NCBI GenBank assembly: GCA_000146045.2
Contig: BK006938.2
Span: 128,001 to 192,000, forward strand
DNA: 64,000 nt
Direction: 5' to 3'
Source: TPA_inf: Saccharomyces
Lineage: Eukaryota
Part shown: positions 1 to 64,000 of the stretch, piece after piece
How the letters are laid out: the number at the start of each line of letters is the position of its first letter
Position numbering within the stretch: the stretch's first letter is position 1
Translations under genes and position numbers: made by a program
The notes under the pieces: generated by a model
Databases searched by the model: none
What the model was told of the DNA's origin: nothing
Seen by the model: only the letters and a program-made list of their open reading frames with translations

Positions 1-1
1 T

Positions 2-997
2 GTCAAGGAAGTTTCAAAGAGCTACCCAATATCTGAGGGGCCTGAGAGAGCCAACGAATTAGTAGAATCCTATAGAAAGGCTTCAAATAAAGCTTATTTT
101 GAGTGGACTATTGAGGCCAGAGATCTTTCTCTGTTGGGTTCCCATGTTCGTAAAGCTACCTACCAGACTTACGCTCCAATTCTTTATGAGAATGACCACT
201 TTTTCGACTACATGCAAAAAAGTAAGTTTCATCTCACCATTGAAGGTCCAAAAGTACTTGCTTATTTACTTGGTTTATGGATTGGTGATGGATTGTCTGA
301 CAGGGCAACTTTTTCGGTTGATTCCAGAGATACTTCTTTGATGGAACGTGTTACTGAATATGCTGAAAAGTTGAATTTGTGCGCCGAGTATAAGGACAGA
401 AAAGAACCACAAGTTGCCAAAACTGTTAATTTGTACTCTAAAGTTGTCAGAGGTAATGGTATTCGCAATAATCTTAATACTGAGAATCCATTATGGGACG
501 CTATTGTTGGCTTAGGATTCTTGAAGGACGGTGTCAAAAATATTCCTTCTTTCTTGTCTACGGACAATATCGGTACTCGTGAAACATTTCTTGCTGGTCT
601 AATTGATTCTGATGGCTATGTTACTGATGAGCATGGTATTAAAGCAACAATAAAGACAATTCATACTTCTGTCAGAGATGGTTTGGTTTCCCTTGCTCGT
701 TCTTTAGGCTTAGTAGTCTCGGTTAACGCAGAACCTGCTAAGGTTGACATGAATGGCACCAAACATAAAATTAGTTATGCTATTTATATGTCTGGTGGAG
801 ATGTTTTGCTTAACGTTCTTTCGAAGTGTGCCGGCTCTAAAAAATTCAGGCCTGCTCCCGCCGCTGCTTTTGCACGTGAGTGCCGCGGATTTTATTTCGA
901 GTTACAAGAATTGAAGGAAGACGATTATTATGGGATTACTTTATCTGATGATTCTGATCATCAGTTTTTGCTTGCCAACCAGGTTGTCGTCCATAAT
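2..997 (+). mobile_element. VDE: VMA1-derived endonuclease (VDE / PI-SceI) intein, C-terminal portion. It is a LAGLIDADG homing endonuclease and protein-splicing element inserted in frame in VMA1.
   Basis: Two LAGLIDADG blocks are present: LLGLWIGDG (266..292) and LAGLIDSDG (590..616). The C-terminal splice junction ...VVVHN|C has His-Asn at 992..997 and Cys at 998..1000. There is no intervening stop codon. It matches the known S. cerevisiae VMA1 intein. Confidence 0.95.
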
Positions 998-2002
998 TGC
1001 GGAGAAAGAGGTAATGAAATGGCAGAAGTCTTGATGGAATTCCCAGAGTTATATACTGAAATGAGCGGTACTAAAGAACCAATTATGAAGCGTACTACTT
1101 TGGTCGCTAATACATCTAACATGCCGGTTGCAGCCAGAGAAGCTTCTATTTACACTGGTATCACTCTTGCAGAATACTTCAGAGATCAAGGTAAAAATGT
1201 TTCTATGATTGCAGACTCTTCTTCAAGATGGGCTGAAGCTTTGAGAGAAATTTCTGGTCGTTTGGGTGAGATGCCTGCTGATCAAGGTTTCCCAGCTTAT
1301 TTGGGTGCTAAGTTGGCCTCCTTTTACGAAAGAGCCGGTAAAGCTGTTGCTTTAGGTTCCCCAGATCGTACTGGTTCCGTTTCCATCGTTGCTGCCGTTT
1401 CGCCAGCCGGTGGTGATTTCTCAGATCCTGTTACTACTGCTACATTGGGTATCACTCAAGTCTTTTGGGGTTTAGACAAGAAATTGGCTCAAAGAAAGCA
1501 TTTCCCATCTATCAACACATCTGTTTCTTACTCCAAATACACTAATGTCTTGAACAAGTTTTATGATTCCAATTACCCTGAATTTCCTGTTTTAAGAGAT
1601 CGTATGAAGGAAATTCTATCAAACGCTGAAGAATTAGAACAAGTTGTTCAATTAGTTGGTAAATCGGCCTTGTCTGATAGTGATAAGATTACTTTGGATG
1701 TTGCCACTTTAATCAAGGAAGATTTCTTGCAACAAAATGGTTACTCCACTTATGATGCTTTCTGTCCAATTTGGAAGACATTTGATATGATGAGAGCCTT
1801 CATCTCGTATCATGACGAAGCTCAAAAAGCTGTTGCTAATGGTGCCAACTGGTCAAAACTAGCTGACTCTACTGGTGACGTTAAGCATGCCGTTTCTTCA
1901 TCTAAATTTTTTGAACCAAGCAGGGGTGAAAAGGAAGTCCATGGCGAATTCGAAAAATTGTTGAGCACTATGCAAGAAAGATTTGCTGAATCTACCGATT
2001 AA
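2..2002 (+). CDS. VMA1: Vacuolar H+-ATPase catalytic subunit A, 3' part of the gene. The 5' end lies upstream of the window. The frame runs open from base 2. Positions 2..997 encode the C-terminal ~332 residues of the VDE intein and 998..2002 encode the C-extein through the stop codon.
   Basis: The translation reads through ...[51 protein letters not shown]... (intein), then ...[76 protein letters not shown]... (V-ATPase A subunit C-terminal domain). The ORF-track start at 134 is a TTG artefact; there is no stop between 2 and 134 in this frame. Confidence 0.97.
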
Positions 2003-2406
2003 GATATATGTAGCATTTATCTTCTGGTATATTTGTTAGATGTCTTTTCTTCGTATTTCAAAAAATTTATATAGGCGTATGTTAATAAGATAAAAAATAA
2101 TTAAAGGAAATTAACAGATGTACCTCAATGAAATGACACAGTAACATAATACAAGACTTGCCAAGCACAATTACAATGATAAATAACTTTTGTTTTCAAA
2201 AAAACGGACAATTGATTAAACTATGTGAGACATATATAAAGCACTATATAAATAGTAGGCAATGGTTTACACCCCACCGTGAGATTAGTATGCAATTTAG
2301 ATCCATTATGAGGTAGAATAGAAACTAACATGTTAATTCATCAATGACATTACGATACTCTTGAAAGAATTTAAAACAAAATTAGAGTTATTTACTCATA
2401 ATCCGC

Positions 2407-2484
2407 TTATTTGGATCTGGCTCTCACCTTCCGTCTCTTTCTCTTAAGTCTTCTAGTTCTCTTCTTTCTCCACTTGGCTCTCAT
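2407..2484 (-). CDS. RPL41A: Ribosomal 60S subunit protein L41 (25 aa). It is missing from the ORF track because it is too short.
   Basis: The reverse complement of 2407..2484 reads atgagagccaagtggagaaagaagagaactagaagacttaagagaaagagacggaaggtgagagccagatccaaataa, which translates to [25 protein letters not shown]. It is at the expected position between VMA1 and YDL183C. Confidence 0.93.
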
Positions 2485-2870
2485 TTCGATTGAATCGATG
2501 TGGTCTGGTTCTTTTAGTACAAAATGGAACGGATATAAGATAAATGAGAGTTGCTTAGAAGTCCAGTTTTATAGAAGACGAGGTCAGTTTCGTCTTGTTA
2601 AAATATCGTCCATCTGCCATGGGGAAAAGTGAAACTTTCGGGTAGGGTAATGAGGCCAGCCTTGCCTGGGAAAAAGTTAGGGGTCAGTTACTTTTAAGAG
2701 TTCATTGATCGAGAGCGCGTGGAAAAAATTCTAGAAAGAAAGCTATAAAATGTGCGGATGTTTGTATATGTCAAAGGTGTACGGGAGCGCATCAGAAAAG
2801 TACAGTCTAATTTTCGAACGCTCAGGAATACCTGTTATGTATATTTACATGAGATAGTGGACAATCTACA

Positions 2871-3833
2871 TTAAATTTTGTTTTTCTCTTGAGATTTCGA
2901 TTCTTGAAGGATGACTTTGTTCAAGTCGCTTTCTAGTTCATGAACCTCTAAGAAATCTAAGATCAACGGAAGGGTTTTCTTGTTAAGTAGTAATTCTGGT
3001 GCACCTTTTGATTCCTTTTGATTGCCCTGCGTACGGCTGCTGGTCCCACGTTTATATACTTCCGTATATCCCAACAGTTCCCTGAATTCTAAATTTTGTT
3101 TTGAACTTTCCAGTAGACTCTTCAAGTGCTTAGCACCAAGGTAAGCTTTGATATTAACATAAGCTCTATAAGATAGGTAGAACCCTGGAACATTTGGTAT
3201 AAGCGGTATTAAAATTAGAGGAATTGTCAGCGGGAGACCTAAAAGGCAATATAAAGTCCATTTTTTGTGATAAATTAAGCCTTCTTGGTAGAGCTTTTTC
3301 ATTTGTCTCAAGCACTCATCAGGGCTAGAAATTCCAGGGGGATAATACACGTGTAAGGGTTGAGTATCGACCTGTTCTGCCTTTACGGTATAATCTTTCA
3401 ATGTGAGTCGAATCTCTTGGGTCTTATCTTTCTCTCCCTTAATTCTCTTCAATATATAGCTTTCACTTGGTATGGTTAACAGACTATTTTCTGACCAGGG
3501 TGTGCTATTTAACAGAGACTGCACCATGGACACTATTTTTTTATTATACGATTTAGGGGACTTTTTCAGTTTTCTCCAAAGCTTTGCTGATTTCTCAACG
3601 ATCCACTTTTCTGCTTTTAATATTCTAGACTGACTATTAAAGAGATTATCGGTATGCTTATAGTAAATGAATGATTCTTTGTCCGTTATTGGTATCACAG
3701 TCACTTTAACAGGATCATGCAGATATTTTTGGAGTGAAGCCTTTTCAAGTTTTGTTGAATACGCCCTCATTCCGTAGAACAGTCGAGAAGTGGCAGTTAT
3801 ACTAGTTGGCGGTATAAATATTGAACGTATCAT
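2871..3833 (-). CDS. MRX19: YDL183C, a mitochondrial inner-membrane protein of poorly defined function (320 aa).
   Basis: The ORF 2871..3851 starts on a GTG artefact. The first ATG (reverse complement at 3831..3833) gives MIRSIFIPPTSITATSRLFYGMRAYSTKLEK... and 320 aa, the reference length. The position matches YDL183C. Confidence 0.85.
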   Translation of the reverse strand: MIRSIFIPPTSITATSRLFYGMRAYSTKLEKASLQKYLHDPVKVTVIPITDKESFIYYKHTDNLFNSQSRILKAEKWIVEKSAKLWRKLKKSPKSYNKKIVSMVQSLLNSTPWSENSLLTIPSESYILKRIKGEKDKTQEIRLTLKDYTVKAEQVDTQPLHVYYPPGISSPDECLRQMKKLYQEGLIYHKKWTLYCLLGLPLTIPLILIPLIPNVPGFYLSYRAYVNIKAYLGAKHLKSLLESSKQNLEFRELLGYTEVYKRGTSSRTQGNQKESKGAPELLLNKKTLPLILDFLEVHELESDLNKVILQESKSQEKNKI

Positions 3834-4862
3834 CTTTAATCTAAAATACACCGGATGAAGTTTTGGTATTGTGATAAAATGATTCTATCGATGAAGAGCA
3901 ATGATATGGATACTGCTACGTTGAAAAGGAAAAATTTCATGGCTAACTAGTAACTGAAACTGTGCCAGATAGCACACCCTTTAGATACTATCTTGGCACA
4001 ATGCCCGATGCTTACTCCCCGGCGGAGACAGCCGTCAAGTCCATCCATCCAAAAGTGGAGGAAAAACAAGAAAATAAAGCTATCGAACAAGGAGCGTTGA
4101 AGTAAGAAAAACAAACGAAGAACTGAATAAACACAGCCTGCTTCAAATTATGGAAGGAGCTGTTACACATGGTAATTTTCTTATTTTTTTTGATAGATGG
4201 TGGAAAGTGGTAGCGTGGAAGTTGCGGATTATCACGACGTTTTATGGGCTCTAAATCGGTATAAGCTCAACAAATGGTTGAGGGCCGAATAAACGAAAAA
4301 TTATTAGACCATAATTGCTACCAGCTGAAAGATTATCTCATTATAATACGCTTGAAACCCTCTAAAATGTCATTCGTAGTTAAGTACACTTTTTTGATCT
4401 CTCCAAGGTTAGCCGCCCATATAAAAAACTCTAGGAACCAAATTTGGTATACTGCGTGCGCTTGAGATTCAGTTTTTGTGTAAATCGGTTGCTGCAAACT
4501 ATTTATATTAATGTTACATCGATGCAAGATTTTAGCCATGTTCCTAGTTTCTTGTCTATGAGCGTTTACTCAACCGAGACTCTTGTTTGCTATTATCTCG
4601 ATTCGACGAACAAACAGTTCCCTGGGTATTCGAACAAAGCACAGTTGGTGATTTTGTTTGAAACTACAGACGTGCTCTCTTTTACAAAATAAATTGTAGG
4701 AAGTGATCCGCACAGGCAGAGGGAATTACAGATCACGCTCCTCTCTTATGACTAATGCACTCAGCATTTTCTCTTCCTTATAAACTCCGTCCACAGTACC
4801 CGATCAGCTGGCTCATCGTTATTCTAAATTAACTGATGACTGATGTTACGTCTGCGTCAAAT

Positions 4863-4913
4863 TCCGCCGGAATATTGCGTAGTTTTAGTAAGAAAAAAAC
4901 AAATTCCGACGGG
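4863..4913. promoter_or_regulatory. Lys14-type UAS: TCCGCCGGA matches the TCCRNYGGA consensus. A degenerate second copy TCCGACGGG lies 33 bp downstream. They are about 570 and 530 bp upstream of LYS20.
   Basis: The first site is at 4863..4871 (ttCCGCCGGaa, near-palindromic) and the second at 4905..4913. Confidence 0.45.
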
Positions 4914-5436
4914 AACTCTCTGCAAGGAAGTTTAAGCGTGGGTTACTTTGCTAGGTTGAGAAAAAGAATTCTTTAGAGGATCACACGTAGTAAAAGAAAA
5001 AAAAGATCTCTTCGCGCCACTCCCGGTTTCTCTGTGGATACGGCGTTACTAGCGTTGCAAGTGGCAAAAAAATGAGTAATGTCACAATGGCCTGGCCTTG
5101 TCCCACTATCCCTTATTCATGGTTGAAAAATATGACCAAAATTGCTGGGGAATTTTCTCTTCGGTAGTGGACGACGACGACATTAGAGCAATAGGCAATA
5201 ATTTAATTTGCGCTTTAGGTTCTTGCTGACGATGATGCGTGAGTAATATTATTACCAAGTTTTAAGGGCCTCATCGCTGGCCATTTTTTACACCTGCTTA
5301 AATACCCGATGATGATATATATAAATGATATTGGCTGCTTATCGATAAAGTGTATTTGATATGTTCCCGTTTAGTTTATTCTTGTTTCTTATCTACATAA
5401 CAAACAAAGGAAGGACCCTGTATTGTTTTCCTAAAG

Positions 5437-6723
5437 ATGACTGCTGCTAAACCAAATCCATATGCTGCCAAACCGGGCGACTATCTTTCTAATGTAAATA
5501 ATTTCCAGTTAATCGATTCGACGCTGAGAGAAGGTGAACAATTTGCCAACGCATTCTTCGATACTGAAAAAAAGATCGAAATTGCTAGAGCCTTGGACGA
5601 TTTCGGTGTGGACTACATCGAGTTAACCTCACCAGTAGCATCTGAACAATCAAGAAAGGACTGTGAAGCTATATGTAAACTAGGTTTAAAGGCCAAGATC
5701 CTTACACACATTCGTTGTCATATGGATGACGCCAAAGTCGCCGTAGAGACTGGTGTCGACGGTGTCGATGTCGTTATCGGCACCTCCAAATTTTTAAGAC
5801 AATATTCCCACGGTAAGGATATGAACTACATCGCCAAGAGTGCTGTTGAAGTCATTGAATTTGTCAAATCCAAAGGTATTGAAATCAGATTTTCCTCTGA
5901 AGATTCCTTCAGAAGTGATCTCGTTGATCTTTTGAACATTTATAAAACCGTTGACAAGATCGGTGTAAATAGAGTCGGTATTGCCGACACAGTTGGATGT
6001 GCCAACCCAAGACAAGTATATGAACTGATCAGAACTTTGAAGAGTGTTGTTTCATGTGACATCGAATGCCATTTCCACAACGATACTGGTTGTGCCATTG
6101 CAAACGCCTACACTGCTTTGGAAGGTGGTGCCAGATTGATTGACGTCAGTGTACTGGGTATTGGTGAAAGAAACGGTATCACTCCTCTAGGTGGGCTCAT
6201 GGCAAGAATGATTGTTGCCGCACCAGACTATGTCAAGTCCAAATACAAGTTGCACAAGATCAGAGACATTGAAAACCTGGTCGCTGATGCTGTGGAAGTT
6301 AACATTCCATTCAACAACCCTATCACCGGGTTCTGTGCATTCACACATAAAGCAGGTATCCATGCCAAGGCCATTTTGGCTAACCCATCTACCTACGAAA
6401 TCTTGGACCCTCACGATTTCGGTATGAAGAGGTATATCCACTTCGCCAACAGACTAACTGGCTGGAACGCCATCAAAGCCAGAGTCGACCAGTTGAACTT
6501 GAACTTGACGGATGACCAAATCAAGGAAGTTACTGCTAAGATTAAGAAGCTGGGTGATGTCAGATCGCTGAATATCGATGATGTTGACTCTATCATCAAG
6601 AACTTCCACGCAGAGGTCAGCACTCCTCAAGTACTATCTGCAAAAAAGAACAAGAAGAATGACAGCGATGTACCGGAACTGGCCACCATCCCCGCCGCCA
6701 AGCGGACTAAGCCATCCGCCTAA
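5437..6723 (+). CDS. LYS20: Homocitrate synthase isozyme (lysine biosynthesis), 428 aa.
   Basis: [66 protein letters not shown]... is an HMGL-like/IPMS-family fold. ATG at 5437 confirmed. Confidence 0.95.
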
Positions 6724-7178
6724 CGTTCCCAAACCATTACATTATGTTCTTTCACTTATTACATACGATATATAGCATCTACATCTACATATCTAAATGA
6801 TGTTTTTTCCCATCTACTTTGTCCGATACGCATTAAAAGAAGAAGATTTACTCTCCCGTGATGCCGGGCCAATCAGACGCGCGCATTCGCGGCAGAATAA
6901 GGGGAGGCTGCTGCGGGTACCAAATATCCAGATATTCACAATTATGCCAATCAACTGTCTAGTTGCTGACACCCATCGTTTTCCACTGCAACGAGGTTTT
7001 GGGGCTAGAAAAGGCGTTAACAATCGTTAGAGAAGGAGGGGTTCATAACTTGACTTGTTGTATCTTGTTTAAAACTTTCTTTGAATTTGTTCGTGGTTGA
7101 ATTTGTTTTTGCTATCCCAAAGGAGTGCATTTTACACGCATTACTACAGCACACTTTTATACAGTTCCACAATAGAAT

Positions 7179-7436
7179 ATGTTACCACGTTCAGCATTAG
7201 CACGCTCATTGCAATTACAGCGCGGTGTGGCCGCAAGGTTCTACTCTGAAGGTTCTACCGGCACCCCAAGAGGGTCAGGCTCAGAGGATTCGTTTGTTAA
7301 AAGGGAAAGGGCCACGGAAGACTTCTTCGTTAGGCAGCGTGAGAAGGAGCAACTACGCCATTTGAAAGAACAACTGGAAAAACAACGAAAGAAGATTGAT
7401 TCTTTGGAAAATAAAATTGACTCGATGACCAAATAA
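7179..7436 (+). CDS. INH1: Mitochondrial F1F0-ATPase inhibitor protein (85 aa).
   Basis: MLPRSALARSLQLQRGVAARFYSEGSTGTPRGSGSEDSFVKRERATEDFFVRQREKEQLRHLKEQLEKQRKKIDSLENKIDSMTK has a mitochondrial presequence plus an IF1-type coiled coil. ATG at 7179 confirmed. Confidence 0.92.
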   Translation: MLPRSALARSLQLQRGVAARFYSEGSTGTPRGSGSEDSFVKRERATEDFFVRQREKEQLRHLKEQLEKQRKKIDSLENKIDSMTK

Positions 7437-7456
7437 TCATGCGTTTCCGCAGAAGC

Positions 7457-7474
7457 TTTTTTTTTTTTTTTTTT
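7457..7474. repeat. T18 homopolymer immediately 3' of INH1.
   Basis: agaagcttttttttttttttttttagaa. Confidence 0.9.
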
Positions 7475-7895
7475 AGAATATTCTTACTCTTTTATAGTCA
7501 AACAGCAGAAAAACTATATAATAATACATCACACTGAGCTTTTGCATTTTCGATAACTATCATTCTAGTTTTCCTCTGGTTTGAATTTTCCTCTTGTCTG
7601 TCTGACTAATGTCACTCATTATTTCCACTTCGCGCAAAGTTCGTCCCAATGCGGAAAGGCATAGAAAGATAGGAACAGTGTGGAACATGGAAAAGTTCCA
7701 AATAACGTCAATAGTCCATACTTAAGATACGAAATTTCAAAATTCCTTCTTTTTTGTTTCAACAAGCTTAGCCTAACACCAAGAATATACTTAGCATCTC
7801 TTCGCATTCAAAATTTCTCTTCCATTCTTTGACGTTTTAAATCATACCTCGTATTCTTTACACAAAAGAAAGATACCTGTGAAATATATCTGAAT

Positions 7896-9539
7896 ATGGT
7901 CCGATTAAATCATGCAGCATCATATTTTATGCCTATTTTCTGCTCCACAAGGCCTCACATAGTGATACTTTCTGCGCTGTTTAGTATTTCACTGTTTTCA
8001 CTATTCTATGCGTCGTCCGAATTACTGCTACACCAGTATGATGATCCATTGATGTTCAAACCAAATTCGCAGGACTATTTCAGGACCTTTCTTTTGGGGC
8101 TTTTTTCACCATTTCTTTATTATTTCCTGAAGACCTTTCTATTCAATATAAATCAAAGGTTTTTAATATTGAACCTGATAGTGGATTTTCCTATCAACGA
8201 CGTCTTTATGCTTTTGATACTGATTGGTTTAGCGTACCCTCAGGTGCAAGATCACGAAGGCGGTACGATCAAGCATAAGGAATGTTCTTGGCACATCATT
8301 CCAAGACAAGCCTATATCTTTGGTATATCATGGGCCCTGGGTGAATTCACCATATGCATAATAGGGAATTTGTTTAACTACCAAGAAATCGCCGATCCAA
8401 ACATTAATAGTGGCTTCACACACCAGGAAAGCGCCAACACTTACTGTAACAATAATGATATGAGCCATAACGATGACTGCGGTTGTAGTACAGAATATCG
8501 CCCCAACGTCGTAGACAGAAGTGATATTACGTTGTCCAAATGTATTGAAGTAAGAAATGACTCATCTTCCATATCGAATAACGTATACTCGTCTGAGTAC
8601 CATCCAATCAAACCTCTACGTTCATCGTCATCAACTTATGGCAGCATACGACAGCAACCTCATGAAAATAAGAAGCAGCTGCATGTACCAGATAATTCGC
8701 AGGACGATACAATTATCATGATGAACCCCATCGACAATTCATTAAAGTTGACAACTCTAGATACGGGTGATTTGAGTTTCCCCATAGACGAAGAACAGCC
8801 CATTTTGAAGAAATCTTTTGGTTATACATGGGCAGTTCCTAATGAAAATACACAAAATACTACTAAAAGCTTCACACCGATAAAGAGATTTATTGCATTT
8901 AGCACGGCATACCAGTTGGTCACCGGTTTATTGTTAATGATATTGGTAGTTGGTAGTAATATCATGTTGACAATTGGGGAATCATTGATTCTGTCGATGT
9001 ATTTCGTCTATGTTCGCGGCCATGAAGGATTATTTACTCCCGTGGTGAACTACTTCGGCTCAAGAACCATTTCAAATTTCATCTTATGCGTAATAATTCC
9101 TTTCATATCTCTAAACTTCCTCATCAACACTTCGATATATTTAAGAAGAGAGCTAGACGATTGGTTTAATAATTCACAGGGGGAGTTTGAGGACGACGAC
9201 GAAAATACTATCAGTAAGAGAGTAGCTACAAATCAAGAGTACCAACATCCACTGAGTGCTAATTACATTTCGATGGATAGTCCTGATGTAATAAATAGCA
9301 GCCCGGGTCACTTCGGGATGAATTCAGGCCAGTTGTTAGGTAATACGACGTTATATTATGGTAGTTTAAATGGGGATGATGATGATATGACCAACGACTC
9401 CGCTTTACTAAGATTCTGCAAGAAGCTAGTCAAAAATTGGAGGGCTTTGGCAAGAAATGATTCTTTTGTACTTGGAGTAATGGTTTCTTGGAGTCTTCTT
9501 GTTTTTGTAACGGGAATACTTTCAACAGTTTATATATAG
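7896..9539 (+). CDS. YDL180W, an uncharacterised multi-pass membrane protein (547 aa).
   Basis: ATG at 7896. It has hydrophobic segments at the N-terminus (…IVILSALFSISLFSLFYASS…, …LILNLIVDFPINDVFMLLILIGLAY…) and C-terminus (…LVTGLLLMILVVGSNIMLTIG…, …VLGVMVSWSLLVFVTGILSTVYI), with a Ser/Asn/Asp-rich soluble middle. Position and length match YDL180W. Confidence 0.85.
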   Translation: MVRLNHAASYFMPIFCSTRPHIVILSALFSISLFSLFYASSELLLHQYDDPLMFKPNSQDYFRTFLLGLFSPFLYYFLKTFLFNINQRFLILNLIVDFPINDVFMLLILIGLAYPQVQDHEGGTIKHKECSWHIIPRQAYIFGISWALGEFTICIIGNLFNYQEIADPNINSGFTHQESANTYCNNNDMSHNDDCGCSTEYRPNVVDRSDITLSKCIEVRNDSSSISNNVYSSEYHPIKPLRSSSSTYGSIRQQPHENKKQLHVPDNSQDDTIIMMNPIDNSLKLTTLDTGDLSFPIDEEQPILKKSFGYTWAVPNENTQNTTKSFTPIKRFIAFSTAYQLVTGLLLMILVVGSNIMLTIGESLILSMYFVYVRGHEGLFTPVVNYFGSRTISNFILCVIIPFISLNFLINTSIYLRRELDDWFNNSQGEFEDDDENTISKRVATNQEYQHPLSANYISMDSPDVINSSPGHFGMNSGQLLGNTTLYYGSLNGDDDDMTNDSALLRFCKKLVKNWRALARNDSFVLGVMVSWSLLVFVTGILSTVYI

Positions 9540-9791
9540 CATATAAGTAACGACCGTGCACATATTAGGGTGTTCATATCTTGAAAAATCTTTATGTTAT
9601 CCATTTTACTTTAGGGGAGGTGGAGCTTAATAATAAAATTTACATAAGAACAACAATCTGTAAGTAATTATAAAAATATATTAAAGGGACATTTTAACCC
9701 TACTTTAAAAGTTTAACTACATCAGTGGTTCATCAATCAAAGGTTATGCAAGGTAGAAATTTGTCCAAAAGAAAATAGATCATGCATCATT

Positions 9792-9929
9792 CAATATGGA
9801 GCTCACACTGTATGCTACAATTTGGCCTCCATTCATAACTGCCAAGATAAAATTTGTTGGCAATATGGAGCTCACACTGTATGCTACAATTTGGCCTCCA
9901 TTCATAACTGCCAAGATAAAATTTGTTGG
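9792..9929. repeat. Perfect tandem duplication of a 69-bp unit (2 full copies plus a 6-bp partial) in the YDL180W-PCL9 intergenic region.
   Basis: caatatggagctcacactgtatgctacaatttggcctccattcataactgccaagataaaatttgttgg occurs at 9792..9860 and identically at 9861..9929, followed by caatat. Confidence 0.95.
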
Positions 9930-9965
9930 CAATATTGAAAATTCTTAAATTAGCGCTGCGCGGAA

Positions 9966-10015
9966 ACCAGCGTCACTAATTTTTTTTTTTATTGCTGCAC
10001 TAAAAAAAAACCAGC
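9966..10015. promoter_or_regulatory. Two ACCAGC (Swi5/Ace2-type) motifs flanking T11/A9 tracts, 275 to 325 bp upstream of PCL9.
   Basis: aACCAGCg at 9966..9971 and aACCAGCt at 10010..10015. PCL9 is known as a Swi5-dependent M/G1 gene. Confidence 0.4.
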
Positions 10016-10290
10016 TCAAGTAGATAATCTTACAAGGGACAAGTAGTCAAGCCTTGCTTATTATAATTCTGTTTAACGGTGCAGTGAGTTTGGACATTCA
10101 TGCAACGTGGTAAATATGTGTCTCTTTGCTTCTGTATTTAAGCATTTGGGCAGCTTGCGGTCAGTAGAAGAGTGCATCGACATTCATAGATCTCTAATAA
10201 CATATATTTAAGTGGATATACGCAAAGAAAGGACAAGAAAACTTGTTTCGGTAACAGCATTATTAATTCTGAAGAAATACGCACAAAGAG

Positions 10291-11205
10291 ATGATTTCTG
10301 ACTACGATGCTCTTTTGCAATTCAACAAAAAACCTGTTTCGCAAGAAATGATTCAGTTCTTAGCCACTTCTACTGCTTCCATAATTAAAATCAGGGAAAA
10401 TAATAATCCAATCCAAGGATGTCGCCCACCAGACTTATCTATCTTCATTAAAAACGTGGTAATTCAGTCAAATGTTCAAACACCAACTTTAATGGCCACA
10501 TCAGTTTATTTAAACAAACTGAAAAGCGTAATACCAAAAAATGTGTACGGTATTAACACCACAAGACATCGGATATTTCTCGGATGCTTGATATTAGCTG
10601 CCAAAACTCTGAACGATTCTTCTCCCTGGAACAAACACTGGACCACGTACACAGAAGGTTTACTCAGAATACGTGAGGTGAATACCATCGAACGAGAACT
10701 ATTAGAATATTTAAATTGGGATGTGAGGATAACTACACCGGATTTGATTGATTCTCTTTCTTACTTCCTCGGGCCTATCAAGGAACAACTATTTTTACAA
10801 AGGAGACAAGAAATGCTGTTGTTCAATGCACCAAGTCCCGGCCAACTGAAAGAATATATAAATCATAGAAGACCGGTTTCGCATTCTAGAACTTCTTCTG
10901 CTATATCGGTTCCTTCACTGACATCCATGGCAACAGTTTCGACAACAGACTCAAGGTCTTCTCTACTGGCAAAATACCAACCGTCCCTACCGTTGGTGGA
11001 ATCTGACAACTTCAACAAAAAAAATCATGTGCCGTTAAGGAATAATAACGATATCTGTAATAATTTCAGGGCAGAGGAAAACATACACTCAGTAAACCAT
11101 ATTGATGTAACAATGGGAAGTTCACCAGTAATGTCGCATAAGCCCACAATTCACCAACGGTTAAATTTTACAAGGAGGGGCTGGTCATCGTTTTTCAAGC
11201 AATAA
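10291..11205 (+). CDS. PCL9: Pho85-family cyclin (304 aa).
   Basis: The cyclin box …RHRIFLGCLILAAKTLNDSSPWNKHWTTYTEGLLRIREVNTIERELLEYLNWDVRI… is present. ATG at 10291. Length matches PCL9. Confidence 0.9.
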   Translation: MISDYDALLQFNKKPVSQEMIQFLATSTASIIKIRENNNPIQGCRPPDLSIFIKNVVIQSNVQTPTLMATSVYLNKLKSVIPKNVYGINTTRHRIFLGCLILAAKTLNDSSPWNKHWTTYTEGLLRIREVNTIERELLEYLNWDVRITTPDLIDSLSYFLGPIKEQLFLQRRQEMLLFNAPSPGQLKEYINHRRPVSHSRTSSAISVPSLTSMATVSTTDSRSSLLAKYQPSLPLVESDNFNKKNHVPLRNNNDICNNFRAEENIHSVNHIDVTMGSSPVMSHKPTIHQRLNFTRRGWSSFFKQ

Positions 11206-11521
11206 TTCTAAGTTACTCGCCTTTTACAAGCTCTATAAATATTCTTTTCCGTTCTTTAGTTGTCTTAACTTTGTACAATATGAATAACCATCGTTTCTAG
11301 GCTACTAAAAAAACACCATACTACATAAACAAATATCTAATAATGAATACTCTTGGCATTCGTCTTGTTTCTCGAGGAATATCGGCCGAGTTTTTTTCAT
11401 TTTGACAGGTTATATAATTCAAAATCTATCTGACTCTGAAAAAGTGGTAATAAATGCATTGACAACTTCTTCTCTTTATTTTACAGACATTAATCCAGCA
11501 CTACAAGTGGCATATAACAAG

Positions 11522-13114
11522 ATGCTAAGAAACATTTTGGTGAGAAGTACTGGCAGCAATTTCAAATTTGCTGGCAGATATATGAAATCATCAGCTCTTT
11601 TAGGATACTATAGAAGAGTTAACTATTATTCGACCAAGATACAAACCAGACTGACTAGCGAAAACTATCCAGACGTGCATCGAGACCCTAGATTCAAAAA
11701 ATTAACGTCCGATGATCTAAATTATTTTAAATCTATTTTATCGGAACAAGAAATATTAAGAGCCAGCGAATCAGAGGATCTTTCATTTTATAATGAAGAT
11801 TGGATGAGAAAGTACAAAGGACAGTCCAAGTTAGTATTGAGACCTAAGTCAGTGGAAAAAGTTTCTTTAATCTTAAATTATTGTAATGATGAAAAAATTG
11901 CCGTTGTCCCACAAGGCGGTAACACGGGGTTGGTAGGTGGTTCTGTGCCCATTTTTGATGAATTAATTCTATCTTTAGCAAATTTAAACAAAATAAGAGA
12001 TTTTGACCCTGTATCAGGTATCTTGAAGTGTGATGCTGGTGTAATCTTGGAAAATGCTAACAATTACGTAATGGAACAAAATTATATGTTTCCGTTGGAT
12101 CTGGGAGCTAAAGGTTCCTGCCATGTTGGTGGCGTGGTTGCAACCAACGCTGGAGGACTAAGGTTATTGCGTTATGGCTCACTACATGGAAGCGTTTTAG
12201 GCTTAGAGGTGGTAATGCCCAATGGTCAAATTGTTAATAGCATGCATTCCATGAGAAAAGACAACACCGGTTATGATCTGAAACAGCTGTTCATTGGCTC
12301 AGAAGGTACTATCGGTATCATCACTGGTGTTTCAATCTTGACTGTTCCTAAGCCAAAAGCGTTTAATGTATCTTACTTGTCTGTTGAAAGTTTTGAAGAC
12401 GTTCAAAAAGTCTTCGTCAGAGCCAGGCAAGAATTATCTGAGATTTTATCCGCTTTTGAATTTATGGATGCTAAATCTCAAGTATTGGCCAAGAGCCAAT
12501 TGAAGGATGCTGCCTTCCCTTTGGAGGATGAGCATCCATTTTATATTCTTATCGAAACGTCAGGGTCAAACAAAGATCACGATGATTCCAAACTTGAAAC
12601 ATTTTTAGAAAACGTCATGGAAGAGGGCATAGTAACGGATGGTGTAGTGGCACAAGATGAAACCGAACTCCAAAACTTGTGGAAGTGGAGAGAAATGATT
12701 CCAGAGGCAAGTCAAGCTAATGGTGGTGTTTACAAATACGATGTTTCTTTACCACTAAAGGACCTATATTCTTTGGTTGAAGCCACTAATGCAAGACTTT
12801 CTGAAGCTGAATTAGTGGGTGATTCGCCCAAACCAGTGGTGGGCGCCATTGGATACGGTCACGTGGGTGATGGTAATCTACACTTAAATGTTGCAGTTAG
12901 AGAGTACAACAAGAACATTGAAAAGACTTTGGAACCATTTGTCTACGAGTTTGTTTCCTCAAAACATGGTTCCGTTAGTGCCGAACATGGGCTAGGTTTC
13001 CAAAAGAAAAATTACATTGGCTATTCTAAGAGCCCGGAAGAGGTCAAGATGATGAAGGATTTGAAGGTTCATTATGATCCTAATGGAATTTTAAACCCTT
13101 ACAAATACATTTGA
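11522..13114 (+). CDS. DLD2: Mitochondrial D-2-hydroxyglutarate / D-lactate dehydrogenase, an FAD-binding oxidoreductase (530 aa).
   Basis: The ORF-track start at 11402 is a TTG artefact. The ATG at 11522 gives [24 protein letters not shown]... and 530 aa. The FAD-binding PCMH motif …[16 protein letters not shown]… is present. Confidence 0.93.
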
Positions 13115-13208
13115 AAATAAAATGCCAAGTTTTATAGTTATCTACATATGTATATATTTATCAATATTATATTCTACAATTGTGTATATTATATGGTAAG
13201 GGTGATAT

Positions 13209-13721
13209 TTAAGGAAGAAATCCACCCTTCTTTAAGGTTTCCACTGCACATGTTGAAATGTGTCTGAATCTTGATGAGCCCAAAGGCGTGCCACCATACC
13301 ATCTGGTCACTATTACCAAGACGTTGAATATGTTTGCTCTTTCAAGTAAGGTCAATAAACGCTGTCCAGCACCAGCTTCGCCACAGTCAGCACATCCTTG
13401 CTCAATGTTCTTTGGCTGCACCGTTATGTTCCTTGACTTGTTAACATGACTATTATTACTCTTATTTGCTTTATTGCCCTTCTTTTTCTGCTCTTGTTGT
13501 AAGTGCAAATTATTTGATACCTCGGCCGTTCTCCAGGCATACATGTGCATGTGGGATGCCTTGGAGACGCTTTTGTTGTTTTGCGTTAGTTCTTGGAGTA
13601 TGGAGGGTATATCCTTTTGATTTTGTAATGGGCAACATCTTGCTTGAAATTTCGATTTTCTATCAACTAAAACTTCTGATTCATTCCATATTTTCACTAG
13701 CTTACCAACATTCTTACTCAT
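13209..13721 (-). CDS. YDL177C, an uncharacterised protein with a UPF0029/IMPACT-like domain (170 aa).
   Basis: The ATG (reverse complement at 13719..13721) gives MSKNVGKLVKIWNESEVLVDRKSKFQARCCPLQ... and 170 aa. The 8 upstream codons in the ORF track begin on TTG. The …VIVTRWYGGTPLGSSRF… block is typical of the IMPACT/YigZ family. Confidence 0.85.
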   Translation of the reverse strand: MSKNVGKLVKIWNESEVLVDRKSKFQARCCPLQNQKDIPSILQELTQNNKSVSKASHMHMYAWRTAEVSNNLHLQQEQKKKGNKANKSNNSHVNKSRNITVQPKNIEQGCADCGEAGAGQRLLTLLERANIFNVLVIVTRWYGGTPLGSSRFRHISTCAVETLKKGGFLP

Positions 13722-14096
13722 TTCTCCAAAAAATAGTAATACCAAACATCAATACCTATCTAAGAATCTGTATAATGTCTTTTCTAAAGGTTTTTTACAG
13801 CTGATGATTGATGCATGACTTATTTCCACAGTGCCGTATTTTCTCAGTTGCCGTTTTGGGTCTGCTTTTCACAATGCGAAGCTTTGTTGAAAAGAGCTCT
13901 AAGGTCAAAAACAATAGTAAGCTGATCGGTATTAAGTACTTGCCTTCCTGAAAATTGCTAACAAACATCCAAATATACCTTCCCCATAGTTGAATGGCAT
14001 CTAATAGAACAAAACCAGGTTAAGATAGGTTTTACTTTGAGTTGTTAAATACACGCAGAAAGCGTCTTTCCACATAATCTGAACATTTTGTTATCG

Positions 14097-16223
14097 ATGG
14101 CTACTGGCAGGATTCAATTTGCTGTTTCTACTCCCTGCAATACTAAGGGTAAACCGTCTGGTTATAGGTTATTTGAATTTAAAAACGATCGATTAGCACT
14201 GGTCCCATCAGAAAGAGGTTGTACAAAAGTAGATGTGAATGCAAATATACAAGCGTTTTGTTATTTAAGGCCTAATGGTAGAGACACGTCAATATCTCCA
14301 GACGCAACGCATATTTTGGACTCATGTGATTACATGGTGCTGGCTAAATCCAACGGATTCATTGAAATCATAAGCAACTATCAATACAAGATAAAAAATG
14401 GCCTGCGATTAGCGCCCTCTTATATCCTTAGATGTACTCCGGAAGATTTCGAATCCAATTTTTTTAGTGACTATATGATCGCTGGTCTTGAATATAGTCA
14501 AGGTTTATTATATTGTTGTATGTGCTCCGGTCGAATATATGTCTTTGTAATGAACCTTCCCACTGATTACATTCAGTATAAGAACATGTACAACCCCATG
14601 TTTCCAGATTGCTTTTTCAAAGTACATCACGATAATAATACAACACATTCTTCAGAAGAAGAAAAATTATTTGAAGGTAGTACGCGGTACACTGGAAGGT
14701 CATGCTCTAAGCATATCTGCTACTTCCTTTTGCCTATAGAACCATCCCATTTAAGATCGTCACCCGTGGTATCTTCGTTTTGCAATATGTATCAAGGCCT
14801 GCCCATATATAGGCCTTCGATGTATTTACATATAGAACGAGGTATTTCCACATTCCATATAAATCCATTAGACCGGTTTTGTTTCATGACAGTATCGCCA
14901 CGATCACCACTATTTATAAGGAAAATAATTTTACCATTGACTTATGTTACATTTTTAAGCACCTTTATCAGCCTAAAGAACAGTATACAGGGAGATACAT
15001 GCGGTGAGATACTTTCGTGGGACAACGTAGCGCAACAAAATGGATTTGGTTCTTTGTTCAGCTGGATTAGTAACAAGTTTACATTCGATACGGATATTAT
15101 AAATTCAACCATTTGGGATGATATTGTAAAATATTCTGGAACAGGAATGCTGGATTCAGGAATCGTCTGGAAACAGCGTCAAGGTCACGCTAAAGATGAC
15201 ATATATGAGTTATTCCACACTCAAGATATGCTGGGAAGTAGTCGCCGAAATTCTTCATTCAGTACTGCTAGCAGCGAACCGAGACCGCTGAGTCGAAGAA
15301 GGAGAGAATCTTTTCAAGCCTTAACTAGAGACGCTTTTAGAGAAAGAATGGATGTACCCTGTTCAACGAAGTGGGAATTAGATTCTTTTATCCGAGGATT
15401 AAGAAGGAATACATTTATGGTAGATTTTGAAATTGTTGAAAAGATTTCTCATAGAAATGGAAATGATGGGGTGAATGAAGATGATAACACTACAGATGAA
15501 AGTGATGAAACAATGACTTCTTTTCTAACAGATAATTACAAAAAGATGGACATTGTGTGCATCGATCATTTCGTCACGTTGAGTGCATTCCGACCTCGGT
15601 ACTATGATGAACCAATAATTAAAATCGATTCATTATCGAACAAAAATGGCTCTGAAAATGGAACTAATGAAGAAGAGTGGGCAGAAAGTCAAATGAAGGT
15701 GGATGGCCAAGTGATAGATGATGAGACAGCTCAATTCAAGCAGGCATTGGGAAATTTATGTTCATTCAAGAAATTATTTATGCTGGATGATTCTTTATGC
15801 TTTATATTGGACACACATGGAGTTTTGTTGATAAATAGATTTGAAATAAAAAATACCAAAAATTTGTTAAGGAATTCCAAGGATACTATTCGGATAATAC
15901 CCCATGATTTCGGATTGATTAATGATACAATTGTTATAATTAATGATATAGACGTAGGCACAGACAATGTTTGCGCCCTTACGTTTCACTTGGTGGTAAC
16001 ATCAATGGCAGGAGAGATAACTGTTCTTAAAGGCGAATTTTTCAAAAACTGCAGGTTAGGAAGAATAAAACTGTGCGATTCACTAAAGCTAAATAGAAAA
16101 GATCGGTTTGTCGACAAACTTGCTCTAATCGATTATGACGGTTTAAATGCACAAAAAAGAAGGTTAGATTACGATGAAAAGGACCTTTATACATTCATTG
16201 TGAAAAAGGTAAAAAGAGACTAA
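14097..16223 (+). CDS. YDL176W (708 aa). I recall it being reported as GID12, a GID E3-ligase-associated beta-propeller, but I am not certain of the name.
   Basis: ATG at 14097 (MATGRIQFAVSTPCNTKGKPSGYRLFEF...). The ORF-track start 14088 is TTG. The length of 708 aa matches YDL176W. Confidence 0.85.
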   Translation: MATGRIQFAVSTPCNTKGKPSGYRLFEFKNDRLALVPSERGCTKVDVNANIQAFCYLRPNGRDTSISPDATHILDSCDYMVLAKSNGFIEIISNYQYKIKNGLRLAPSYILRCTPEDFESNFFSDYMIAGLEYSQGLLYCCMCSGRIYVFVMNLPTDYIQYKNMYNPMFPDCFFKVHHDNNTTHSSEEEKLFEGSTRYTGRSCSKHICYFLLPIEPSHLRSSPVVSSFCNMYQGLPIYRPSMYLHIERGISTFHINPLDRFCFMTVSPRSPLFIRKIILPLTYVTFLSTFISLKNSIQGDTCGEILSWDNVAQQNGFGSLFSWISNKFTFDTDIINSTIWDDIVKYSGTGMLDSGIVWKQRQGHAKDDIYELFHTQDMLGSSRRNSSFSTASSEPRPLSRRRRESFQALTRDAFRERMDVPCSTKWELDSFIRGLRRNTFMVDFEIVEKISHRNGNDGVNEDDNTTDESDETMTSFLTDNYKKMDIVCIDHFVTLSAFRPRYYDEPIIKIDSLSNKNGSENGTNEEEWAESQMKVDGQVIDDETAQFKQALGNLCSFKKLFMLDDSLCFILDTHGVLLINRFEIKNTKNLLRNSKDTIRIIPHDFGLINDTIVIINDIDVGTDNVCALTFHLVVTSMAGEITVLKGEFFKNCRLGRIKLCDSLKLNRKDRFVDKLALIDYDGLNAQKRRLDYDEKDLYTFIVKKVKRD

Positions 16224-16483
16224 ATTGAGTTGCATAGATGTTAGCCATAATAGAAAATAGCGTATGAGGTAGCAGGAGTTATAAGACGTATTTACGTATA
16301 TGTATGTATATGTTATTATTATTACCTGTGATTGCACGAAGGCCTTTTTTTTTCACAACAAGAAGATGTAAGAAATTTACATGCTATTTTGATTAATGGT
16401 CGAATTAGGTATTGTCTTTAATCTTTCATTAAGAAAATATAATGTAACCAAGAACAGCTTGTTAAAGGGCTTCCTATTTAAAG

Positions 16484-17518
16484 TTATCTTCTTTTCCCCA
16501 AGGTACCACTCCTATATGGTTGATAAGAATTGTAGTTTCTGTAATTGGAAGAGTTGGAAATGCTGTTATTATCAACATAAGTAGAAGGGTTATATCTGGA
16601 GCCATACATATTCTCCGATATCGACGAGACGTTTACTTTTGTATTTTGATACCGTGAATTTTTACTAATATTATTATTGAGTGACAGCGTCTCGCCCCTT
16701 ATAGTTGGTTGAATGACATTAGACTTTTGATAAGGAGGAGGATGGAAGTTCGATGCTCTACGTTTATTTCTGCCACTATGAGAGTGATCGTTTTGGGAAT
16801 GTCTTTTATGGGAAGGTCTCGGTAGTGGATCCTCATCGTATATGGACTCACTAAATTGATAGTCTTCATTTTCGTCCGAATTTCTGTTCATGTGACGGTA
16901 ATATTCCTGTTTTAGCTCAACTGACAAATTAGAACCAGTGAACGCACTTCCATCCTCGTTAGGTACTCTAGATGATCGTTTTTCCTTGCAATCATCACCA
17001 AAGTGCCCCTTTCCACCGCAGTTATAACAGTATATAGTATGAAAGGGAAGGACCTTGGGCTTAGCCTTTTCATTATCATCTACTAAAATATATGCTCTCC
17101 ATATACTAGGACATCTTTCTTTTGAGTGTTTCTTACTCTTACAAAGAGTGCACTGAACTTTTTTCCATTTATGTGGACATTGTGACCTGTAATGACCCAC
17201 CTCATCACACTTTGAACACTGGATAGCCTTCGGACAATGTCGAGAATAATGATCATCCGTCGCCCCACAGTACGAACATATTATATGGGGACAATCCTTC
17301 TTCAAATGACCTCTTTGAGAGCAATTATTACATTTAGGTGCTGCCTCTTTAATGGCATCCTTGTCATCATCGCTTACGCCAAAATATCTACCCTGCCCTC
17401 TAAGAGCTCTTAATTCGTTGGGATTACTATTTACTTCCTCTATAGAAGGTGCTACAAGTTTATCTGGAGGAGTTGTGGGTGCCGTATCGACGACAAATGG
17501 TGCCGTATTTTTTTCCAT
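16484..17518 (-). CDS. AIR2: TRAMP-complex RNA-binding subunit with five CCHC zinc knuckles (344 aa).
   Basis: The ATG (reverse complement 17516..17518) gives MEKNTAPFVVDTAPTTPPDK.... The knuckles are CNNCSQRGHLKKDC, CSYCGATDDHYSRHC, CSKCDEVGHYRSQC, CTLCKSKKHSKERC and CYNCGGKGHFGDDC. The 23 upstream codons are an artefact with no ATG. Confidence 0.93.
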   Translation of the reverse strand: MEKNTAPFVVDTAPTTPPDKLVAPSIEEVNSNPNELRALRGQGRYFGVSDDDKDAIKEAAPKCNNCSQRGHLKKDCPHIICSYCGATDDHYSRHCPKAIQCSKCDEVGHYRSQCPHKWKKVQCTLCKSKKHSKERCPSIWRAYILVDDNEKAKPKVLPFHTIYCYNCGGKGHFGDDCKEKRSSRVPNEDGSAFTGSNLSVELKQEYYRHMNRNSDENEDYQFSESIYDEDPLPRPSHKRHSQNDHSHSGRNKRRASNFHPPPYQKSNVIQPTIRGETLSLNNNISKNSRYQNTKVNVSSISENMYGSRYNPSTYVDNNSISNSSNYRNYNSYQPYRSGTLGKRR

Positions 17519-17825
17519 GACTGCGAGGAAGTGATGTAAGCTGCTATCGTTGTACAGGTAAGGTTTAATTCTCTCTGATGCTGCCAATAGTCATAACTTT
17601 TTTCGAAATGTTTCTTCCCATCCCATTAGTGTTTGAAGGAAAAAAAGGCACTACCCGGATCATGAATACATTTGATGGTAATAATATATATCACATTTTT
17701 AAGCATGTATTAGCTACTGGGAAAGGGCATTTTGAAATGGTATGTTTTCTTTAAGGATGAACTATATATATTACATGAAATATATTTCAGGTTTACGTGA
17801 AGGGTGAAAAAGGAAAATCAGATAC

Positions 17826-19589
17826 TCACCTGTAATCATTAGCGGGCTCGTTTGGATCAGTTTTAAAGATTTTGTCCGGGTTCATGATTCTCTTTGGGTC
17901 AATAGCTAGCTTAATCTTTCTCATCAAATCGACGGGTGCTTCACCTAATTCTTCGAGCAAGTACTCTCTTTTACCAATACCAACACCGTGTTCACCCGTG
18001 CAAGTGCCTTCTGCGTTCAGTGCTCTCTTGACCATTCTGTCAACAAGTTGGCTACAGGTTTCGTGTTCTTCAGGGGTTCTGTAGACGATGAATGCATGGA
18101 AGTTACCATCACCTGCATGACCAACAATGGCGTTGATCAGCTTACTAGCTTGCATGTCCTTTTTAGTTTCGTGAATAACCTTGTCGAACTGCGACACAGG
18201 AACAGCTACATCAGTTGTCCAAATTTTAGCTGATTTGTCTTTGCTCTTATCAGCGTCTAGCACAGACCATAGCGCGACCTTTCTAGCTTCCCATAATTCC
18301 AATTTTTCGTCATCATCTTTAGCAAACTGAAAACTGTTGCAGTGATTTAACTGGGCGACAGCCTTAACTTCATCCACAAGAGCATTGACAATGTTGGGAG
18401 ATCTCCCACCAATCTTGAAAAACATAGTTGGTTTCTCTACCCAATCACATCTGTCCGTGGATTCAGATGCGTTGATCAACTTCATCATATTTTCATCCAG
18501 TAACTCCATGGCGTTCAAATGAATACCACTCTGAGTCAGATTAGAAGCACATGCGGCCGCATCCTTGATAGTATCAAAGGATACCACCGCAACAGTTTCA
18601 GCTTTGGGCTTGACATGACACTTGACAGTAGCTTCAGTAACAATACCTAAGGTACCTTCACTTCCCACAAATAAACCATTTAAGTTATAGCCAGCGCTCG
18701 ACTTTCTGGGTCTTTTCTTCGTCTTGACAATGGTCCCGTCCGGCAACACTATAGTCATGTTTATAATATTCTCCTTCATGGTACCGTAACGGTAGGCGTT
18801 GGTTCCTGAACAAGAATTAGCAATGCAACCACCAATCTGTGCACCTGGACCAGGGTCACAGCCAAACATCAAACCGTGGTCGCTCAAATAGTCATTCAAA
18901 TCCTCCCAGGGTAGACCGGCCTGCACGGTGATGTCCAGGTCCAGCTTGTCAAATTTTACGACGTTATTCATAAACTTGGACAGGTCTACGGTTATGGTAT
19001 CTCCAATTCTTGTAGGCAGGAAGTGCCCCTCCAAGGACGTTCCGCCCGAGAAGGGTACAACTGGCATGTTGTTATCGTGACATATTTTCAAAATTTTGGA
19101 AACTTCTTCGGTAGTATGAGGGAATAATATAATCCTAGGTCTTTGCTCGGGAGAGGGGTGATGCGTGTTGAAGTAGGTATCTGAATGGGCGTCCAAATCG
19201 GATTTCGCATCAGAGTAGTTTTCAGGCTTGTTTCCCAGCACCTGCTTCAGGTCCTCAACAACCTTATCGATCTTAACCGGGTCGTGCAAATAGTCTGGTG
19301 AGTCCAATGAGGACAGCTTTAACGTAGAATTTACTGGGTCGATCTTTTTGACCATTTCCAGCTTCTCTATCAAATCTTCCTTAGTCTCCCTAGAATAGAG
19401 GTTCTTAGCGAACAAATAACCGAATAGAGTAGCTGAAGAGGCGATGACAGAGTATTTTAACCACTGGCTGCTGCTGTCGGTGCTGCCTGTGCCTGTTGAG
19501 GCGTATCTGTAGCATGATCTTCTCACCAGCCTTCCTCTAGGTTGTGCAATAGGCTTTATTAGCCTTGTGCAAGTACGCTTCCACAACAT
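17826..19589 (-). CDS. DLD1: Mitochondrial D-lactate dehydrogenase (cytochrome), an FAD-binding oxidase (587 aa).
   Basis: The ATG (reverse complement 19587..19589) gives MLWKRTCTRLIKPIAQPRGRLVRR... and 587 aa. The FAD-binding motif …VVPFSGGTSLEGH… is present. It is a paralogue of DLD2, which lies 4.7 kb away. Confidence 0.93.
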   Translation of the reverse strand: MLWKRTCTRLIKPIAQPRGRLVRRSCYRYASTGTGSTDSSSQWLKYSVIASSATLFGYLFAKNLYSRETKEDLIEKLEMVKKIDPVNSTLKLSSLDSPDYLHDPVKIDKVVEDLKQVLGNKPENYSDAKSDLDAHSDTYFNTHHPSPEQRPRIILFPHTTEEVSKILKICHDNNMPVVPFSGGTSLEGHFLPTRIGDTITVDLSKFMNNVVKFDKLDLDITVQAGLPWEDLNDYLSDHGLMFGCDPGPGAQIGGCIANSCSGTNAYRYGTMKENIINMTIVLPDGTIVKTKKRPRKSSAGYNLNGLFVGSEGTLGIVTEATVKCHVKPKAETVAVVSFDTIKDAAACASNLTQSGIHLNAMELLDENMMKLINASESTDRCDWVEKPTMFFKIGGRSPNIVNALVDEVKAVAQLNHCNSFQFAKDDDEKLELWEARKVALWSVLDADKSKDKSAKIWTTDVAVPVSQFDKVIHETKKDMQASKLINAIVGHAGDGNFHAFIVYRTPEEHETCSQLVDRMVKRALNAEGTCTGEHGVGIGKREYLLEELGEAPVDLMRKIKLAIDPKRIMNPDKIFKTDPNEPANDYR

Positions 19590-19688
19590 TGTTCTTGCTT
19601 TTGTTTCCAGCTGGATCGGAATGATGTACAATATTTAAATTGCACTATAACACGGAAGCTCAAGAAATCTTTCCAGCCCACACACACA

Positions 19689-19714
19689 CACACATATATA
19701 TATACATATGTAGT
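19689..19714. repeat. Compound (CA)8(TA)5 dinucleotide microsatellite in the DLD1/PAR32 divergent promoter.
   Basis: cacacacacacacacatatatatata. Confidence 0.9.
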
Positions 19715-20190
19715 TCCGAGTGCAAAATCGCTAAGCGGTTATTACTGCACCAGTTGGGGCCAACTACGCTGGATCGACGTGGGATTGGCAGGGAAGAACT
19801 TCGAGGGAGGTGGTCGGAGAAGAGAGTGGGATGCGGGCGTGGGGGTCTGCTGTTACTTTTATCGGCACAACGGACCTGGGTTGACAAGAGCTTGAAGGCT
19901 CCAAGAGACAGCGACCGTCGGCGCCGAATGACGAAACTATGCTGTGTGTGACCAGGCGAACAACATTGAGAGAGTTGAGGAGCCGTACGGACAGCTGTTT
20001 GTAGTGATATTTCCTTGTTGTAACCAGACGAGTTCCTTTATAACGTTTTGAAATGTTTCATAGGGTTACCCTGACAGAGCGGTGGCTTATGTCAAAAAGG
20101 CTGACGCTGATACTAATGACGGTCAATGGAAGCATATGAGCAAAAGCAGCAGCAGCGTTAGCAGCAGCAGTAGCGTAAGACCAAGTTAGT

Positions 20191-21078
20191 ATGGCTACGT
20201 TCAACCCACAAAACGAGATGGAGAACCAGGCACGTGTACAAGAGTACAAGGTCTCCACTGGCAGAGGCGGAGCTGGCAACATCCATAAATCTATGTCCAA
20301 GCCGTCTCCCGTACTTCTTCCATTGAAATCCAATTCAAAGACAGTAGCAAACAACAATAATAACGGTAGCAACCAGGAAAAGGTTCCTCGTTTTGCAATT
20401 GGTAGAGGTGGTGCCGGTAATATCTTTCATGATCCGCACCTGACGAGATCCGCCCAACAACTGGACTCTAACGACAATATCAACTATAACGACGTGATCA
20501 ATGACATCGACGATTATATTTCCCCTATAACTTCGGATATGGTGGATGAAGGTGGGTCAAACCCGGTGACCAACACCAGGTCTCGTATCAGCGCTACAAG
20601 GAGCCATCAGTCTTTGCATGCCACCACTTCGTCTCCGAACAACAACGCCCCAATTGTCGTTGGTAGAGGTGGGGCAGGAAACATTTTCTTCAACAAAAAA
20701 AAGGTGGCCAGCAATGGTGGAAATGAAGAGGATGAGATACGAGGCGGCAATATCGAGGATGAGGATACTATCAATGCAAACGAGGACAACCTGTTTGTGG
20801 TGACTTCCAATGGCAATGCTTTGGCGGCAATCAAGTCCACGTCCAAGAAGCCTAAAAATAAGCTCAAGGGCAAAAGCGCACCGGAAAAATTTGCTATTGG
20901 AAGAGGTGGCGCTGGAAACATAATTTCTCCAAAGTCAAGCAGGAACACTATCAACCATAACTTAAACGATGATGATGAAGATAAGTTTAATTTGAAAGAT
21001 GACAATGGTAAAGAGAAGAAGAAGAAGAAGAAGAAGAAATCAGGGTTTTTCAGTTCTTTGAAAACTATGTTTAATTGA
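20191..21078 (+). CDS. PAR32: Low-complexity phosphoprotein PAR32 (295 aa) with four internal GRGGAGNI repeats and a C-terminal poly-Lys tract.
   Basis: MATFNPQNEMENQARVQEYKVSTGRGGAGNIHKS… The motifs IGRGGAGNIFHD, VGRGGAGNIFFN and IGRGGAGNIISP follow. KKKKKKKK is encoded by (GAA)8. Confidence 0.92.
   Translation: MATFNPQNEMENQARVQEYKVSTGRGGAGNIHKSMSKPSPVLLPLKSNSKTVANNNNNGSNQEKVPRFAIGRGGAGNIFHDPHLTRSAQQLDSNDNINYNDVINDIDDYISPITSDMVDEGGSNPVTNTRSRISATRSHQSLHATTSSPNNNAPIVVGRGGAGNIFFNKKKVASNGGNEEDEIRGGNIEDEDTINANEDNLFVVTSNGNALAAIKSTSKKPKNKLKGKSAPEKFAIGRGGAGNIISPKSSRNTINHNLNDDDEDKFNLKDDNGKEKKKKKKKKSGFFSSLKTMFN
21014..21040 (+). repeat. PAR32: (GAA)8 trinucleotide repeat encoding a Lys8 tract near the PAR32 C-terminus.
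   Basis: gagaagaagaagaagaagaagaagaaa. Confidence 0.9.
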
Positions 21079-21108
21079 AATAACATTCATCAGCAAAATT
21101 AATAAACT

Positions 21109-21116
21109 AAATAAAA

Positions 21117-21167
<51 letters not shown>
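21109..21167. repeat. (AAAT)n tetranucleotide microsatellite, about 13 units, in the convergent PAR32/GLT1 3' intergenic region.
   Basis: ataaaataaataaataaataaataaataaataaataaataaataaataaataat. Confidence 0.95.
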
Positions 21168-21168
<1 letters not shown>

Positions 21169-21202
21169 ATACGATCATAAAATAAATAATAACTCAAGCT
21201 TT

Positions 21203-24200
21203 TTAGACTTGACTAGCTAATTCTTTCAATAGTTTGTAATCACGTTGAACGATACCACCATTACTTGGTAGATACGTAGTGCCGTCCATTAGGAACTTAT
21301 CGACAGAGGCAGCACATTTTCTACCTTCTTGGATGGCCCAGACAATCAAAGATTGCCCTCTTCTACAGTCACCACATGCAAAAGTCTTTCCTCCATCAAT
21401 AGAGTATGAGGAGTCGTCGAGTGTGGCAATCGTACCACGTCTTGTCTTCTTAACTTCGTTATCGTTGCCATTGATCAATTCAGGACCCACGAAACCCATA
21501 GACAACAAAATGATATCGGCTTCAAAGATCTCTTCACTGTTGGGAATTTCTACCATTTGCCATACGCCACTTTGTGACTTCTTCCATTCTACGCGCACAG
21601 TTCTGATGGCAGTGACTTCACCCTCATCGTTACCGATAAATTCCTTGGACAAGATGCAGTATTCACGAGGGTCTCTACCATAATGCTCTTTCACTTCAGC
21701 ATGACCGTAGTCCACTCTCATGACACGCGGCCATTGAGGCCATGGATTGTCTTTGGCACGTTCCACTGGTGGCTCAGGCAACAATTCGAAATTCAAAACT
21801 GATGCTGCACCGTGTCTTACAGATGTACCTAAACAATCGTTACCTGTGTCACCACCACCGACAACAATTACTTTCTTACCTTGGATCTTTTCACGAATGA
21901 TTTCCAGATCTTTGTTCAATAAAGCTTTTGTGTTAGATTCCAACAACTGCATGGCAAAATCAATATTCTTCAATTCACGACCCTTAATAGGTAAGTCACG
22001 TGGAATGGTAGAACCGATAGCATACACTACTGCATTGTGCTTGTTCTTTAGCTCATCCATGCTTATGGTTTTACCAATTTCGGTGTTGGTAACAAAGTCA
22101 ATACCTTCGGCACTCAATAGATCAATACGACGTTGCACTATAGCCTTATCCAACTTCATGTTTGGAATACCATACATCAATAACCCACCACAACGGTCGG
22201 ATCTTTCATAAACAGTGACCGTATGTCCGGCACGGTTCAACATATCAGCACACGCTAAACCTGCTGGACCAGAACCAATGACACCCACTGTAAAGCCAGT
22301 GCGTGTACTTGGTGGACAAGGCTTAATCCATCCTTCCTTGAAAGCATTGTCAATGATAATTCTTTCAACCGATTTTATGCCGACTGGGTCTTCAATAATA
22401 CCTAGTGTACAAGCTCCCTCACAGGGTGCTGGACATACTCTTCCAGTGAATTCTGGGAAATTGTTTGTCTCTAGCAATTTGTCCAGTGCCAACTTCCATT
22501 GGTTCTTGAATAACAATTCATTAAACTTGGGGATAATGTTAGATAGGGGACAACCGGTATCAGATAAACAGAATGGTGTACCACAATCCATACATCTCGC
22601 AGTTTGATATTTGGCATCCTTCTTGGTAATAGGGTTAGTAAATTCTTTCCAGTCATTAACTCTGGTTCTTGGATCTCTGTGTGTCTCATGACGACGTTTG
22701 TGGATCATAAAACCACGTGTTTTTTCAATCCTTTCGCTATTCTTCTCTAGCTGTTTGGAATCTGGAACTGCATCTTCTAAATCAACAACCTTAGGCTCCT
22801 TCAAAGTGGCCTTATTTGAAATAGTAATACTCTTCTTTTTTTCTTGCTCTTTAGCTTTTTGATTAGCAATCAATAGAGTATTGACTTCGTCATCAACTTC
22901 TTGGTTCGATCTAAACTTCTTTAAGTATTCTGAAGTTGCCTTAGCCTTTGCCTTGGCAGCTTCTGCTTTCTCCTTCAACAAAACTTTCTTATAATCAGTT
23001 GGAATGACTTTAACGAAATCTTTCAAATAATGGTTGAAATTACCGAGAATCCTGGCTGCTAGATCAGATTGTGTGTAGTTCCAATGCTCCTGGATCAAAT
23101 TCTTAACAAACGCAATCTCGACCGGGTCACATAATGATTCTAACTCAACAGTATCTTTGTTAATCTTTCCAACAAAATCGTCGTAATCGGAAGTTAAACA
23201 GTATGCAATACCACCAGTAGCACCAGAGAAGGCGTTTAGGGATTCCATTTGTGATAAGACAATGGCACGACCACCAGTCATATACTCAAAGGCATTGTTA
23301 CCCTTAATTCTCTCAACAACGATGGTGGCACCAGAGTTTCTGACACCGAAACGCTCACCGGCACTACCTGAAATGAATGCAGTACCAGAAGTAGCACCAT
23401 AGAAACAAGTGTTACCAACAATTACATTTTCATCACTCTTGAATTTAGAATCCTTTGGTGGTTTAATGACAATAATACCACCGGATAAACCTTTACCAAC
23501 ATAATCATTAGCATCACCATTCAAGATAAAAGTGATACCAGAAGCTAGGAAAGCACCAAAAGATTGACCCGCTGAACCTTCTATGTTAACGACAACGGTG
23601 TCCTTTGGCAAACCATCTTCACCAAATTTCTTCGAGACTCTGTAAGATAAAGTAGAACCGAGTGCACGATCAGTATTGATTATAGAGGCGTCAATATTCA
23701 CTGGTAAGCCACGATCCAAAGTAACTTCAGCCTCATCGATTAACTTATTATCTAGACGGGTGTGGAGTTTGTGGTCTTGTTTCTTAGTGAACTTGGTTGG
23801 AACACCTGGACGAATAACATGTGCTGGGGTCAAAATAGGAGATAAATCGATATTTATGGCTTTGGCATTTACGTCGTCCCTTTTCTTTAATTTTTCAGAA
23901 TGACCCACCATTTCGTCAATGGTACGGAATCCTAACTTGGCCATGATTTGTCTTAAATCTTGGATCAAGTAATAGAAGAAGTTGATAACATGTTCGGGCT
24001 GACCCTTAAACTTACTTCTCAAATATGGATCTTGTGTGGCAATACCAACAGCACAAGAGTTCAAGTGACATCTTCTTAACATAACACAACCCATAGCAAT
24101 TAATGGAACTGTTGCCAAGGTAAAAGATTCTGCCCCTAATAAAACTGCAACAGCAATATCAAACCCAGTTCTCAATTGACCATCGGTTTGGACAACAACA

Positions 24201-27200
24201 TTACGTCTTAAATCATTCAAGACTAAAGTCTGGTGAGTTTCAGCTAGACCTAATTCCCATGGCAAACCCGCATATTTGACACTCGTCCATCTTGCAGCAC
24301 CTGTACCACCATCATGACCAGAAACTAAGATATGATCGGCTTTAGCCTTAGCTACACCAGAGGCAACAATACCAACACCAACTTCGGAAACCAACTTTAC
24401 AGAAATTCCCGCTCTTGGATTAGCACATTTCAAATCATAAATCAGTTGTTTCAAATCTTCAATGGAATAAATATCGTGATGAGGAGGAGGAGAGATTAAC
24501 CCAACATTAGGGGTGGAGTGCCTGGTTTTTGCGATATCCTTAGACACTTTGTGGGCTGGTAGTTCACCACCTTCACCCGGCTTAGCACCCTGAGCAATCT
24601 TAATTTGGATTTCATCAGCATCTGACAAGTAGTATGAAGTTACACCGAATCTAGCGGAAGCAACTTGTTTGATAGCAGATCTCATAGTATCACCGTTTTC
24701 TTGAACAGCAGAACGTTCTGCGTCTTCACCACCTTCACCACAATTGGATTTGGCCCCTAAACGATTCATGGCAATAGCCAATGTAGAGTGAGCTTCCATA
24801 GAAATAGAACCATAAGACATTGCACCTGACGCAAATCTTCTGGCAATTTCAGTCCATGGTTCAACTTGTTCTAGAGGGATACTGACAGAATTTTCAAAAT
24901 CTAATTCTAACAGTCCTCTTAGTGTACAGTCTCTAATTGCTTCCATTTCCTTCTTTACATATAATTGCCAAGAGACATCATTTTTGTTTCTGACAGTATC
25001 TTGTAACGAAGCAATTGCGGTTGGTTCGTTGACGTGTTTGTAACCACCATCCCTAAAGTGGTATTCACCACTTTCTGGTAAGTTAACAGATTTACTAATG
25101 GTTTGTCTGGATGGATAACCACGCTCATGTAAAGAAAAGGCATCTTGAGCCAAATACTCGAAAGTTACACCTCTAATTCTGGAAGAAGTACCTGTGAAAC
25201 ACAAATCAACAATAGAGTTATCTAAACCTAGGGCTTCAAAAATTTGAGCACCTTTGTAGGATGCTAGAGTGGAGATACCCATTTTAGACATAACCTTCAA
25301 GATACCTGCATCAATAGCGTGCTTGTAATTTTCTAGTATTTGCCCTTCCTCAAGTGTATCATTGTCATTGTTGACATTACGAAGTAGACCTTCTCTATTC
25401 ATTCTGACCAAAGTTTCCATGGCTAAGTATGGATAAACACCATCACAACCATAACCTAGTAGGACACAGAAATGGTGAATTTCTCTGGCTTCACCTGTTT
25501 CCAAAATCAAAGCAACTTGGGAACGCTGCTTGTTTCTGATTAGGTGATGATGAATACATGAAATTGCAATCAAAGAGGAGATGGAAACACGGTTGGCACC
25601 CATTTTCCTGTCAGTAATTATTAAGATCTTTTTACCATCATCAATTGCTTCGCTCGCTAACTTAGTGATTTTATCAATTGTGTCGGTATAGCCCAATAGA
25701 CCCTCACTCTTGTCGAATGTGATATCAATTTCTGCTACAGACCATGATGGGTAAGCAGCTTCAATGTTTTTCAAAGCTTGGAACTCATTCCAATGCAAAA
25801 TAGGAGATTTCAATAATAAACGATCACATTGAGATGAATGCATTTCCAAAAGGTTGCCTTGAGGTCCGACATAACATTCTAACGACATAACATTTGCTTC
25901 ACGAATTGGGTCAATTGGAGGATTGGTCACTTGAGCAAACAATTGTCTGAAATAATCATAAAGTAAGACAGGATTTTCATTTAAACAAGCCAGTGGCGCA
26001 TCGTTACCCATCGAACCTAAAGCTTCTTTACCTGTTAAAGCCATTGGAGTTAACAGAAATGTGACTTGTTCGAAGGTATAACCATTGGCCAATAGACGTG
26101 GGTCACTTTGAACTTTCAAAGACAATGAATCCTGTGATATAAATTCTTTAGGAACCAAATTAGCGGTTTTTGATAACAAGTCGTCTAACTTGATGACTTT
26201 GGATAACCAAGACTTAAAATCTTGTCTTTTTGAGATTTGAGATTTTAACTTTTTAGTATCGACCATTTCACCCAATTGAGTATCCACTAGGAATAAATCA
26301 CCTGGCTTCAGTTTACCTTTTTGAACAACCAATGAATTTTCGATAGGAATGACACCTACCTCTGAAGCACAGATAACTCTGTCATCACTAGTGATGTAAT
26401 AACGACAAGGTCTTAAACCATTTCTATCCAATATAGCACCACAGTAACGTCCATCAGTGAAAGTTAACAAAGCTGGACCATCCCAAGGTTCCATCAGACA
26501 TGCAGCCCAGTCGTACCATGCTTTTAGGTCAGAATCCATATCCTTATGATACGCTTCAGGAACCATCATCATAACAGCTTCAGGTAGAGATAATGTGCCA
26601 TTAATAGTCAATAGTTCTAAAACGTTATCCAATGCAGCTGAATCAGAACCACCTTCTTCGATAATTGGGTATAGTTTGTCTAACTCATCTTTGAAAGTTG
26701 CTGAATTCATCACACCTTCTCTGGAGCGCATCCAATTCTTGTTACCTCTTAAGGTGTTAATTTCACCATTATGAGCTAGCCAACGTAAAGGTTGAGCTCT
26801 ATCCCAAGAGGGGAAAGTATTAGTGGAAAATCTTGAATGGACCAACGCCATGTGGGATTTGAAATGCGCATTAGTCAAGTCGGGATAGTAGTTATACACT
26901 TGAGCTGGCGTCAATTGACCCTTGTAAACAATGGTGGTATTGTTTAGGGAACAAACATAGAACCAGTTTTCCAGTCCTATTTGAAGAGAGGCCTCCTTCC
27001 TTAAAAGATACAATTGAGTTCTAAATTTAGTTTCATTAAACTCCGGTTGTTTTTCATCATACAATGGAACCAATAATGGCTGTAGAATAGTAGGTTCACG
27101 AGATAATGCAACGTCTCCTAAAATAGTAGAATCTACGGGGACGTTTCTCCAACCTAATACGGATAAGTTGAAGGATGCAGCTAAATCCTCGAAAATCTTC

Positions 27201-27640
27201 TGACACTTAATTAAATTTTTCTTGTTATTTTTTTCGTTCTTCTTGAAGAAGACGTTACCTACGGCGTATTTGCCCATCTCAGGTATGTCTAGATCAAGAT
27301 CTAACTTGAATTCTCTTTTCATAAATTCGTGAGGAATACCTAGCAGAATACCGGCACCGTCACCGTTCCCATCAGATGAGACGGCACCACGATGTGTCAT
27401 ATTCACTAAAAGATATCTAGCGTCAGTAACAATCTTGTGAGACTGTTCACCATGCTTATTTGCTACGAAACCGACACCACAAGCGTCATGTTCATAATCA
27501 GGGTCGTAAAGTCCTCGTTTGTCCGGAATCACATTTGCCCAAGATTTATGAAGATGGTGTTCATCGTTATAGTTTTGAATTGTCCCACCTTCGTAAGCTT
27601 CTTCCAATGGATCGAAATTGTCTGATTTCAACACTGGCAT
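21203..27640 (-). CDS. GLT1: NADH-dependent glutamate synthase (GOGAT), 2145 aa, with the alpha- and beta-like modules fused in one polypeptide.
   Basis: MPVLKSDNFDPLEEAYEGG…HDACGVGFVAN is an Ntn-type class II amidotransferase. FMN/Fe-S central domains follow, and the C-terminus has …GSGPAGLACADMLNRAGHTVTVYERSDRCGG…, an NAD(P)H-binding small-subunit-like module. ATG (reverse complement 27638..27640) confirmed. Confidence 0.96.
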   Translation of the reverse strand: MPVLKSDNFDPLEEAYEGGTIQNYNDEHHLHKSWANVIPDKRGLYDPDYEHDACGVGFVANKHGEQSHKIVTDARYLLVNMTHRGAVSSDGNGDGAGILLGIPHEFMKREFKLDLDLDIPEMGKYAVGNVFFKKNEKNNKKNLIKCQKIFEDLAASFNLSVLGWRNVPVDSTILGDVALSREPTILQPLLVPLYDEKQPEFNETKFRTQLYLLRKEASLQIGLENWFYVCSLNNTTIVYKGQLTPAQVYNYYPDLTNAHFKSHMALVHSRFSTNTFPSWDRAQPLRWLAHNGEINTLRGNKNWMRSREGVMNSATFKDELDKLYPIIEEGGSDSAALDNVLELLTINGTLSLPEAVMMMVPEAYHKDMDSDLKAWYDWAACLMEPWDGPALLTFTDGRYCGAILDRNGLRPCRYYITSDDRVICASEVGVIPIENSLVVQKGKLKPGDLFLVDTQLGEMVDTKKLKSQISKRQDFKSWLSKVIKLDDLLSKTANLVPKEFISQDSLSLKVQSDPRLLANGYTFEQVTFLLTPMALTGKEALGSMGNDAPLACLNENPVLLYDYFRQLFAQVTNPPIDPIREANVMSLECYVGPQGNLLEMHSSQCDRLLLKSPILHWNEFQALKNIEAAYPSWSVAEIDITFDKSEGLLGYTDTIDKITKLASEAIDDGKKILIITDRKMGANRVSISSLIAISCIHHHLIRNKQRSQVALILETGEAREIHHFCVLLGYGCDGVYPYLAMETLVRMNREGLLRNVNNDNDTLEEGQILENYKHAIDAGILKVMSKMGISTLASYKGAQIFEALGLDNSIVDLCFTGTSSRIRGVTFEYLAQDAFSLHERGYPSRQTISKSVNLPESGEYHFRDGGYKHVNEPTAIASLQDTVRNKNDVSWQLYVKKEMEAIRDCTLRGLLELDFENSVSIPLEQVEPWTEIARRFASGAMSYGSISMEAHSTLAIAMNRLGAKSNCGEGGEDAERSAVQENGDTMRSAIKQVASARFGVTSYYLSDADEIQIKIAQGAKPGEGGELPAHKVSKDIAKTRHSTPNVGLISPPPHHDIYSIEDLKQLIYDLKCANPRAGISVKLVSEVGVGIVASGVAKAKADHILVSGHDGGTGAARWTSVKYAGLPWELGLAETHQTLVLNDLRRNVVVQTDGQLRTGFDIAVAVLLGAESFTLATVPLIAMGCVMLRRCHLNSCAVGIATQDPYLRSKFKGQPEHVINFFYYLIQDLRQIMAKLGFRTIDEMVGHSEKLKKRDDVNAKAINIDLSPILTPAHVIRPGVPTKFTKKQDHKLHTRLDNKLIDEAEVTLDRGLPVNIDASIINTDRALGSTLSYRVSKKFGEDGLPKDTVVVNIEGSAGQSFGAFLASGITFILNGDANDYVGKGLSGGIIVIKPPKDSKFKSDENVIVGNTCFYGATSGTAFISGSAGERFGVRNSGATIVVERIKGNNAFEYMTGGRAIVLSQMESLNAFSGATGGIAYCLTSDYDDFVGKINKDTVELESLCDPVEIAFVKNLIQEHWNYTQSDLAARILGNFNHYLKDFVKVIPTDYKKVLLKEKAEAAKAKAKATSEYLKKFRSNQEVDDEVNTLLIANQKAKEQEKKKSITISNKATLKEPKVVDLEDAVPDSKQLEKNSERIEKTRGFMIHKRRHETHRDPRTRVNDWKEFTNPITKKDAKYQTARCMDCGTPFCLSDTGCPLSNIIPKFNELLFKNQWKLALDKLLETNNFPEFTGRVCPAPCEGACTLGIIEDPVGIKSVERIIIDNAFKEGWIKPCPPSTRTGFTVGVIGSGPAGLACADMLNRAGHTVTVYERSDRCGGLLMYGIPNMKLDKAIVQRRIDLLSAEGIDFVTNTEIGKTISMDELKNKHNAVVYAIGSTIPRDLPIKGRELKNIDFAMQLLESNTKALLNKDLEIIREKIQGKKVIVVGGGDTGNDCLGTSVRHGAASVLNFELLPEPPVERAKDNPWPQWPRVMRVDYGHAEVKEHYGRDPREYCILSKEFIGNDEGEVTAIRTVRVEWKKSQSGVWQMVEIPNSEEIFEADIILLSMGFVGPELINGNDNEVKKTRRGTIATLDDSSYSIDGGKTFACGDCRRGQSLIVWAIQEGRKCAASVDKFLMDGTTYLPSNGGIVQRDYKLLKELASQV

Positions 27641-27971
27641 GCTTTCTTTTCTAATTCTTTTTCTAGTTCTTCAAAATAAATAAATGGCAAATAGATTAAG
27701 AAAAAAGAGAGAGTAGAAAGACAAAAATAAATAAAAAAAAACTGAAGCAGAAAAATAAATAAATAAGTTAAACGTTAATCACTACCTCAATGAGCTAAAA
27801 GAAGGGGAAGAAAGAGCAACTGAGAGTATCCGTCTGCGTAGTATAGGACTGAGATAGCAATTTCCTATCTTCCTATGATGTGGAGACGATTAGTTTGGTG
27901 TGTTATCAAGTAAGATATAAGAATTGATTAATTTGGTAAGAAATGAAACAATAGGACGAAAAATACAATAA

Positions 27972-28006
27972 GATAAGGAAGACCATCAGAACTTATGAAT
28001 GACTAA
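27972..28006. promoter_or_regulatory. GATAAG (GATA-factor) and TGACTAA (Gcn4-like) motifs in the GLT1/UGA3 divergent promoter.
   Basis: aGATAAGg is at 27972..27977 and aTGACTAAg at 28000..28006. These are single short motifs, so the evidence is weak. Confidence 0.25.
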
Positions 28007-28317
28007 GAAAAGCAGTTTATATTTTTTTTTTGGGCAATTTATTGCTTCTTTTTTTTACGTTTTGCGGGCATCACGTTCGTCGTGACATATGACTTGAAAA
28101 ATGTGCAAAAGCTTATCGGAGCCAATCGGATTGACGCATTAAAACCGAAGTGTATTAGGACCAAATTTGCGCTGTATAGGGTTGAACGGTAGGGCTACCA
28201 GGGTCTGAGTCATCAAAGAAAAAGAAATTACAATAAGAGTCTTACTTAAGATGATATAGAATTGTTGTTATTGTTCATGTATGGATGCCAAGAAAACAAA
28301 GTTTTTTAAAGTGAGGT

Positions 28318-29904
28318 ATGAATTATGGCGTGGAGAAGCTGAAATTGAAATATTCGAAGCATGGGTGTATTACTTGCAAGATCAGAAAGAAGAGATGCTC
28401 TGAAGATAAACCTGTGTGCCGGGACTGTCGTCGATTAAGTTTTCCCTGTATCTATATATCAGAATCTGTTGATAAGCAGTCTTTGAAAAAAATAAAGGCA
28501 GATATACAGCACCAGTTGATCAGCAAGAAAAGAAAGCATGCTCCTGACAGTGCTCAGAAAGCGGCCGTGGCCACCCGTACTCGACGGGTCGGTAGCGACG
28601 AACAGGATAACCAGGTATATTTGTCAAAACCGCTGGAAGATTGCATTTCTCAGAAGCTGGACTCTATGGGATTGCAGCTGTACAACTACTACAGGTCTCA
28701 CCTTGCAAACATAATTTCCATCGCGCCCATGAACCAGAACTACTATCTGAACATTTTCTTGCCAATGGCCCACGAGAATGATGGTATATTGTTTGCTATT
28801 CTTGCTTGGTCAGCTAATCATTTGTCTATATCATCATCAAATGAGCTGCGAAAGGATGAAATATTTGTCAACTTGGCGAACAAGTATACATACATGTCGT
28901 TATCGCATCTAAAGACAAACGAGGGCTCAAGTGCCTGTGCTAAACTGGGGTTTCTATATTCACTAGCACAAATCCTAATCTTATGTGGTTCAGAGATATG
29001 TCAGGGTGATGTGAAATTTTGGAAGATATTATTGAATATAGGAAAAAATTTGATCGAAAACCATGTGGGCAAGGATGTCTCACGGATACTAACCACTACT
29101 ACAGAAGAACCCTCCCTAGAGGAGAGGATAATCTTCCCCAATTTCAATTCCGTTGTTAAGTACTGGCTGATTGTGAATTTTATATATCATGATATTTTGA
29201 ATTTCAATACAACGTCCTTCCCGATCGAACAATACGAGAAATTCTTCCAAAGGGATCAGAACTCTTTACCCAGCTCAGCCAACTTTATTGAGTCAATAGA
29301 CTCGCCAATTGAGGAAATAGACCCTTTAATTGGCATCAACAAGCCTATTTTACTACTATTGGGACAAGTCACAAATTTGACGAGGTTTTTGCAGACTATG
29401 GAACAGGAAGAAATGCTAGAGCATGGCGATAAAATTTTGAGTTTGCAAGTCGAGATTTATAAATTACAACCTTCGCTTATGGCGCTGGAACATTTGGATG
29501 ATGAAAAGAAATTTTACTATTTAGAACTATTCGAGATAATGAAAATTTCTACCTTAATGTTCTTTCAATTAACTTTATTAAAGATTGACAAAGATTCGCT
29601 GGAACTACAGATACTGAGAAACAAATTGGACTCGAAGCTAGACAAGGTCATCGGAACTTTTTTGGAAGGATCGTTATGCTTCCCACTTTTCATTTACGGT
29701 GTATGCATTCAGGTAGAAGATATGGAGAAAAAAATAGATTTGGAAGCCAAATTTGACGACATTTTAAAACGATATAAATGTTACAATTTCCAAAATGCTA
29801 GATTATTGATACGGAAAATTTGGCAAAACGAGGCTGATGGCATCAGTGAGCATGACCTGGTCCACATGATTGACGAATTAGATTACAATATTAATTTTGC
29901 CTGA
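28318..29904 (+). CDS. UGA3: Zn2Cys6 transcriptional activator of GABA-utilisation genes (528 aa).
   Basis: The N-terminal CITCKIRKKRCSEDKPVCRDCRRLSFPC binuclear cluster is present. ATG at 28318. Length matches UGA3. Confidence 0.92.
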   Translation: MNYGVEKLKLKYSKHGCITCKIRKKRCSEDKPVCRDCRRLSFPCIYISESVDKQSLKKIKADIQHQLISKKRKHAPDSAQKAAVATRTRRVGSDEQDNQVYLSKPLEDCISQKLDSMGLQLYNYYRSHLANIISIAPMNQNYYLNIFLPMAHENDGILFAILAWSANHLSISSSNELRKDEIFVNLANKYTYMSLSHLKTNEGSSACAKLGFLYSLAQILILCGSEICQGDVKFWKILLNIGKNLIENHVGKDVSRILTTTTEEPSLEERIIFPNFNSVVKYWLIVNFIYHDILNFNTTSFPIEQYEKFFQRDQNSLPSSANFIESIDSPIEEIDPLIGINKPILLLLGQVTNLTRFLQTMEQEEMLEHGDKILSLQVEIYKLQPSLMALEHLDDEKKFYYLELFEIMKISTLMFFQLTLLKIDKDSLELQILRNKLDSKLDKVIGTFLEGSLCFPLFIYGVCIQVEDMEKKIDLEAKFDDILKRYKCYNFQNARLLIRKIWQNEADGISEHDLVHMIDELDYNINFA

Positions 29905-30063
29905 GCAGCATATATTTTCTTTCCCCGCCCCCTGGGTGTCTTAAATTATTGTTTCACCACACAAACATATATATGTTCTTTTTTTTTTTTGTAGGACGTA
30001 CGGATTCAAAAACAATTTATACCTATACAATGTAGAAATGCTAACGTTGAGACATAGAAGTAA

Positions 30064-30735
30064 TTATTTAATTAACCATTTTAGGTGATTATTTTCAGGG
30101 GTGTCCGAGTCCACCTCTACAACATCCACCTGCCCGGTTTGATACCTGTAATCGCCTGTCTTGGAGTCCTCCACAAAGCTTATGCTTCTCTCAGATTTCC
30201 TGCGTGGCCTATCCATTATGGCTGCTCCTGCATACGACGTGCCAGTGCCGCCAATCATATCTATATCATGATTGCTTTCCCCGTCGCTTGTACTATCTTC
30301 ATTCGAGTGGACGTCATGAGCCCATACAGATTTATACCGATTTGCTCTCGGAAATTCATGGCCATCTAGCACTTGTATTCTTTGGTAGTGATCACTATCA
30401 TTATCCTCGTCACTCTCGTCCCTTTCACAAACGGGGCTTTCCCTTCTCTGCTTTGCAGTCCTTGTTAATTTAGTCTTAGACTTCATTTTAGCTCTTTTAT
30501 TAGATTTTGTCTTTAATTTGCCCTTGATCTTCAAAATTAACTCATCAAAGTTGTCCTCGTGTGCATCATATACCACCTTATATGATTGTTGGTATTGTGT
30601 GGCGAATAAGTCCTGGTTCCAGGCAAAACCTTGACTTTGAGATACAGATATTTTAAAATTTGGCCTTATTTCTGCACTATATGTAAATACCGAACTGGTA
30701 TTTGAGTATACAATAAGTTTCTCCTTATCCTCCAT
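30064..30735 (-). CDS. UGX2: Protein of unknown function (223 aa), basic/acidic-rich; YDL169C.
   Basis: MEDKEKLIVYSNTSSVFTYSAEIRPNFKISVSQSQGFAWNQDLFATQYQQSYKVVYDAHEDNFDELILKIKGKLKTKSNKRAKMKSKTK… Position and length match UGX2. Confidence 0.85.
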   Translation of the reverse strand: MEDKEKLIVYSNTSSVFTYSAEIRPNFKISVSQSQGFAWNQDLFATQYQQSYKVVYDAHEDNFDELILKIKGKLKTKSNKRAKMKSKTKLTRTAKQRRESPVCERDESDEDNDSDHYQRIQVLDGHEFPRANRYKSVWAHDVHSNEDSTSDGESNHDIDMIGGTGTSYAGAAIMDRPRRKSERSISFVEDSKTGDYRYQTGQVDVVEVDSDTPENNHLKWLIK

Positions 30736-31576
30736 GACTCTTCAGTAGCGGTTATGAACACGATATAACTATCTGCATTTAACGCTGGTACTGATTTCAA
30801 TTTATCCTTATCAAATGATACGCTCTTTCCCTTTAAAAAGCGCCCTTACCTCGTTCCGAACGGCGCTAGTAAGAATTTCATCAAATTGCCCTTCTTGTGG
30901 GGGGATGCTCATCACAGACTACTGAATATGCATCACAGAAAAGACAAAAAGAACCATTAACATGATTCTGCATATATTTGAATGATTAATCCATGGTATT
31001 GATTTAAGGCGGTAAGAAGGAAAATTTAAAATTTGGATATTACCATCTTCTTCTACACTCATATATATTCCTAATTTCCTTTGCATCAGGTCAATCGTGA
31101 CAGTTGTTGCTTATAAATGCGATTATTTTCTGCGTAATATCCATAATTACTTCAAGAACCCCTTAGGTGACAACCGAAAGTCAGCAGTCACTTAATAGTA
31201 TTTAGTGTCAGAATTTGTTGGCCTATTTTCTTACATTCACTATATAATACTTACGGGGCTAGTTTTATTTTCTACCACAAATAAAAATAAAGCATCTTTT
31301 AATTTTCTTCCCTTGAATGGCTTAAGTGCCTCAGTCGAATGGCAACTTGGTTCCATTATTATCAACTGTATACTATTATAGAGGCATTTTTTTCAATAAA
31401 GACATGCGGTGTGTGGGTCTTTTTACCTCTGTAAGTTACGTAATAATGGAATTTCATAGAGGAAGAAAGATGAAAAAATTCACTTATAAAGGGAAGGACA
31501 TCCGTGTGCTTATACCAGCTTGAGAAAGTACTGACCCTTGAATCGTTAAGTTTACTTCTACAAAATCTCCAAGTAA

Positions 31577-32764
<1,188 letters not shown>

Positions 32765-32994
32765 GAGTACTTAATTAAACTAAGTAAGCATGACTCAAAT
32801 TTTCTGGAATACTTTGAAAATCAACGTCCTACATTCTATCAAATATCATATATATGCGCACAATTACGTTCTTCAGCAATCAGTTAGACCTGAAGAAAAA
32901 AGTAAGGGTAGAAAAAGTATATAAATATATAAAAGTGTAAAAATAAAAAATACAATGTGGTTGTGTGAAATTTATTGACCTCGCCTGTTCCTAA

Positions 32995-35154
32995 CTACCA
33001 ACGTATTGAACTATTAAAACCATTACCGAAAGCGCTATTATCACCAACATTGGAAAAATTAACGTTAGCTTTGTCACTTTTGAACTCGTTAAACGAGCTA
33101 CCATTCCCATCTCCCTCCTTCATTGACTTTGTTGCCATCGATAACGGTGGTGACATAAATTCCATCAAACTAATATCACGACCTTTGTTATCGTTCCCAT
33201 CGGTGCGACCAGCATTGCTACCACCATTAGTATTAACAGAAATATTGTTATTACTGGGAGTACGCGACGCTGGTCCAAATGTTGATGAATCTATGTAATG
33301 ATTGGTTTCACTTGCATCGCCGCTTATTGATTTTGGACCACCACAGCGTAAGCACACTACGTTTTTAGCAAAGTTATGATACGTGCACGTGGAACACTTC
33401 CAATCTCCTGCTCTAAATGGCATGTTGGAGCCACATCCTCCCATACCGATATTGGAATTACAATTATTACTATTGTTACCATTGTTATTATTATTATTAT
33501 TATTGGTATTACTATTACTATTGATACTACCATTATGATGATTGTTATTATGATTGTTATTATGATTGTTATTGTTATTACTGTTGTTCCCATTACCATT
33601 CCCATTACCGTTGATGTTGTTATTAATGTTATATCTATTATTGGTCATATTGTTAATATTATTGTTGTTATTGTTAATATTATTATTATAACGATAATTT
33701 GGGGCTATATTATTATTTCCCGAAAAATGATCCGCTATAATTATCGGCGACCCACTGTTCGATGGTGCCATGTTCAATGAATTTTGTCGCGACAATGGCG
33801 TAATTGCAGGAAAATGAGCTCTATTGTATGTTAAAGCTGCTGGCGTGTTGTTAGCAATCATGTTGAACTCAGGGGCACCATAGGGGTGATTCGCTGCAGT
33901 GTTACTAATATTGCTTGAAGATCCCGAGTTCACGCGATTGTTTAAATTATTTCTACTACTGTTAACATTATTGTTTGAGTTCGCAGTATGTATTTGACTA
34001 TTTGATGGTGCCGGAAAAGAACATCTAAAACATGCAGTACGTCTTTGAAAGTTTGAAAAACCACAAGATGGGCAATTCCAGTCACCTGGTCTTGGTTTGT
34101 TTTTACTTTGAGGGAAAGGCGATAAAATTTCTTGAGCCTTATCGAGTACTCCGGTGGAAGAAGGTTGAAGCTCAAGGACATGTTCCACCACCCTTGGTTG
34201 CTTAGTGTTTGCCAGATTAGATAGGATTGATCTCCCATTCAACGCTAGTACTTCAGTTGCTTCTTCATGTGTTTGGAAGACAACAAATCCTGAGATACTA
34301 TCTTGATCTTCCACATAGGGACTGTTATTTAGACTCCAGTTATTATTAACGTTAGACGTATCTTCTACGATGTTTTTGACAGTCCAAAACCCAACTGGTC
34401 TAACACCATATTGGGTAAACCATGATTCCAACTCACTTTGAGTTGTGTCGGGCGGTAAATTGTTCATGTACAAAATCTTAGATTTCTCTTGCAAAAACGC
34501 TCTAATATCGGTGTGTGAGTCATATGGTTTTGTTAAGACAGATTCCATATCTTCAGGGGAAGTACACTTTTTGTGCAATTGTATTAATATATCCGTTGTC
34601 CTTTTTAAAAGAGAGTATATCTCTGGAACAGAGCCTGCCTCTTCAGTTGGGATTGAAACTTCCAATATTCTAACTATTTCGTCCAAATCCTTCGTATTTT
34701 TGGCTGCATTAATACTAATACTTTTAGTATTACAATTGTTGTTGGAGATTGCTTTCTTTTGTCCCAAAATCTCCGGATGGTTGACACACCATCTATCGAA
34801 TTCCTTCCATAAGTCAAATACTTTCGGATGTTGTAAATAAGAAGTAAGAATAAACCCATCATCTCTCGCTTGACGTGGTAAGGTAACACGGATATGCCAT
34901 GTTGAATACAGGGAAACAAGAACAAAGTCGTCGTTACCAATAACGTCATGAATATCCTTGTCCAATTGCACCATTGCACTCTCCAAACTCTTTGTCGTCC
35001 CGTTTACTTCAATGCTCGGTAAAGAATTGGTCCCATAATGGCATACTAATGTTTCAGCATTCACAATTTGAAATGCTATATTCGCAATGCGACATTGATC
35101 CTTGGGGGTATCTGGCAAATGCGCAACTTGCAGCTCTAGTACCACATAGTGCAT
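32995..35154 (-). CDS. NRP1: Asn-rich RNA-binding protein with an RRM and two RanBP2-type zinc fingers (719 aa).
   Basis: The ATG (reverse complement 35152..35154) gives MHYVVLELQVAHLPDTP…. The RanBP2 fingers are DWNCPSCGFSNFQRRTACFRCSFP and DWKCSTCTYHNFAKNVVCLRCGGP. There is a long poly-N / HNNN region. The 12-codon upstream extension is an artefact. Confidence 0.92.
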   Translation of the reverse strand: MHYVVLELQVAHLPDTPKDQCRIANIAFQIVNAETLVCHYGTNSLPSIEVNGTTKSLESAMVQLDKDIHDVIGNDDFVLVSLYSTWHIRVTLPRQARDDGFILTSYLQHPKVFDLWKEFDRWCVNHPEILGQKKAISNNNCNTKSISINAAKNTKDLDEIVRILEVSIPTEEAGSVPEIYSLLKRTTDILIQLHKKCTSPEDMESVLTKPYDSHTDIRAFLQEKSKILYMNNLPPDTTQSELESWFTQYGVRPVGFWTVKNIVEDTSNVNNNWSLNNSPYVEDQDSISGFVVFQTHEEATEVLALNGRSILSNLANTKQPRVVEHVLELQPSSTGVLDKAQEILSPFPQSKNKPRPGDWNCPSCGFSNFQRRTACFRCSFPAPSNSQIHTANSNNNVNSSRNNLNNRVNSGSSSNISNTAANHPYGAPEFNMIANNTPAALTYNRAHFPAITPLSRQNSLNMAPSNSGSPIIIADHFSGNNNIAPNYRYNNNINNNNNNINNMTNNRYNINNNINGNGNGNGNNSNNNNNHNNNHNNNHHNGSINSNSNTNNNNNNNNGNNSNNCNSNIGMGGCGSNMPFRAGDWKCSTCTYHNFAKNVVCLRCGGPKSISGDASETNHYIDSSTFGPASRTPSNNNISVNTNGGSNAGRTDGNDNKGRDISLMEFMSPPLSMATKSMKEGDGNGSSFNEFKSDKANVNFSNVGDNSAFGNGFNSSIRW
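33430..33720 (-). repeat. NRP1: AAT/AAC-rich coding microsatellite-like region that encodes the poly-Asn prion-like domain of NRP1.
   Basis: The plus strand is dominated by att/gtt triplets (…attgttattattattattattattggtattactattactatt…). It translates on the minus strand to …NNNINNNNNNINN…NGNGNGNGNNSNNNNNHNNNHNNNHHN…NNNNNNNNGNNSNN…. Confidence 0.9.
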
Positions 35155-35448
35155 AATTTCTGTATCAAAAATCACAATAGCAATGCACAATTATCCTAGC
35201 GCTCTTCTTTAGTAATGCTATTTGCATCAAAACCAACTTATTAAACTTGTATGTGTTGAAAAATTTTTCACTTTAAACTTTTCCACTGGGCATCGGCATC
35301 GGAGAATGAAAATATATTACCAAAGTCACATTAAACAAGTACATGACATTACTTAAAGAAAACCCTTTATAATAGGCACTACTATTACTACTGTTACTAA
35401 TTTACAATTATATATGTATATATGTAGATACACAAAGTTATGGAACGC

Positions 35449-36042
35449 CTACTCACTGTCTTCATCGTCTTCGTCATCGCTACGAGGCCCTTGATATTCA
35501 TTTGTGACTCCATCTGGATGTTGTTCTAACCACATCTTTTCCCAAGCAACAATACGGGATACGTTAGATACCATATCTTCTTTCGTATCGCTTTGTAGCT
35601 CTACCACAATGTGCGGTTCGTATGATTCCACGGCATCCTGTTTGACGACACCCATAATCTCGGCATCGAGGTTTTCCTCGATCTTAGAGTCATGATAGCC
35701 TCTTGCATGCAATCTTGAATACAAGTTAGAGTTATCGCATCTCAACACCACCACCAAGTCAATCAGCCTCTCTGGGAACACATCATTGACATGCCAATCG
35801 ACAATACTATTTCCCTGTCTCAAAAGAGGCTCTAGCATGTCCAGCAGTTTGTCTTCATCGACAATGTGCGATTTACGGCCCTCATCATATCCTTCGAAAC
35901 AGTCGTTATCTTTGGCGAAATCCGAAATGTTATAGTATTTGTAATCCTTCAGTTTATTTTTTAAAAACTCACACGTAGACGACTTGCCACATCCTGGTGT
36001 TCCTGTAACAATGATATTCGGTCCATACCGTCTTGCTTCCAT
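35449..36042 (-). CDS. FAP7: Adenylate-kinase-like NTPase required for 40S ribosome biogenesis (197 aa).
   Basis: MEARRYGPNIIVTGTPGCGKSSTCEFLKN… contains a P-loop. The acidic C-terminus is …DDEDDEDSE. ATG confirmed. Confidence 0.94.
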   Translation of the reverse strand: MEARRYGPNIIVTGTPGCGKSSTCEFLKNKLKDYKYYNISDFAKDNDCFEGYDEGRKSHIVDEDKLLDMLEPLLRQGNSIVDWHVNDVFPERLIDLVVVLRCDNSNLYSRLHARGYHDSKIEENLDAEIMGVVKQDAVESYEPHIVVELQSDTKEDMVSNVSRIVAWEKMWLEQHPDGVTNEYQGPRSDDEDDEDSE

Positions 36043-36289
36043 CTTTATATAACAAAGTATTTCTTTATTTTCTAATAGTTCCTTTCTACGAGTCTTGTGT
36101 ATGATTTATAAAGAGTGAGCTCTTTTGTTATGAAGTATATTATTATGTGAGTATTTTTTTATAACTGCGAAAAAGCGAGGCGAACATTAATAAGATAATA
36201 GCAAAACAGGCATTTTTTAAACTAGATATGCAAAAACCACAAGGAAAAACAGGAAGAGAAGAGAATCAAAATATACTATTCCCTACATA

Positions 36290-36865
36290 ATGGAAAAATT
36301 TGGTTTAAAAGCGCTAGTACCGCTCCTTAAGCTAGAGGACAAAGAACTTTCAAGTACATATGACCATTCCATGACCTTAGGAGCGGACTTATCGTCGATG
36401 CTATATTCGTTGGGTATTCCAAGAGATTCACAAGATCACAGAGTCCTCGATACTTTTCAATCACCGTGGGCAGAAACATCCAGAAGCGAAGTGGAGCCCC
36501 GATTTTTCACACCAGAATCATTCACCAATATTCCGGGCGTATTACAATCCACTGTAACTCCACCATGCTTCAATTCCATCCAAAATGACCAACAGCGTGT
36601 TGCCCTTTTTCAAGATGAAACTCTATTTTTCCTCTTCTATAAACACCCTGGTACAGTCATCCAGGAACTAACGTATTTGGAACTCAGGAAAAGGAACTGG
36701 AGATACCACAAGACGTTGAAGGCCTGGCTCACCAAAGATCCTATGATGGAACCTATTGTATCCGCTGATGGTTTAAGTGAAAGGGGATCATATGTGTTTT
36801 TTGACCCACAAAGGTGGGAAAAGTGCCAAAGAGATTTCTTATTGTTTTATAATGCTATTATGTAA
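36290..36865 (+). CDS. CDC36: CCR4-NOT complex subunit NOT2 (191 aa).
   Basis: MEKFGLKALVPLLKLEDKELSSTYDHSMTLGADLSSMLYSLGIPRDSQDHRV…QDETLFFLFYKHPGTVIQELTYLELRKRNWRYHKTLKAWLTKDP… is a NOT2/3/5 domain. ATG at 36290. Confidence 0.94.
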   Translation: MEKFGLKALVPLLKLEDKELSSTYDHSMTLGADLSSMLYSLGIPRDSQDHRVLDTFQSPWAETSRSEVEPRFFTPESFTNIPGVLQSTVTPPCFNSIQNDQQRVALFQDETLFFLFYKHPGTVIQELTYLELRKRNWRYHKTLKAWLTKDPMMEPIVSADGLSERGSYVFFDPQRWEKCQRDFLLFYNAIM

Positions 36866-36986
36866 GGTAGACAGAGAAACGAAAGAAGTAAATAAATGTC
36901 ATTATATGTGATGCGGCGTTTTGGAGCTGAACAGAACGCCCTCTTTTTTTTTTTTAATGATTAATTGAGAAAAATAGTGTGCACAT

Positions 36987-39254
36987 CTAATTTTGCATGT
37001 GGGATTGGTTTTCATACAATTCGACGATCTGGTCAGAAGAGGTTGCATCTTCTACGCCCTTGTCTTCTCTTATACGCAAAAATCTTGGAAATCTTAAGGA
37101 TACGCCTTTATCAAAAGTTGCACTACCTGCTTTATAAATAGGCGATAGGGAAAGGTCTGCAGTCAAAACTTCAAACAAAGTCGTAGGTTCGAACCATACA
37201 TCTGGCTCAGCACTCGAATCGAAAACAAACGTGGCTTTTGGTCCATCAATGATCGTCGGGGTCAACCTGTCGTGCAAAAGCTGCAACATTTCGTCCGAAA
37301 ATCCTGTCCCTATCTTGCAACAAGTTTCAAATTCTCCTGTGTCTTGGTTGTAACATCCTAGAAGGAACCCACCGTACGTACCAGTTCTTTTTCCTCTACC
37401 ATAATATGCCCCCAACACGCAGAGATCCAATGAATCTCCAACCCCCTCCAAGTAATCTTTTTTTAATTTCAACCAGTTTCTTGACCTTTTACTTGGTTCA
37501 TAATGGGATTCAGGGCCCTCCAACATTTTGACCATCAAACCTTCGCATGAGTGATTAACGGACTCATCAAGGAATTTTTGAAGTTCATCAAGGTTATTTG
37601 TTGTTATCTGAGTCGCGTATTGGAATTCTCCCGGGACAACTTTTGTAACCTTCGTCAAGTATTCTCTTCTTTCCTTTAGTGACTTATTAATCAGCCTTTC
37701 ATCGTTGTAGCAAAGTATATCAAATGCAAAGAGACAGACTTTAACTTTAACATCATTCAGCTCCACGTCTTTACGTTTCCTTGTACTTAAGACCTGGAAA
37801 GGCAAAATTTTCCCCTGATCTTTGTCCCAAGCAACAGCCTCACAGTCTAGAATTAAATTTTTGGTAGTATCCAAATCCTGGATAAAATCCGTTATGTTAA
37901 TTTCTGGATATCTCTCAGTCATATTCTCGCCATTTCTGGAATAAATCCTCATTGTACCATCATTTAGTAAATGCACCTGAGCCCTTTCACCATCGTATTT
38001 GTATTCTGACGTAAAAGTTTCGCCTTGAAATCTATCCAATACTTCATTAATTGCCTTGGTAGGCTTGGCTAACATGGGTTTCAATGGAATTCCTGGTCTT
38101 AGAGTACAATATTTATCTAAATTCATAATACCGTGTTCCAGGCATGAGTTTATAACAATTTCATAGTTGGGTACTTGACAAAATGCGTCTCTTATCTTTT
38201 GTTGAGCACTTTCTAACACATCCATGGGGACATCTTTGTCTGGAGAGTCCTCCCTATTTTCATCATGGAGCAAAAGAGCCTTCGATAGGGATATTAAGAC
38301 AGTCTTTTCAGCAAGACCGATTCTCAATTTTGACTCTAGGGATCTAATCAAAAACTTAGCCTCTATACCTTTGCAAGCAGTAAGCATTCTCTTGATCAGC
38401 TTCATCTTTTTTAATTGTGAATCTTTGCCCTGAGTCTTAGCAATAGCTCTAAGATTTTTGAAGACCTCACCCACGGTCAAGGGTTTGGGCTTAAACATAG
38501 TGGGTTGGACATTTCTCGCACCCATTGCTATTTCACCCAAATCCCCAATATCCTTGTATTTAAGTTTAATTTGGCTCATGGATTTCCCGCAAGTTTCGCT
38601 TATGGTTTTCATAAGAAGATTTTCTCCAAGGCCTAATTCCAAGCCTGCTTCGTAGTCAGGGCCCAATCTATTGATGAAAAGGTATGTTGTAGGTATTAAG
38701 TTCTTAGACGATTGCTTCATTATCTTAATAAAGAAATCAGAACAGATTCTTATAATCTCTAAACGGGAAGATATGGCCTCAATCTTGTTAAAAACCTCAC
38801 AAACTTCAGAATAGGGGATATTAGACGAATAGTGATCATTATTATTTGAGCTCAAGGCGTCTTCAACTTCACCTACCAACCTCTGAGATTGTTGCGGTGA
38901 ATCAGCAACACCGGAAGAGGGAGCGGATGATGGTATAGAAGAAAAATTGCTACCCATGGAGCTTGGAGCTGCTACAGTATGTGTAACAGCCGTCTGTTTC
39001 AATTTCTTGGTCGCGTATTCCTCTTCCCCACTAACATTATCCATTCTATCTTCCAGCATATGTTTGGATGATTTTTTGGGAGAAGGAGTACCTTCTGTTG
39101 GCTTATTTTTCATGGAAGTGAAGAATCTAGCCAAAGTGGCTTGTTTAGGCTTCTTACCGGCAGAGGAAGGTAATGAGGATGACATCAATAATGGCAATCT
39201 TGATTTCAAGGGACGTGCAGATGAAAGAAGGCAACCGGTCAGTAATCTGCGCAT
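36987..39254 (-). CDS. CDC9: DNA ligase I (755 aa from the first ATG). The second in-frame ATG at codon 24 is the known start of the nuclear isoform.
   Basis: The first ATG (reverse complement 39252..39254) gives MRRLLTGCLLSSARPLKSRLPLLMSSSLPSSAGKKPKQATLARFF…, a mitochondrial presequence. M24 lies at 39183..39185. The ligase adenylation motif …EYKYDGERAQ… is present. The 23-codon ORF-track extension begins on TTG. Confidence 0.95.
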   Translation of the reverse strand: MRRLLTGCLLSSARPLKSRLPLLMSSSLPSSAGKKPKQATLARFFTSMKNKPTEGTPSPKKSSKHMLEDRMDNVSGEEEYATKKLKQTAVTHTVAAPSSMGSNFSSIPSSAPSSGVADSPQQSQRLVGEVEDALSSNNNDHYSSNIPYSEVCEVFNKIEAISSRLEIIRICSDFFIKIMKQSSKNLIPTTYLFINRLGPDYEAGLELGLGENLLMKTISETCGKSMSQIKLKYKDIGDLGEIAMGARNVQPTMFKPKPLTVGEVFKNLRAIAKTQGKDSQLKKMKLIKRMLTACKGIEAKFLIRSLESKLRIGLAEKTVLISLSKALLLHDENREDSPDKDVPMDVLESAQQKIRDAFCQVPNYEIVINSCLEHGIMNLDKYCTLRPGIPLKPMLAKPTKAINEVLDRFQGETFTSEYKYDGERAQVHLLNDGTMRIYSRNGENMTERYPEINITDFIQDLDTTKNLILDCEAVAWDKDQGKILPFQVLSTRKRKDVELNDVKVKVCLFAFDILCYNDERLINKSLKERREYLTKVTKVVPGEFQYATQITTNNLDELQKFLDESVNHSCEGLMVKMLEGPESHYEPSKRSRNWLKLKKDYLEGVGDSLDLCVLGAYYGRGKRTGTYGGFLLGCYNQDTGEFETCCKIGTGFSDEMLQLLHDRLTPTIIDGPKATFVFDSSAEPDVWFEPTTLFEVLTADLSLSPIYKAGSATFDKGVSLRFPRFLRIREDKGVEDATSSDQIVELYENQSHMQN

Positions 39255-39371
39255 GTAATTGATGAACAATGACGTTAAAAGCTGCTCTAAACCTCCAAAA
39301 TCATTACTTTTATTTTTGAACAAAGTACAGCGAGATGCAAACGCATGGCTTATTGCAGCTAAATTTCACTT

Positions 39372-39390
39372 TCACGCGTTTTCGCGTTAA
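39372..39390. promoter_or_regulatory. MCB (MluI cell-cycle box) pair in the CDC9 promoter: a perfect ACGCGT plus an adjacent TCGCGT.
   Basis: ttcACGCGTtttCGCGTtaa. The ACGCGT is at 39374..39379, about 120 bp upstream of the CDC9 ATG. CDC9 is a classic MBF-regulated G1/S gene. Confidence 0.7.
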
Positions 39391-39713
39391 GGTGAAAAAT
39401 TCCATCAGCCATCTCAAGTGGAGGAACACATCGAAGCGAGCAAAAAGATGACAGAGTTAAACAGCAATAGAACCAGCGGCTGCAGTACGAATTCCTATTG
39501 CAAGTCTTACGGAAGGTTGGTGGGGCCTTATGTTGTTCAAAGTACTTGATTTTGGAAGTATGGTTGTCTGAAATTGTGGCTACGTATAGAGAATCATCCG
39601 GGTAATGATGAAAGTTTCTTTCAATGACAAATAGGAGTTTTAAGAAGTAGAAGAAAGAGCCGTTCGTATGAGTGCCAGGATCAGAAGGAAAGGGAGCAAG
39701 AGGCAGAACAATC

Positions 39714-41078
39714 ATGTCGAAACAATTTGTTAGATCTGCGAAGAATTTGGTGAAAGGGTACTCTTCTACCCAGGTCCTGGTAAGAAATGCAACGTCAAAC
39801 GACAATCATCAAGTGTCCAAGGACTCGTTAATTGAGCTGGCTGAAAAATCATATGATAGCGCAGATTTCTTCGAAATCATGGATATGCTGGACAAAAGAC
39901 TTAACGACAAGGGCAAATACTGGAGGCATATCGCAAAGGCATTGACAGTAATAGATTACTTGATCAGGTTTGGTAGTGAGAATTGTGTTCTTTGGTGTAG
40001 AGAAAATTTATACATCATCAAGACATTGAAGGAGTTCAGGCACGAGGACGATGAGGGCATAGATCAAGGTCAAATCGTTAGGGTCAAAGCAAAAGAATTG
40101 ACTGCATTACTATCTGATGACGAAAGACTGAACGAGGAAAGGAACATGAATATCAAGGGAAGAAACAGGAAAGGAAGAAGAAGAAGGGGAACTGGGCGCA
40201 GTGATGAAAATGACGATGATTTGCAAAGAGCCATTAGTGCTAGCAGGTTGACGGCGGAAGAAGACGAAAGAAGAAGAAAACAGGACGAGGATTATGAAAC
40301 AGCTTTGCAGTTGAGCAAAGAAGAAGAGGAGCTAAAAAGATTGCAAGATTTACAAAGAATGCAACAACAGCAAGGCCAACAACAATTGCAACAACCTATG
40401 TATTATGATATTTTTGGTAACCCAATCACTCCTGAGGAATACGCACAATTTCAATTGCAACAACAGCAACAACAGCAACAACAACAGTTGCAACAACAAC
40501 CAATGTACTACGATGTATTCGGGAATCCTATAACACCCGAAGAACTAGCACAGTTTCAACAACAACAACAACTACAGGAACAACAGTACTTAGCTTCTAT
40601 GCAACAGCAGCAACAGGCAATGTCCAACAATCCATTTGCCAAATCAGAACAGAGCTCAAGTTCACCAAAACGGAACCAACTAGTAGCAGCTTCTTCTCCA
40701 CAGCAACTGCAACAACAAAAACAACAAGAGCCATTGATTCAAAACAGGACAGGCAATCAATCAATGACAGACAAGTATAGTAAACTAAACGAGCTACTAG
40801 CCACAGGAACAGGTATTGATACATTCGGAAATGTAGGGGAGGCTCGTATTCCTGCCCAACATACGAAGACAGGAACATTCATCAATTCTCAAGGAACAGG
40901 ATATAGGCAAGTATCGGATGATCCAAACCACAATCCGTTTTTGAACAGTCAGTATACAGGTTTACCAAGCACTAGCGTCGTACCAACACAAACAGGCTAT
41001 GGCTTTGGTAACCAGTCTCAACAGCAGTCTCAAAATAATGGCTCAAATAACCGGGGATATACTCTAATTGATTTATGA
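39714..41078 (+). CDS. ENT1: Epsin; an ENTH domain followed by UIMs, NPF motifs and a C-terminal clathrin box (454 aa).
   Basis: ATG at 39714 gives MSKQFVRSAKNLVKGYSSTQV…, the ENTH domain. The UIMs are …DLQRAISASRLTAEEDE… and …YETALQLSKEEEE…. There are two NPF motifs. The protein ends …RGYTLIDL. The ORF-track start 39672 is GTG. Confidence 0.94.
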   Translation: MSKQFVRSAKNLVKGYSSTQVLVRNATSNDNHQVSKDSLIELAEKSYDSADFFEIMDMLDKRLNDKGKYWRHIAKALTVIDYLIRFGSENCVLWCRENLYIIKTLKEFRHEDDEGIDQGQIVRVKAKELTALLSDDERLNEERNMNIKGRNRKGRRRRGTGRSDENDDDLQRAISASRLTAEEDERRRKQDEDYETALQLSKEEEELKRLQDLQRMQQQQGQQQLQQPMYYDIFGNPITPEEYAQFQLQQQQQQQQQQLQQQPMYYDVFGNPITPEELAQFQQQQQLQEQQYLASMQQQQQAMSNNPFAKSEQSSSSPKRNQLVAASSPQQLQQQKQQEPLIQNRTGNQSMTDKYSKLNELLATGTGIDTFGNVGEARIPAQHTKTGTFINSQGTGYRQVSDDPNHNPFLNSQYTGLPSTSVVPTQTGYGFGNQSQQQSQNNGSNNRGYTLIDL

Positions 41079-41365
41079 AGTGATTCTGTCATTCCAGTCC
41101 GCATTTCTAATCAGATGAGCATTTTCTCGCATCGCATAATATATATGGACTAAGTAATTTAATCATTTCACAGCGCGTTTTGATGCAAGCGTTTAGTATA
41201 AAATGAACTGTATATTTGTATATGTGAGCGCACGATCGCTCCAAAAACTACTTTAGTAAACTAACGTAGTTCAGGACGACTGAAAGAAAATATAGTGCTT
41301 TAAATTTATCAGACAACCAGGAATGTCTTATGTCTTTACATGGATGTAATGTAAGTTGAATACTT

Positions 41366-41608
41366 TTACATATCCATCAGAAGAAGCCCTACGATACGCT
41401 CTAAATCTTGATGCGATAACTCTAAGGGACTTTTATCGCCACGTTCTCCGTTAATGTCCTTGTGAGATTGCAAGGACCGCAGCACCGCCTCATCAATGAA
41501 TATATCCAAATATTTCTGTATCATTGGTACTACTTCATCGGCAATTTTCATATCATTACCACCTTCATTTTGGCTGAGGATTTTTATTAACGCTTCTTTA
41601 GATAACAT
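41366..41608 (-). CDS. MHF2: Histone-fold protein of the MHF complex (CENP-X orthologue), 80 aa; YDL160C-A.
   Basis: The ATG (reverse complement 41606..41608) gives MLSKEALIKILSQNEGGNDMKIADEVVPMIQKYLDIFIDEAVLRSLQSHKDINGERGDKSPLELSHQDLERIVGLLLMDM. Confidence 0.85.
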   Translation of the reverse strand: MLSKEALIKILSQNEGGNDMKIADEVVPMIQKYLDIFIDEAVLRSLQSHKDINGERGDKSPLELSHQDLERIVGLLLMDM

Positions 41609-41821
41609 CACCACAATTACTGTGCTCTGTACTCATGTCCTTTCTAAGTGCAATAATGTAAATTCTAACACGCTTTTATGTATGATTGATTTTTGATATT
41701 TTGGCCCGAAAGATAATTCTGGTCTCCCGGAAACATGAAGATGCAGCAAAGTAAAAAATAATAGGTAAAAATAATAAAAATACATGTATCTTTTTGGTTG
41801 GTTAATTTATCTAAACAGTTT

Positions 41822-41854
41822 TATATATATATGTATATATATATATATATATAC
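41822..41854. repeat. Interrupted (TA)n dinucleotide repeat.
   Basis: tatatatatatgtatatatatatatatatatata lies between MHF2 and the DHH1 3' end. Confidence 0.9.
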
Positions 41855-41891
41855 ACAGTATTAATATTCTTTCCTTGAGATTACTCTCTAT

Positions 41892-41928
41892 AAAAAAAAA
41901 AAAAAAAAAGCTTTTAAAAAAAAAAAAA
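41892..41928. repeat. Two long poly(dA) tracts (A18 and A13) separated by gcttt.
   Basis: aaaaaaaaaaaaaaaaaagcttttaaaaaaaaaaaaa is probably nucleosome-excluding and lies in the MHF2 promoter / DHH1 3' region. Confidence 0.9.
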
Positions 41929-42409
41929 CTCAAAAAAAGAAAGAATATTCAAAGAAAGTTTCATCTTGTCAGTTGAAATGAATAGTTTATTGTGGAAATT
42001 ATAACAATAAAAGTTAGCTAAAAGCGAAAGTGTCGATGAAACTGGGCAAGTGCACTTGAGCTCTTGATATGGACGGTAGTATTGGTTACAACAATGACTG
42101 GTAAAAGAATGAAGTGGTTTGAGATAATTTTAGAGAAACAAAAAGAAATAACAAAGTGATAGTAATAAAAACGGTGCGCAAATGAGGATAAAAAAATCAG
42201 CACAGAAACTAGAGAAAACGGATAAAAAAATAAAAAAGCAGAGACAAAAATTAAATTACGACTGATTCTTGTTCAAAATCAATAGTAAAAGTATGGTTAC
42301 AAAGTAATGTAATTCACAATGGAGATTTGAAAAAAGATAAAAATAATCGACGATTAGATCACAAAAAAAGCGTATCTCACCACAGTAGTTATTTTTTCTT
42401 AGATATTCT

Positions 42410-43930
42410 TTAATACTGGGGTTGTGACTGACCAGGTGGCATCGCCATGAAATGTTCCTGCTGTGGAGGATACCCCTGCTGCGATGGCATTTGCGGTGGA
42501 GGATACGCCTGTTGTTGCTGATGCGAAGGAGGAACCATGAATTGTGGATGATGTTGCTGCGGAGGAATAGCAAATTGTTGCTGAGATGGTAATTGTTGCT
42601 GAGGTATCGCTTGTTGATGATAGCTCTGTTGCTCTATCGGGAATGGGACAGGTACCGTTTCGTCATTTTCAGCCACATACAATGACTTATCGATAGTGGC
42701 CGGAATAGCCGCAATTTCAGTGCCCAGTTCTTGTTCGATTTTATAAAGGTTAAACCGATCATTCCAGTTAATCAAATTGATTGCTAAACCCAAGTGGCCA
42801 AACCTACCGGATCTACCAATACGATGTAAATATGTTTCTGCCGTTTTGGGGAAATCGAAATTGATAACGACATTAACGGCTTGAATATCGATACCACGGG
42901 TCAATAAATCGGAGCAGACCAATGTACGAACCTTACCTTGACGAAATTCGTGGAAAACTTTATTTCTTTCTTGTTGCTTCATTCTTGCATGAGAGTAATA
43001 ACAGGAATAGCCTAAATCAGTGATTTTCTTGGCTAGTAATTCGACACGGTTAGTAGAATTACAAAAAATAATGGCTTGATTAATTTGAAGCTTAGAGAAT
43101 AAAGTATTTAAACAATGTAGCTTTTGTCTTTCTTCAACAAAGGCGTAGTATTGAGTAATACCCTTTAGAGTCAATTCTTCCATCAAATTAATTTCATAAG
43201 GCTTATGCAGATGTTTAACCATGAATTCCTTAACCGTTAGTGGGAAAGTAGCGCTAAATAATAAAGATTGGTGAGTTGGAGGTAAGAAGGATAAGATTTG
43301 TTCAATTATTGTCTTGAAGTCACGAGATAACATTTTATCGGCTTCGTCCATGATGAATAATGAACAATCAGACAGATCTGCTACTTTTCTCGAAGCTAAA
43401 TCCAACACTCTACCAGGAGTACCAACCAAAATATGGACTGTTTCATTTAATCTTAGAATATCGTCTCTCAAATTGGTACCACCAGTGGTCACCATACATG
43501 AAATACCACAGTGTTTTCCCAATGTACGGACGACTTGGGAAGTTTGCAGAGCTAACTCTCTTGTGGGAACCATGATCAAAGCCTGAATTTTATTCAACTT
43601 TGGTTTGACTTTCTCTAACGTAGGAATAACAAATGCGGCTGTCTTACCTGTACCATTCTTTGCTCTGGCCAATATGTCTCTACCAGTTATTGCTACCGGA
43701 ATAGCCTCTTCTTGAATAGGGGATGGTTTTTCAAAACCGGCTTCAAAAATACCCATTAACAGCTCTCTTTTCAAATAAAAATCTTCAAAAGTATTACCCT
43801 TTGTATTTAAGACATCATCTGTCTGTGGTCTGGTATCCTTCTTGGGAATATTCAATGCAGTTTTCCAGTCCCGATCGAGATCCGTATTACTGTTATTATT
43901 AGTGTTGAAGTTATTATTGATGGAACCCAT
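42410..43930 (-). CDS. DHH1: DEAD-box RNA helicase of the DDX6 family, involved in decapping and translation repression (506 aa).
   Basis: The Q-motif (…[26 protein letters not shown]), [12 protein letters not shown] (LFIMDEAD), SAT and [10 protein letters not shown] motifs are present. The C-terminal tail is Q/P-rich. ATG confirmed. Confidence 0.97.
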
Positions 43931-44480
43931 TACTACTATTTTCTTTCTTGTCGTATTTTAGGCCTGGGATAAGTTATTATGCGAATGGCGATGCGGTTAT
44001 GAAGAAATAAAAGGGCTAAAAGTAAGAATTTTCTGCGTCTATCTTTCTATTAGGAATAAAATATGACTATATTTACTATTATTGTTGTTTTGTCGTACAA
44101 TCCTTTATGAATGAAAATATTAAGCTTGTGGTCTTAAAAGAATGTGGATGAAACAAAACTGAATCCAATGATGAGAAATAAATGTACAATCAGATAATAA
44201 ACACTTTTATTGATGATTGTCTTTTCTTGCAAACCCCAATGTTACAATCGCCCATTAGTTCTAAGATTGTGTTGTCCTTTTTCTTACGAAATTTTTTTCC
44301 CTCCCTTTTTTGATCACTGTCCTCGTTATAAGTGATTCGTGGGGTAACGGCGATATCATACTATTATTGGCCCATCTGATGGATTAGAAGACCTACAGGT
44401 TAATGTGAAGCGACACTAATGATAAGAAAACTGCATCGGATCATATCTGTTTTTGCAGCGTGGTATATTGGTTGTTGGTC

Positions 44481-46028
44481 ATGTTTCAACGAAAGACTTT
44501 ACAGAGAAGGAACTTGAAAGGGCTCAATCTTAACCTGCACCCAGATGTGGGCAATAATGGCCAATTGCAGGAAAAGACAGAGACTCACCAGGGACAATCT
44601 CGAATAGAAGGCCACGTGATGTCTAACATTAATGCAATACAGAATAATAGCAACCTGTTTTTGCGAAGAGGCATAAAAAAAAAACTGACGTTGGATGCGT
44701 TTGGTGATGACCAAGCTATATCGAAACCAAACACTGTGGTAATACAGCAACCGCAAAATGAACCTGTTTTAGTTCTGTCTTCTCTATCACAATCCCCGTG
44801 TGTATCATCATCATCATCTTTGTCCACGCCATGCATTATAGATGCGTACAGTAATAATTTCGGATTATCGCCATCATCCACGAATTCTACTCCCTCTACG
44901 ATTCAGGGATTGTCCAATATTGCAACACCAGTTGAAAACGAACATTCGATATCACTACCACCTTTGGAGGAAAGCCTATCGCCAGCCGCAGCAGATCTGA
45001 AAGATACGTTGTCGGGAACTTCAAATGGTAATTATATACAACTCCAGGACTTGGTTCAGTTGGGGAAAATTGGTGCTGGAAATTCTGGAACTGTGGTGAA
45101 GGCACTACATGTTCCTGATTCCAAAATAGTTGCCAAAAAAACCATTCCTGTGGAACAGAATAACAGTACAATCATCAACCAATTAGTTAGGGAATTATCT
45201 ATCGTCAAAAACGTTAAGCCCCATGAAAACATTATCACCTTCTATGGAGCTTATTATAACCAGCATATAAATAATGAAATCATAATTTTAATGGAATACT
45301 CTGATTGTGGTTCTTTAGATAAAATACTGTCCGTTTATAAAAGGTTTGTTCAAAGAGGGACTGTTTCGAGTAAGAAAACCTGGTTCAACGAATTAACAAT
45401 ATCAAAAATAGCGTATGGCGTACTAAATGGCTTGGATCATTTGTACCGACAATATAAGATCATTCATCGTGATATCAAGCCTTCCAATGTTCTGATTAAT
45501 AGTAAGGGGCAGATTAAGTTATGTGATTTTGGAGTTTCCAAAAAACTAATAAATTCTATCGCTGATACATTTGTTGGAACGTCCACTTATATGTCACCAG
45601 AGAGGATACAAGGAAACGTTTATTCTATCAAAGGGGACGTTTGGTCATTGGGCTTAATGATCATCGAGCTGGTAACTGGAGAGTTTCCCCTAGGTGGGCA
45701 TAACGATACACCTGATGGCATATTGGATTTGCTGCAACGTATTGTCAACGAGCCTTCACCAAGATTACCCAAAGACCGTATCTATTCCAAGGAAATGACA
45801 GATTTTGTCAATAGGTGTTGTATTAAGAATGAAAGGGAAAGGTCATCGATTCATGAATTGCTACATCATGATCTTATAATGAAATACGTATCACCGTCTA
45901 AAGATGATAAATTTAGACATTGGTGTAGAAAAATAAAATCTAAAATAAAGGAAGACAAGAGAATTAAAAGAGAAGCCTTGGACCGTGCCAAGTTAGAAAA
46001 GAAACAATCGGAAAGATCAACCCATTGA
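44481..46028 (+). CDS. STE7: MAPKK of the pheromone-response and filamentous-growth pathways (515 aa).
   Basis: ATG at 44481 gives MFQRKTLQRRNLKGLNLNL…. The kinase motifs GAGNSGTV…AKK, HRDIKPSNVL, DFG and MSPE are present. The ORF-track start 44460 is GTG. Confidence 0.95.
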   Translation: MFQRKTLQRRNLKGLNLNLHPDVGNNGQLQEKTETHQGQSRIEGHVMSNINAIQNNSNLFLRRGIKKKLTLDAFGDDQAISKPNTVVIQQPQNEPVLVLSSLSQSPCVSSSSSLSTPCIIDAYSNNFGLSPSSTNSTPSTIQGLSNIATPVENEHSISLPPLEESLSPAAADLKDTLSGTSNGNYIQLQDLVQLGKIGAGNSGTVVKALHVPDSKIVAKKTIPVEQNNSTIINQLVRELSIVKNVKPHENIITFYGAYYNQHINNEIIILMEYSDCGSLDKILSVYKRFVQRGTVSSKKTWFNELTISKIAYGVLNGLDHLYRQYKIIHRDIKPSNVLINSKGQIKLCDFGVSKKLINSIADTFVGTSTYMSPERIQGNVYSIKGDVWSLGLMIIELVTGEFPLGGHNDTPDGILDLLQRIVNEPSPRLPKDRIYSKEMTDFVNRCCIKNERERSSIHELLHHDLIMKYVSPSKDDKFRHWCRKIKSKIKEDKRIKREALDRAKLEKKQSERSTH

Positions 46029-46231
46029 ATGCATGCGATAACATTAGTTAGGAACATATTGCACTTTTTTTCACATCCCTTTCTCAAAGCTATATTCATA
46101 TATATATAGACTCTCCTGATTATGTAAATCACAAACCAATTTTCTAATGTAACAATATTTTTAAAAATAATCATCAAAGTAGCACTTTATGTACAGAAAA
46201 TTTCACGATTGAGAGAAGCTTGCGAATAATA

Positions 46232-46588
46232 CTAGTTAGCCTGTGTTTCACCATCGTTACTTAATTTCTTATAGTTCTTATATTCTTTATTTTTATGCCA
46301 CAACCAACCTTCGGTTCCTCTAACGAAACCGAAGGCGATTAATAACCCACCGAAGCTACGTAAAGTTACTTTCCACCATTGTGGGTTTCTTTTTTCAAAT
46401 TCAGTCAGAGAAATGCCTCTTTTGGCTTCTTTTTTACCATACTTGAATGGTTTCCCAGATGCCAAGTATGAGCCAAATCCAACAGAAAACATAGTGCTCA
46501 TGACTTGACAAGGAACGCAATCCATAGTCTCTTCTTTTTCCAGCTCCCTTTGTGGTGGAGGGTTGAACACTGCCAAAATATTACTCAT
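46232..46588 (-). CDS. YDL157C, a small mitochondrial protein of unknown function (118 aa).
   Basis: MSNILAVFNPPPQRELEKEETMDCVPCQVMSTMFSVGFGSYLASGKPFKYGKK… ATG confirmed. Length and position match YDL157C. Confidence 0.82.
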   Translation of the reverse strand: MSNILAVFNPPPQRELEKEETMDCVPCQVMSTMFSVGFGSYLASGKPFKYGKKEAKRGISLTEFEKRNPQWWKVTLRSFGGLLIAFGFVRGTEGWLWHKNKEYKNYKKLSNDGETQAN

Positions 46589-46917
46589 TGTTTTTCACCA
46601 CTTGCTGTTTCTCTCTAAGCGGTGTTTTGTTTCCTACTTGGTGGCACACAATGACTGTACTCGCTTTATATGCTCGTACCTTTTTTCAAAAGCCCATCGT
46701 TAATTTTTCACCCGAGGACCCCATATTACGCGTTTTTTGTTAATGTTCAATTTCTGACATGTTACAATTATAATAACGCCAAAAGAGGTAAATGTATATT
46801 TGAACAATTGTTAAAGAGAAGATAAAAACCCTTTAATCTTGCATTTGTCGTCAATAGTACACAATAGGCGATCTATTTTAGTACGGCAATTAAAAGAAAG
46901 CTGCTTTTCAGTCAAGA

Positions 46918-48486
46918 ATGCCGGAATTAACAGAATTTCAGAAAAAACGTTTAGAGAACATCAAAAGGAATAACGATTTATTGAAAAAACTCCATTTGTC
47001 TGGAGTAGCATCTCAAATTAAGCACGAGGCTGGGGTGTTGGAAAAATCTAGAGCTCCTGCAAAAAAGAAACAAAAAACAACTAATACCAGAGCAACCAAG
47101 TCTGCGAGTCCCACTTTACCTACACGAAGATCAAGAAGGCTAAGGGGTGAGTCTGCAGACGATGTGAAAGGAATACCCAATGTGAACGATAATCAGTTGC
47201 TTAAAATGGGTTCTCCAGATGGCCAGGATAAGAATTTTATAGACGCAATAAAGGAGAAACCTGTAATAGGAGATGTGAAATTAAGTGATCTGATCAAGGA
47301 TGAAGACGAAAGTGCCCTTTTAGAGAAATTCAAGAGGTTTAATAACGGAAACTTTTCTTCTGGTGATTTCTTTGAAGAAATAAAAAAGAGACAGGGTGAC
47401 GTTACGGGGATGGACGAATTTGATTTGGATCTATATGACGTTTTTCAACCGAACGAAATTAAGATTACATACGAAAGAATCTCTGCCACTTACTTCCATC
47501 CTGCTATGGAAAAAAAGCTAATAATTGCAGGTGATACAAGCGGTACTGTGGGTTTTTGGAACGTTAGAGATGAACCACTAGCTGACAGCGAAGAGGACCG
47601 AATGGAAGAACCCGATATCACCAGAGTGAAACTATTTACCAAAAACGTCGGCCGTATTGATTGCTTCCCTGCGGACACATCGAAGATATTGCTCACCTCT
47701 TACGACGGAAGCATCAGGTCAGTTCACTTGAATAACTTACAGAGTGAAGAGGTTCTCACCTTGAAAAATGAATATGACGATTCACTGGGTATCAGCGATT
47801 GCCAGTTTAGCTACGAAAACCCAAATGTTTTATTCCTCACCACATTAGGTGGTGAATTCACCACGTTTGACACAAGAGTAAAAAAATCAGAGTATAATCT
47901 GCGAAGACTCGCAGACAAGAAGATCGGGTCTATGGCAATAAATCCCATGAGACCCTACGAGATTGCCACCGGATCACTTGATAGAACACTCAAAATCTGG
48001 GATACAAGAAACCTTGTTAAAAAGCCAGAGTGGTCACAATATGAAGACTATCCCAGTCATGAAATTGTCTCCACATATGACTCAAGATTGAGCGTCTCTG
48101 CAGTTTCTTACTCACCGACAGATGGCACCTTAGTGTGCAATGGCTATGACGATACCATCCGCTTATTCGATGTCAAGAGTAGGGATCACCTTTCTGCGAA
48201 GTTGGAGCCCAAACTAACGATTCAGCACAATTGCCAAACAGGAAGATGGACAAGCATCCTCAAGGCCAGGTTCAAGCCGAACAAGAATGTTTTTGCAATA
48301 GCTAACATGAAGCGCGCCATCGACATATACAACAGCGAAGGCCAGCAACTGGCTCACCTACCCACAGCTACTGTCCCAGCTGTAATTAGTTGGCACCCGC
48401 TGCGAAACTGGATTGCAGGTGGTAATTCTAGCGGCAAAATATTCCTCTTTACTGATGACTCCGGAACCATAAAGCAGGAAGAATGA
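46918..48486 (+). CDS. CMR1: WD40-repeat nuclear protein that binds damaged DNA and chromatin (522 aa).
   Basis: [29 protein letters not shown]… is a basic N-terminus. WD-like blocks include …[11 protein letters not shown]… and …[10 protein letters not shown]…. ATG at 46918. Confidence 0.9.
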
Positions 48487-48772
48487 AAACATCTCAGTTA
48501 CCCGCACTGCCTTTTTTCTCTCCCGCTTTTCAGCAGAACGAGGCGACAAGCGAAGGAACAAAACAAAACAAAAGAAAACAAAAATATTGAAATGCAAGAA
48601 CATGGACACATAAAAACATTTTTGATCCGGTCGAAAGAAAACGATCAGAAATTTTTAGCTGCTTGCTTAGAAGAAAAGAAAAGAAAATTGCAGAGAAAAA
48701 GCTATTTATTGTTTCTGTCCTTCGCTTTAAAACATAGAGATATTTTGTCCTTTTTATCATTGCTTATTATAA

Positions 48773-50056
48773 ATGCATCATAACTCACAGTCTTTGAGCT
48801 CTGGACACATCAGGAGCCCCGAGGATGAAAATGTGGCACCTATAGGTAATCTTAAACACAGGACTGGATCCCTCAGTCATATTTCATCTGCGCACCCGAG
48901 GGTCGCACTTAGCGACGTTACCAATATAGTTGCGACAAACTCTAGCAACAACAGCATAAGTAAGCCAAAAGTCGCCCCAATTAAAGAAAGATTGGATTCA
49001 GCTGCGATAATTGAGGAAGAAAGGCTGGATGCGAATAGTGTTGCACAGAGAAAAGAAGCTGATCATAACGATTTGTTAACGGACAGGGAACAAGAGGAAC
49101 CCGTTGAAGACGACGGAGAAAGCGAAGAGGATGAAGAAGAAGACCAGGAGCCTCTACTGTTGCAACATTATGCTAGTGATACATTGGTCTGGGAGCATGC
49201 ATTTAGAACTTACTATAGAACTACATTAGATCCCAATGATGATGACGTGTACGATGTGGTCATGGTTGCCGAATTATCTAATGAGATATTCGAGTATATG
49301 AGGAAATTGGAAGACCTGTATAAACCCAACCCGTACTACATGGATAAACAACCAGAGTTAAGATGGTCGTTTCGAAGCACACTGATTGATTGGATCGTCC
49401 AAGTACATGAAAAATTTCAACTTTTACCTGAAACTCTATATCTCTGCATTAATATAATAGACAGATATCTGTGCAAAGAAGTTGTTCCTGTAAATAAGTT
49501 CCAACTTGTGGGTGCAGCCTCACTCTTCATTGCTGCTAAATATGAGGAAATCAACTGTCCTACAATCAAGGATTTCGTATACATGTCAGAAAACTGCTAC
49601 TCAAGGAACGACCTGCTGGACGCAGAAAGAACTATTTTGAACGGCTTAGAATTTGAATTGGGTTGGCCTGGTCCGATGTCATTTTTACGAAGAATCAGTA
49701 AGGCAGACGATTACGAGCATGATACGAGAACACTGGCCAAATATCTATTGGAATCCACAATAATGGACCATCGACTGGTTTCCGCTCAACCTAGTTGGTT
49801 AGCTGCCGGTGCATACTTTCTAAGTAAGATTATTCTGGGCCAAAATCAGTGGTCTCTGGCGCACGTCTACTATTCCAATTATACACAAGAACAAATTCTT
49901 CCGTTGGCCACCATTATTTTAGAAAATTGCAGATATGCCTCTAAACGTCATAACGCCATATGGAGAAAATATTCTTCACGTCGTTATTTGCATTCTTCAC
50001 AGATCGTAGCGAAGTGGATAGCATTAGCTGAACACAGAGTAGAAAGATCTAACTAA
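48773..50056 (+). CDS. CLB3: B-type cyclin (427 aa).
   Basis: The N-terminal destruction box RVALSDVTN is present. The cyclin box is …MRKLEDLYKPNPYYMDKQPELRWSFRSTLIDWIVQVHEKFQLLPETLYLCINIIDRYL…. ATG at 48773. Confidence 0.94.
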   Translation: MHHNSQSLSSGHIRSPEDENVAPIGNLKHRTGSLSHISSAHPRVALSDVTNIVATNSSNNSISKPKVAPIKERLDSAAIIEEERLDANSVAQRKEADHNDLLTDREQEEPVEDDGESEEDEEEDQEPLLLQHYASDTLVWEHAFRTYYRTTLDPNDDDVYDVVMVAELSNEIFEYMRKLEDLYKPNPYYMDKQPELRWSFRSTLIDWIVQVHEKFQLLPETLYLCINIIDRYLCKEVVPVNKFQLVGAASLFIAAKYEEINCPTIKDFVYMSENCYSRNDLLDAERTILNGLEFELGWPGPMSFLRRISKADDYEHDTRTLAKYLLESTIMDHRLVSAQPSWLAAGAYFLSKIILGQNQWSLAHVYYSNYTQEQILPLATIILENCRYASKRHNAIWRKYSSRRYLHSSQIVAKWIALAEHRVERSN

Positions 50057-50234
50057 AAAGCCTCAGCTCGAGACATGGCATCAACAAAGGAAAAAGGATT
50101 CATTACCGTCTTTTGCACACAAAAACTTTAATCATCAGTAATAAACATATGTAACTTTTTAACCTTAAAACATACTAATCTCCGTACTTTTTTTAAAGCA
50201 TCCACAATCCATATGGATATGACGCGAAATTAGC

Positions 50235-50244
50235 TCGGCGGTTA
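50235..50244 (+). promoter_or_regulatory. URS1-like element TCGGCGGTTA (consensus TCGGCGGCTA) about 95 bp upstream of meiosis-specific MSH5.
   Basis: agcTCGGCGGTTAatt. Nine of ten positions match the Ume6 site core. Confidence 0.5.
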
Positions 50245-50333
50245 ATTATTAAAAAATTGAAGCTAAAATCAAGGTTAACAAAACAACTCATTCAAAATAA
50301 CTTACTCATTCATATACTGCCACCAAATGGAAT

Positions 50334-53039
50334 ATGTCCCATGAATGGCTCATAAGCGCATCGGAAACAATGAGAAGCATTGGTAATGGGGAAGGTTTGC
50401 GGGATAAAGGTGCTGTCGTTGCCAACAATGACGGAGAATTTAACGAAGGTGATACAAATCGTGAAGAGGATAGCTCTACCATTTTCTCCTTCGATTTTGA
50501 CGAGGAGATTGTAATGTGTATTGACTTTTCTGGAGGAAAACTCGGGTGTTCTATTTTAGATTATCATACCAAGACTTTGAAAGCGTTTGACCAGGACTAC
50601 GTGGTCAATAAAACAACAATTTCGTCTCATGATCTTATCGATGATGCAGATATGTCTTCAAACGACATAAGTCTGTTACTTGGACTTTTAATAATGGAAG
50701 CAAACCCAACTGTATGCCTAGTGCCGGCAAGATTGGAGGATTGGATTTTCGACTACATTAAGACAAAATGCGATGAGATAAACTGTAGGCTAGAACTACA
50801 ACCAATAAAACGTTTCAAAAAATGGGACTTATTGCAGTCATTGCAGTTAAGGGGTCATGATAATCAGACTATATTGAACGACATATTATCAAATAGCAAA
50901 TTTACCACCACAGTCACCTTAGGTACAGTGGGATGCATCCTTGCAAATCATGAACAACTTGGTGAATACAATGACAGTACTGCTTCAAGTAATATGGTAA
51001 CAGGACGATTAGTTCAGAATGCTTTTGAAGATGTGATACATGGCATAAGGTATATCGACATAAGGGATCGGATGGTACTGGATGAAAATACTATATCGGC
51101 TTTGCATATTTTTCCAACAGCTCATAAACTGGGCCATGATAAGATGATGAGAAATGGTTTCTTTAGTGTATTTGAACTATTCAATCAAGTGTCTTCGGAC
51201 TACGCCAGGAGAATTTTGAAGTCTTGGCTTATTAACCCATTAACCAATAAAAAACGGATAGAAACAAGATACAGCATCATAAGAACCTTATTGGATAAAC
51301 AAAACGCCATCATTTTTAGTGACCTTAGCCAATCAATAAAAAGATGTCCAGACGCTTTTGGGTTTATAAATCAGTTAAGAAGTGGTAAATCGACATTAGG
51401 GACATGGTCCAAGGTTGCAAGTTTTTTAGAAAAAGGAATAGCTATATTTCAACTGGTGTCGTCCTTGAAATTAGGTTCAGACGAAGCCAACATTTTACAT
51501 GATATCAAAAATAAGGTTGATATATCAGCTTTAAAGGAATGTTTGAGAAAAGTAGAAACGGTAATAGATTTTGACACATCAAGAGATACCAAGACGCTCA
51601 CGATAAATACGGGGGTTGACAACAGATTAGACGAATGCAGAAATATTTATAATCATTTGGAAGGGATCTTACTGGATGTCGCAAGAGAAACTCAAATTTT
51701 TTTACTGAATACTATGCCTCAAGAAGATTGTAAGACAACAAAGAGTTTAGAAAAGTTAGTGAATGCTGTTTATATTCCCCAATTAGGATACTTAGTAACC
51801 ATTAGCGTCTTAATGGAACCTTTATTGGATGGCATTCCAAACCTTCAATGGGAAGAGATCTTTAGGAGTTCAGAAAATATATACTTCAAAAATGGCAGGG
51901 TTCTTGAGCTGGATGAAACATACGGCGATATTTATGGCGCGATTTCAGATTTTGAAATTGAAATCCTGTTTTCCTTACAAGAACAAATTCTGAGAAGAAA
52001 GACTCAACTCACTGCTTACAATATACTGCTTAGTGAACTGGAAATATTATTATCGTTCGCTCAAGTGTCTGCTGAAAGGAATTATGCAGAGCCTCAATTG
52101 GTGGAAGATGAGTGCATATTGGAAATTATTAACGGAAGACATGCTTTGTATGAAACATTCCTTGATAATTATATCCCCAATAGCACAATGATTGATGGCG
52201 GGCTATTTTCTGAATTAAGTTGGTGTGAACAAAATAAAGGAAGAATCATTGTAGTCACTGGCGCTAATGCATCTGGAAAGTCTGTATATCTTACACAGAA
52301 TGGTTTAATTGTGTACTTGGCACAAATTGGTTGTTTTGTTCCAGCAGAGAGAGCGAGAATTGGAATAGCGGATAAAATATTAACTAGAATCAGGACTCAA
52401 GAAACTGTTTATAAGACTCAAAGTTCCTTTTTGCTAGATTCTCAACAAATGGCAAAATCACTGAGTTTGGCCACTGAAAAAAGTCTCATTTTAATTGATG
52501 AATACGGCAAAGGTACTGATATTTTAGATGGACCTTCACTATTTGGTTCCATAATGCTCAATATGTCCAAGAGTGAAAAATGTCCACGCATAATCGCATG
52601 TACACACTTTCATGAACTATTTAACGAAAATGTACTCACAGAGAATATAAAAGGTATCAAACATTACTGCACTGATATACTTATCAGCCAAAAATATAAT
52701 CTTTTAGAAACAGCACATGTCGGAGAAGATCATGAAAGTGAGGGAATCACATTCCTATTCAAAGTAAAGGAGGGGATCTCAAAGCAGTCATTTGGCATAT
52801 ATTGCGCAAAAGTATGTGGTTTGAGCAGAGATATTGTGGAAAGGGCTGAAGAACTATCTCGCATGATTAATAGAGGCGATGACGTAGTTCAGCAATGTGG
52901 AAATCTGACCGAAAAGGAGATGAGAGAATTCCAAAAGAATCAGGAAATAGTGAAAAAGTTTTTATCTTGGGATTTGGATCTCGAAACTACAACAACTTCC
53001 GAGAATCTCAGGCTTAAATTGAAAAATTTCCTTCGCTAA
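50334..53039 (+). CDS. MSH5: Meiosis-specific MutS homologue that promotes crossovers (901 aa).
   Basis: The MutS ATPase Walker A motif …VVTGANASGKSVYLTQNG… and Walker B …LILIDEYGKGT… are present. ATG at 50334. Confidence 0.94.
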   Translation: MSHEWLISASETMRSIGNGEGLRDKGAVVANNDGEFNEGDTNREEDSSTIFSFDFDEEIVMCIDFSGGKLGCSILDYHTKTLKAFDQDYVVNKTTISSHDLIDDADMSSNDISLLLGLLIMEANPTVCLVPARLEDWIFDYIKTKCDEINCRLELQPIKRFKKWDLLQSLQLRGHDNQTILNDILSNSKFTTTVTLGTVGCILANHEQLGEYNDSTASSNMVTGRLVQNAFEDVIHGIRYIDIRDRMVLDENTISALHIFPTAHKLGHDKMMRNGFFSVFELFNQVSSDYARRILKSWLINPLTNKKRIETRYSIIRTLLDKQNAIIFSDLSQSIKRCPDAFGFINQLRSGKSTLGTWSKVASFLEKGIAIFQLVSSLKLGSDEANILHDIKNKVDISALKECLRKVETVIDFDTSRDTKTLTINTGVDNRLDECRNIYNHLEGILLDVARETQIFLLNTMPQEDCKTTKSLEKLVNAVYIPQLGYLVTISVLMEPLLDGIPNLQWEEIFRSSENIYFKNGRVLELDETYGDIYGAISDFEIEILFSLQEQILRRKTQLTAYNILLSELEILLSFAQVSAERNYAEPQLVEDECILEIINGRHALYETFLDNYIPNSTMIDGGLFSELSWCEQNKGRIIVVTGANASGKSVYLTQNGLIVYLAQIGCFVPAERARIGIADKILTRIRTQETVYKTQSSFLLDSQQMAKSLSLATEKSLILIDEYGKGTDILDGPSLFGSIMLNMSKSEKCPRIIACTHFHELFNENVLTENIKGIKHYCTDILISQKYNLLETAHVGEDHESEGITFLFKVKEGISKQSFGIYCAKVCGLSRDIVERAEELSRMINRGDDVVQQCGNLTEKEMREFQKNQEIVKKFLSWDLDLETTTTSENLRLKLKNFLR

Positions 53040-53185
53040 TATATCAAAGAATAAAAAAACGCTTACTTGTAACATATTTAAGTTAATAAATGTCAAGCGG
53101 TTGCTCTTTTCTTATAAAAATATATTGTATGGGTACAAAAATTTTGACACCACTACTTGGGTAAATACTACATATGTAAATTTTT

Positions 53186-55018
53186 TTAATTCTTGAATTT
53201 AACAGACCTCGTCAAACCCTTCTTGATACCTGTCTTTTCACCTTCATAGACGCCAGATTGACCACCAGAATAAACTGCACGAACCGACTTGAGTTTCTTT
53301 TGTGCCTTTTGGTATTTCTTTCTCTTCTTGACACGAGAGTTTCTGTTATCCTTGTTTCTTTTAGGCGTTAGACCCTTGTTCTTTAAAATTTGATAATTAA
53401 TGGCACGCTTACCATCACCTGAGACATTTTCAGCCAATTCCGCCAATTTTCCTTCCCTTGCAGCAATAACAGCATTCTTATGAGCCTCTTTACGAGATAT
53501 TTTCTTGTCTTGTTTACCTCTCTGAACCTGTTGATAATAATCGTTCTCGCCTTGAGTGTTGATGCTCCTAGACACAGCTTCATCTTCAGAACCGTAATCC
53601 TTATCGTCTAGGTCAGCACCATTATTATCATGCATACCACGTTTACGAGCTTCATCCAACAGACGTTGCTGCCTTTCAAATAAACGTTCCTTATATGGAA
53701 TATCATCATCACCTTTGAATCTATCCGTCTTTTTATTTTCTTGTTGATCAATTTTCGAAGTATAGAAACGCAAAGTTCTTCTACGAGCTTTTTTGTCTTG
53801 TGCGTCCACATCAGCAATCTCAGATTCAATGAAATCATCAGCTTCAGGCATTGATGATGTTTTCGGTTTAGAATGCAGACGTGATTGTGCTACGTACTCT
53901 TCAAAATCGTCAATATCAACATCTTCTTCTTCTTCTTCTTCATCGCTTTCTCTTTCTTCTTCATCAATTTCTTGCTTTTGTTTTCCTCCATCCTCTGCAT
54001 CAGAATCTTCACTGTTTTGCAACTCATTCAGCTTCTTTTCGTTAAAGGCCTCAATGTTTGCGGTTTCTTCACTTTCAGAACCATCTCCTTCATTCACATC
54101 AAAACTAGATGGCAATTCGCTGGCTTGCCTCCAAATCTCTTTTGTCGTTAAAATCTTTTCCATGACCGGATGTCCCTTCATAGATGTGAAATCTTCATTA
54201 TTATGGAGTTCGTGCAACAAGATACTATAGTAACATGATATTGTGCCTAGGTAACTTCCAAGTGCAATTAGCTTTAATTTATTGAACTCATTTTCCTCAG
54301 ATTTCTTTAATTCGTCAAACTTTGGAGCTAATTCTGTGAATTCTTTTGAAAGTGGAGCAAATTCAGGAAACATTGTCCTTAAATAGTTATCCCTTGCTTC
54401 GTCATCCATATTTAGAATATCCGTTATGGAAGTTTTAGTATCAGCCTGCTTGGTCGAGTTCTTAAATTCACCCATGTCAAATTCTTTGGCACTTTTGACC
54501 CACTCTTCTTCTTCTTCTTCATCTAAGTAATCGTTCATATTAAGTTCTTCCAGATGCTTCTTTTGTTGTCGTAAAGCTTCCTTTTCTATTTCCTTAGCAG
54601 CTTCGTCATCATCTAAATCATCAGCCCCATAATATTCTCCTTTTGTGGACCCCCAGGCATTCTCGTTGTCTAACATACCATTCTCTTCATCTTCCTCAGG
54701 AAGCTGGTCAGTTTCTAAGTTTCTACCAAATATTTTCTTATAGGCTGCAGCACCATCTAGTTCCTCTTCCTCTTCTTCTTCCTCATCTTCTCTTTCATCT
54801 ATTGACTCATCATCTTCATCCATGGCTAAGACTTCTTCCTCATCTTCGTCTTCTAACAGAGAATGGTCATCATCTTTATTACTGTCGCCAAAGGTGGATT
54901 GTCCAAGTAAAACCTTTTCCCTTTTAGAAGCAAAATCATCAACTTCGTTTAAACCATACGGATTAATCTCATCCCCAACTTCAGAGGTCTTAGTTCTGTT
55001 TGAGCCTTTGCGTACCAT
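53186..55018 (-). CDS. SAS10: SSU-processome / U3-associated protein, highly acidic (610 aa).
   Basis: MVRKGSNRTKTSEVGDEINPYGLNEVDDFASKREK… It has long Glu/Asp tracts and a C-terminal basic Sas10 domain (…KRNKDNRNSRVKKRKKYQKAQKKLKS…). ATG confirmed. Confidence 0.93.
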   Translation of the reverse strand: MVRKGSNRTKTSEVGDEINPYGLNEVDDFASKREKVLLGQSTFGDSNKDDDHSLLEDEDEEEVLAMDEDDESIDEREDEEEEEEEELDGAAAYKKIFGRNLETDQLPEEDEENGMLDNENAWGSTKGEYYGADDLDDDEAAKEIEKEALRQQKKHLEELNMNDYLDEEEEEEWVKSAKEFDMGEFKNSTKQADTKTSITDILNMDDEARDNYLRTMFPEFAPLSKEFTELAPKFDELKKSEENEFNKLKLIALGSYLGTISCYYSILLHELHNNEDFTSMKGHPVMEKILTTKEIWRQASELPSSFDVNEGDGSESEETANIEAFNEKKLNELQNSEDSDAEDGGKQKQEIDEEERESDEEEEEEDVDIDDFEEYVAQSRLHSKPKTSSMPEADDFIESEIADVDAQDKKARRRTLRFYTSKIDQQENKKTDRFKGDDDIPYKERLFERQQRLLDEARKRGMHDNNGADLDDKDYGSEDEAVSRSINTQGENDYYQQVQRGKQDKKISRKEAHKNAVIAAREGKLAELAENVSGDGKRAINYQILKNKGLTPKRNKDNRNSRVKKRKKYQKAQKKLKSVRAVYSGGQSGVYEGEKTGIKKGLTRSVKFKN

Positions 55019-55085
55019 ATTATTCTATACACCCACTCTAATATGTTTTCTCTTCCTCCAAAACTTTTTGTATAAAAGCATCAGT

Positions 55086-55135
55086 GAGATGAGCTATGAT
55101 GAGATGAGCTTCATTATTGAATTTTTTTTCATTGC
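55086..55135. promoter_or_regulatory. Cluster of three PAC-type GATGAG cores plus an RRPE-like A/T element in the SAS10/RPC53 divergent promoter (ribosome-biogenesis regulon signature).
   Basis: gaGATGAGctatGATGAGATGAGct, followed by gaattttttttcattg. Confidence 0.6.
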
Positions 55136-55342
55136 AGAAGCGCAGTTTGAAAATTTTTCATCCGCCCTGCAAAGTCCAATTTTTTGATCAGCAGAAGATA
55201 ATGACCAGAGAATTATGGTATTCAAGAGAACAATTCAAAAGAGGACAGCTAGAAAGATATTGAGGTATTTATAATTTGCTAGACTAACCGAAAGTCGAAG
55301 CGTAATCTTGTTTTTTATTAAGCGGGATAGCATTCATTAAGT

Positions 55343-56611
55343 ATGAGCAGTAATAAAGGAAATGGGCGCTTGCCATCATTAAAAGATTCCTCCTCCAATG
55401 GAGGAGGATCTGCCAAGCCCTCATTAAAGTTTAAACCAAAAGCAGTTGCAAGAAAGTCCAAGGAAGAAAGAGAAGCAGCTGCGTCCAAAGTAAAGCTAGA
55501 GGAGGAATCTAAGAGAGGTAATGACAAGAAACATTTCAATAACAAGAATAAAAGAGTAACCGGCGCTGGCGGCCAGCAAAGGCGAATGGCCAAATACTTA
55601 AATAACACACACGTTATCTCTAGCGGTCCATTGGCGGCTGGGAACTTTGTAAGTGAGAAGGGTGATTTGAGAAGAGGATTCATCAAATCAGAAGGAAGCG
55701 GGTCATCTCTTGTGCAAAAGGGCCTGGAAACTATTGACAATGGTGCTGAGAGCTCTGAGAATGAGGCAGAAGACGATGATAATGAAGGTGTAGCGTCCAA
55801 ATCTAAGAAGAAGTTCAATATGGGAAAAGAATTCGAGGCACGCAATCTCATAGAGGACGAAGATGACGGCGAAAGTGAAAAGAGCAGTGACGTCGACATG
55901 GATGACGAAGAATGGAGATCTAAACGGATTGAACAGTTATTCCCTGTGAGACCTGTCCGCGTAAGACACGAAGACGTTGAAACTGTCAAAAGAGAAATAC
56001 AAGAAGCTCTTTCAGAAAAGCCAACTCGTGAACCAACCCCCAGTGTGAAGACAGAGCCTGTCGGAACCGGATTACAATCTTATTTGGAAGAAAGAGAAAG
56101 GCAAGTCAATGAGAAACTGGCAGATCTTGGACTTGAAAAGGAGTTTCAATCGGTTGATGGGAAAGAAGCGGCCGCTGAGTTGGAATTATTAAATGCAGAT
56201 CATCAGCATATATTACGAAAACTAAAGAAAATGAATAATAAACCAGAAAGATTCATGGTATTCCAGTTACCTACTAGGTTACCAGCTTTTGAAAGACCCG
56301 CTGTGAAAGAAGAAAAAGAAGACATGGAAACCCAGGCTAGCGACCCTTCAAAGAAGAAGAAGAATATTAAAAAGAAGGACACGAAGGATGCTTTGTCTAC
56401 TAGAGAACTTGCCGGCAAGGTTGGGTCTATACGGGTTCACAAATCTGGAAAACTTTCCGTGAAAATTGGAAATGTGGTGATGGATATTGGCAAAGGTGCC
56501 GAAACCACATTTTTACAAGATGTTATAGCATTAAGTATCGCTGATGATGCATCCTCAGCGGAACTTCTAGGCCGTGTGGACGGTAAAATAGTAGTCACAC
56601 CTCAAATCTAA
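55343..56611 (+). CDS. RPC53: RNA polymerase III subunit C53 (422 aa).
   Basis: MSSNKGNGRLPSLKDSSSNGGGSAKPSLKFKPKAVARKSKEEREAAASKVKLEEESKRG… ATG at 55343. Length matches. Confidence 0.92.
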   Translation: MSSNKGNGRLPSLKDSSSNGGGSAKPSLKFKPKAVARKSKEEREAAASKVKLEEESKRGNDKKHFNNKNKRVTGAGGQQRRMAKYLNNTHVISSGPLAAGNFVSEKGDLRRGFIKSEGSGSSLVQKGLETIDNGAESSENEAEDDDNEGVASKSKKKFNMGKEFEARNLIEDEDDGESEKSSDVDMDDEEWRSKRIEQLFPVRPVRVRHEDVETVKREIQEALSEKPTREPTPSVKTEPVGTGLQSYLEERERQVNEKLADLGLEKEFQSVDGKEAAAELELLNADHQHILRKLKKMNNKPERFMVFQLPTRLPAFERPAVKEEKEDMETQASDPSKKKKNIKKKDTKDALSTRELAGKVGSIRVHKSGKLSVKIGNVVMDIGKGAETTFLQDVIALSIADDASSAELLGRVDGKIVVTPQI

Positions 56612-56924
56612 TCGCACTCGCATCTGTCGAGTATATAAATGAATATACACAGTCATAAATACTTCTAGAACAAATTACACTAATTAAGATGCTTAGATTC
56701 CCATTCAAAAGGTACTATTGACGTCTTGTCTTCTACAATTTCTCATCCTCTTTGAACATTGGTAATGTTATTCTAGTTATTGTTACCCAGTTTCGGAACT
56801 TTAGGGGAGCCACACTTTAAACAAAAAGAAGCGCCATAACCACCGTGAAGTAATGAGTATCTCACTTTGATAAGAAGACATTTAAGAACAGCCTGAAATA
56901 TCAAAATCACGGAATTATTAGGTT

Positions 56925-59918
56925 ATGGAGAGAGATGAATACCAGTTACCCAACTCTCATGGGAAGAATACTTTCTTATCGCGAATATTTGGTTTACAAT
57001 CGGATGAAGTTAATCCTTCTCTTAATAGCCAGGAGATGAGCAACTTCCCTTTACCAGACATAGAGAGAGGCTCATCTTTATTGCATTCTACTAACGACAG
57101 CCGCGAAGATGTAGATGAGAATGACTTACGTGTTCCTGAGTCTGACCAAGGCACTAGTACAGAAGAAGAGGATGAAGTAGATGAAGAGCAAGTCCAGGCG
57201 TATGCTCCACAGATTAGTGATGGATTGGATGGAGACCACCAGCTAAATTCTGTAACGAGCAAAGAAAATGTACTTGAAACGGAAAAAAGCAATTTAGAAA
57301 GACTGGTTGAAGGCTCTACCGATGATTCTGTGCCCAAAGTCGGACAGCTTTCGTCAGAAGAAGAAGAGGATAATGAGTTCATAAATAATGATGGATTTGA
57401 TGACGATACGCCCCTTTTTCAAAAAAGCAAGATTCATGAATTTAGCTCTAAGAAAAGCAATACTATAGAGGACGGTAAACGACCTTTGTTTTTCAGGCAT
57501 ATCTTACAGAATAACCGCCCTCAACGTGATACCCAAAAGCTATTTACTTCGTCGAACGCCATTCACCATGATAAGGACAAGAGTGCAAATAATGGTCCCC
57601 GTAACATTAATGGTAATCAAAAGCATGGCACTAAATACTTTGGTAGTGCTACACAACCTCGGTTTACCGGTTCGCCCTTAAATAATACAAACAGGTTCAC
57701 TAAATTGTTTCCATTAAGAAAGCCAAATTTACTGAGCAATATATCCGTTTTAAACAATACCCCGGAAGATAGAATCAATACGTTGAGCGTGAAAGAGCGG
57801 GCTCTGTGGAAATGGGCAAACGTAGAAAACCTCGATATATTTCTTCAAGATGTTTACAATTATTATCTGGGAAATGGGTTCTATTGCATCATACTGGAAA
57901 AAATATTGAATATATGCACTTTGCTTTTTGTTGTTTTTGTTTCTACATATATGGGTCACTGTGTTGACTACTCCAAATTACCGACTAGTCACCGGGTTTC
58001 GGATATTATTATCGACAAGTGTTATTCTAATAGTATAACGGGGTTCACAAAGTTTTTCCTTTGGATGTTTTATTTCTTCGTGATTCTCAAAATTGTTCAA
58101 CTCTACTTTGATGTTCAAAAATTATCAGAATTACAAAACTTTTACAAGTATCTTTTAAATATATCGGATGACGAACTTCAAACTTTGCCCTGGCAAAATG
58201 TGATACAGCAGCTAATGTACTTGAAGGATCAAAACGCTATGACGGCAAATGTTGTGGAAGTCAAAGCCAAGAATAGAATCGACGCGCATGACGTTGCCAA
58301 TAGAATCATGAGAAGAGAAAACTATCTCATAGCACTTTACAATAGCGACATCCTGAATTTATCCTTGCCTATTCCATTATTTAGGACCAACGTTCTGACA
58401 AAAACACTAGAATGGAATATTAATTTATGCGTCATGGGCTTTGTGTTCAACGAGTCCGGATTTATTAAACAAAGTATTTTAAAACCTTCTCAAAGAGAAT
58501 TCACGAGAGAAGAATTACAAAAAAGATTCATGCTGGCAGGATTTCTTAATATTATATTGGCACCATTTCTGGTCACATACTTTGTTTTGCTTTATTTTTT
58601 CAGATATTTTAATGAGTATAAAACTTCTCCTGGATCTATTGGTGCTCGTCAATACACACCAATTGCTGAATGGAAATTCCGTGAGTACAATGAACTTTAC
58701 CATATTTTTAAGAAAAGAATAAGTTTGAGCACAACCTTAGCTAACAAGTATGTTGATCAGTTCCCGAAGGAAAAGACCAATTTGTTTCTGAAATTTGTTT
58801 CCTTTATTTGTGGATCATTTGTGGCCATTTTAGCTTTTCTCACTGTATTCGATCCAGAAAACTTTTTAAACTTTGAAATCACCTCGGACAGATCTGTCAT
58901 TTTCTACATTACTATTCTGGGTGCTATATGGTCTGTAAGTAGAAATACAATAACCCAGGAGTACCATGTTTTCGACCCCGAAGAGACGCTCAAGGAGTTG
59001 TATGAATATACACACTATCTACCAAAGGAATGGGAAGGAAGATATCACAAAGAGGAAATCAAACTAGAGTTCTGTAAATTGTACAACTTGAGAATAGTAA
59101 TACTTTTGAGGGAACTCACTAGCCTGATGATAACACCGTTTGTACTTTGGTTTTCGTTGCCCTCGTCAGCCGGCAGGATTGTAGATTTCTTCAGAGAGAA
59201 TTCTGAATATGTGGACGGATTAGGTTACGTTTGCAAGTATGCTATGTTTAACATGAAAAACATAGACGGTGAAGATACACACAGCATGGATGAAGACAGT
59301 TTAACGAAAAAGATTGCCGTGAACGGAAGTCATACACTCAACAGTAAACGAAGGAGTAAATTTACCGCCGAAGACCATAGCGATAAAGATTTGGCAAATA
59401 ATAAAATGTTACAATCATATGTATATTTTATGGATGATTATTCCAACAGTGAAAACTTAACAGGGAAGTACCAATTGCCTGCAAAAAAAGGCTATCCGAA
59501 TAATGAAGGCGATTCATTTCTCAACAATAAGTATTCTTGGAGAAAGCAATTTCAGCCAGGTCAAAAGCCGGAGCTATTTAGAATAGGTAAGCATGCTCTC
59601 GGCCCTGGCCATAATATTTCCCCTGCTATATATTCTACAAGGAATCCCGGCAAGAACTGGGATAACAATAATAATGGTGATGACATTAAGAACGGGACCA
59701 ATAATGCTACAGCTAAAAATGATGACAATAATGGCAATAATGATCATGAATACGTACTAACAGAGTCTTTCCTTGATTCGGGCGCATTCCCTAATCATGA
59801 TGTAATAGACCATAATAAAATGCTAAACTCAAATTACAATGGTAATGGCATACTCAATAAGGGTGGTGTCTTAGGACTTGTTAAAGAGTATTACAAGAAG
59901 TCTGACGTCGGAAGATAA
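56925..59918 (+). CDS. ATG9: Autophagy multi-spanning membrane protein / lipid scramblase (997 aa).
   Basis: MERDEYQLPNSHGKNTFLSRIFGLQSDEVNP… The central hydrophobic core is …FYCIILEKILNICTLLFVVFVSTYMGHCVDY…. ATG at 56925. Confidence 0.95.
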   Translation: MERDEYQLPNSHGKNTFLSRIFGLQSDEVNPSLNSQEMSNFPLPDIERGSSLLHSTNDSREDVDENDLRVPESDQGTSTEEEDEVDEEQVQAYAPQISDGLDGDHQLNSVTSKENVLETEKSNLERLVEGSTDDSVPKVGQLSSEEEEDNEFINNDGFDDDTPLFQKSKIHEFSSKKSNTIEDGKRPLFFRHILQNNRPQRDTQKLFTSSNAIHHDKDKSANNGPRNINGNQKHGTKYFGSATQPRFTGSPLNNTNRFTKLFPLRKPNLLSNISVLNNTPEDRINTLSVKERALWKWANVENLDIFLQDVYNYYLGNGFYCIILEKILNICTLLFVVFVSTYMGHCVDYSKLPTSHRVSDIIIDKCYSNSITGFTKFFLWMFYFFVILKIVQLYFDVQKLSELQNFYKYLLNISDDELQTLPWQNVIQQLMYLKDQNAMTANVVEVKAKNRIDAHDVANRIMRRENYLIALYNSDILNLSLPIPLFRTNVLTKTLEWNINLCVMGFVFNESGFIKQSILKPSQREFTREELQKRFMLAGFLNIILAPFLVTYFVLLYFFRYFNEYKTSPGSIGARQYTPIAEWKFREYNELYHIFKKRISLSTTLANKYVDQFPKEKTNLFLKFVSFICGSFVAILAFLTVFDPENFLNFEITSDRSVIFYITILGAIWSVSRNTITQEYHVFDPEETLKELYEYTHYLPKEWEGRYHKEEIKLEFCKLYNLRIVILLRELTSLMITPFVLWFSLPSSAGRIVDFFRENSEYVDGLGYVCKYAMFNMKNIDGEDTHSMDEDSLTKKIAVNGSHTLNSKRRSKFTAEDHSDKDLANNKMLQSYVYFMDDYSNSENLTGKYQLPAKKGYPNNEGDSFLNNKYSWRKQFQPGQKPELFRIGKHALGPGHNISPAIYSTRNPGKNWDNNNNGDDIKNGTNNATAKNDDNNGNNDHEYVLTESFLDSGAFPNHDVIDHNKMLNSNYNGNGILNKGGVLGLVKEYYKKSDVGR

Positions 59919-60153
59919 GGCAGACTGTGTCGTGTACATCATCCAATATAACTATATATATAACTGTTTCCTTTCTTTTTCGTATTTACCTAAATGCATA
60001 TATTATTCAGTTCCCACTAATTTTGTACTACAATAATAAGAGAATCCCTTCCCTGTTTTAGAAATGAGTAGTTCTTTTCTTTTTCATAAATAATACAGTT
60101 GTCTCTGAGAAGCCTAATAAGAAAAAAAGAGGTTAATAAATTATTATTATTGG

Positions 60154-62586
60154 TTATTTCTTTCCGCCACGTAGTTTTCTTTCTCTTTCATACTTGTTTT
60201 TTTCCGCACCTTCTTCGGTATTAATAGTGTTAACAATATGAGCCATCTTTGCATGGTAGTCGCTGCTCTCCTTGTTCTTTTCTTCAATTCTTTGTCTAGC
60301 TTCAAATTTGGCGTCTTTACGGATTTCTTTCATAGTGAATTTACGTTCCTTCTTTAGTTGGGCCTTCATCTTATTTATCTCACTTCTTGTTCTATCAGGA
60401 TCGTACGATTTTTTATCAGGATTGAAGTTTTCTTCGTATTTAGGAGCATGCGTAGGTATGGATACGGGTTTGTGGTTCTGTAAAGCCAACGGAATATGTT
60501 CTGTGAATTTCGTTAATTTTTCAACTTTGTTCAAAATATTTCTTGGCTTTTCAAAATCAGAATACTTTGAGGTGTATGCACTTAATAACTGCTGAATCGG
60601 TAAAATAATTTCATTGAAAGCAGGTAAGCTCTTCCACACAGTAGAGATAGTTGCATCTAAAGATTCCATAACATTTAGTAAAACGGAGACACATTGATCA
60701 ACCGGATGTGCCTCGGTATCCATTGTTGACAAGGTATGTAATGGAATAATAGTTGATCTCTTTTTTGTAAAGTCAACGTCCAATGGAAGCCCCAACTCGT
60801 AAGAGTCTAGTCTAATATTTTCAAAATCTAATGGTTTTTCTTGATTTTCTTTCTCAACTATAAAAGTGAGTAATATTTTTTGAAAGAAGTAAACCACCTC
60901 CGGTATGTACCGTTTGGAAATGCGTTGATATTGTGAAACAATCCTTACCAAGACAGCGCCAAAAGCTATCCTCTTTAAAGAATTAAACTTGATTTGTTCC
61001 AGGAACTGGCTCATTAAAATCAATGCTGGAGTTATTACTAAATGGTACTGGTCCGAGGTGGAGAAAAGAATACCAATAATGGAAAAAAATACCAGATCAC
61101 CATTTGATAGAGCATCAAAATGGTTCTTTTTATAGCGTGCTTGCATTTCATTGATATAATCTCTACACTCCTCGGAAAGCTCTCTATTATATTTCTCTGA
61201 AAGGGATTTTAGAATTGAGATCAATGCATTTTGTGTACGTTTAAAACTTTGAACGTTTTTAAGGTAGTTTTGATTGCTTAGAAAAATGATGTGTCTCAGT
61301 AAAACAGCGGTGAATTTTCCTAACTTTTCCTTATTACCTTCAGCCAATTTTGGTTGGTAAGCTTTGATAATATTCTTAACAATCTTAGGATGATCATCTA
61401 AGTCTAATTTTTTTACTTGATCTAATAACGCATCATGAGTTCTAGGGCATGAAATGGAAATGTTCTTTTTCTTTAAAATTTGAGAAAACCCTTCATCTCT
61501 GCCTTGATCTTCAAATTTGATATCATCATCAGAATCAGCAATACCGTCATTATCGTCTTCATAGTCTTCTTCATTTTCCCAGAATCCATCATCCAAATCC
61601 TCTACTCCTCTTTCTTCGCCTTCTTCTAATTCAATCATACCGTTCATACGATCAAGACGCTGTTGTTCCAACTCCCGTTTTTTTTCTTCAGCTTCAGCGT
61701 TTTTCTCCTCTTCAGTTTTAGTTCTATCAGAGGGTGCAGCTCTTTTGTCCAATTGTAGTTCTTTCACTTTGATATCATACTCCTTATCTAGATCGGTCTT
61801 AGGTTCCATTGGATTCTTCTTGGGTTGCGTCATCATCAATTCAGACATAACATCCTCGAAATTATCATCCAGATTATCTATTTGATCTTCCATTATACCT
61901 TGAGCCTTTTGTCTTTCTTGTTTGTAAAATTTTGATTTGGCAATGACCTCTTTCATGACTTCAGCTTTGGTTTTTTTTCTTTGAGGTTGCTGTAGCTCAG
62001 CATCATCTTCATTGAATCGTTTGGAAGCTAAAAAATCCTCTTCATCATTGGCAAGCTCATCTTCTAGGGACAGCGATTGACCTAAATGTGTAAGACCGTC
62101 TCCAAACATGTCACCGTCGTCTTCATCGTCTTCAAGATTGAATAAATTTGCGTTTCTCTTTGATTGGCTTTGTCTTTCTCTGGTGAAACGTTCCAACATT
62201 TTTTCTTCTTCCGTCAACAACTTGTCTCTTTCACCAAATCTCTTATCGATCACACCACCACGTTTATTCTTCATCATTTTTCTTGCTTCAAATGCACGCT
62301 TTCTTTGTTCTTCACCGATCTGTTTAGAGATACCAGGCTTACCCACAGCAATACGATCAGCAGTTTTAGAAGGCAGACCATCTCTCCTCTTATTCCTTGC
62401 AGCCTTTATTTCAAACGGATTAAACTCTTCTCTGATTTCAGCAATGGCCTTTTTTTTTTCTTCACGATCATACTCCTTCGCTTGTCTTTTGGAATTCTTT
62501 TTATTCTTACTTTTGACGTTTGTTTGACCTGTGAGTCCACGGGCCTTCAAGGCGGCCTTTAAATTCTTAAGTTGTGAACCGGCCAT
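60154..62586 (-). CDS. NOP14: Nucleolar SSU-processome protein (810 aa).
   Basis: MAGSQLKNLKAALKARGLTGQTNVKSKNKKNSKRQAKEYDREEKKKAIAEIREEFNPFE… ATG (reverse complement 62584..62586) confirmed. Confidence 0.93.
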   Translation of the reverse strand: MAGSQLKNLKAALKARGLTGQTNVKSKNKKNSKRQAKEYDREEKKKAIAEIREEFNPFEIKAARNKRRDGLPSKTADRIAVGKPGISKQIGEEQRKRAFEARKMMKNKRGGVIDKRFGERDKLLTEEEKMLERFTRERQSQSKRNANLFNLEDDEDDGDMFGDGLTHLGQSLSLEDELANDEEDFLASKRFNEDDAELQQPQRKKTKAEVMKEVIAKSKFYKQERQKAQGIMEDQIDNLDDNFEDVMSELMMTQPKKNPMEPKTDLDKEYDIKVKELQLDKRAAPSDRTKTEEEKNAEAEEKKRELEQQRLDRMNGMIELEEGEERGVEDLDDGFWENEEDYEDDNDGIADSDDDIKFEDQGRDEGFSQILKKKNISISCPRTHDALLDQVKKLDLDDHPKIVKNIIKAYQPKLAEGNKEKLGKFTAVLLRHIIFLSNQNYLKNVQSFKRTQNALISILKSLSEKYNRELSEECRDYINEMQARYKKNHFDALSNGDLVFFSIIGILFSTSDQYHLVITPALILMSQFLEQIKFNSLKRIAFGAVLVRIVSQYQRISKRYIPEVVYFFQKILLTFIVEKENQEKPLDFENIRLDSYELGLPLDVDFTKKRSTIIPLHTLSTMDTEAHPVDQCVSVLLNVMESLDATISTVWKSLPAFNEIILPIQQLLSAYTSKYSDFEKPRNILNKVEKLTKFTEHIPLALQNHKPVSIPTHAPKYEENFNPDKKSYDPDRTRSEINKMKAQLKKERKFTMKEIRKDAKFEARQRIEEKNKESSDYHAKMAHIVNTINTEEGAEKNKYERERKLRGGKK

Positions 62587-62671
62587 GTATTTGATCTTCC
62601 CTTTTATTTGCTTCTCAACTGTACTATTTACAGTAATAATTAGTGCAACCTTCAGATGCTTCTCGCTAAAT

Positions 62672-62722
62672 GCTCATCTCTAAATTATCATTATTATTCC
62701 TAATAAATCCTAAAATTTTTCA
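62672..62722. promoter_or_regulatory. PAC-like GCTCATCT (reverse complement AGATGAGC) and RRPE TGAAAAATTTT (reverse complement of aaaatttttca) upstream of NOP14.
   Basis: The PAC-like core is at 62672..62680 and the RRPE at 62712..62722. They lie 90 to 140 bp upstream of the NOP14 start (minus strand). Confidence 0.55.
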
Positions 62723-62785
62723 CTCGTTCTGTACGGCTCATCGCCCCAATATTACCCGTCTTGTATGTGATCTTTTTGACTTTTC

Positions 62786-62794
62786 GGTGGCAAA
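62786..62794 (+). promoter_or_regulatory. PACE (proteasome-associated control element, Rpn4 site) GGTGGCAAA upstream of RPN5.
   Basis: It is a perfect 9-mer, 130 bp upstream of the RPN5 ATG. Confidence 0.7.
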
Positions 62795-62923
62795 ATGCAA
62801 AGGGGAATCCAAGGAAAAACCATAACAGGACACTACATCAGAGATAATCTTGAATTAAGAGAGTAGAGGAATATACTGCTGGGCTCACTACCATTTTTGT
62901 TGCTAGAGTAAACGTAGAGAAAG

Positions 62924-64000
62924 ATGTCAAGAGATGCACCAATTAAGGCTGACAAGGATTATAGCCAAATTTTGAAGGAAGAGTTTCCTAAGATCGATTC
63001 GCTCGCTCAAAATGATTGTAACTCTGCTTTAGACCAACTGTTAGTGTTGGAGAAGAAAACCAGACAAGCTTCAGATCTGGCCTCCTCGAAAGAAGTTTTG
63101 GCCAAGATTGTAGATCTGCTAGCATCAAGGAATAAGTGGGACGACCTAAATGAGCAATTGACTCTACTCTCAAAAAAGCATGGTCAGTTGAAATTGTCAA
63201 TTCAGTATATGATACAAAAGGTTATGGAATATTTGAAAAGCTCGAAATCTTTGGATTTAAACACCAGAATTAGTGTCATTGAAACTATCAGGGTGGTTAC
63301 AGAGAACAAAATATTTGTAGAAGTGGAAAGAGCTAGGGTCACCAAAGATTTGGTGGAAATTAAGAAAGAAGAGGGTAAGATTGATGAAGCTGCAGACATC
63401 TTGTGTGAGTTACAGGTTGAGACCTATGGCTCCATGGAAATGTCTGAGAAAATTCAGTTTATATTAGAGCAAATGGAATTGAGTATATTAAAAGGTGATT
63501 ATTCCCAAGCCACGGTGCTTTCAAGAAAAATTCTGAAAAAAACTTTTAAAAATCCAAAATACGAGTCATTGAAGCTAGAATATTATAATCTTCTGGTAAA
63601 AATTAGTTTGCACAAGAGAGAATACCTAGAAGTTGCGCAGTATCTGCAAGAAATTTATCAAACAGACGCCATTAAATCAGATGAGGCTAAGTGGAAACCT
63701 GTTTTATCGCACATTGTATATTTCTTAGTCCTTTCACCTTACGGCAATTTACAAAATGATTTAATTCACAAAATCCAGAATGATAACAACCTGAAAAAAT
63801 TAGAAAGCCAAGAATCTTTAGTAAAATTGTTTACTACGAATGAGTTGATGAGATGGCCAATTGTTCAAAAAACCTATGAGCCCGTCTTAAATGAGGATGA
63901 TTTGGCATTTGGTGGAGAAGCTAATAAGCATCACTGGGAAGATTTACAAAAAAGGGTCATCGAGCACAATTTAAGAGTCATTTCCGAATACTATTCCAGA
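62924..64000 (+). CDS. RPN5: 26S proteasome lid subunit with a PCI domain. Only the 5' 359 codons are in the window; the 3' end lies beyond it.
   Basis: ATG at 62924 gives MSRDAPIKADKDYSQILKEEFPKIDSLAQNDCNSALDQLLVLEKKTRQASDLASSKEVLAKIVDLLASRNKWDDLNEQ…. The frame stays open to the window end. It is absent from the ORF track because no stop is reached. Confidence 0.92.
   Translation, partial: MSRDAPIKADKDYSQILKEEFPKIDSLAQNDCNSALDQLLVLEKKTRQASDLASSKEVLAKIVDLLASRNKWDDLNEQLTLLSKKHGQLKLSIQYMIQKVMEYLKSSKSLDLNTRISVIETIRVVTENKIFVEVERARVTKDLVEIKKEEGKIDEAADILCELQVETYGSMEMSEKIQFILEQMELSILKGDYSQATVLSRKILKKTFKNPKYESLKLEYYNLLVKISLHKREYLEVAQYLQEIYQTDAIKSDEAKWKPVLSHIVYFLVLSPYGNLQNDLIHKIQNDNNLKKLESQESLVKLFTTNELMRWPIVQKTYEPVLNEDDLAFGGEANKHHWEDLQKRVIEHNLRVISEYYSR

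Follow-up and report, generated by a model that had tools for sequence, protein, structure and literature searches.

A VMA1 intein (VDE/PI-SceI) lies in frame within the V-ATPase A-subunit gene at the opening of a 64-kb yeast window

Introduction

The 64-kb stretch of DNA analysed here (the window) opens inside a reading frame whose downstream part encodes the catalytic A subunit of the V-type proton ATPase, raising the question of what the first kilobase of that frame encodes. A sequence-only reading proposed that it is not ATPase coding sequence at all, but an in-frame intein, the VMA1 intein, otherwise known as VDE or PI-SceI. This element is the prototype of protein splicing and of intein homing, and has given rise to a commercial meganuclease and to intein-based tools for purification and conditional splicing. 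Its correct annotation keeps a 1-kb insert from passing as ATPase sequence or as an assembly error.

Results

Reading frame and identity of bases 2..2002

A single open frame, identified by direct translation, runs from base 2 through 666 codons to a stop at 2000..2002. Over bases 1..1000 this frame contains no stop codons, and each of the other five contains 12–41, so that nothing else is encoded on either strand of this segment. The features of the frame are as follows:

2..997, + strand: C-terminal 332 codons of the VMA1 intein (residues 123–454), assigned from identity to PI-SceI, Pfam domains and the lack of a counterpart in intein-free A subunits
2..997, + strand: intein part in the window, which covers the last portion of the N-terminal splicing (Hint) lobe, the complete LAGLIDADG endonuclease domain and then the C-terminal splicing lobe
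992..1000, + strand: C-terminal splice junction, with His453 at 992..994, Asn454 at 995..997 and Cys+1 at 998..1000
998..2002, + strand: Vma1 C-extein, precursor residues 738–1071, with the stop codon at 2000..2002, assigned from Pfam domains and 100% identity to 9cop_A

A search of PDB sequences shows the whole 666-residue translation to be 100% identical to residues 406–1071 of 9cop_A (1503.8 bits), the 1071-residue "V-type proton ATPase catalytic subunit A", or Vma1 precursor. Translated residues 1–332 are identical to residues 123–454 of the PI-SceI chains 1dfa, 1vde, 1lws and 1lwt (E = 1.4e-222), with 1um2, 1ef0 and 1jva also matched at 100% identity, which places the start of the window at intein residue 123, base 1 being the last position of codon 122 of the intein. 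The first 122 residues of the intein (its 5' 366 nt) and the N-extein thus lie upstream, outside the window. The mature yeast A-subunit chains, of 616–617 residues, align with the post-junction part only, and the C-extein matches three of them (5bw9_A, 3j9t_A, and 6o7v_A) up to their final residue. The reading of the opening kilobase as an in-frame intein is therefore borne out by its full identity to PI-SceI, and by the absence of any counterpart in intein-free A subunits.

The domain content of the frame is consistent with this assignment, with Pfam matches in the intein part (residues 1–331) to Hom_end (1.3e-65, in two stretches), Hom_end_hint (5.4e-37), and LAGLIDADG_3 (4.5e-08). The Hom_end_hint match spans residues 1–331 around the two Hom_end stretches, as for a Hint splicing fold interrupted by an endonuclease domain. 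After the intein, ATP-synt_ab (1.9e-56, profile positions 43–213 of 213) is followed by ATP-synt_VA_C (1.2e-30), so that the post-junction part comprises the rest of the nucleotide-binding domain together with the C-terminal domain. The frame does continue as the V-ATPase A subunit, as first read; however, it is not the C-terminal domain alone that follows, but also most of the nucleotide-binding domain. Base composition provides no separate evidence that the intein is foreign, since the intein part and the C-extein are alike in GC (0.397 versus 0.405) and GC3 (0.331 versus 0.320).

Homology searching also recovered numerous intein-bearing homologues of other yeast and fungal origin, and a 1071-residue precursor (P0001, a cluster representative) which differs from the window at one residue. 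At precursor residue 948 (window position ~1631), the window, 9cop_A, and intein-free homologues carry Glu and P0001 carries Lys; this is a strain polymorphism within the C-extein.

Boundaries of the insertion

The His-Asn-Cys sequence proposed as the C-terminal splice junction is translated at 992..1000, although the Cys codon (998..1000) is the first codon of the C-extein and does not belong to the intein, which ends at base 997. Alignment of the precursor with two intein-free A subunits found by homology search (P0103 and P0110, each of 617 residues), performed with MAFFT, shows one clean gap across columns 284–737, with the alignment restarting at CGERGNEM. The gap corresponds to an insertion of exactly 454 residues, the length predicted from the sequence, and over the shared half the two proteins are 90–94% identical to the C-extein of the window by BLASTP. 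The insertion occupies the VMA1-a site, just downstream of the P-loop, where it separates Gly283 from Cys284 in the numbering of the mature A subunit.

The same boundary is seen in DNA. An intein-free locus (L003), 95% identical to the window in extein DNA, aligns by blastn from exactly base 998, with nothing in L003 aligned to bases 1..997; the continuous homology to intein-free subunits that would argue against an intein is thus absent. HMMER local alignments to mature A subunits begin 14 residues ahead of the true junction, at query residue 319 instead of 333. This position was rejected as the boundary, being an over-extension of the HMMER alignment, with the exact boundary given by the MAFFT alignment with P0103 and P0110 and by the L003 comparison.

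The N-terminal junction was read in near-identical public contigs and not in the window's own molecule. The contig encoding P0001 (L001) matches window bases 1..7002 at 99.886% identity with no gaps, a second (L002) is 99.959% identical to the window, and in both the precursor gene is complete. In L001 the Cys1 codon of the intein is found 365 nt ahead of window base 1, with IIYVG/CFAKGT as the junction (splice point at the slash) and an intein length of 454 residues, in good agreement with the upstream Cys junction (G/CFAKGT) anticipated at about 370 nt. The DNA upstream of the window is accordingly expected to read ...ATCTATGTCGGG up to the splice point, and TGCTTTGCCAAGGGTACC... beyond it. 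A strain allele deviating within the first 122 intein residues, or in its regulation, in a manner that alters splicing or homing is very improbable.

The junctions also bear on whether the segment might instead belong to an HO/WHO-type gene, encoding an intein-derived endonuclease on its own, a reading that has in its favour that the HO and WHO proteins are the nearest relatives of VDE (PMC7282813). In the window, however, motif G (VVVHN/C) is present, a zinc finger is absent, and the frame runs directly into Vma1. The in-frame extein and the His-Asn/Cys junction rule out such a gene, and we regard this reading as vanishingly unlikely.

Endonuclease motifs and catalytic residues

Both LAGLIDADG motifs proposed for the intein translate exactly as claimed, and each ends in a catalytic Asp (D218 and D326), as the two-motif form of this endonuclease family demands. 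Between them lies Lys301, which we take to be the active-site lysine of the PI-SceI endonuclease. The residues concerned are:

266..292, + strand: first LAGLIDADG motif, LLGLWIGDG, intein residues 211–219, by translation
269..271, + strand: codon for Leu212, site of the L212P substitution (PMC10899782)
287..289, + strand: codon for catalytic Asp218, coordinate by translation, role from PMC1508164
536..538, + strand: codon for Lys301, with Lys found in 98 of 107 intein-bearing homologues
590..616, + strand: second LAGLIDADG motif, LAGLIDSDG, intein residues 319–327, by translation
611..613, + strand: codon for catalytic Asp326, coordinate by translation, role from PMC1508164

Asp-218 and Asp-326 are ligands of the active-site metal, and activity depends critically on both (PMC1508164). 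Published substitutions include L212P, which confers temperature-sensitive splicing, and N454Q, used as a splicing-dead control (PMC10899782).

Conservation across the VMA1 inteins was assessed in an alignment of 107 intein-bearing VMA1 homologues, each of at least 900 residues. The residues C1, H79, N454, and C+1 are invariant (107/107), and H453 is present in all but one (106/107). At the catalytic positions, Asp is found in 34 of the 107 at position 218 and in 51 at position 326, with both positions acidic in ~28, these counts being approximate as they derive from an automatic alignment of a divergent domain. Among the best 45 of the 107, the inteins are ~36–80% identical to the window copy and the exteins 82–93%. 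The combination of invariant splice residues with so few doubly acidic copies fits selection on splicing accompanied by decay of the endonuclease, a pattern known for the family as the "homing cycle", in which splicing is kept by selection and the endonuclease decays (PMC1654191).

With so few homologues acidic at both positions, endonuclease decay is the usual state of the family, and it might be asked whether the window holds a degenerate intein of the kind seen in many other yeasts, with splicing intact and the homing endonuclease dead. The window copy, however, falls within the minority that keep both catalytic Asp residues, retaining Asp218, Asp326, and Lys301. Furthermore, residues 123–454 are 100% identical to the crystallised chains of PI-SceI, a biochemically active enzyme. 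A degenerate element is accordingly very unlikely, and the reading as an intact VMA1 intein is preferred.

The disrupted homing site

The C-extein begins with the right half of a recognition site whose left half precedes the intein and falls outside the window:

998..1024, + strand: right half of the VDE homing (recognition) site that the intein disrupts, TGCGGAGAAAGAGGTAATGAAATGGCA, identified by fusion of the flanks and comparison with L003

When the sequences on either side of the intein in contig L001 are fused, the result is GCCATTATCTATGTCGGGTGCGGAGAAAGAGGTAATGAAATGGCA, which we take to be the PI-SceI recognition sequence. No open paper naming the PI-SceI recognition sequence was found, a full-text search with GGGTGCGGAGAAAGAGG returning only mouse-genotyping papers in which it appears as an unnamed primer. 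The intein-free locus L003 has GCCATTATCTATGTCGGGTGCGGAGAAAGAGGTAATGAAATGGCA in one piece, differing from it by a single synonymous change (A>G) on the C-extein side, 20 nt in. The target is thus the uninterrupted insertion point of the host gene, destroyed by the insertion, with the fused flanks matching the L003 junction bar that one synonymous change. The carrier allele, its site divided by the insertion, escapes cleavage (PMC7282813).

Genomic context and other mobile elements

The VMA intein of S. cerevisiae is common in expression vectors, and engineered derivatives are present in public read assemblies, P0115 being one example, so that an engineered construct or vector contaminant must be weighed against a native locus. 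In the window, however, the native Vma1 C-extein follows the intein in frame, and is itself followed by 62 kb of ordinary yeast chromosomal genes, the window being colinear at 99.886% identity with an assembled contig of 68.8 kb. This genomic context rules out a vector or construct, which we consider extremely improbable, in favour of the native VMA1 intein. P0115 itself, a protein of 584 residues, carries an inserted chitin-binding domain (PF02839) within its endonuclease region, reads VVVQN in place of VVVHN at the C-terminal junction, and has foreign flanks; it is evidently a construct from an expression vector, picked up in sequencing runs.

The gene order presumably corresponds to that of S. 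cerevisiae chromosome IV, from YDL185W to about YDL148C. Pfam analysis of the 30 ORFs of at least 150 residues identified housekeeping families only, including homocitrate synthase, D-lactate dehydrogenases, glutamate synthase, a Zn2Cys6 factor, alcohol dehydrogenase, DNA ligase, ENTH, DEAD-box helicase, kinase, cyclins, a MutS homologue, Sas10, Rpc4, ATG9, and Nop14, and detected no reverse transcriptase, integrase, transposase, or second Hint or endonuclease domain among them. ARAGORN found no tRNA genes, the customary landmarks of Ty insertion in yeast, in the 64-kb window. No Rfam families were found in the window at gathering thresholds, and self-comparison revealed no dispersed repeats. 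LTRs of two elements, Ty1 (delta) and Ty3 (sigma), were compared with the window by blastn and gave chance-level matches of at most 25 nt, a comparison that is weak because the query sequences were approximate. Within the tRNA, Pfam and repeat checks, and the weaker LTR check, the proposal that the window contains no mobile element besides the intein is supported. The glutamate synthase ORF (a GLT1 homologue; 21203..27640, − strand, 2145 residues) contains no Hint or endonuclease domain by Pfam; the glutamate synthase of some other fungi hosts the GLT intein (PMC5784728).

Several further features of the window were observed. Just downstream of VMA1, on the opposite strand, lies an ORF of 25 codons (2410..2484, − strand), too short for ORF listings, the peptide of which we take to be ribosomal protein L41. 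A perfect tandem duplication of a 69-bp unit (9792..9935, 2.1 copies, 100% matches) is intergenic, lying between an ORF ending at 9539 and a cyclin-domain ORF starting at 10291. An imperfect 105-bp repeat (40361..40585, 2.2 copies, 77% matches), rich in CAA/CAG and located within the ENTH-domain ORF at 39672..41078, probably encodes a Gln-rich repeat. An (AAAT)n tract of 17.5 copies (21096..21167) separates two convergent ORFs, and an array of ATTATT hexamers (33463..33580) lies within the ORF at 32995..35190.

Discussion

Bases 2..997 almost certainly belong to the VMA1 intein (VDE/PI-SceI) of Saccharomyces cerevisiae, a splicing and homing element of which they make up the 3' three-quarters, and no evidence contradicting this reading was found. 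The present comparisons directly show what the element is and where it ends, that its visible splice and catalytic residues are intact, that the insertion measures exactly 454 residues, and that the target site is split. The element was described from the outset as well characterised and not novel, and rightly so, as it is the textbook VMA1 intein, identical to the characterised PI-SceI. The finding is already known and represents no new biology.

What the element does in the cell is drawn from the literature on the identical protein, from which splicing chemistry, cleavage, and super-Mendelian meiotic homing would be expected of this copy. A 454-codon selfish element sits in frame within the gene encoding the vacuolar H+-ATPase catalytic A subunit. 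This gene would be transcribed and translated as one precursor of 1071 residues, from which the Hint-fold domain would then excise itself. In the splicing reaction, Cys1 would form a thioester, which Cys+1 (998..1000) would attack, and cyclisation of Asn454 (995..997), aided by His453, would free the intein. The host halves would be joined by a peptide bond to give the A subunit of 617 residues. Splicing in vivo finds indirect support in the yeast A-subunit PDB chains of 616–617 residues, which lack the intein.

The freed 50-kDa intein would act as a monomeric, double-LAGLIDADG endonuclease. In a heterozygous diploid undergoing meiosis, it would cut the uninterrupted junction of ~31 bp in the intein-free VMA1 allele, with repair from the intein-bearing homologue copying the element into the cut allele, this being homing. 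This proposal follows the behaviour described for VDE, which cuts empty VMA1 alleles to leave a 3' overhang of 4 nt and homes in meiosis of heterozygous diploids (PMC7282813).

Comparison with known systems

The closest known system is the Sce VMA1 intein itself (S. cerevisiae TFP1/VMA1; 1VDE, 1DFA, 1LWS, 1LWT, 1UM2, 1EF0, and 1JVA, with the precursor as 9COP), to which the window copy is identical over 332 residues. The host gene, insertion point, and junctions are all shared, with no difference in the visible part.

The VMA1-a inteins of Zygosaccharomyces bailii, Zygotorulaspora, Lachancea, Vanderwaltozyma, Torulaspora, Candida/Scheffersomyces, Kluyveromyces, Nakaseomyces, and other yeasts share the insertion site, the splice residues C1/H79/N454/C+1, and the Pfam architecture. 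Unlike the window copy, most of the VMA1-a inteins of other yeasts lack one or both catalytic Asp residues.

Outside the inteins, HO and WHO are the closest relatives of VDE, sharing its Hint-plus-LAGLIDADG architecture and its logic of break and repair (PMC7282813). They differ in being free-standing genes that have no exteins, possess a zinc finger, and lack motif G (PMC7282813), whereas the element in the window is an intein within VMA1. The fungal Prp8 and GLT1 inteins are likewise nuclear and occupy conserved sites of essential proteins; however, they reside in other host genes and are reported to show less than 40% similarity to the VMA1 inteins (PMC5784728). The VMA1 element was the first intein of any kind to be discovered (PMC5784728).

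Follow-up and report, generated by a model that had tools for sequence, protein, structure and literature searches.

Between YDL180W/AIT1 and PCL9, a segment of 69 bp is present twice in the window, that is, in the whole 64-kb stretch of yeast DNA that was analysed. The two copies lie head to tail, do not differ at a single position and stand just upstream of a cyclin promoter. The locus thus raises the question of how and when the second copy arose, and of whether it matters to the gene that follows it. The feature is best read as a microhomology-mediated tandem duplication, the product of one recent event on the S288C/BY haplotype and most likely neutral, a reading to which we give a probability of roughly 0.88.

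An exact tandem repeat between AIT1 and PCL9

The repeat was detected by TRF at window positions 9792–9935 (S288C chrIV 137792–137935), with a period of 69, 2.1 copies, 100% matches, 0 indels and a score of 288. In a direct string comparison 9792–9860 and 9861–9929 were the same sequence, and the period-69 identity was found to cover exactly 144 bp, from 9792 to 9935 (2.09 copies), stopping at T/G on the left and, on the right, at the T that follows CAATAT. The perfect 69-bp head-to-tail duplication with a 6-bp start of a third copy that had been reported in a first-pass annotation of this DNA is therefore confirmed by both methods. So perfect a tandem match has an expectation of ~1e-36 by chance in 64 kb, and no further copy of the unit was found elsewhere in the 64-kb window, on either strand, with up to 15 mismatches allowed. 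The GC content of the unit is 39%, against 38% for the window. The features of the region are collected in Table 1; the k-mer TTGTTGGCAATATGGAGC spans the junction of the two-copy allele.

The flanking ORFs are YDL180W/Ait1 and Pcl9 of S. cerevisiae by near-identity to the named proteins, and the gene names given earlier from the letters alone were right. The distance from the YDL180W stop codon (9539) to the start of the repeat is 253 bp, that from the repeat to the PCL9 ATG (10291) is 356 bp, and the first conserved Swi5-type site follows 31 bp after the repeat; on measurement, the distances estimated previously and the ACCAGC positions 9966 and 10010 proved correct. The duplication lengthens the AIT1–PCL9 spacer from 682 bp to 751 bp. 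Literature searches that named YDL180W together with PCL9, or YDL179W together with an indel or cis effects, returned nothing relevant.

Other repeats of the window are a CAA/CAG-rich one with a 105-bp period at 40361–40585 (2.2 copies, 77% identical), inside the ORF 39672–41078; an (AAAT)17.5 tract at 21096–21167, just 3′ of an ORF ending at 21078; and ATT-rich repeats of 6, 9 and 21 bp at 33457–33684, inside the minus-strand ORF 32995–35190.

Table 1. Coordinates of the repeat, its flanking genes and the conserved PCL9 promoter elements (window positions)
Feature	Position	Strand	Remarks
YDL180W / AIT1 ORF	7896..9539	+	547 aa
AAATTTGT octamer, upstream	9757..9764		pairs with AAATTTGT at the unit end, 9850–9857 and 9919–9926
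Copy 1 of the 69-bp unit, CAATATGGAGCTCACACTGTATGCTACAATTTGGCCTCCATTCATAACTGCCAAGATAAAATTTGTTGG	9792..9860		TRF; exact identity to copy 2
Proximal CAATAT microhomology	9792..9797		first 6 bp of the unit
Copy 2 of the 69-bp unit	9861..9929		100% identical to copy 1
Novel junction ...TTTGTTGG/CAATATGGAGC...	9861..9866		only in the duplicated allele
Distal CAATAT microhomology	9930..9935		6-bp partial third start
First ACCAGC (Swi5/Ace2-type)	9966..9971	+	within AAACCAGCGTCAC, invariant in 6 Saccharomyces species; downstream of the repeat
Second ACCAGC (Swi5/Ace2-type)	10010..10015	+	conserved in 5/6 species; 44 bp from the first
TATTTAA, TATA-like element of the PCL9 promoter	10135..10141	+	conserved
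PCL9 (YDL179W) ORF	10291..11205	+	304 aa; Cyclin_N domain

Two copies are found on a single haplotype

The locus was taken from other assemblies by exact-protein look-ups with PCL9, AIT1, INH1 and DLD2 and by one metagenome pattern scan, which gives a non-random sample that favours the longest contigs with proteins identical to those of the window. Besides the window, 34 distinct S. cerevisiae sources were obtained: one copy is present in 30 of them (intergenic length 680–683 bp), two copies in two (751 bp), and the other two have deletion alleles; some of the one-copy calls may be affected by short-read assembly, which could collapse a two-copy repeat. The metagenome scan, for the unit end followed by CAATAT, yielded just one contig, which is from S. 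cerevisiae and has one copy. One Logan contig (L015) stops at window position 9741 and is uninformative on copy number.

Both two-copy sources share the local haplotype of the window. The first (L011), the one inspected representative of a group with 16 further similar assemblies, is 100% identical to it across 7644 bp; the second (L014) matches the window exactly over 7458–12539, its only differences being 8 SNPs at 5721–6087 and one 1-bp indel. The remaining strains are ~0.2–0.8% divergent from the window, and three of them (L006, L009 and L010) have private SNPs within their single unit. The Logan short-read contig L016 has one copy, yet it equals the window across 4.7 kb; it could represent a reversion, a relative from before the duplication or a collapse in assembly.

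The 8 SNPs of L014 all fall within 367 bp of the LYS20 ORF (5437–6723), the rest of its 7.6 kb being that of the window. Such a cluster resembles a short tract of gene conversion or recombination, for which the paralogue LYS21 is a possible donor.

The same length difference is found in a published cross. The BY/RM marker chrIV:137791_TCAATATGG...TTGTTGG/T (T+69bp/T) is made of an anchor T, which is window base 9791, and exactly this 69-bp unit (Albert et al. 2018, Source data 7, PMC6072440). The first allele of a marker is that of BY (the reference) and the second that of RM (Albert et al. 2018, PMC6072440), so BY/S288C has two copies and RM11-1a one. The marker also fixes the window at S288C chrIV 128001–192000. 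The indel was called from reads and is a genotyped marker in 1,012 BY x RM segregants (Albert et al. 2018, PMC6072440). The length polymorphism is already catalogued in published variant sets. The strain-specific polymorphism suspected in the first-pass annotation is upheld, with one copy in 30/34 sources and in RM11-1a and two copies on the reference haplotype only.

These data also bear on whether the pair might be a sequencing or assembly artefact of the reference, short tandem duplications being a classic assembly problem. An artefact is effectively refuted already and its probability is negligible: two further assemblies show the pair as well, one of them 8 SNPs off the window, and the 69-bp indel segregates in reads from BY x RM, where it was genotyped in over a thousand progeny.

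Ancestral state and origin of the duplication

Orthologous intergenic regions were obtained from five sister species, S. paradoxus, S. mikatae, S. kudriavzevii, S. arboricola and S. eubayanus. One diverged copy of the unit (71–80% identity) is present in S. paradoxus and a 21-bp trace in S. kudriavzevii, and nothing in the intergenic regions of S. mikatae, S. arboricola and S. eubayanus matches the unit significantly. For the alignment, the single-copy alleles and the S. paradoxus copy were set against copy 2 with a gap over copy 1, a placement that is arbitrary given identical copies. The species beyond S. paradoxus hardly align across the unit and have at most one copy that aligns weakly. 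The sister species thus show a single copy to be the ancestral condition and the duplication to be derived within S. cerevisiae. Conservation of the duplication in all strains and sister species, which had been proposed as the outcome that would speak for function instead of recent slippage, was not what the comparison gave; the sister species are single-copy, which favours recency.

The length of the spacer varies across the genus from 591 to 776 bp around a fixed PCL9 core promoter. In S. paradoxus, S. arboricola and S. eubayanus, ~40–80 bp of extra sequence is found in the AIT1 3′ flank (at window ~9633 for the S. paradoxus source L022), absent from S. cerevisiae.

The opposite polarity, with two copies as the older S. 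cerevisiae state and single-copy alleles produced by repeated collapse, is very improbable. [quoted passage not shown] However, all five sister species are single-copy or without the unit, two-copy alleles occur on one haplotype only, and single-copy alleles occur on many diverged haplotypes, some of them with private SNPs in the unit (L006, L009, L010).

The ends of the segment indicate how the second copy may have formed. The intergenic region of single-copy alleles has CAATAT at its positions 253 and 322 and at no other; the two hexamers are 69 bp apart and mark both ends of the segment, in the arrangement CAATAT-N63-CAATAT. A microhomology of 6 bp has a probability of ~3e-4 by chance. No CAATAT occurs in the S. 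paradoxus intergenic region. From the microhomology signature we infer a slippage step, in which the ancestral S. cerevisiae spacer would have held two CAATAT hexamers 69 bp apart and, in replication, the nascent strand would have left the distal hexamer and re-paired with the proximal one; the intervening segment would then have been copied twice, leaving unit-unit-CAATAT. Unequal sister-chromatid exchange at the same hexamers, which would leave the same product, may have taken the place of slippage. The duplication would have arisen once and recently, on the local haplotype of the S288C/BY laboratory reference, and the segment affected is spacer DNA of low conservation, with the AIT1 3′ end on one side and the conserved upstream activating region of PCL9 on the other.

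A recent duplication by slippage had been put forward in the first-pass annotation. Both the CAATAT at either end of the unit and the haplotype distribution support it, with slippage as the presumed mechanism. The accompanying argument, that perfect identity of the copies implies recency, is weak on its own, because two 69-bp copies at ~0.4% within-species divergence would still be identical with a probability of ~0.76. What shows the duplication to be recent is its restriction to one haplotype.

Sequence content of the unit

The interval 9781–9945 was searched with 25 yeast transcription-factor, ARS and TATA consensus patterns, and GATAA was the sole match. There is no ACCAGC in this interval, the unit thus contributing no Swi5/Ace2 module, and the ARS consensus WTTTAYRTTTW is absent from both of its strands. 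No Rfam match at E<=1 was obtained in 9400–10400, and the DNA folds no better than shuffled sequences, with z-scores of -0.53, -1.53 and -0.98 for the unit on both strands and the whole array.

ORFs of 50 aa span both copies, at 9796–9948 on the plus strand and 9780–9932 on the minus strand; they exist because 69 is a multiple of 3 (23 codons). They were considered as coding sequences and rejected, since the plus-strand ATG is GTG in S. paradoxus and the sequence is unalignable further out. A small protein or a structured RNA encoded by the unit, for which these open frames through both copies on both strands might be taken to speak, is accordingly hard to credit: besides the lost start codon, the ORF of the single-copy allele is only 27 aa long, and the Rfam search and the folding scores speak against an RNA. 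Devoid of any recognisable functional element, the unit is, we infer, most likely selectively neutral.

Deletion alleles in the same stretch

The two sources with deletion alleles have lost all or most of the unit. In one of them (L030, GCA_947369865.1) a 93-bp deletion lies exactly between the two AAATTTGT octamers, corresponds to window 9765–9857 of the single-copy allele and removes the whole unit. Independent of the duplication, it adds a further microhomology-mediated rearrangement to the same 150 bp. The other (L004, GCA_000568365.1), which represents five further similar assemblies, has two deletions of ~39 and ~38 bp, at window ~9783–9821 and ~9914–9951, and retains only 23 bp of the unit, TTGGCCTCCATTCATAACTGCCA. 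Since the unit is missing from the first and mostly missing from the second, the segment is dispensable in nature.

In the doubly deleted allele, the second deletion reaches into TTAAATTAGCGC, a moderately conserved block that immediately precedes the first Swi5-type site, and CG>AC is found at the 5′ flank of this site.

The unit lies outside the conserved PCL9 promoter

PCL9 is a late-M/G1 cyclin under the control of Swi5. This control is said to have been described by Aerne and colleagues in 1998, and a study by Tennyson from the same year is reportedly another source for PCL9 as a late-M/G1, Swi5-controlled cyclin. Nucleosome occupancy at the PCL9 promoter changes with the cell cycle (PMC1570381). 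In the six-species alignment conservation starts just past the repeat, the share of columns identical in all six species being 49% in 9945–10075, but 14% in the unit and 9% in the AIT1 3′ flank. The conserved promoter elements include TTAAATTAGCGCTGCGCGGAAACCAGCGTCAC, which carries the first ACCAGC (9966), a T-run and an A-run, AAAAACCAGCT with the second ACCAGC (10010), GTCAAGCCTTGCTTATTAT at 10046–10064 and TGTATTTAAG at 10133–10142. Every one of these elements stands on the PCL9 side of the repeat, ahead of the ATG. The duplication hence leaves them as far from one another and from the start as before, and adds 69 bp only toward the 3′ end of the upstream gene. The suggestion that it could alter PCL9 promoter spacing is not sustained, both AACCAGC sites, the T and A tracts, GTCAAGCCTTGCTTATTAT and TATTTAA all being downstream of the repeat.

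The two AAACCAGC motifs (window 9964–10015) are direct repeats 44 bp apart and flank a near-perfect inverted T11...A9, whose arms at 9982–9995 and 9997–10010 are 93% complementary. This arrangement is conserved across six Saccharomyces species, the second ACCAGC being kept in 5/6.

A subtler effect on PCL9 can be envisaged, in which copy number tunes transcription, for example through the placement of nucleosomes or through a greater distance between the Swi5 sites and AIT1 termination or read-through, and the indel is a cis-regulatory variant. A repeat that precedes the PCL9 ATG by 356 bp and the nearest conserved Swi5-type site by 31 bp would be suitably placed for such a role. About 25% of yeast promoters have tandem repeats, the variation of which is associated with expression divergence (PMC3899988). 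In addition, the PCL9 mRNA level is heritable (h2 ~0.39) in BY x RM, the cross in which the 69-bp indel segregates (Albert et al. 2018, PMC6072440). Against these points, the unit is outside the conserved promoter block 9945–10145 and is itself unconserved; it has no cell-cycle factor motif, and a GC content at background (39% against 38%) sets it apart from the poly(dA:dT)-like tracts that exclude nucleosomes. The natural strain L030 does without it, as largely does L004, and one versus two copies on a single haplotype give no sign of repeated copy-number change. We therefore regard a role in tuning PCL9 as improbable.

Expression was mapped in the same cross. The sole place of the 69-bp indel marker in its local-eQTL/ASE table is as the right-hand limit of the confidence interval for the INH1 local eQTL, which has a LOD of 13.7 and its peak at chrIV:137410, and the AIT1/YDL180W local eQTL has a LOD of 122 and its peak at chrIV:135298 (Albert et al. 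2018, PMC6072440). PCL9/YDL179W has no entry in this table, an absence that is not conclusive because only genes with allele-specific expression data are covered there (PMC6072440). The AIT1 peak (window 7298) is inside the INH1 ORF and the INH1 peak (window 9410) inside the AIT1 ORF.

The several rearrangements upstream of PCL9 might also be viewed together. The 150 bp upstream of its Swi5 sites would then be a hotspot of microhomology rearrangement, with alleles that change PCL9 M/G1 expression or AIT1 3′-end formation or read-through. Three independent events can be cited for it, namely the 69-bp duplication, the 93-bp deletion between AAATTTGT repeats and the ~39 + ~38 bp double deletion. 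If it were true, the 69-bp indel would act in BY x RM as a causal variant of regulation in cis; we think it unlikely.

Consequences of a duplicated reference allele

Taken as a single, most likely neutral duplication by microhomology, the repeat has very small biological weight, and its interest is that of a textbook example of how a tandem repeat is born, caught at the two-copy stage. The practical consequences concern the reference sequence. As S288C carries the minority allele, read mappers will call a 69-bp deletion in most strains, and reference-based analyses of PCL9 promoter length or motif distance overstate the spacer by 69 bp. The site is, moreover, a marker that can be sized by PCR and that tells the S288C type from most other haplotypes.

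Comparison with known tandem repeats

The closest known counterparts are the MTDs, which are defined by 4–25 nt of microhomology at 3–500 nt spacing (PMC8639346). Duplications of 55, 68 and 92 bp with 5–8 bp of microhomology have been described, and they are attributed to replication slippage and Okazaki-fragment processing (PMC8639346; bioRxiv 10.64898/2026.02.28.708716). Among the longer insertions of natural isolates, MTDs account for about half (Dan et al. 2021 PNAS, PMC8639346; Wei et al. 2026, bioRxiv 10.64898/2026.02.28.708716). The repeat upstream of PCL9 shares with MTDs an exact head-to-tail copy, a CAATAT pair flanking the unduplicated segment and a single-copy state that is ancestral. 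A short identical pair bounds the segment, one microhomology lies at the junction and one after the second copy, and both the size and the microhomology are within the range of MTDs. Known cases, however, are mostly subclonal, fast-reverting and often within genes, whereas the PCL9-upstream repeat is fixed in a strain lineage, intergenic and without known phenotype.

The variable promoter repeats of Vinces et al. 2009, as covered in a review (PMC3899988), are likewise TRF-detected, upstream, intergenic and of strain-variable copy number. The present repeat differs in having only two copies of a 69-bp unit of average composition, distal to the conserved elements and with no sign of hypermutability. 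Judged from its sequence, it has neither the location nor the composition of such repeats, as it lies upstream of the conserved block 9945–10145 and has a GC content of 39% against 38%.

In its tandem arrangement, its unit of more than 10 bp and its alleles with 0, 1 and 2 copies, the locus resembles a minisatellite or VNTR (definition in PMC3899988). The recurrent change of a VNTR was not seen among these alleles, there being one expanded allele on one haplotype, and the 0-copy alleles being unrelated deletions. Yeast minisatellites such as the intragenic repeats of FLO1 and FLO11 (PMC3899988) also have units above 10 bp that lie head to tail and are length-polymorphic. Unlike them, the AIT1–PCL9 repeat lies in non-coding DNA, stops at two copies and gives no sign of array dynamics; it is at most a minisatellite at birth.
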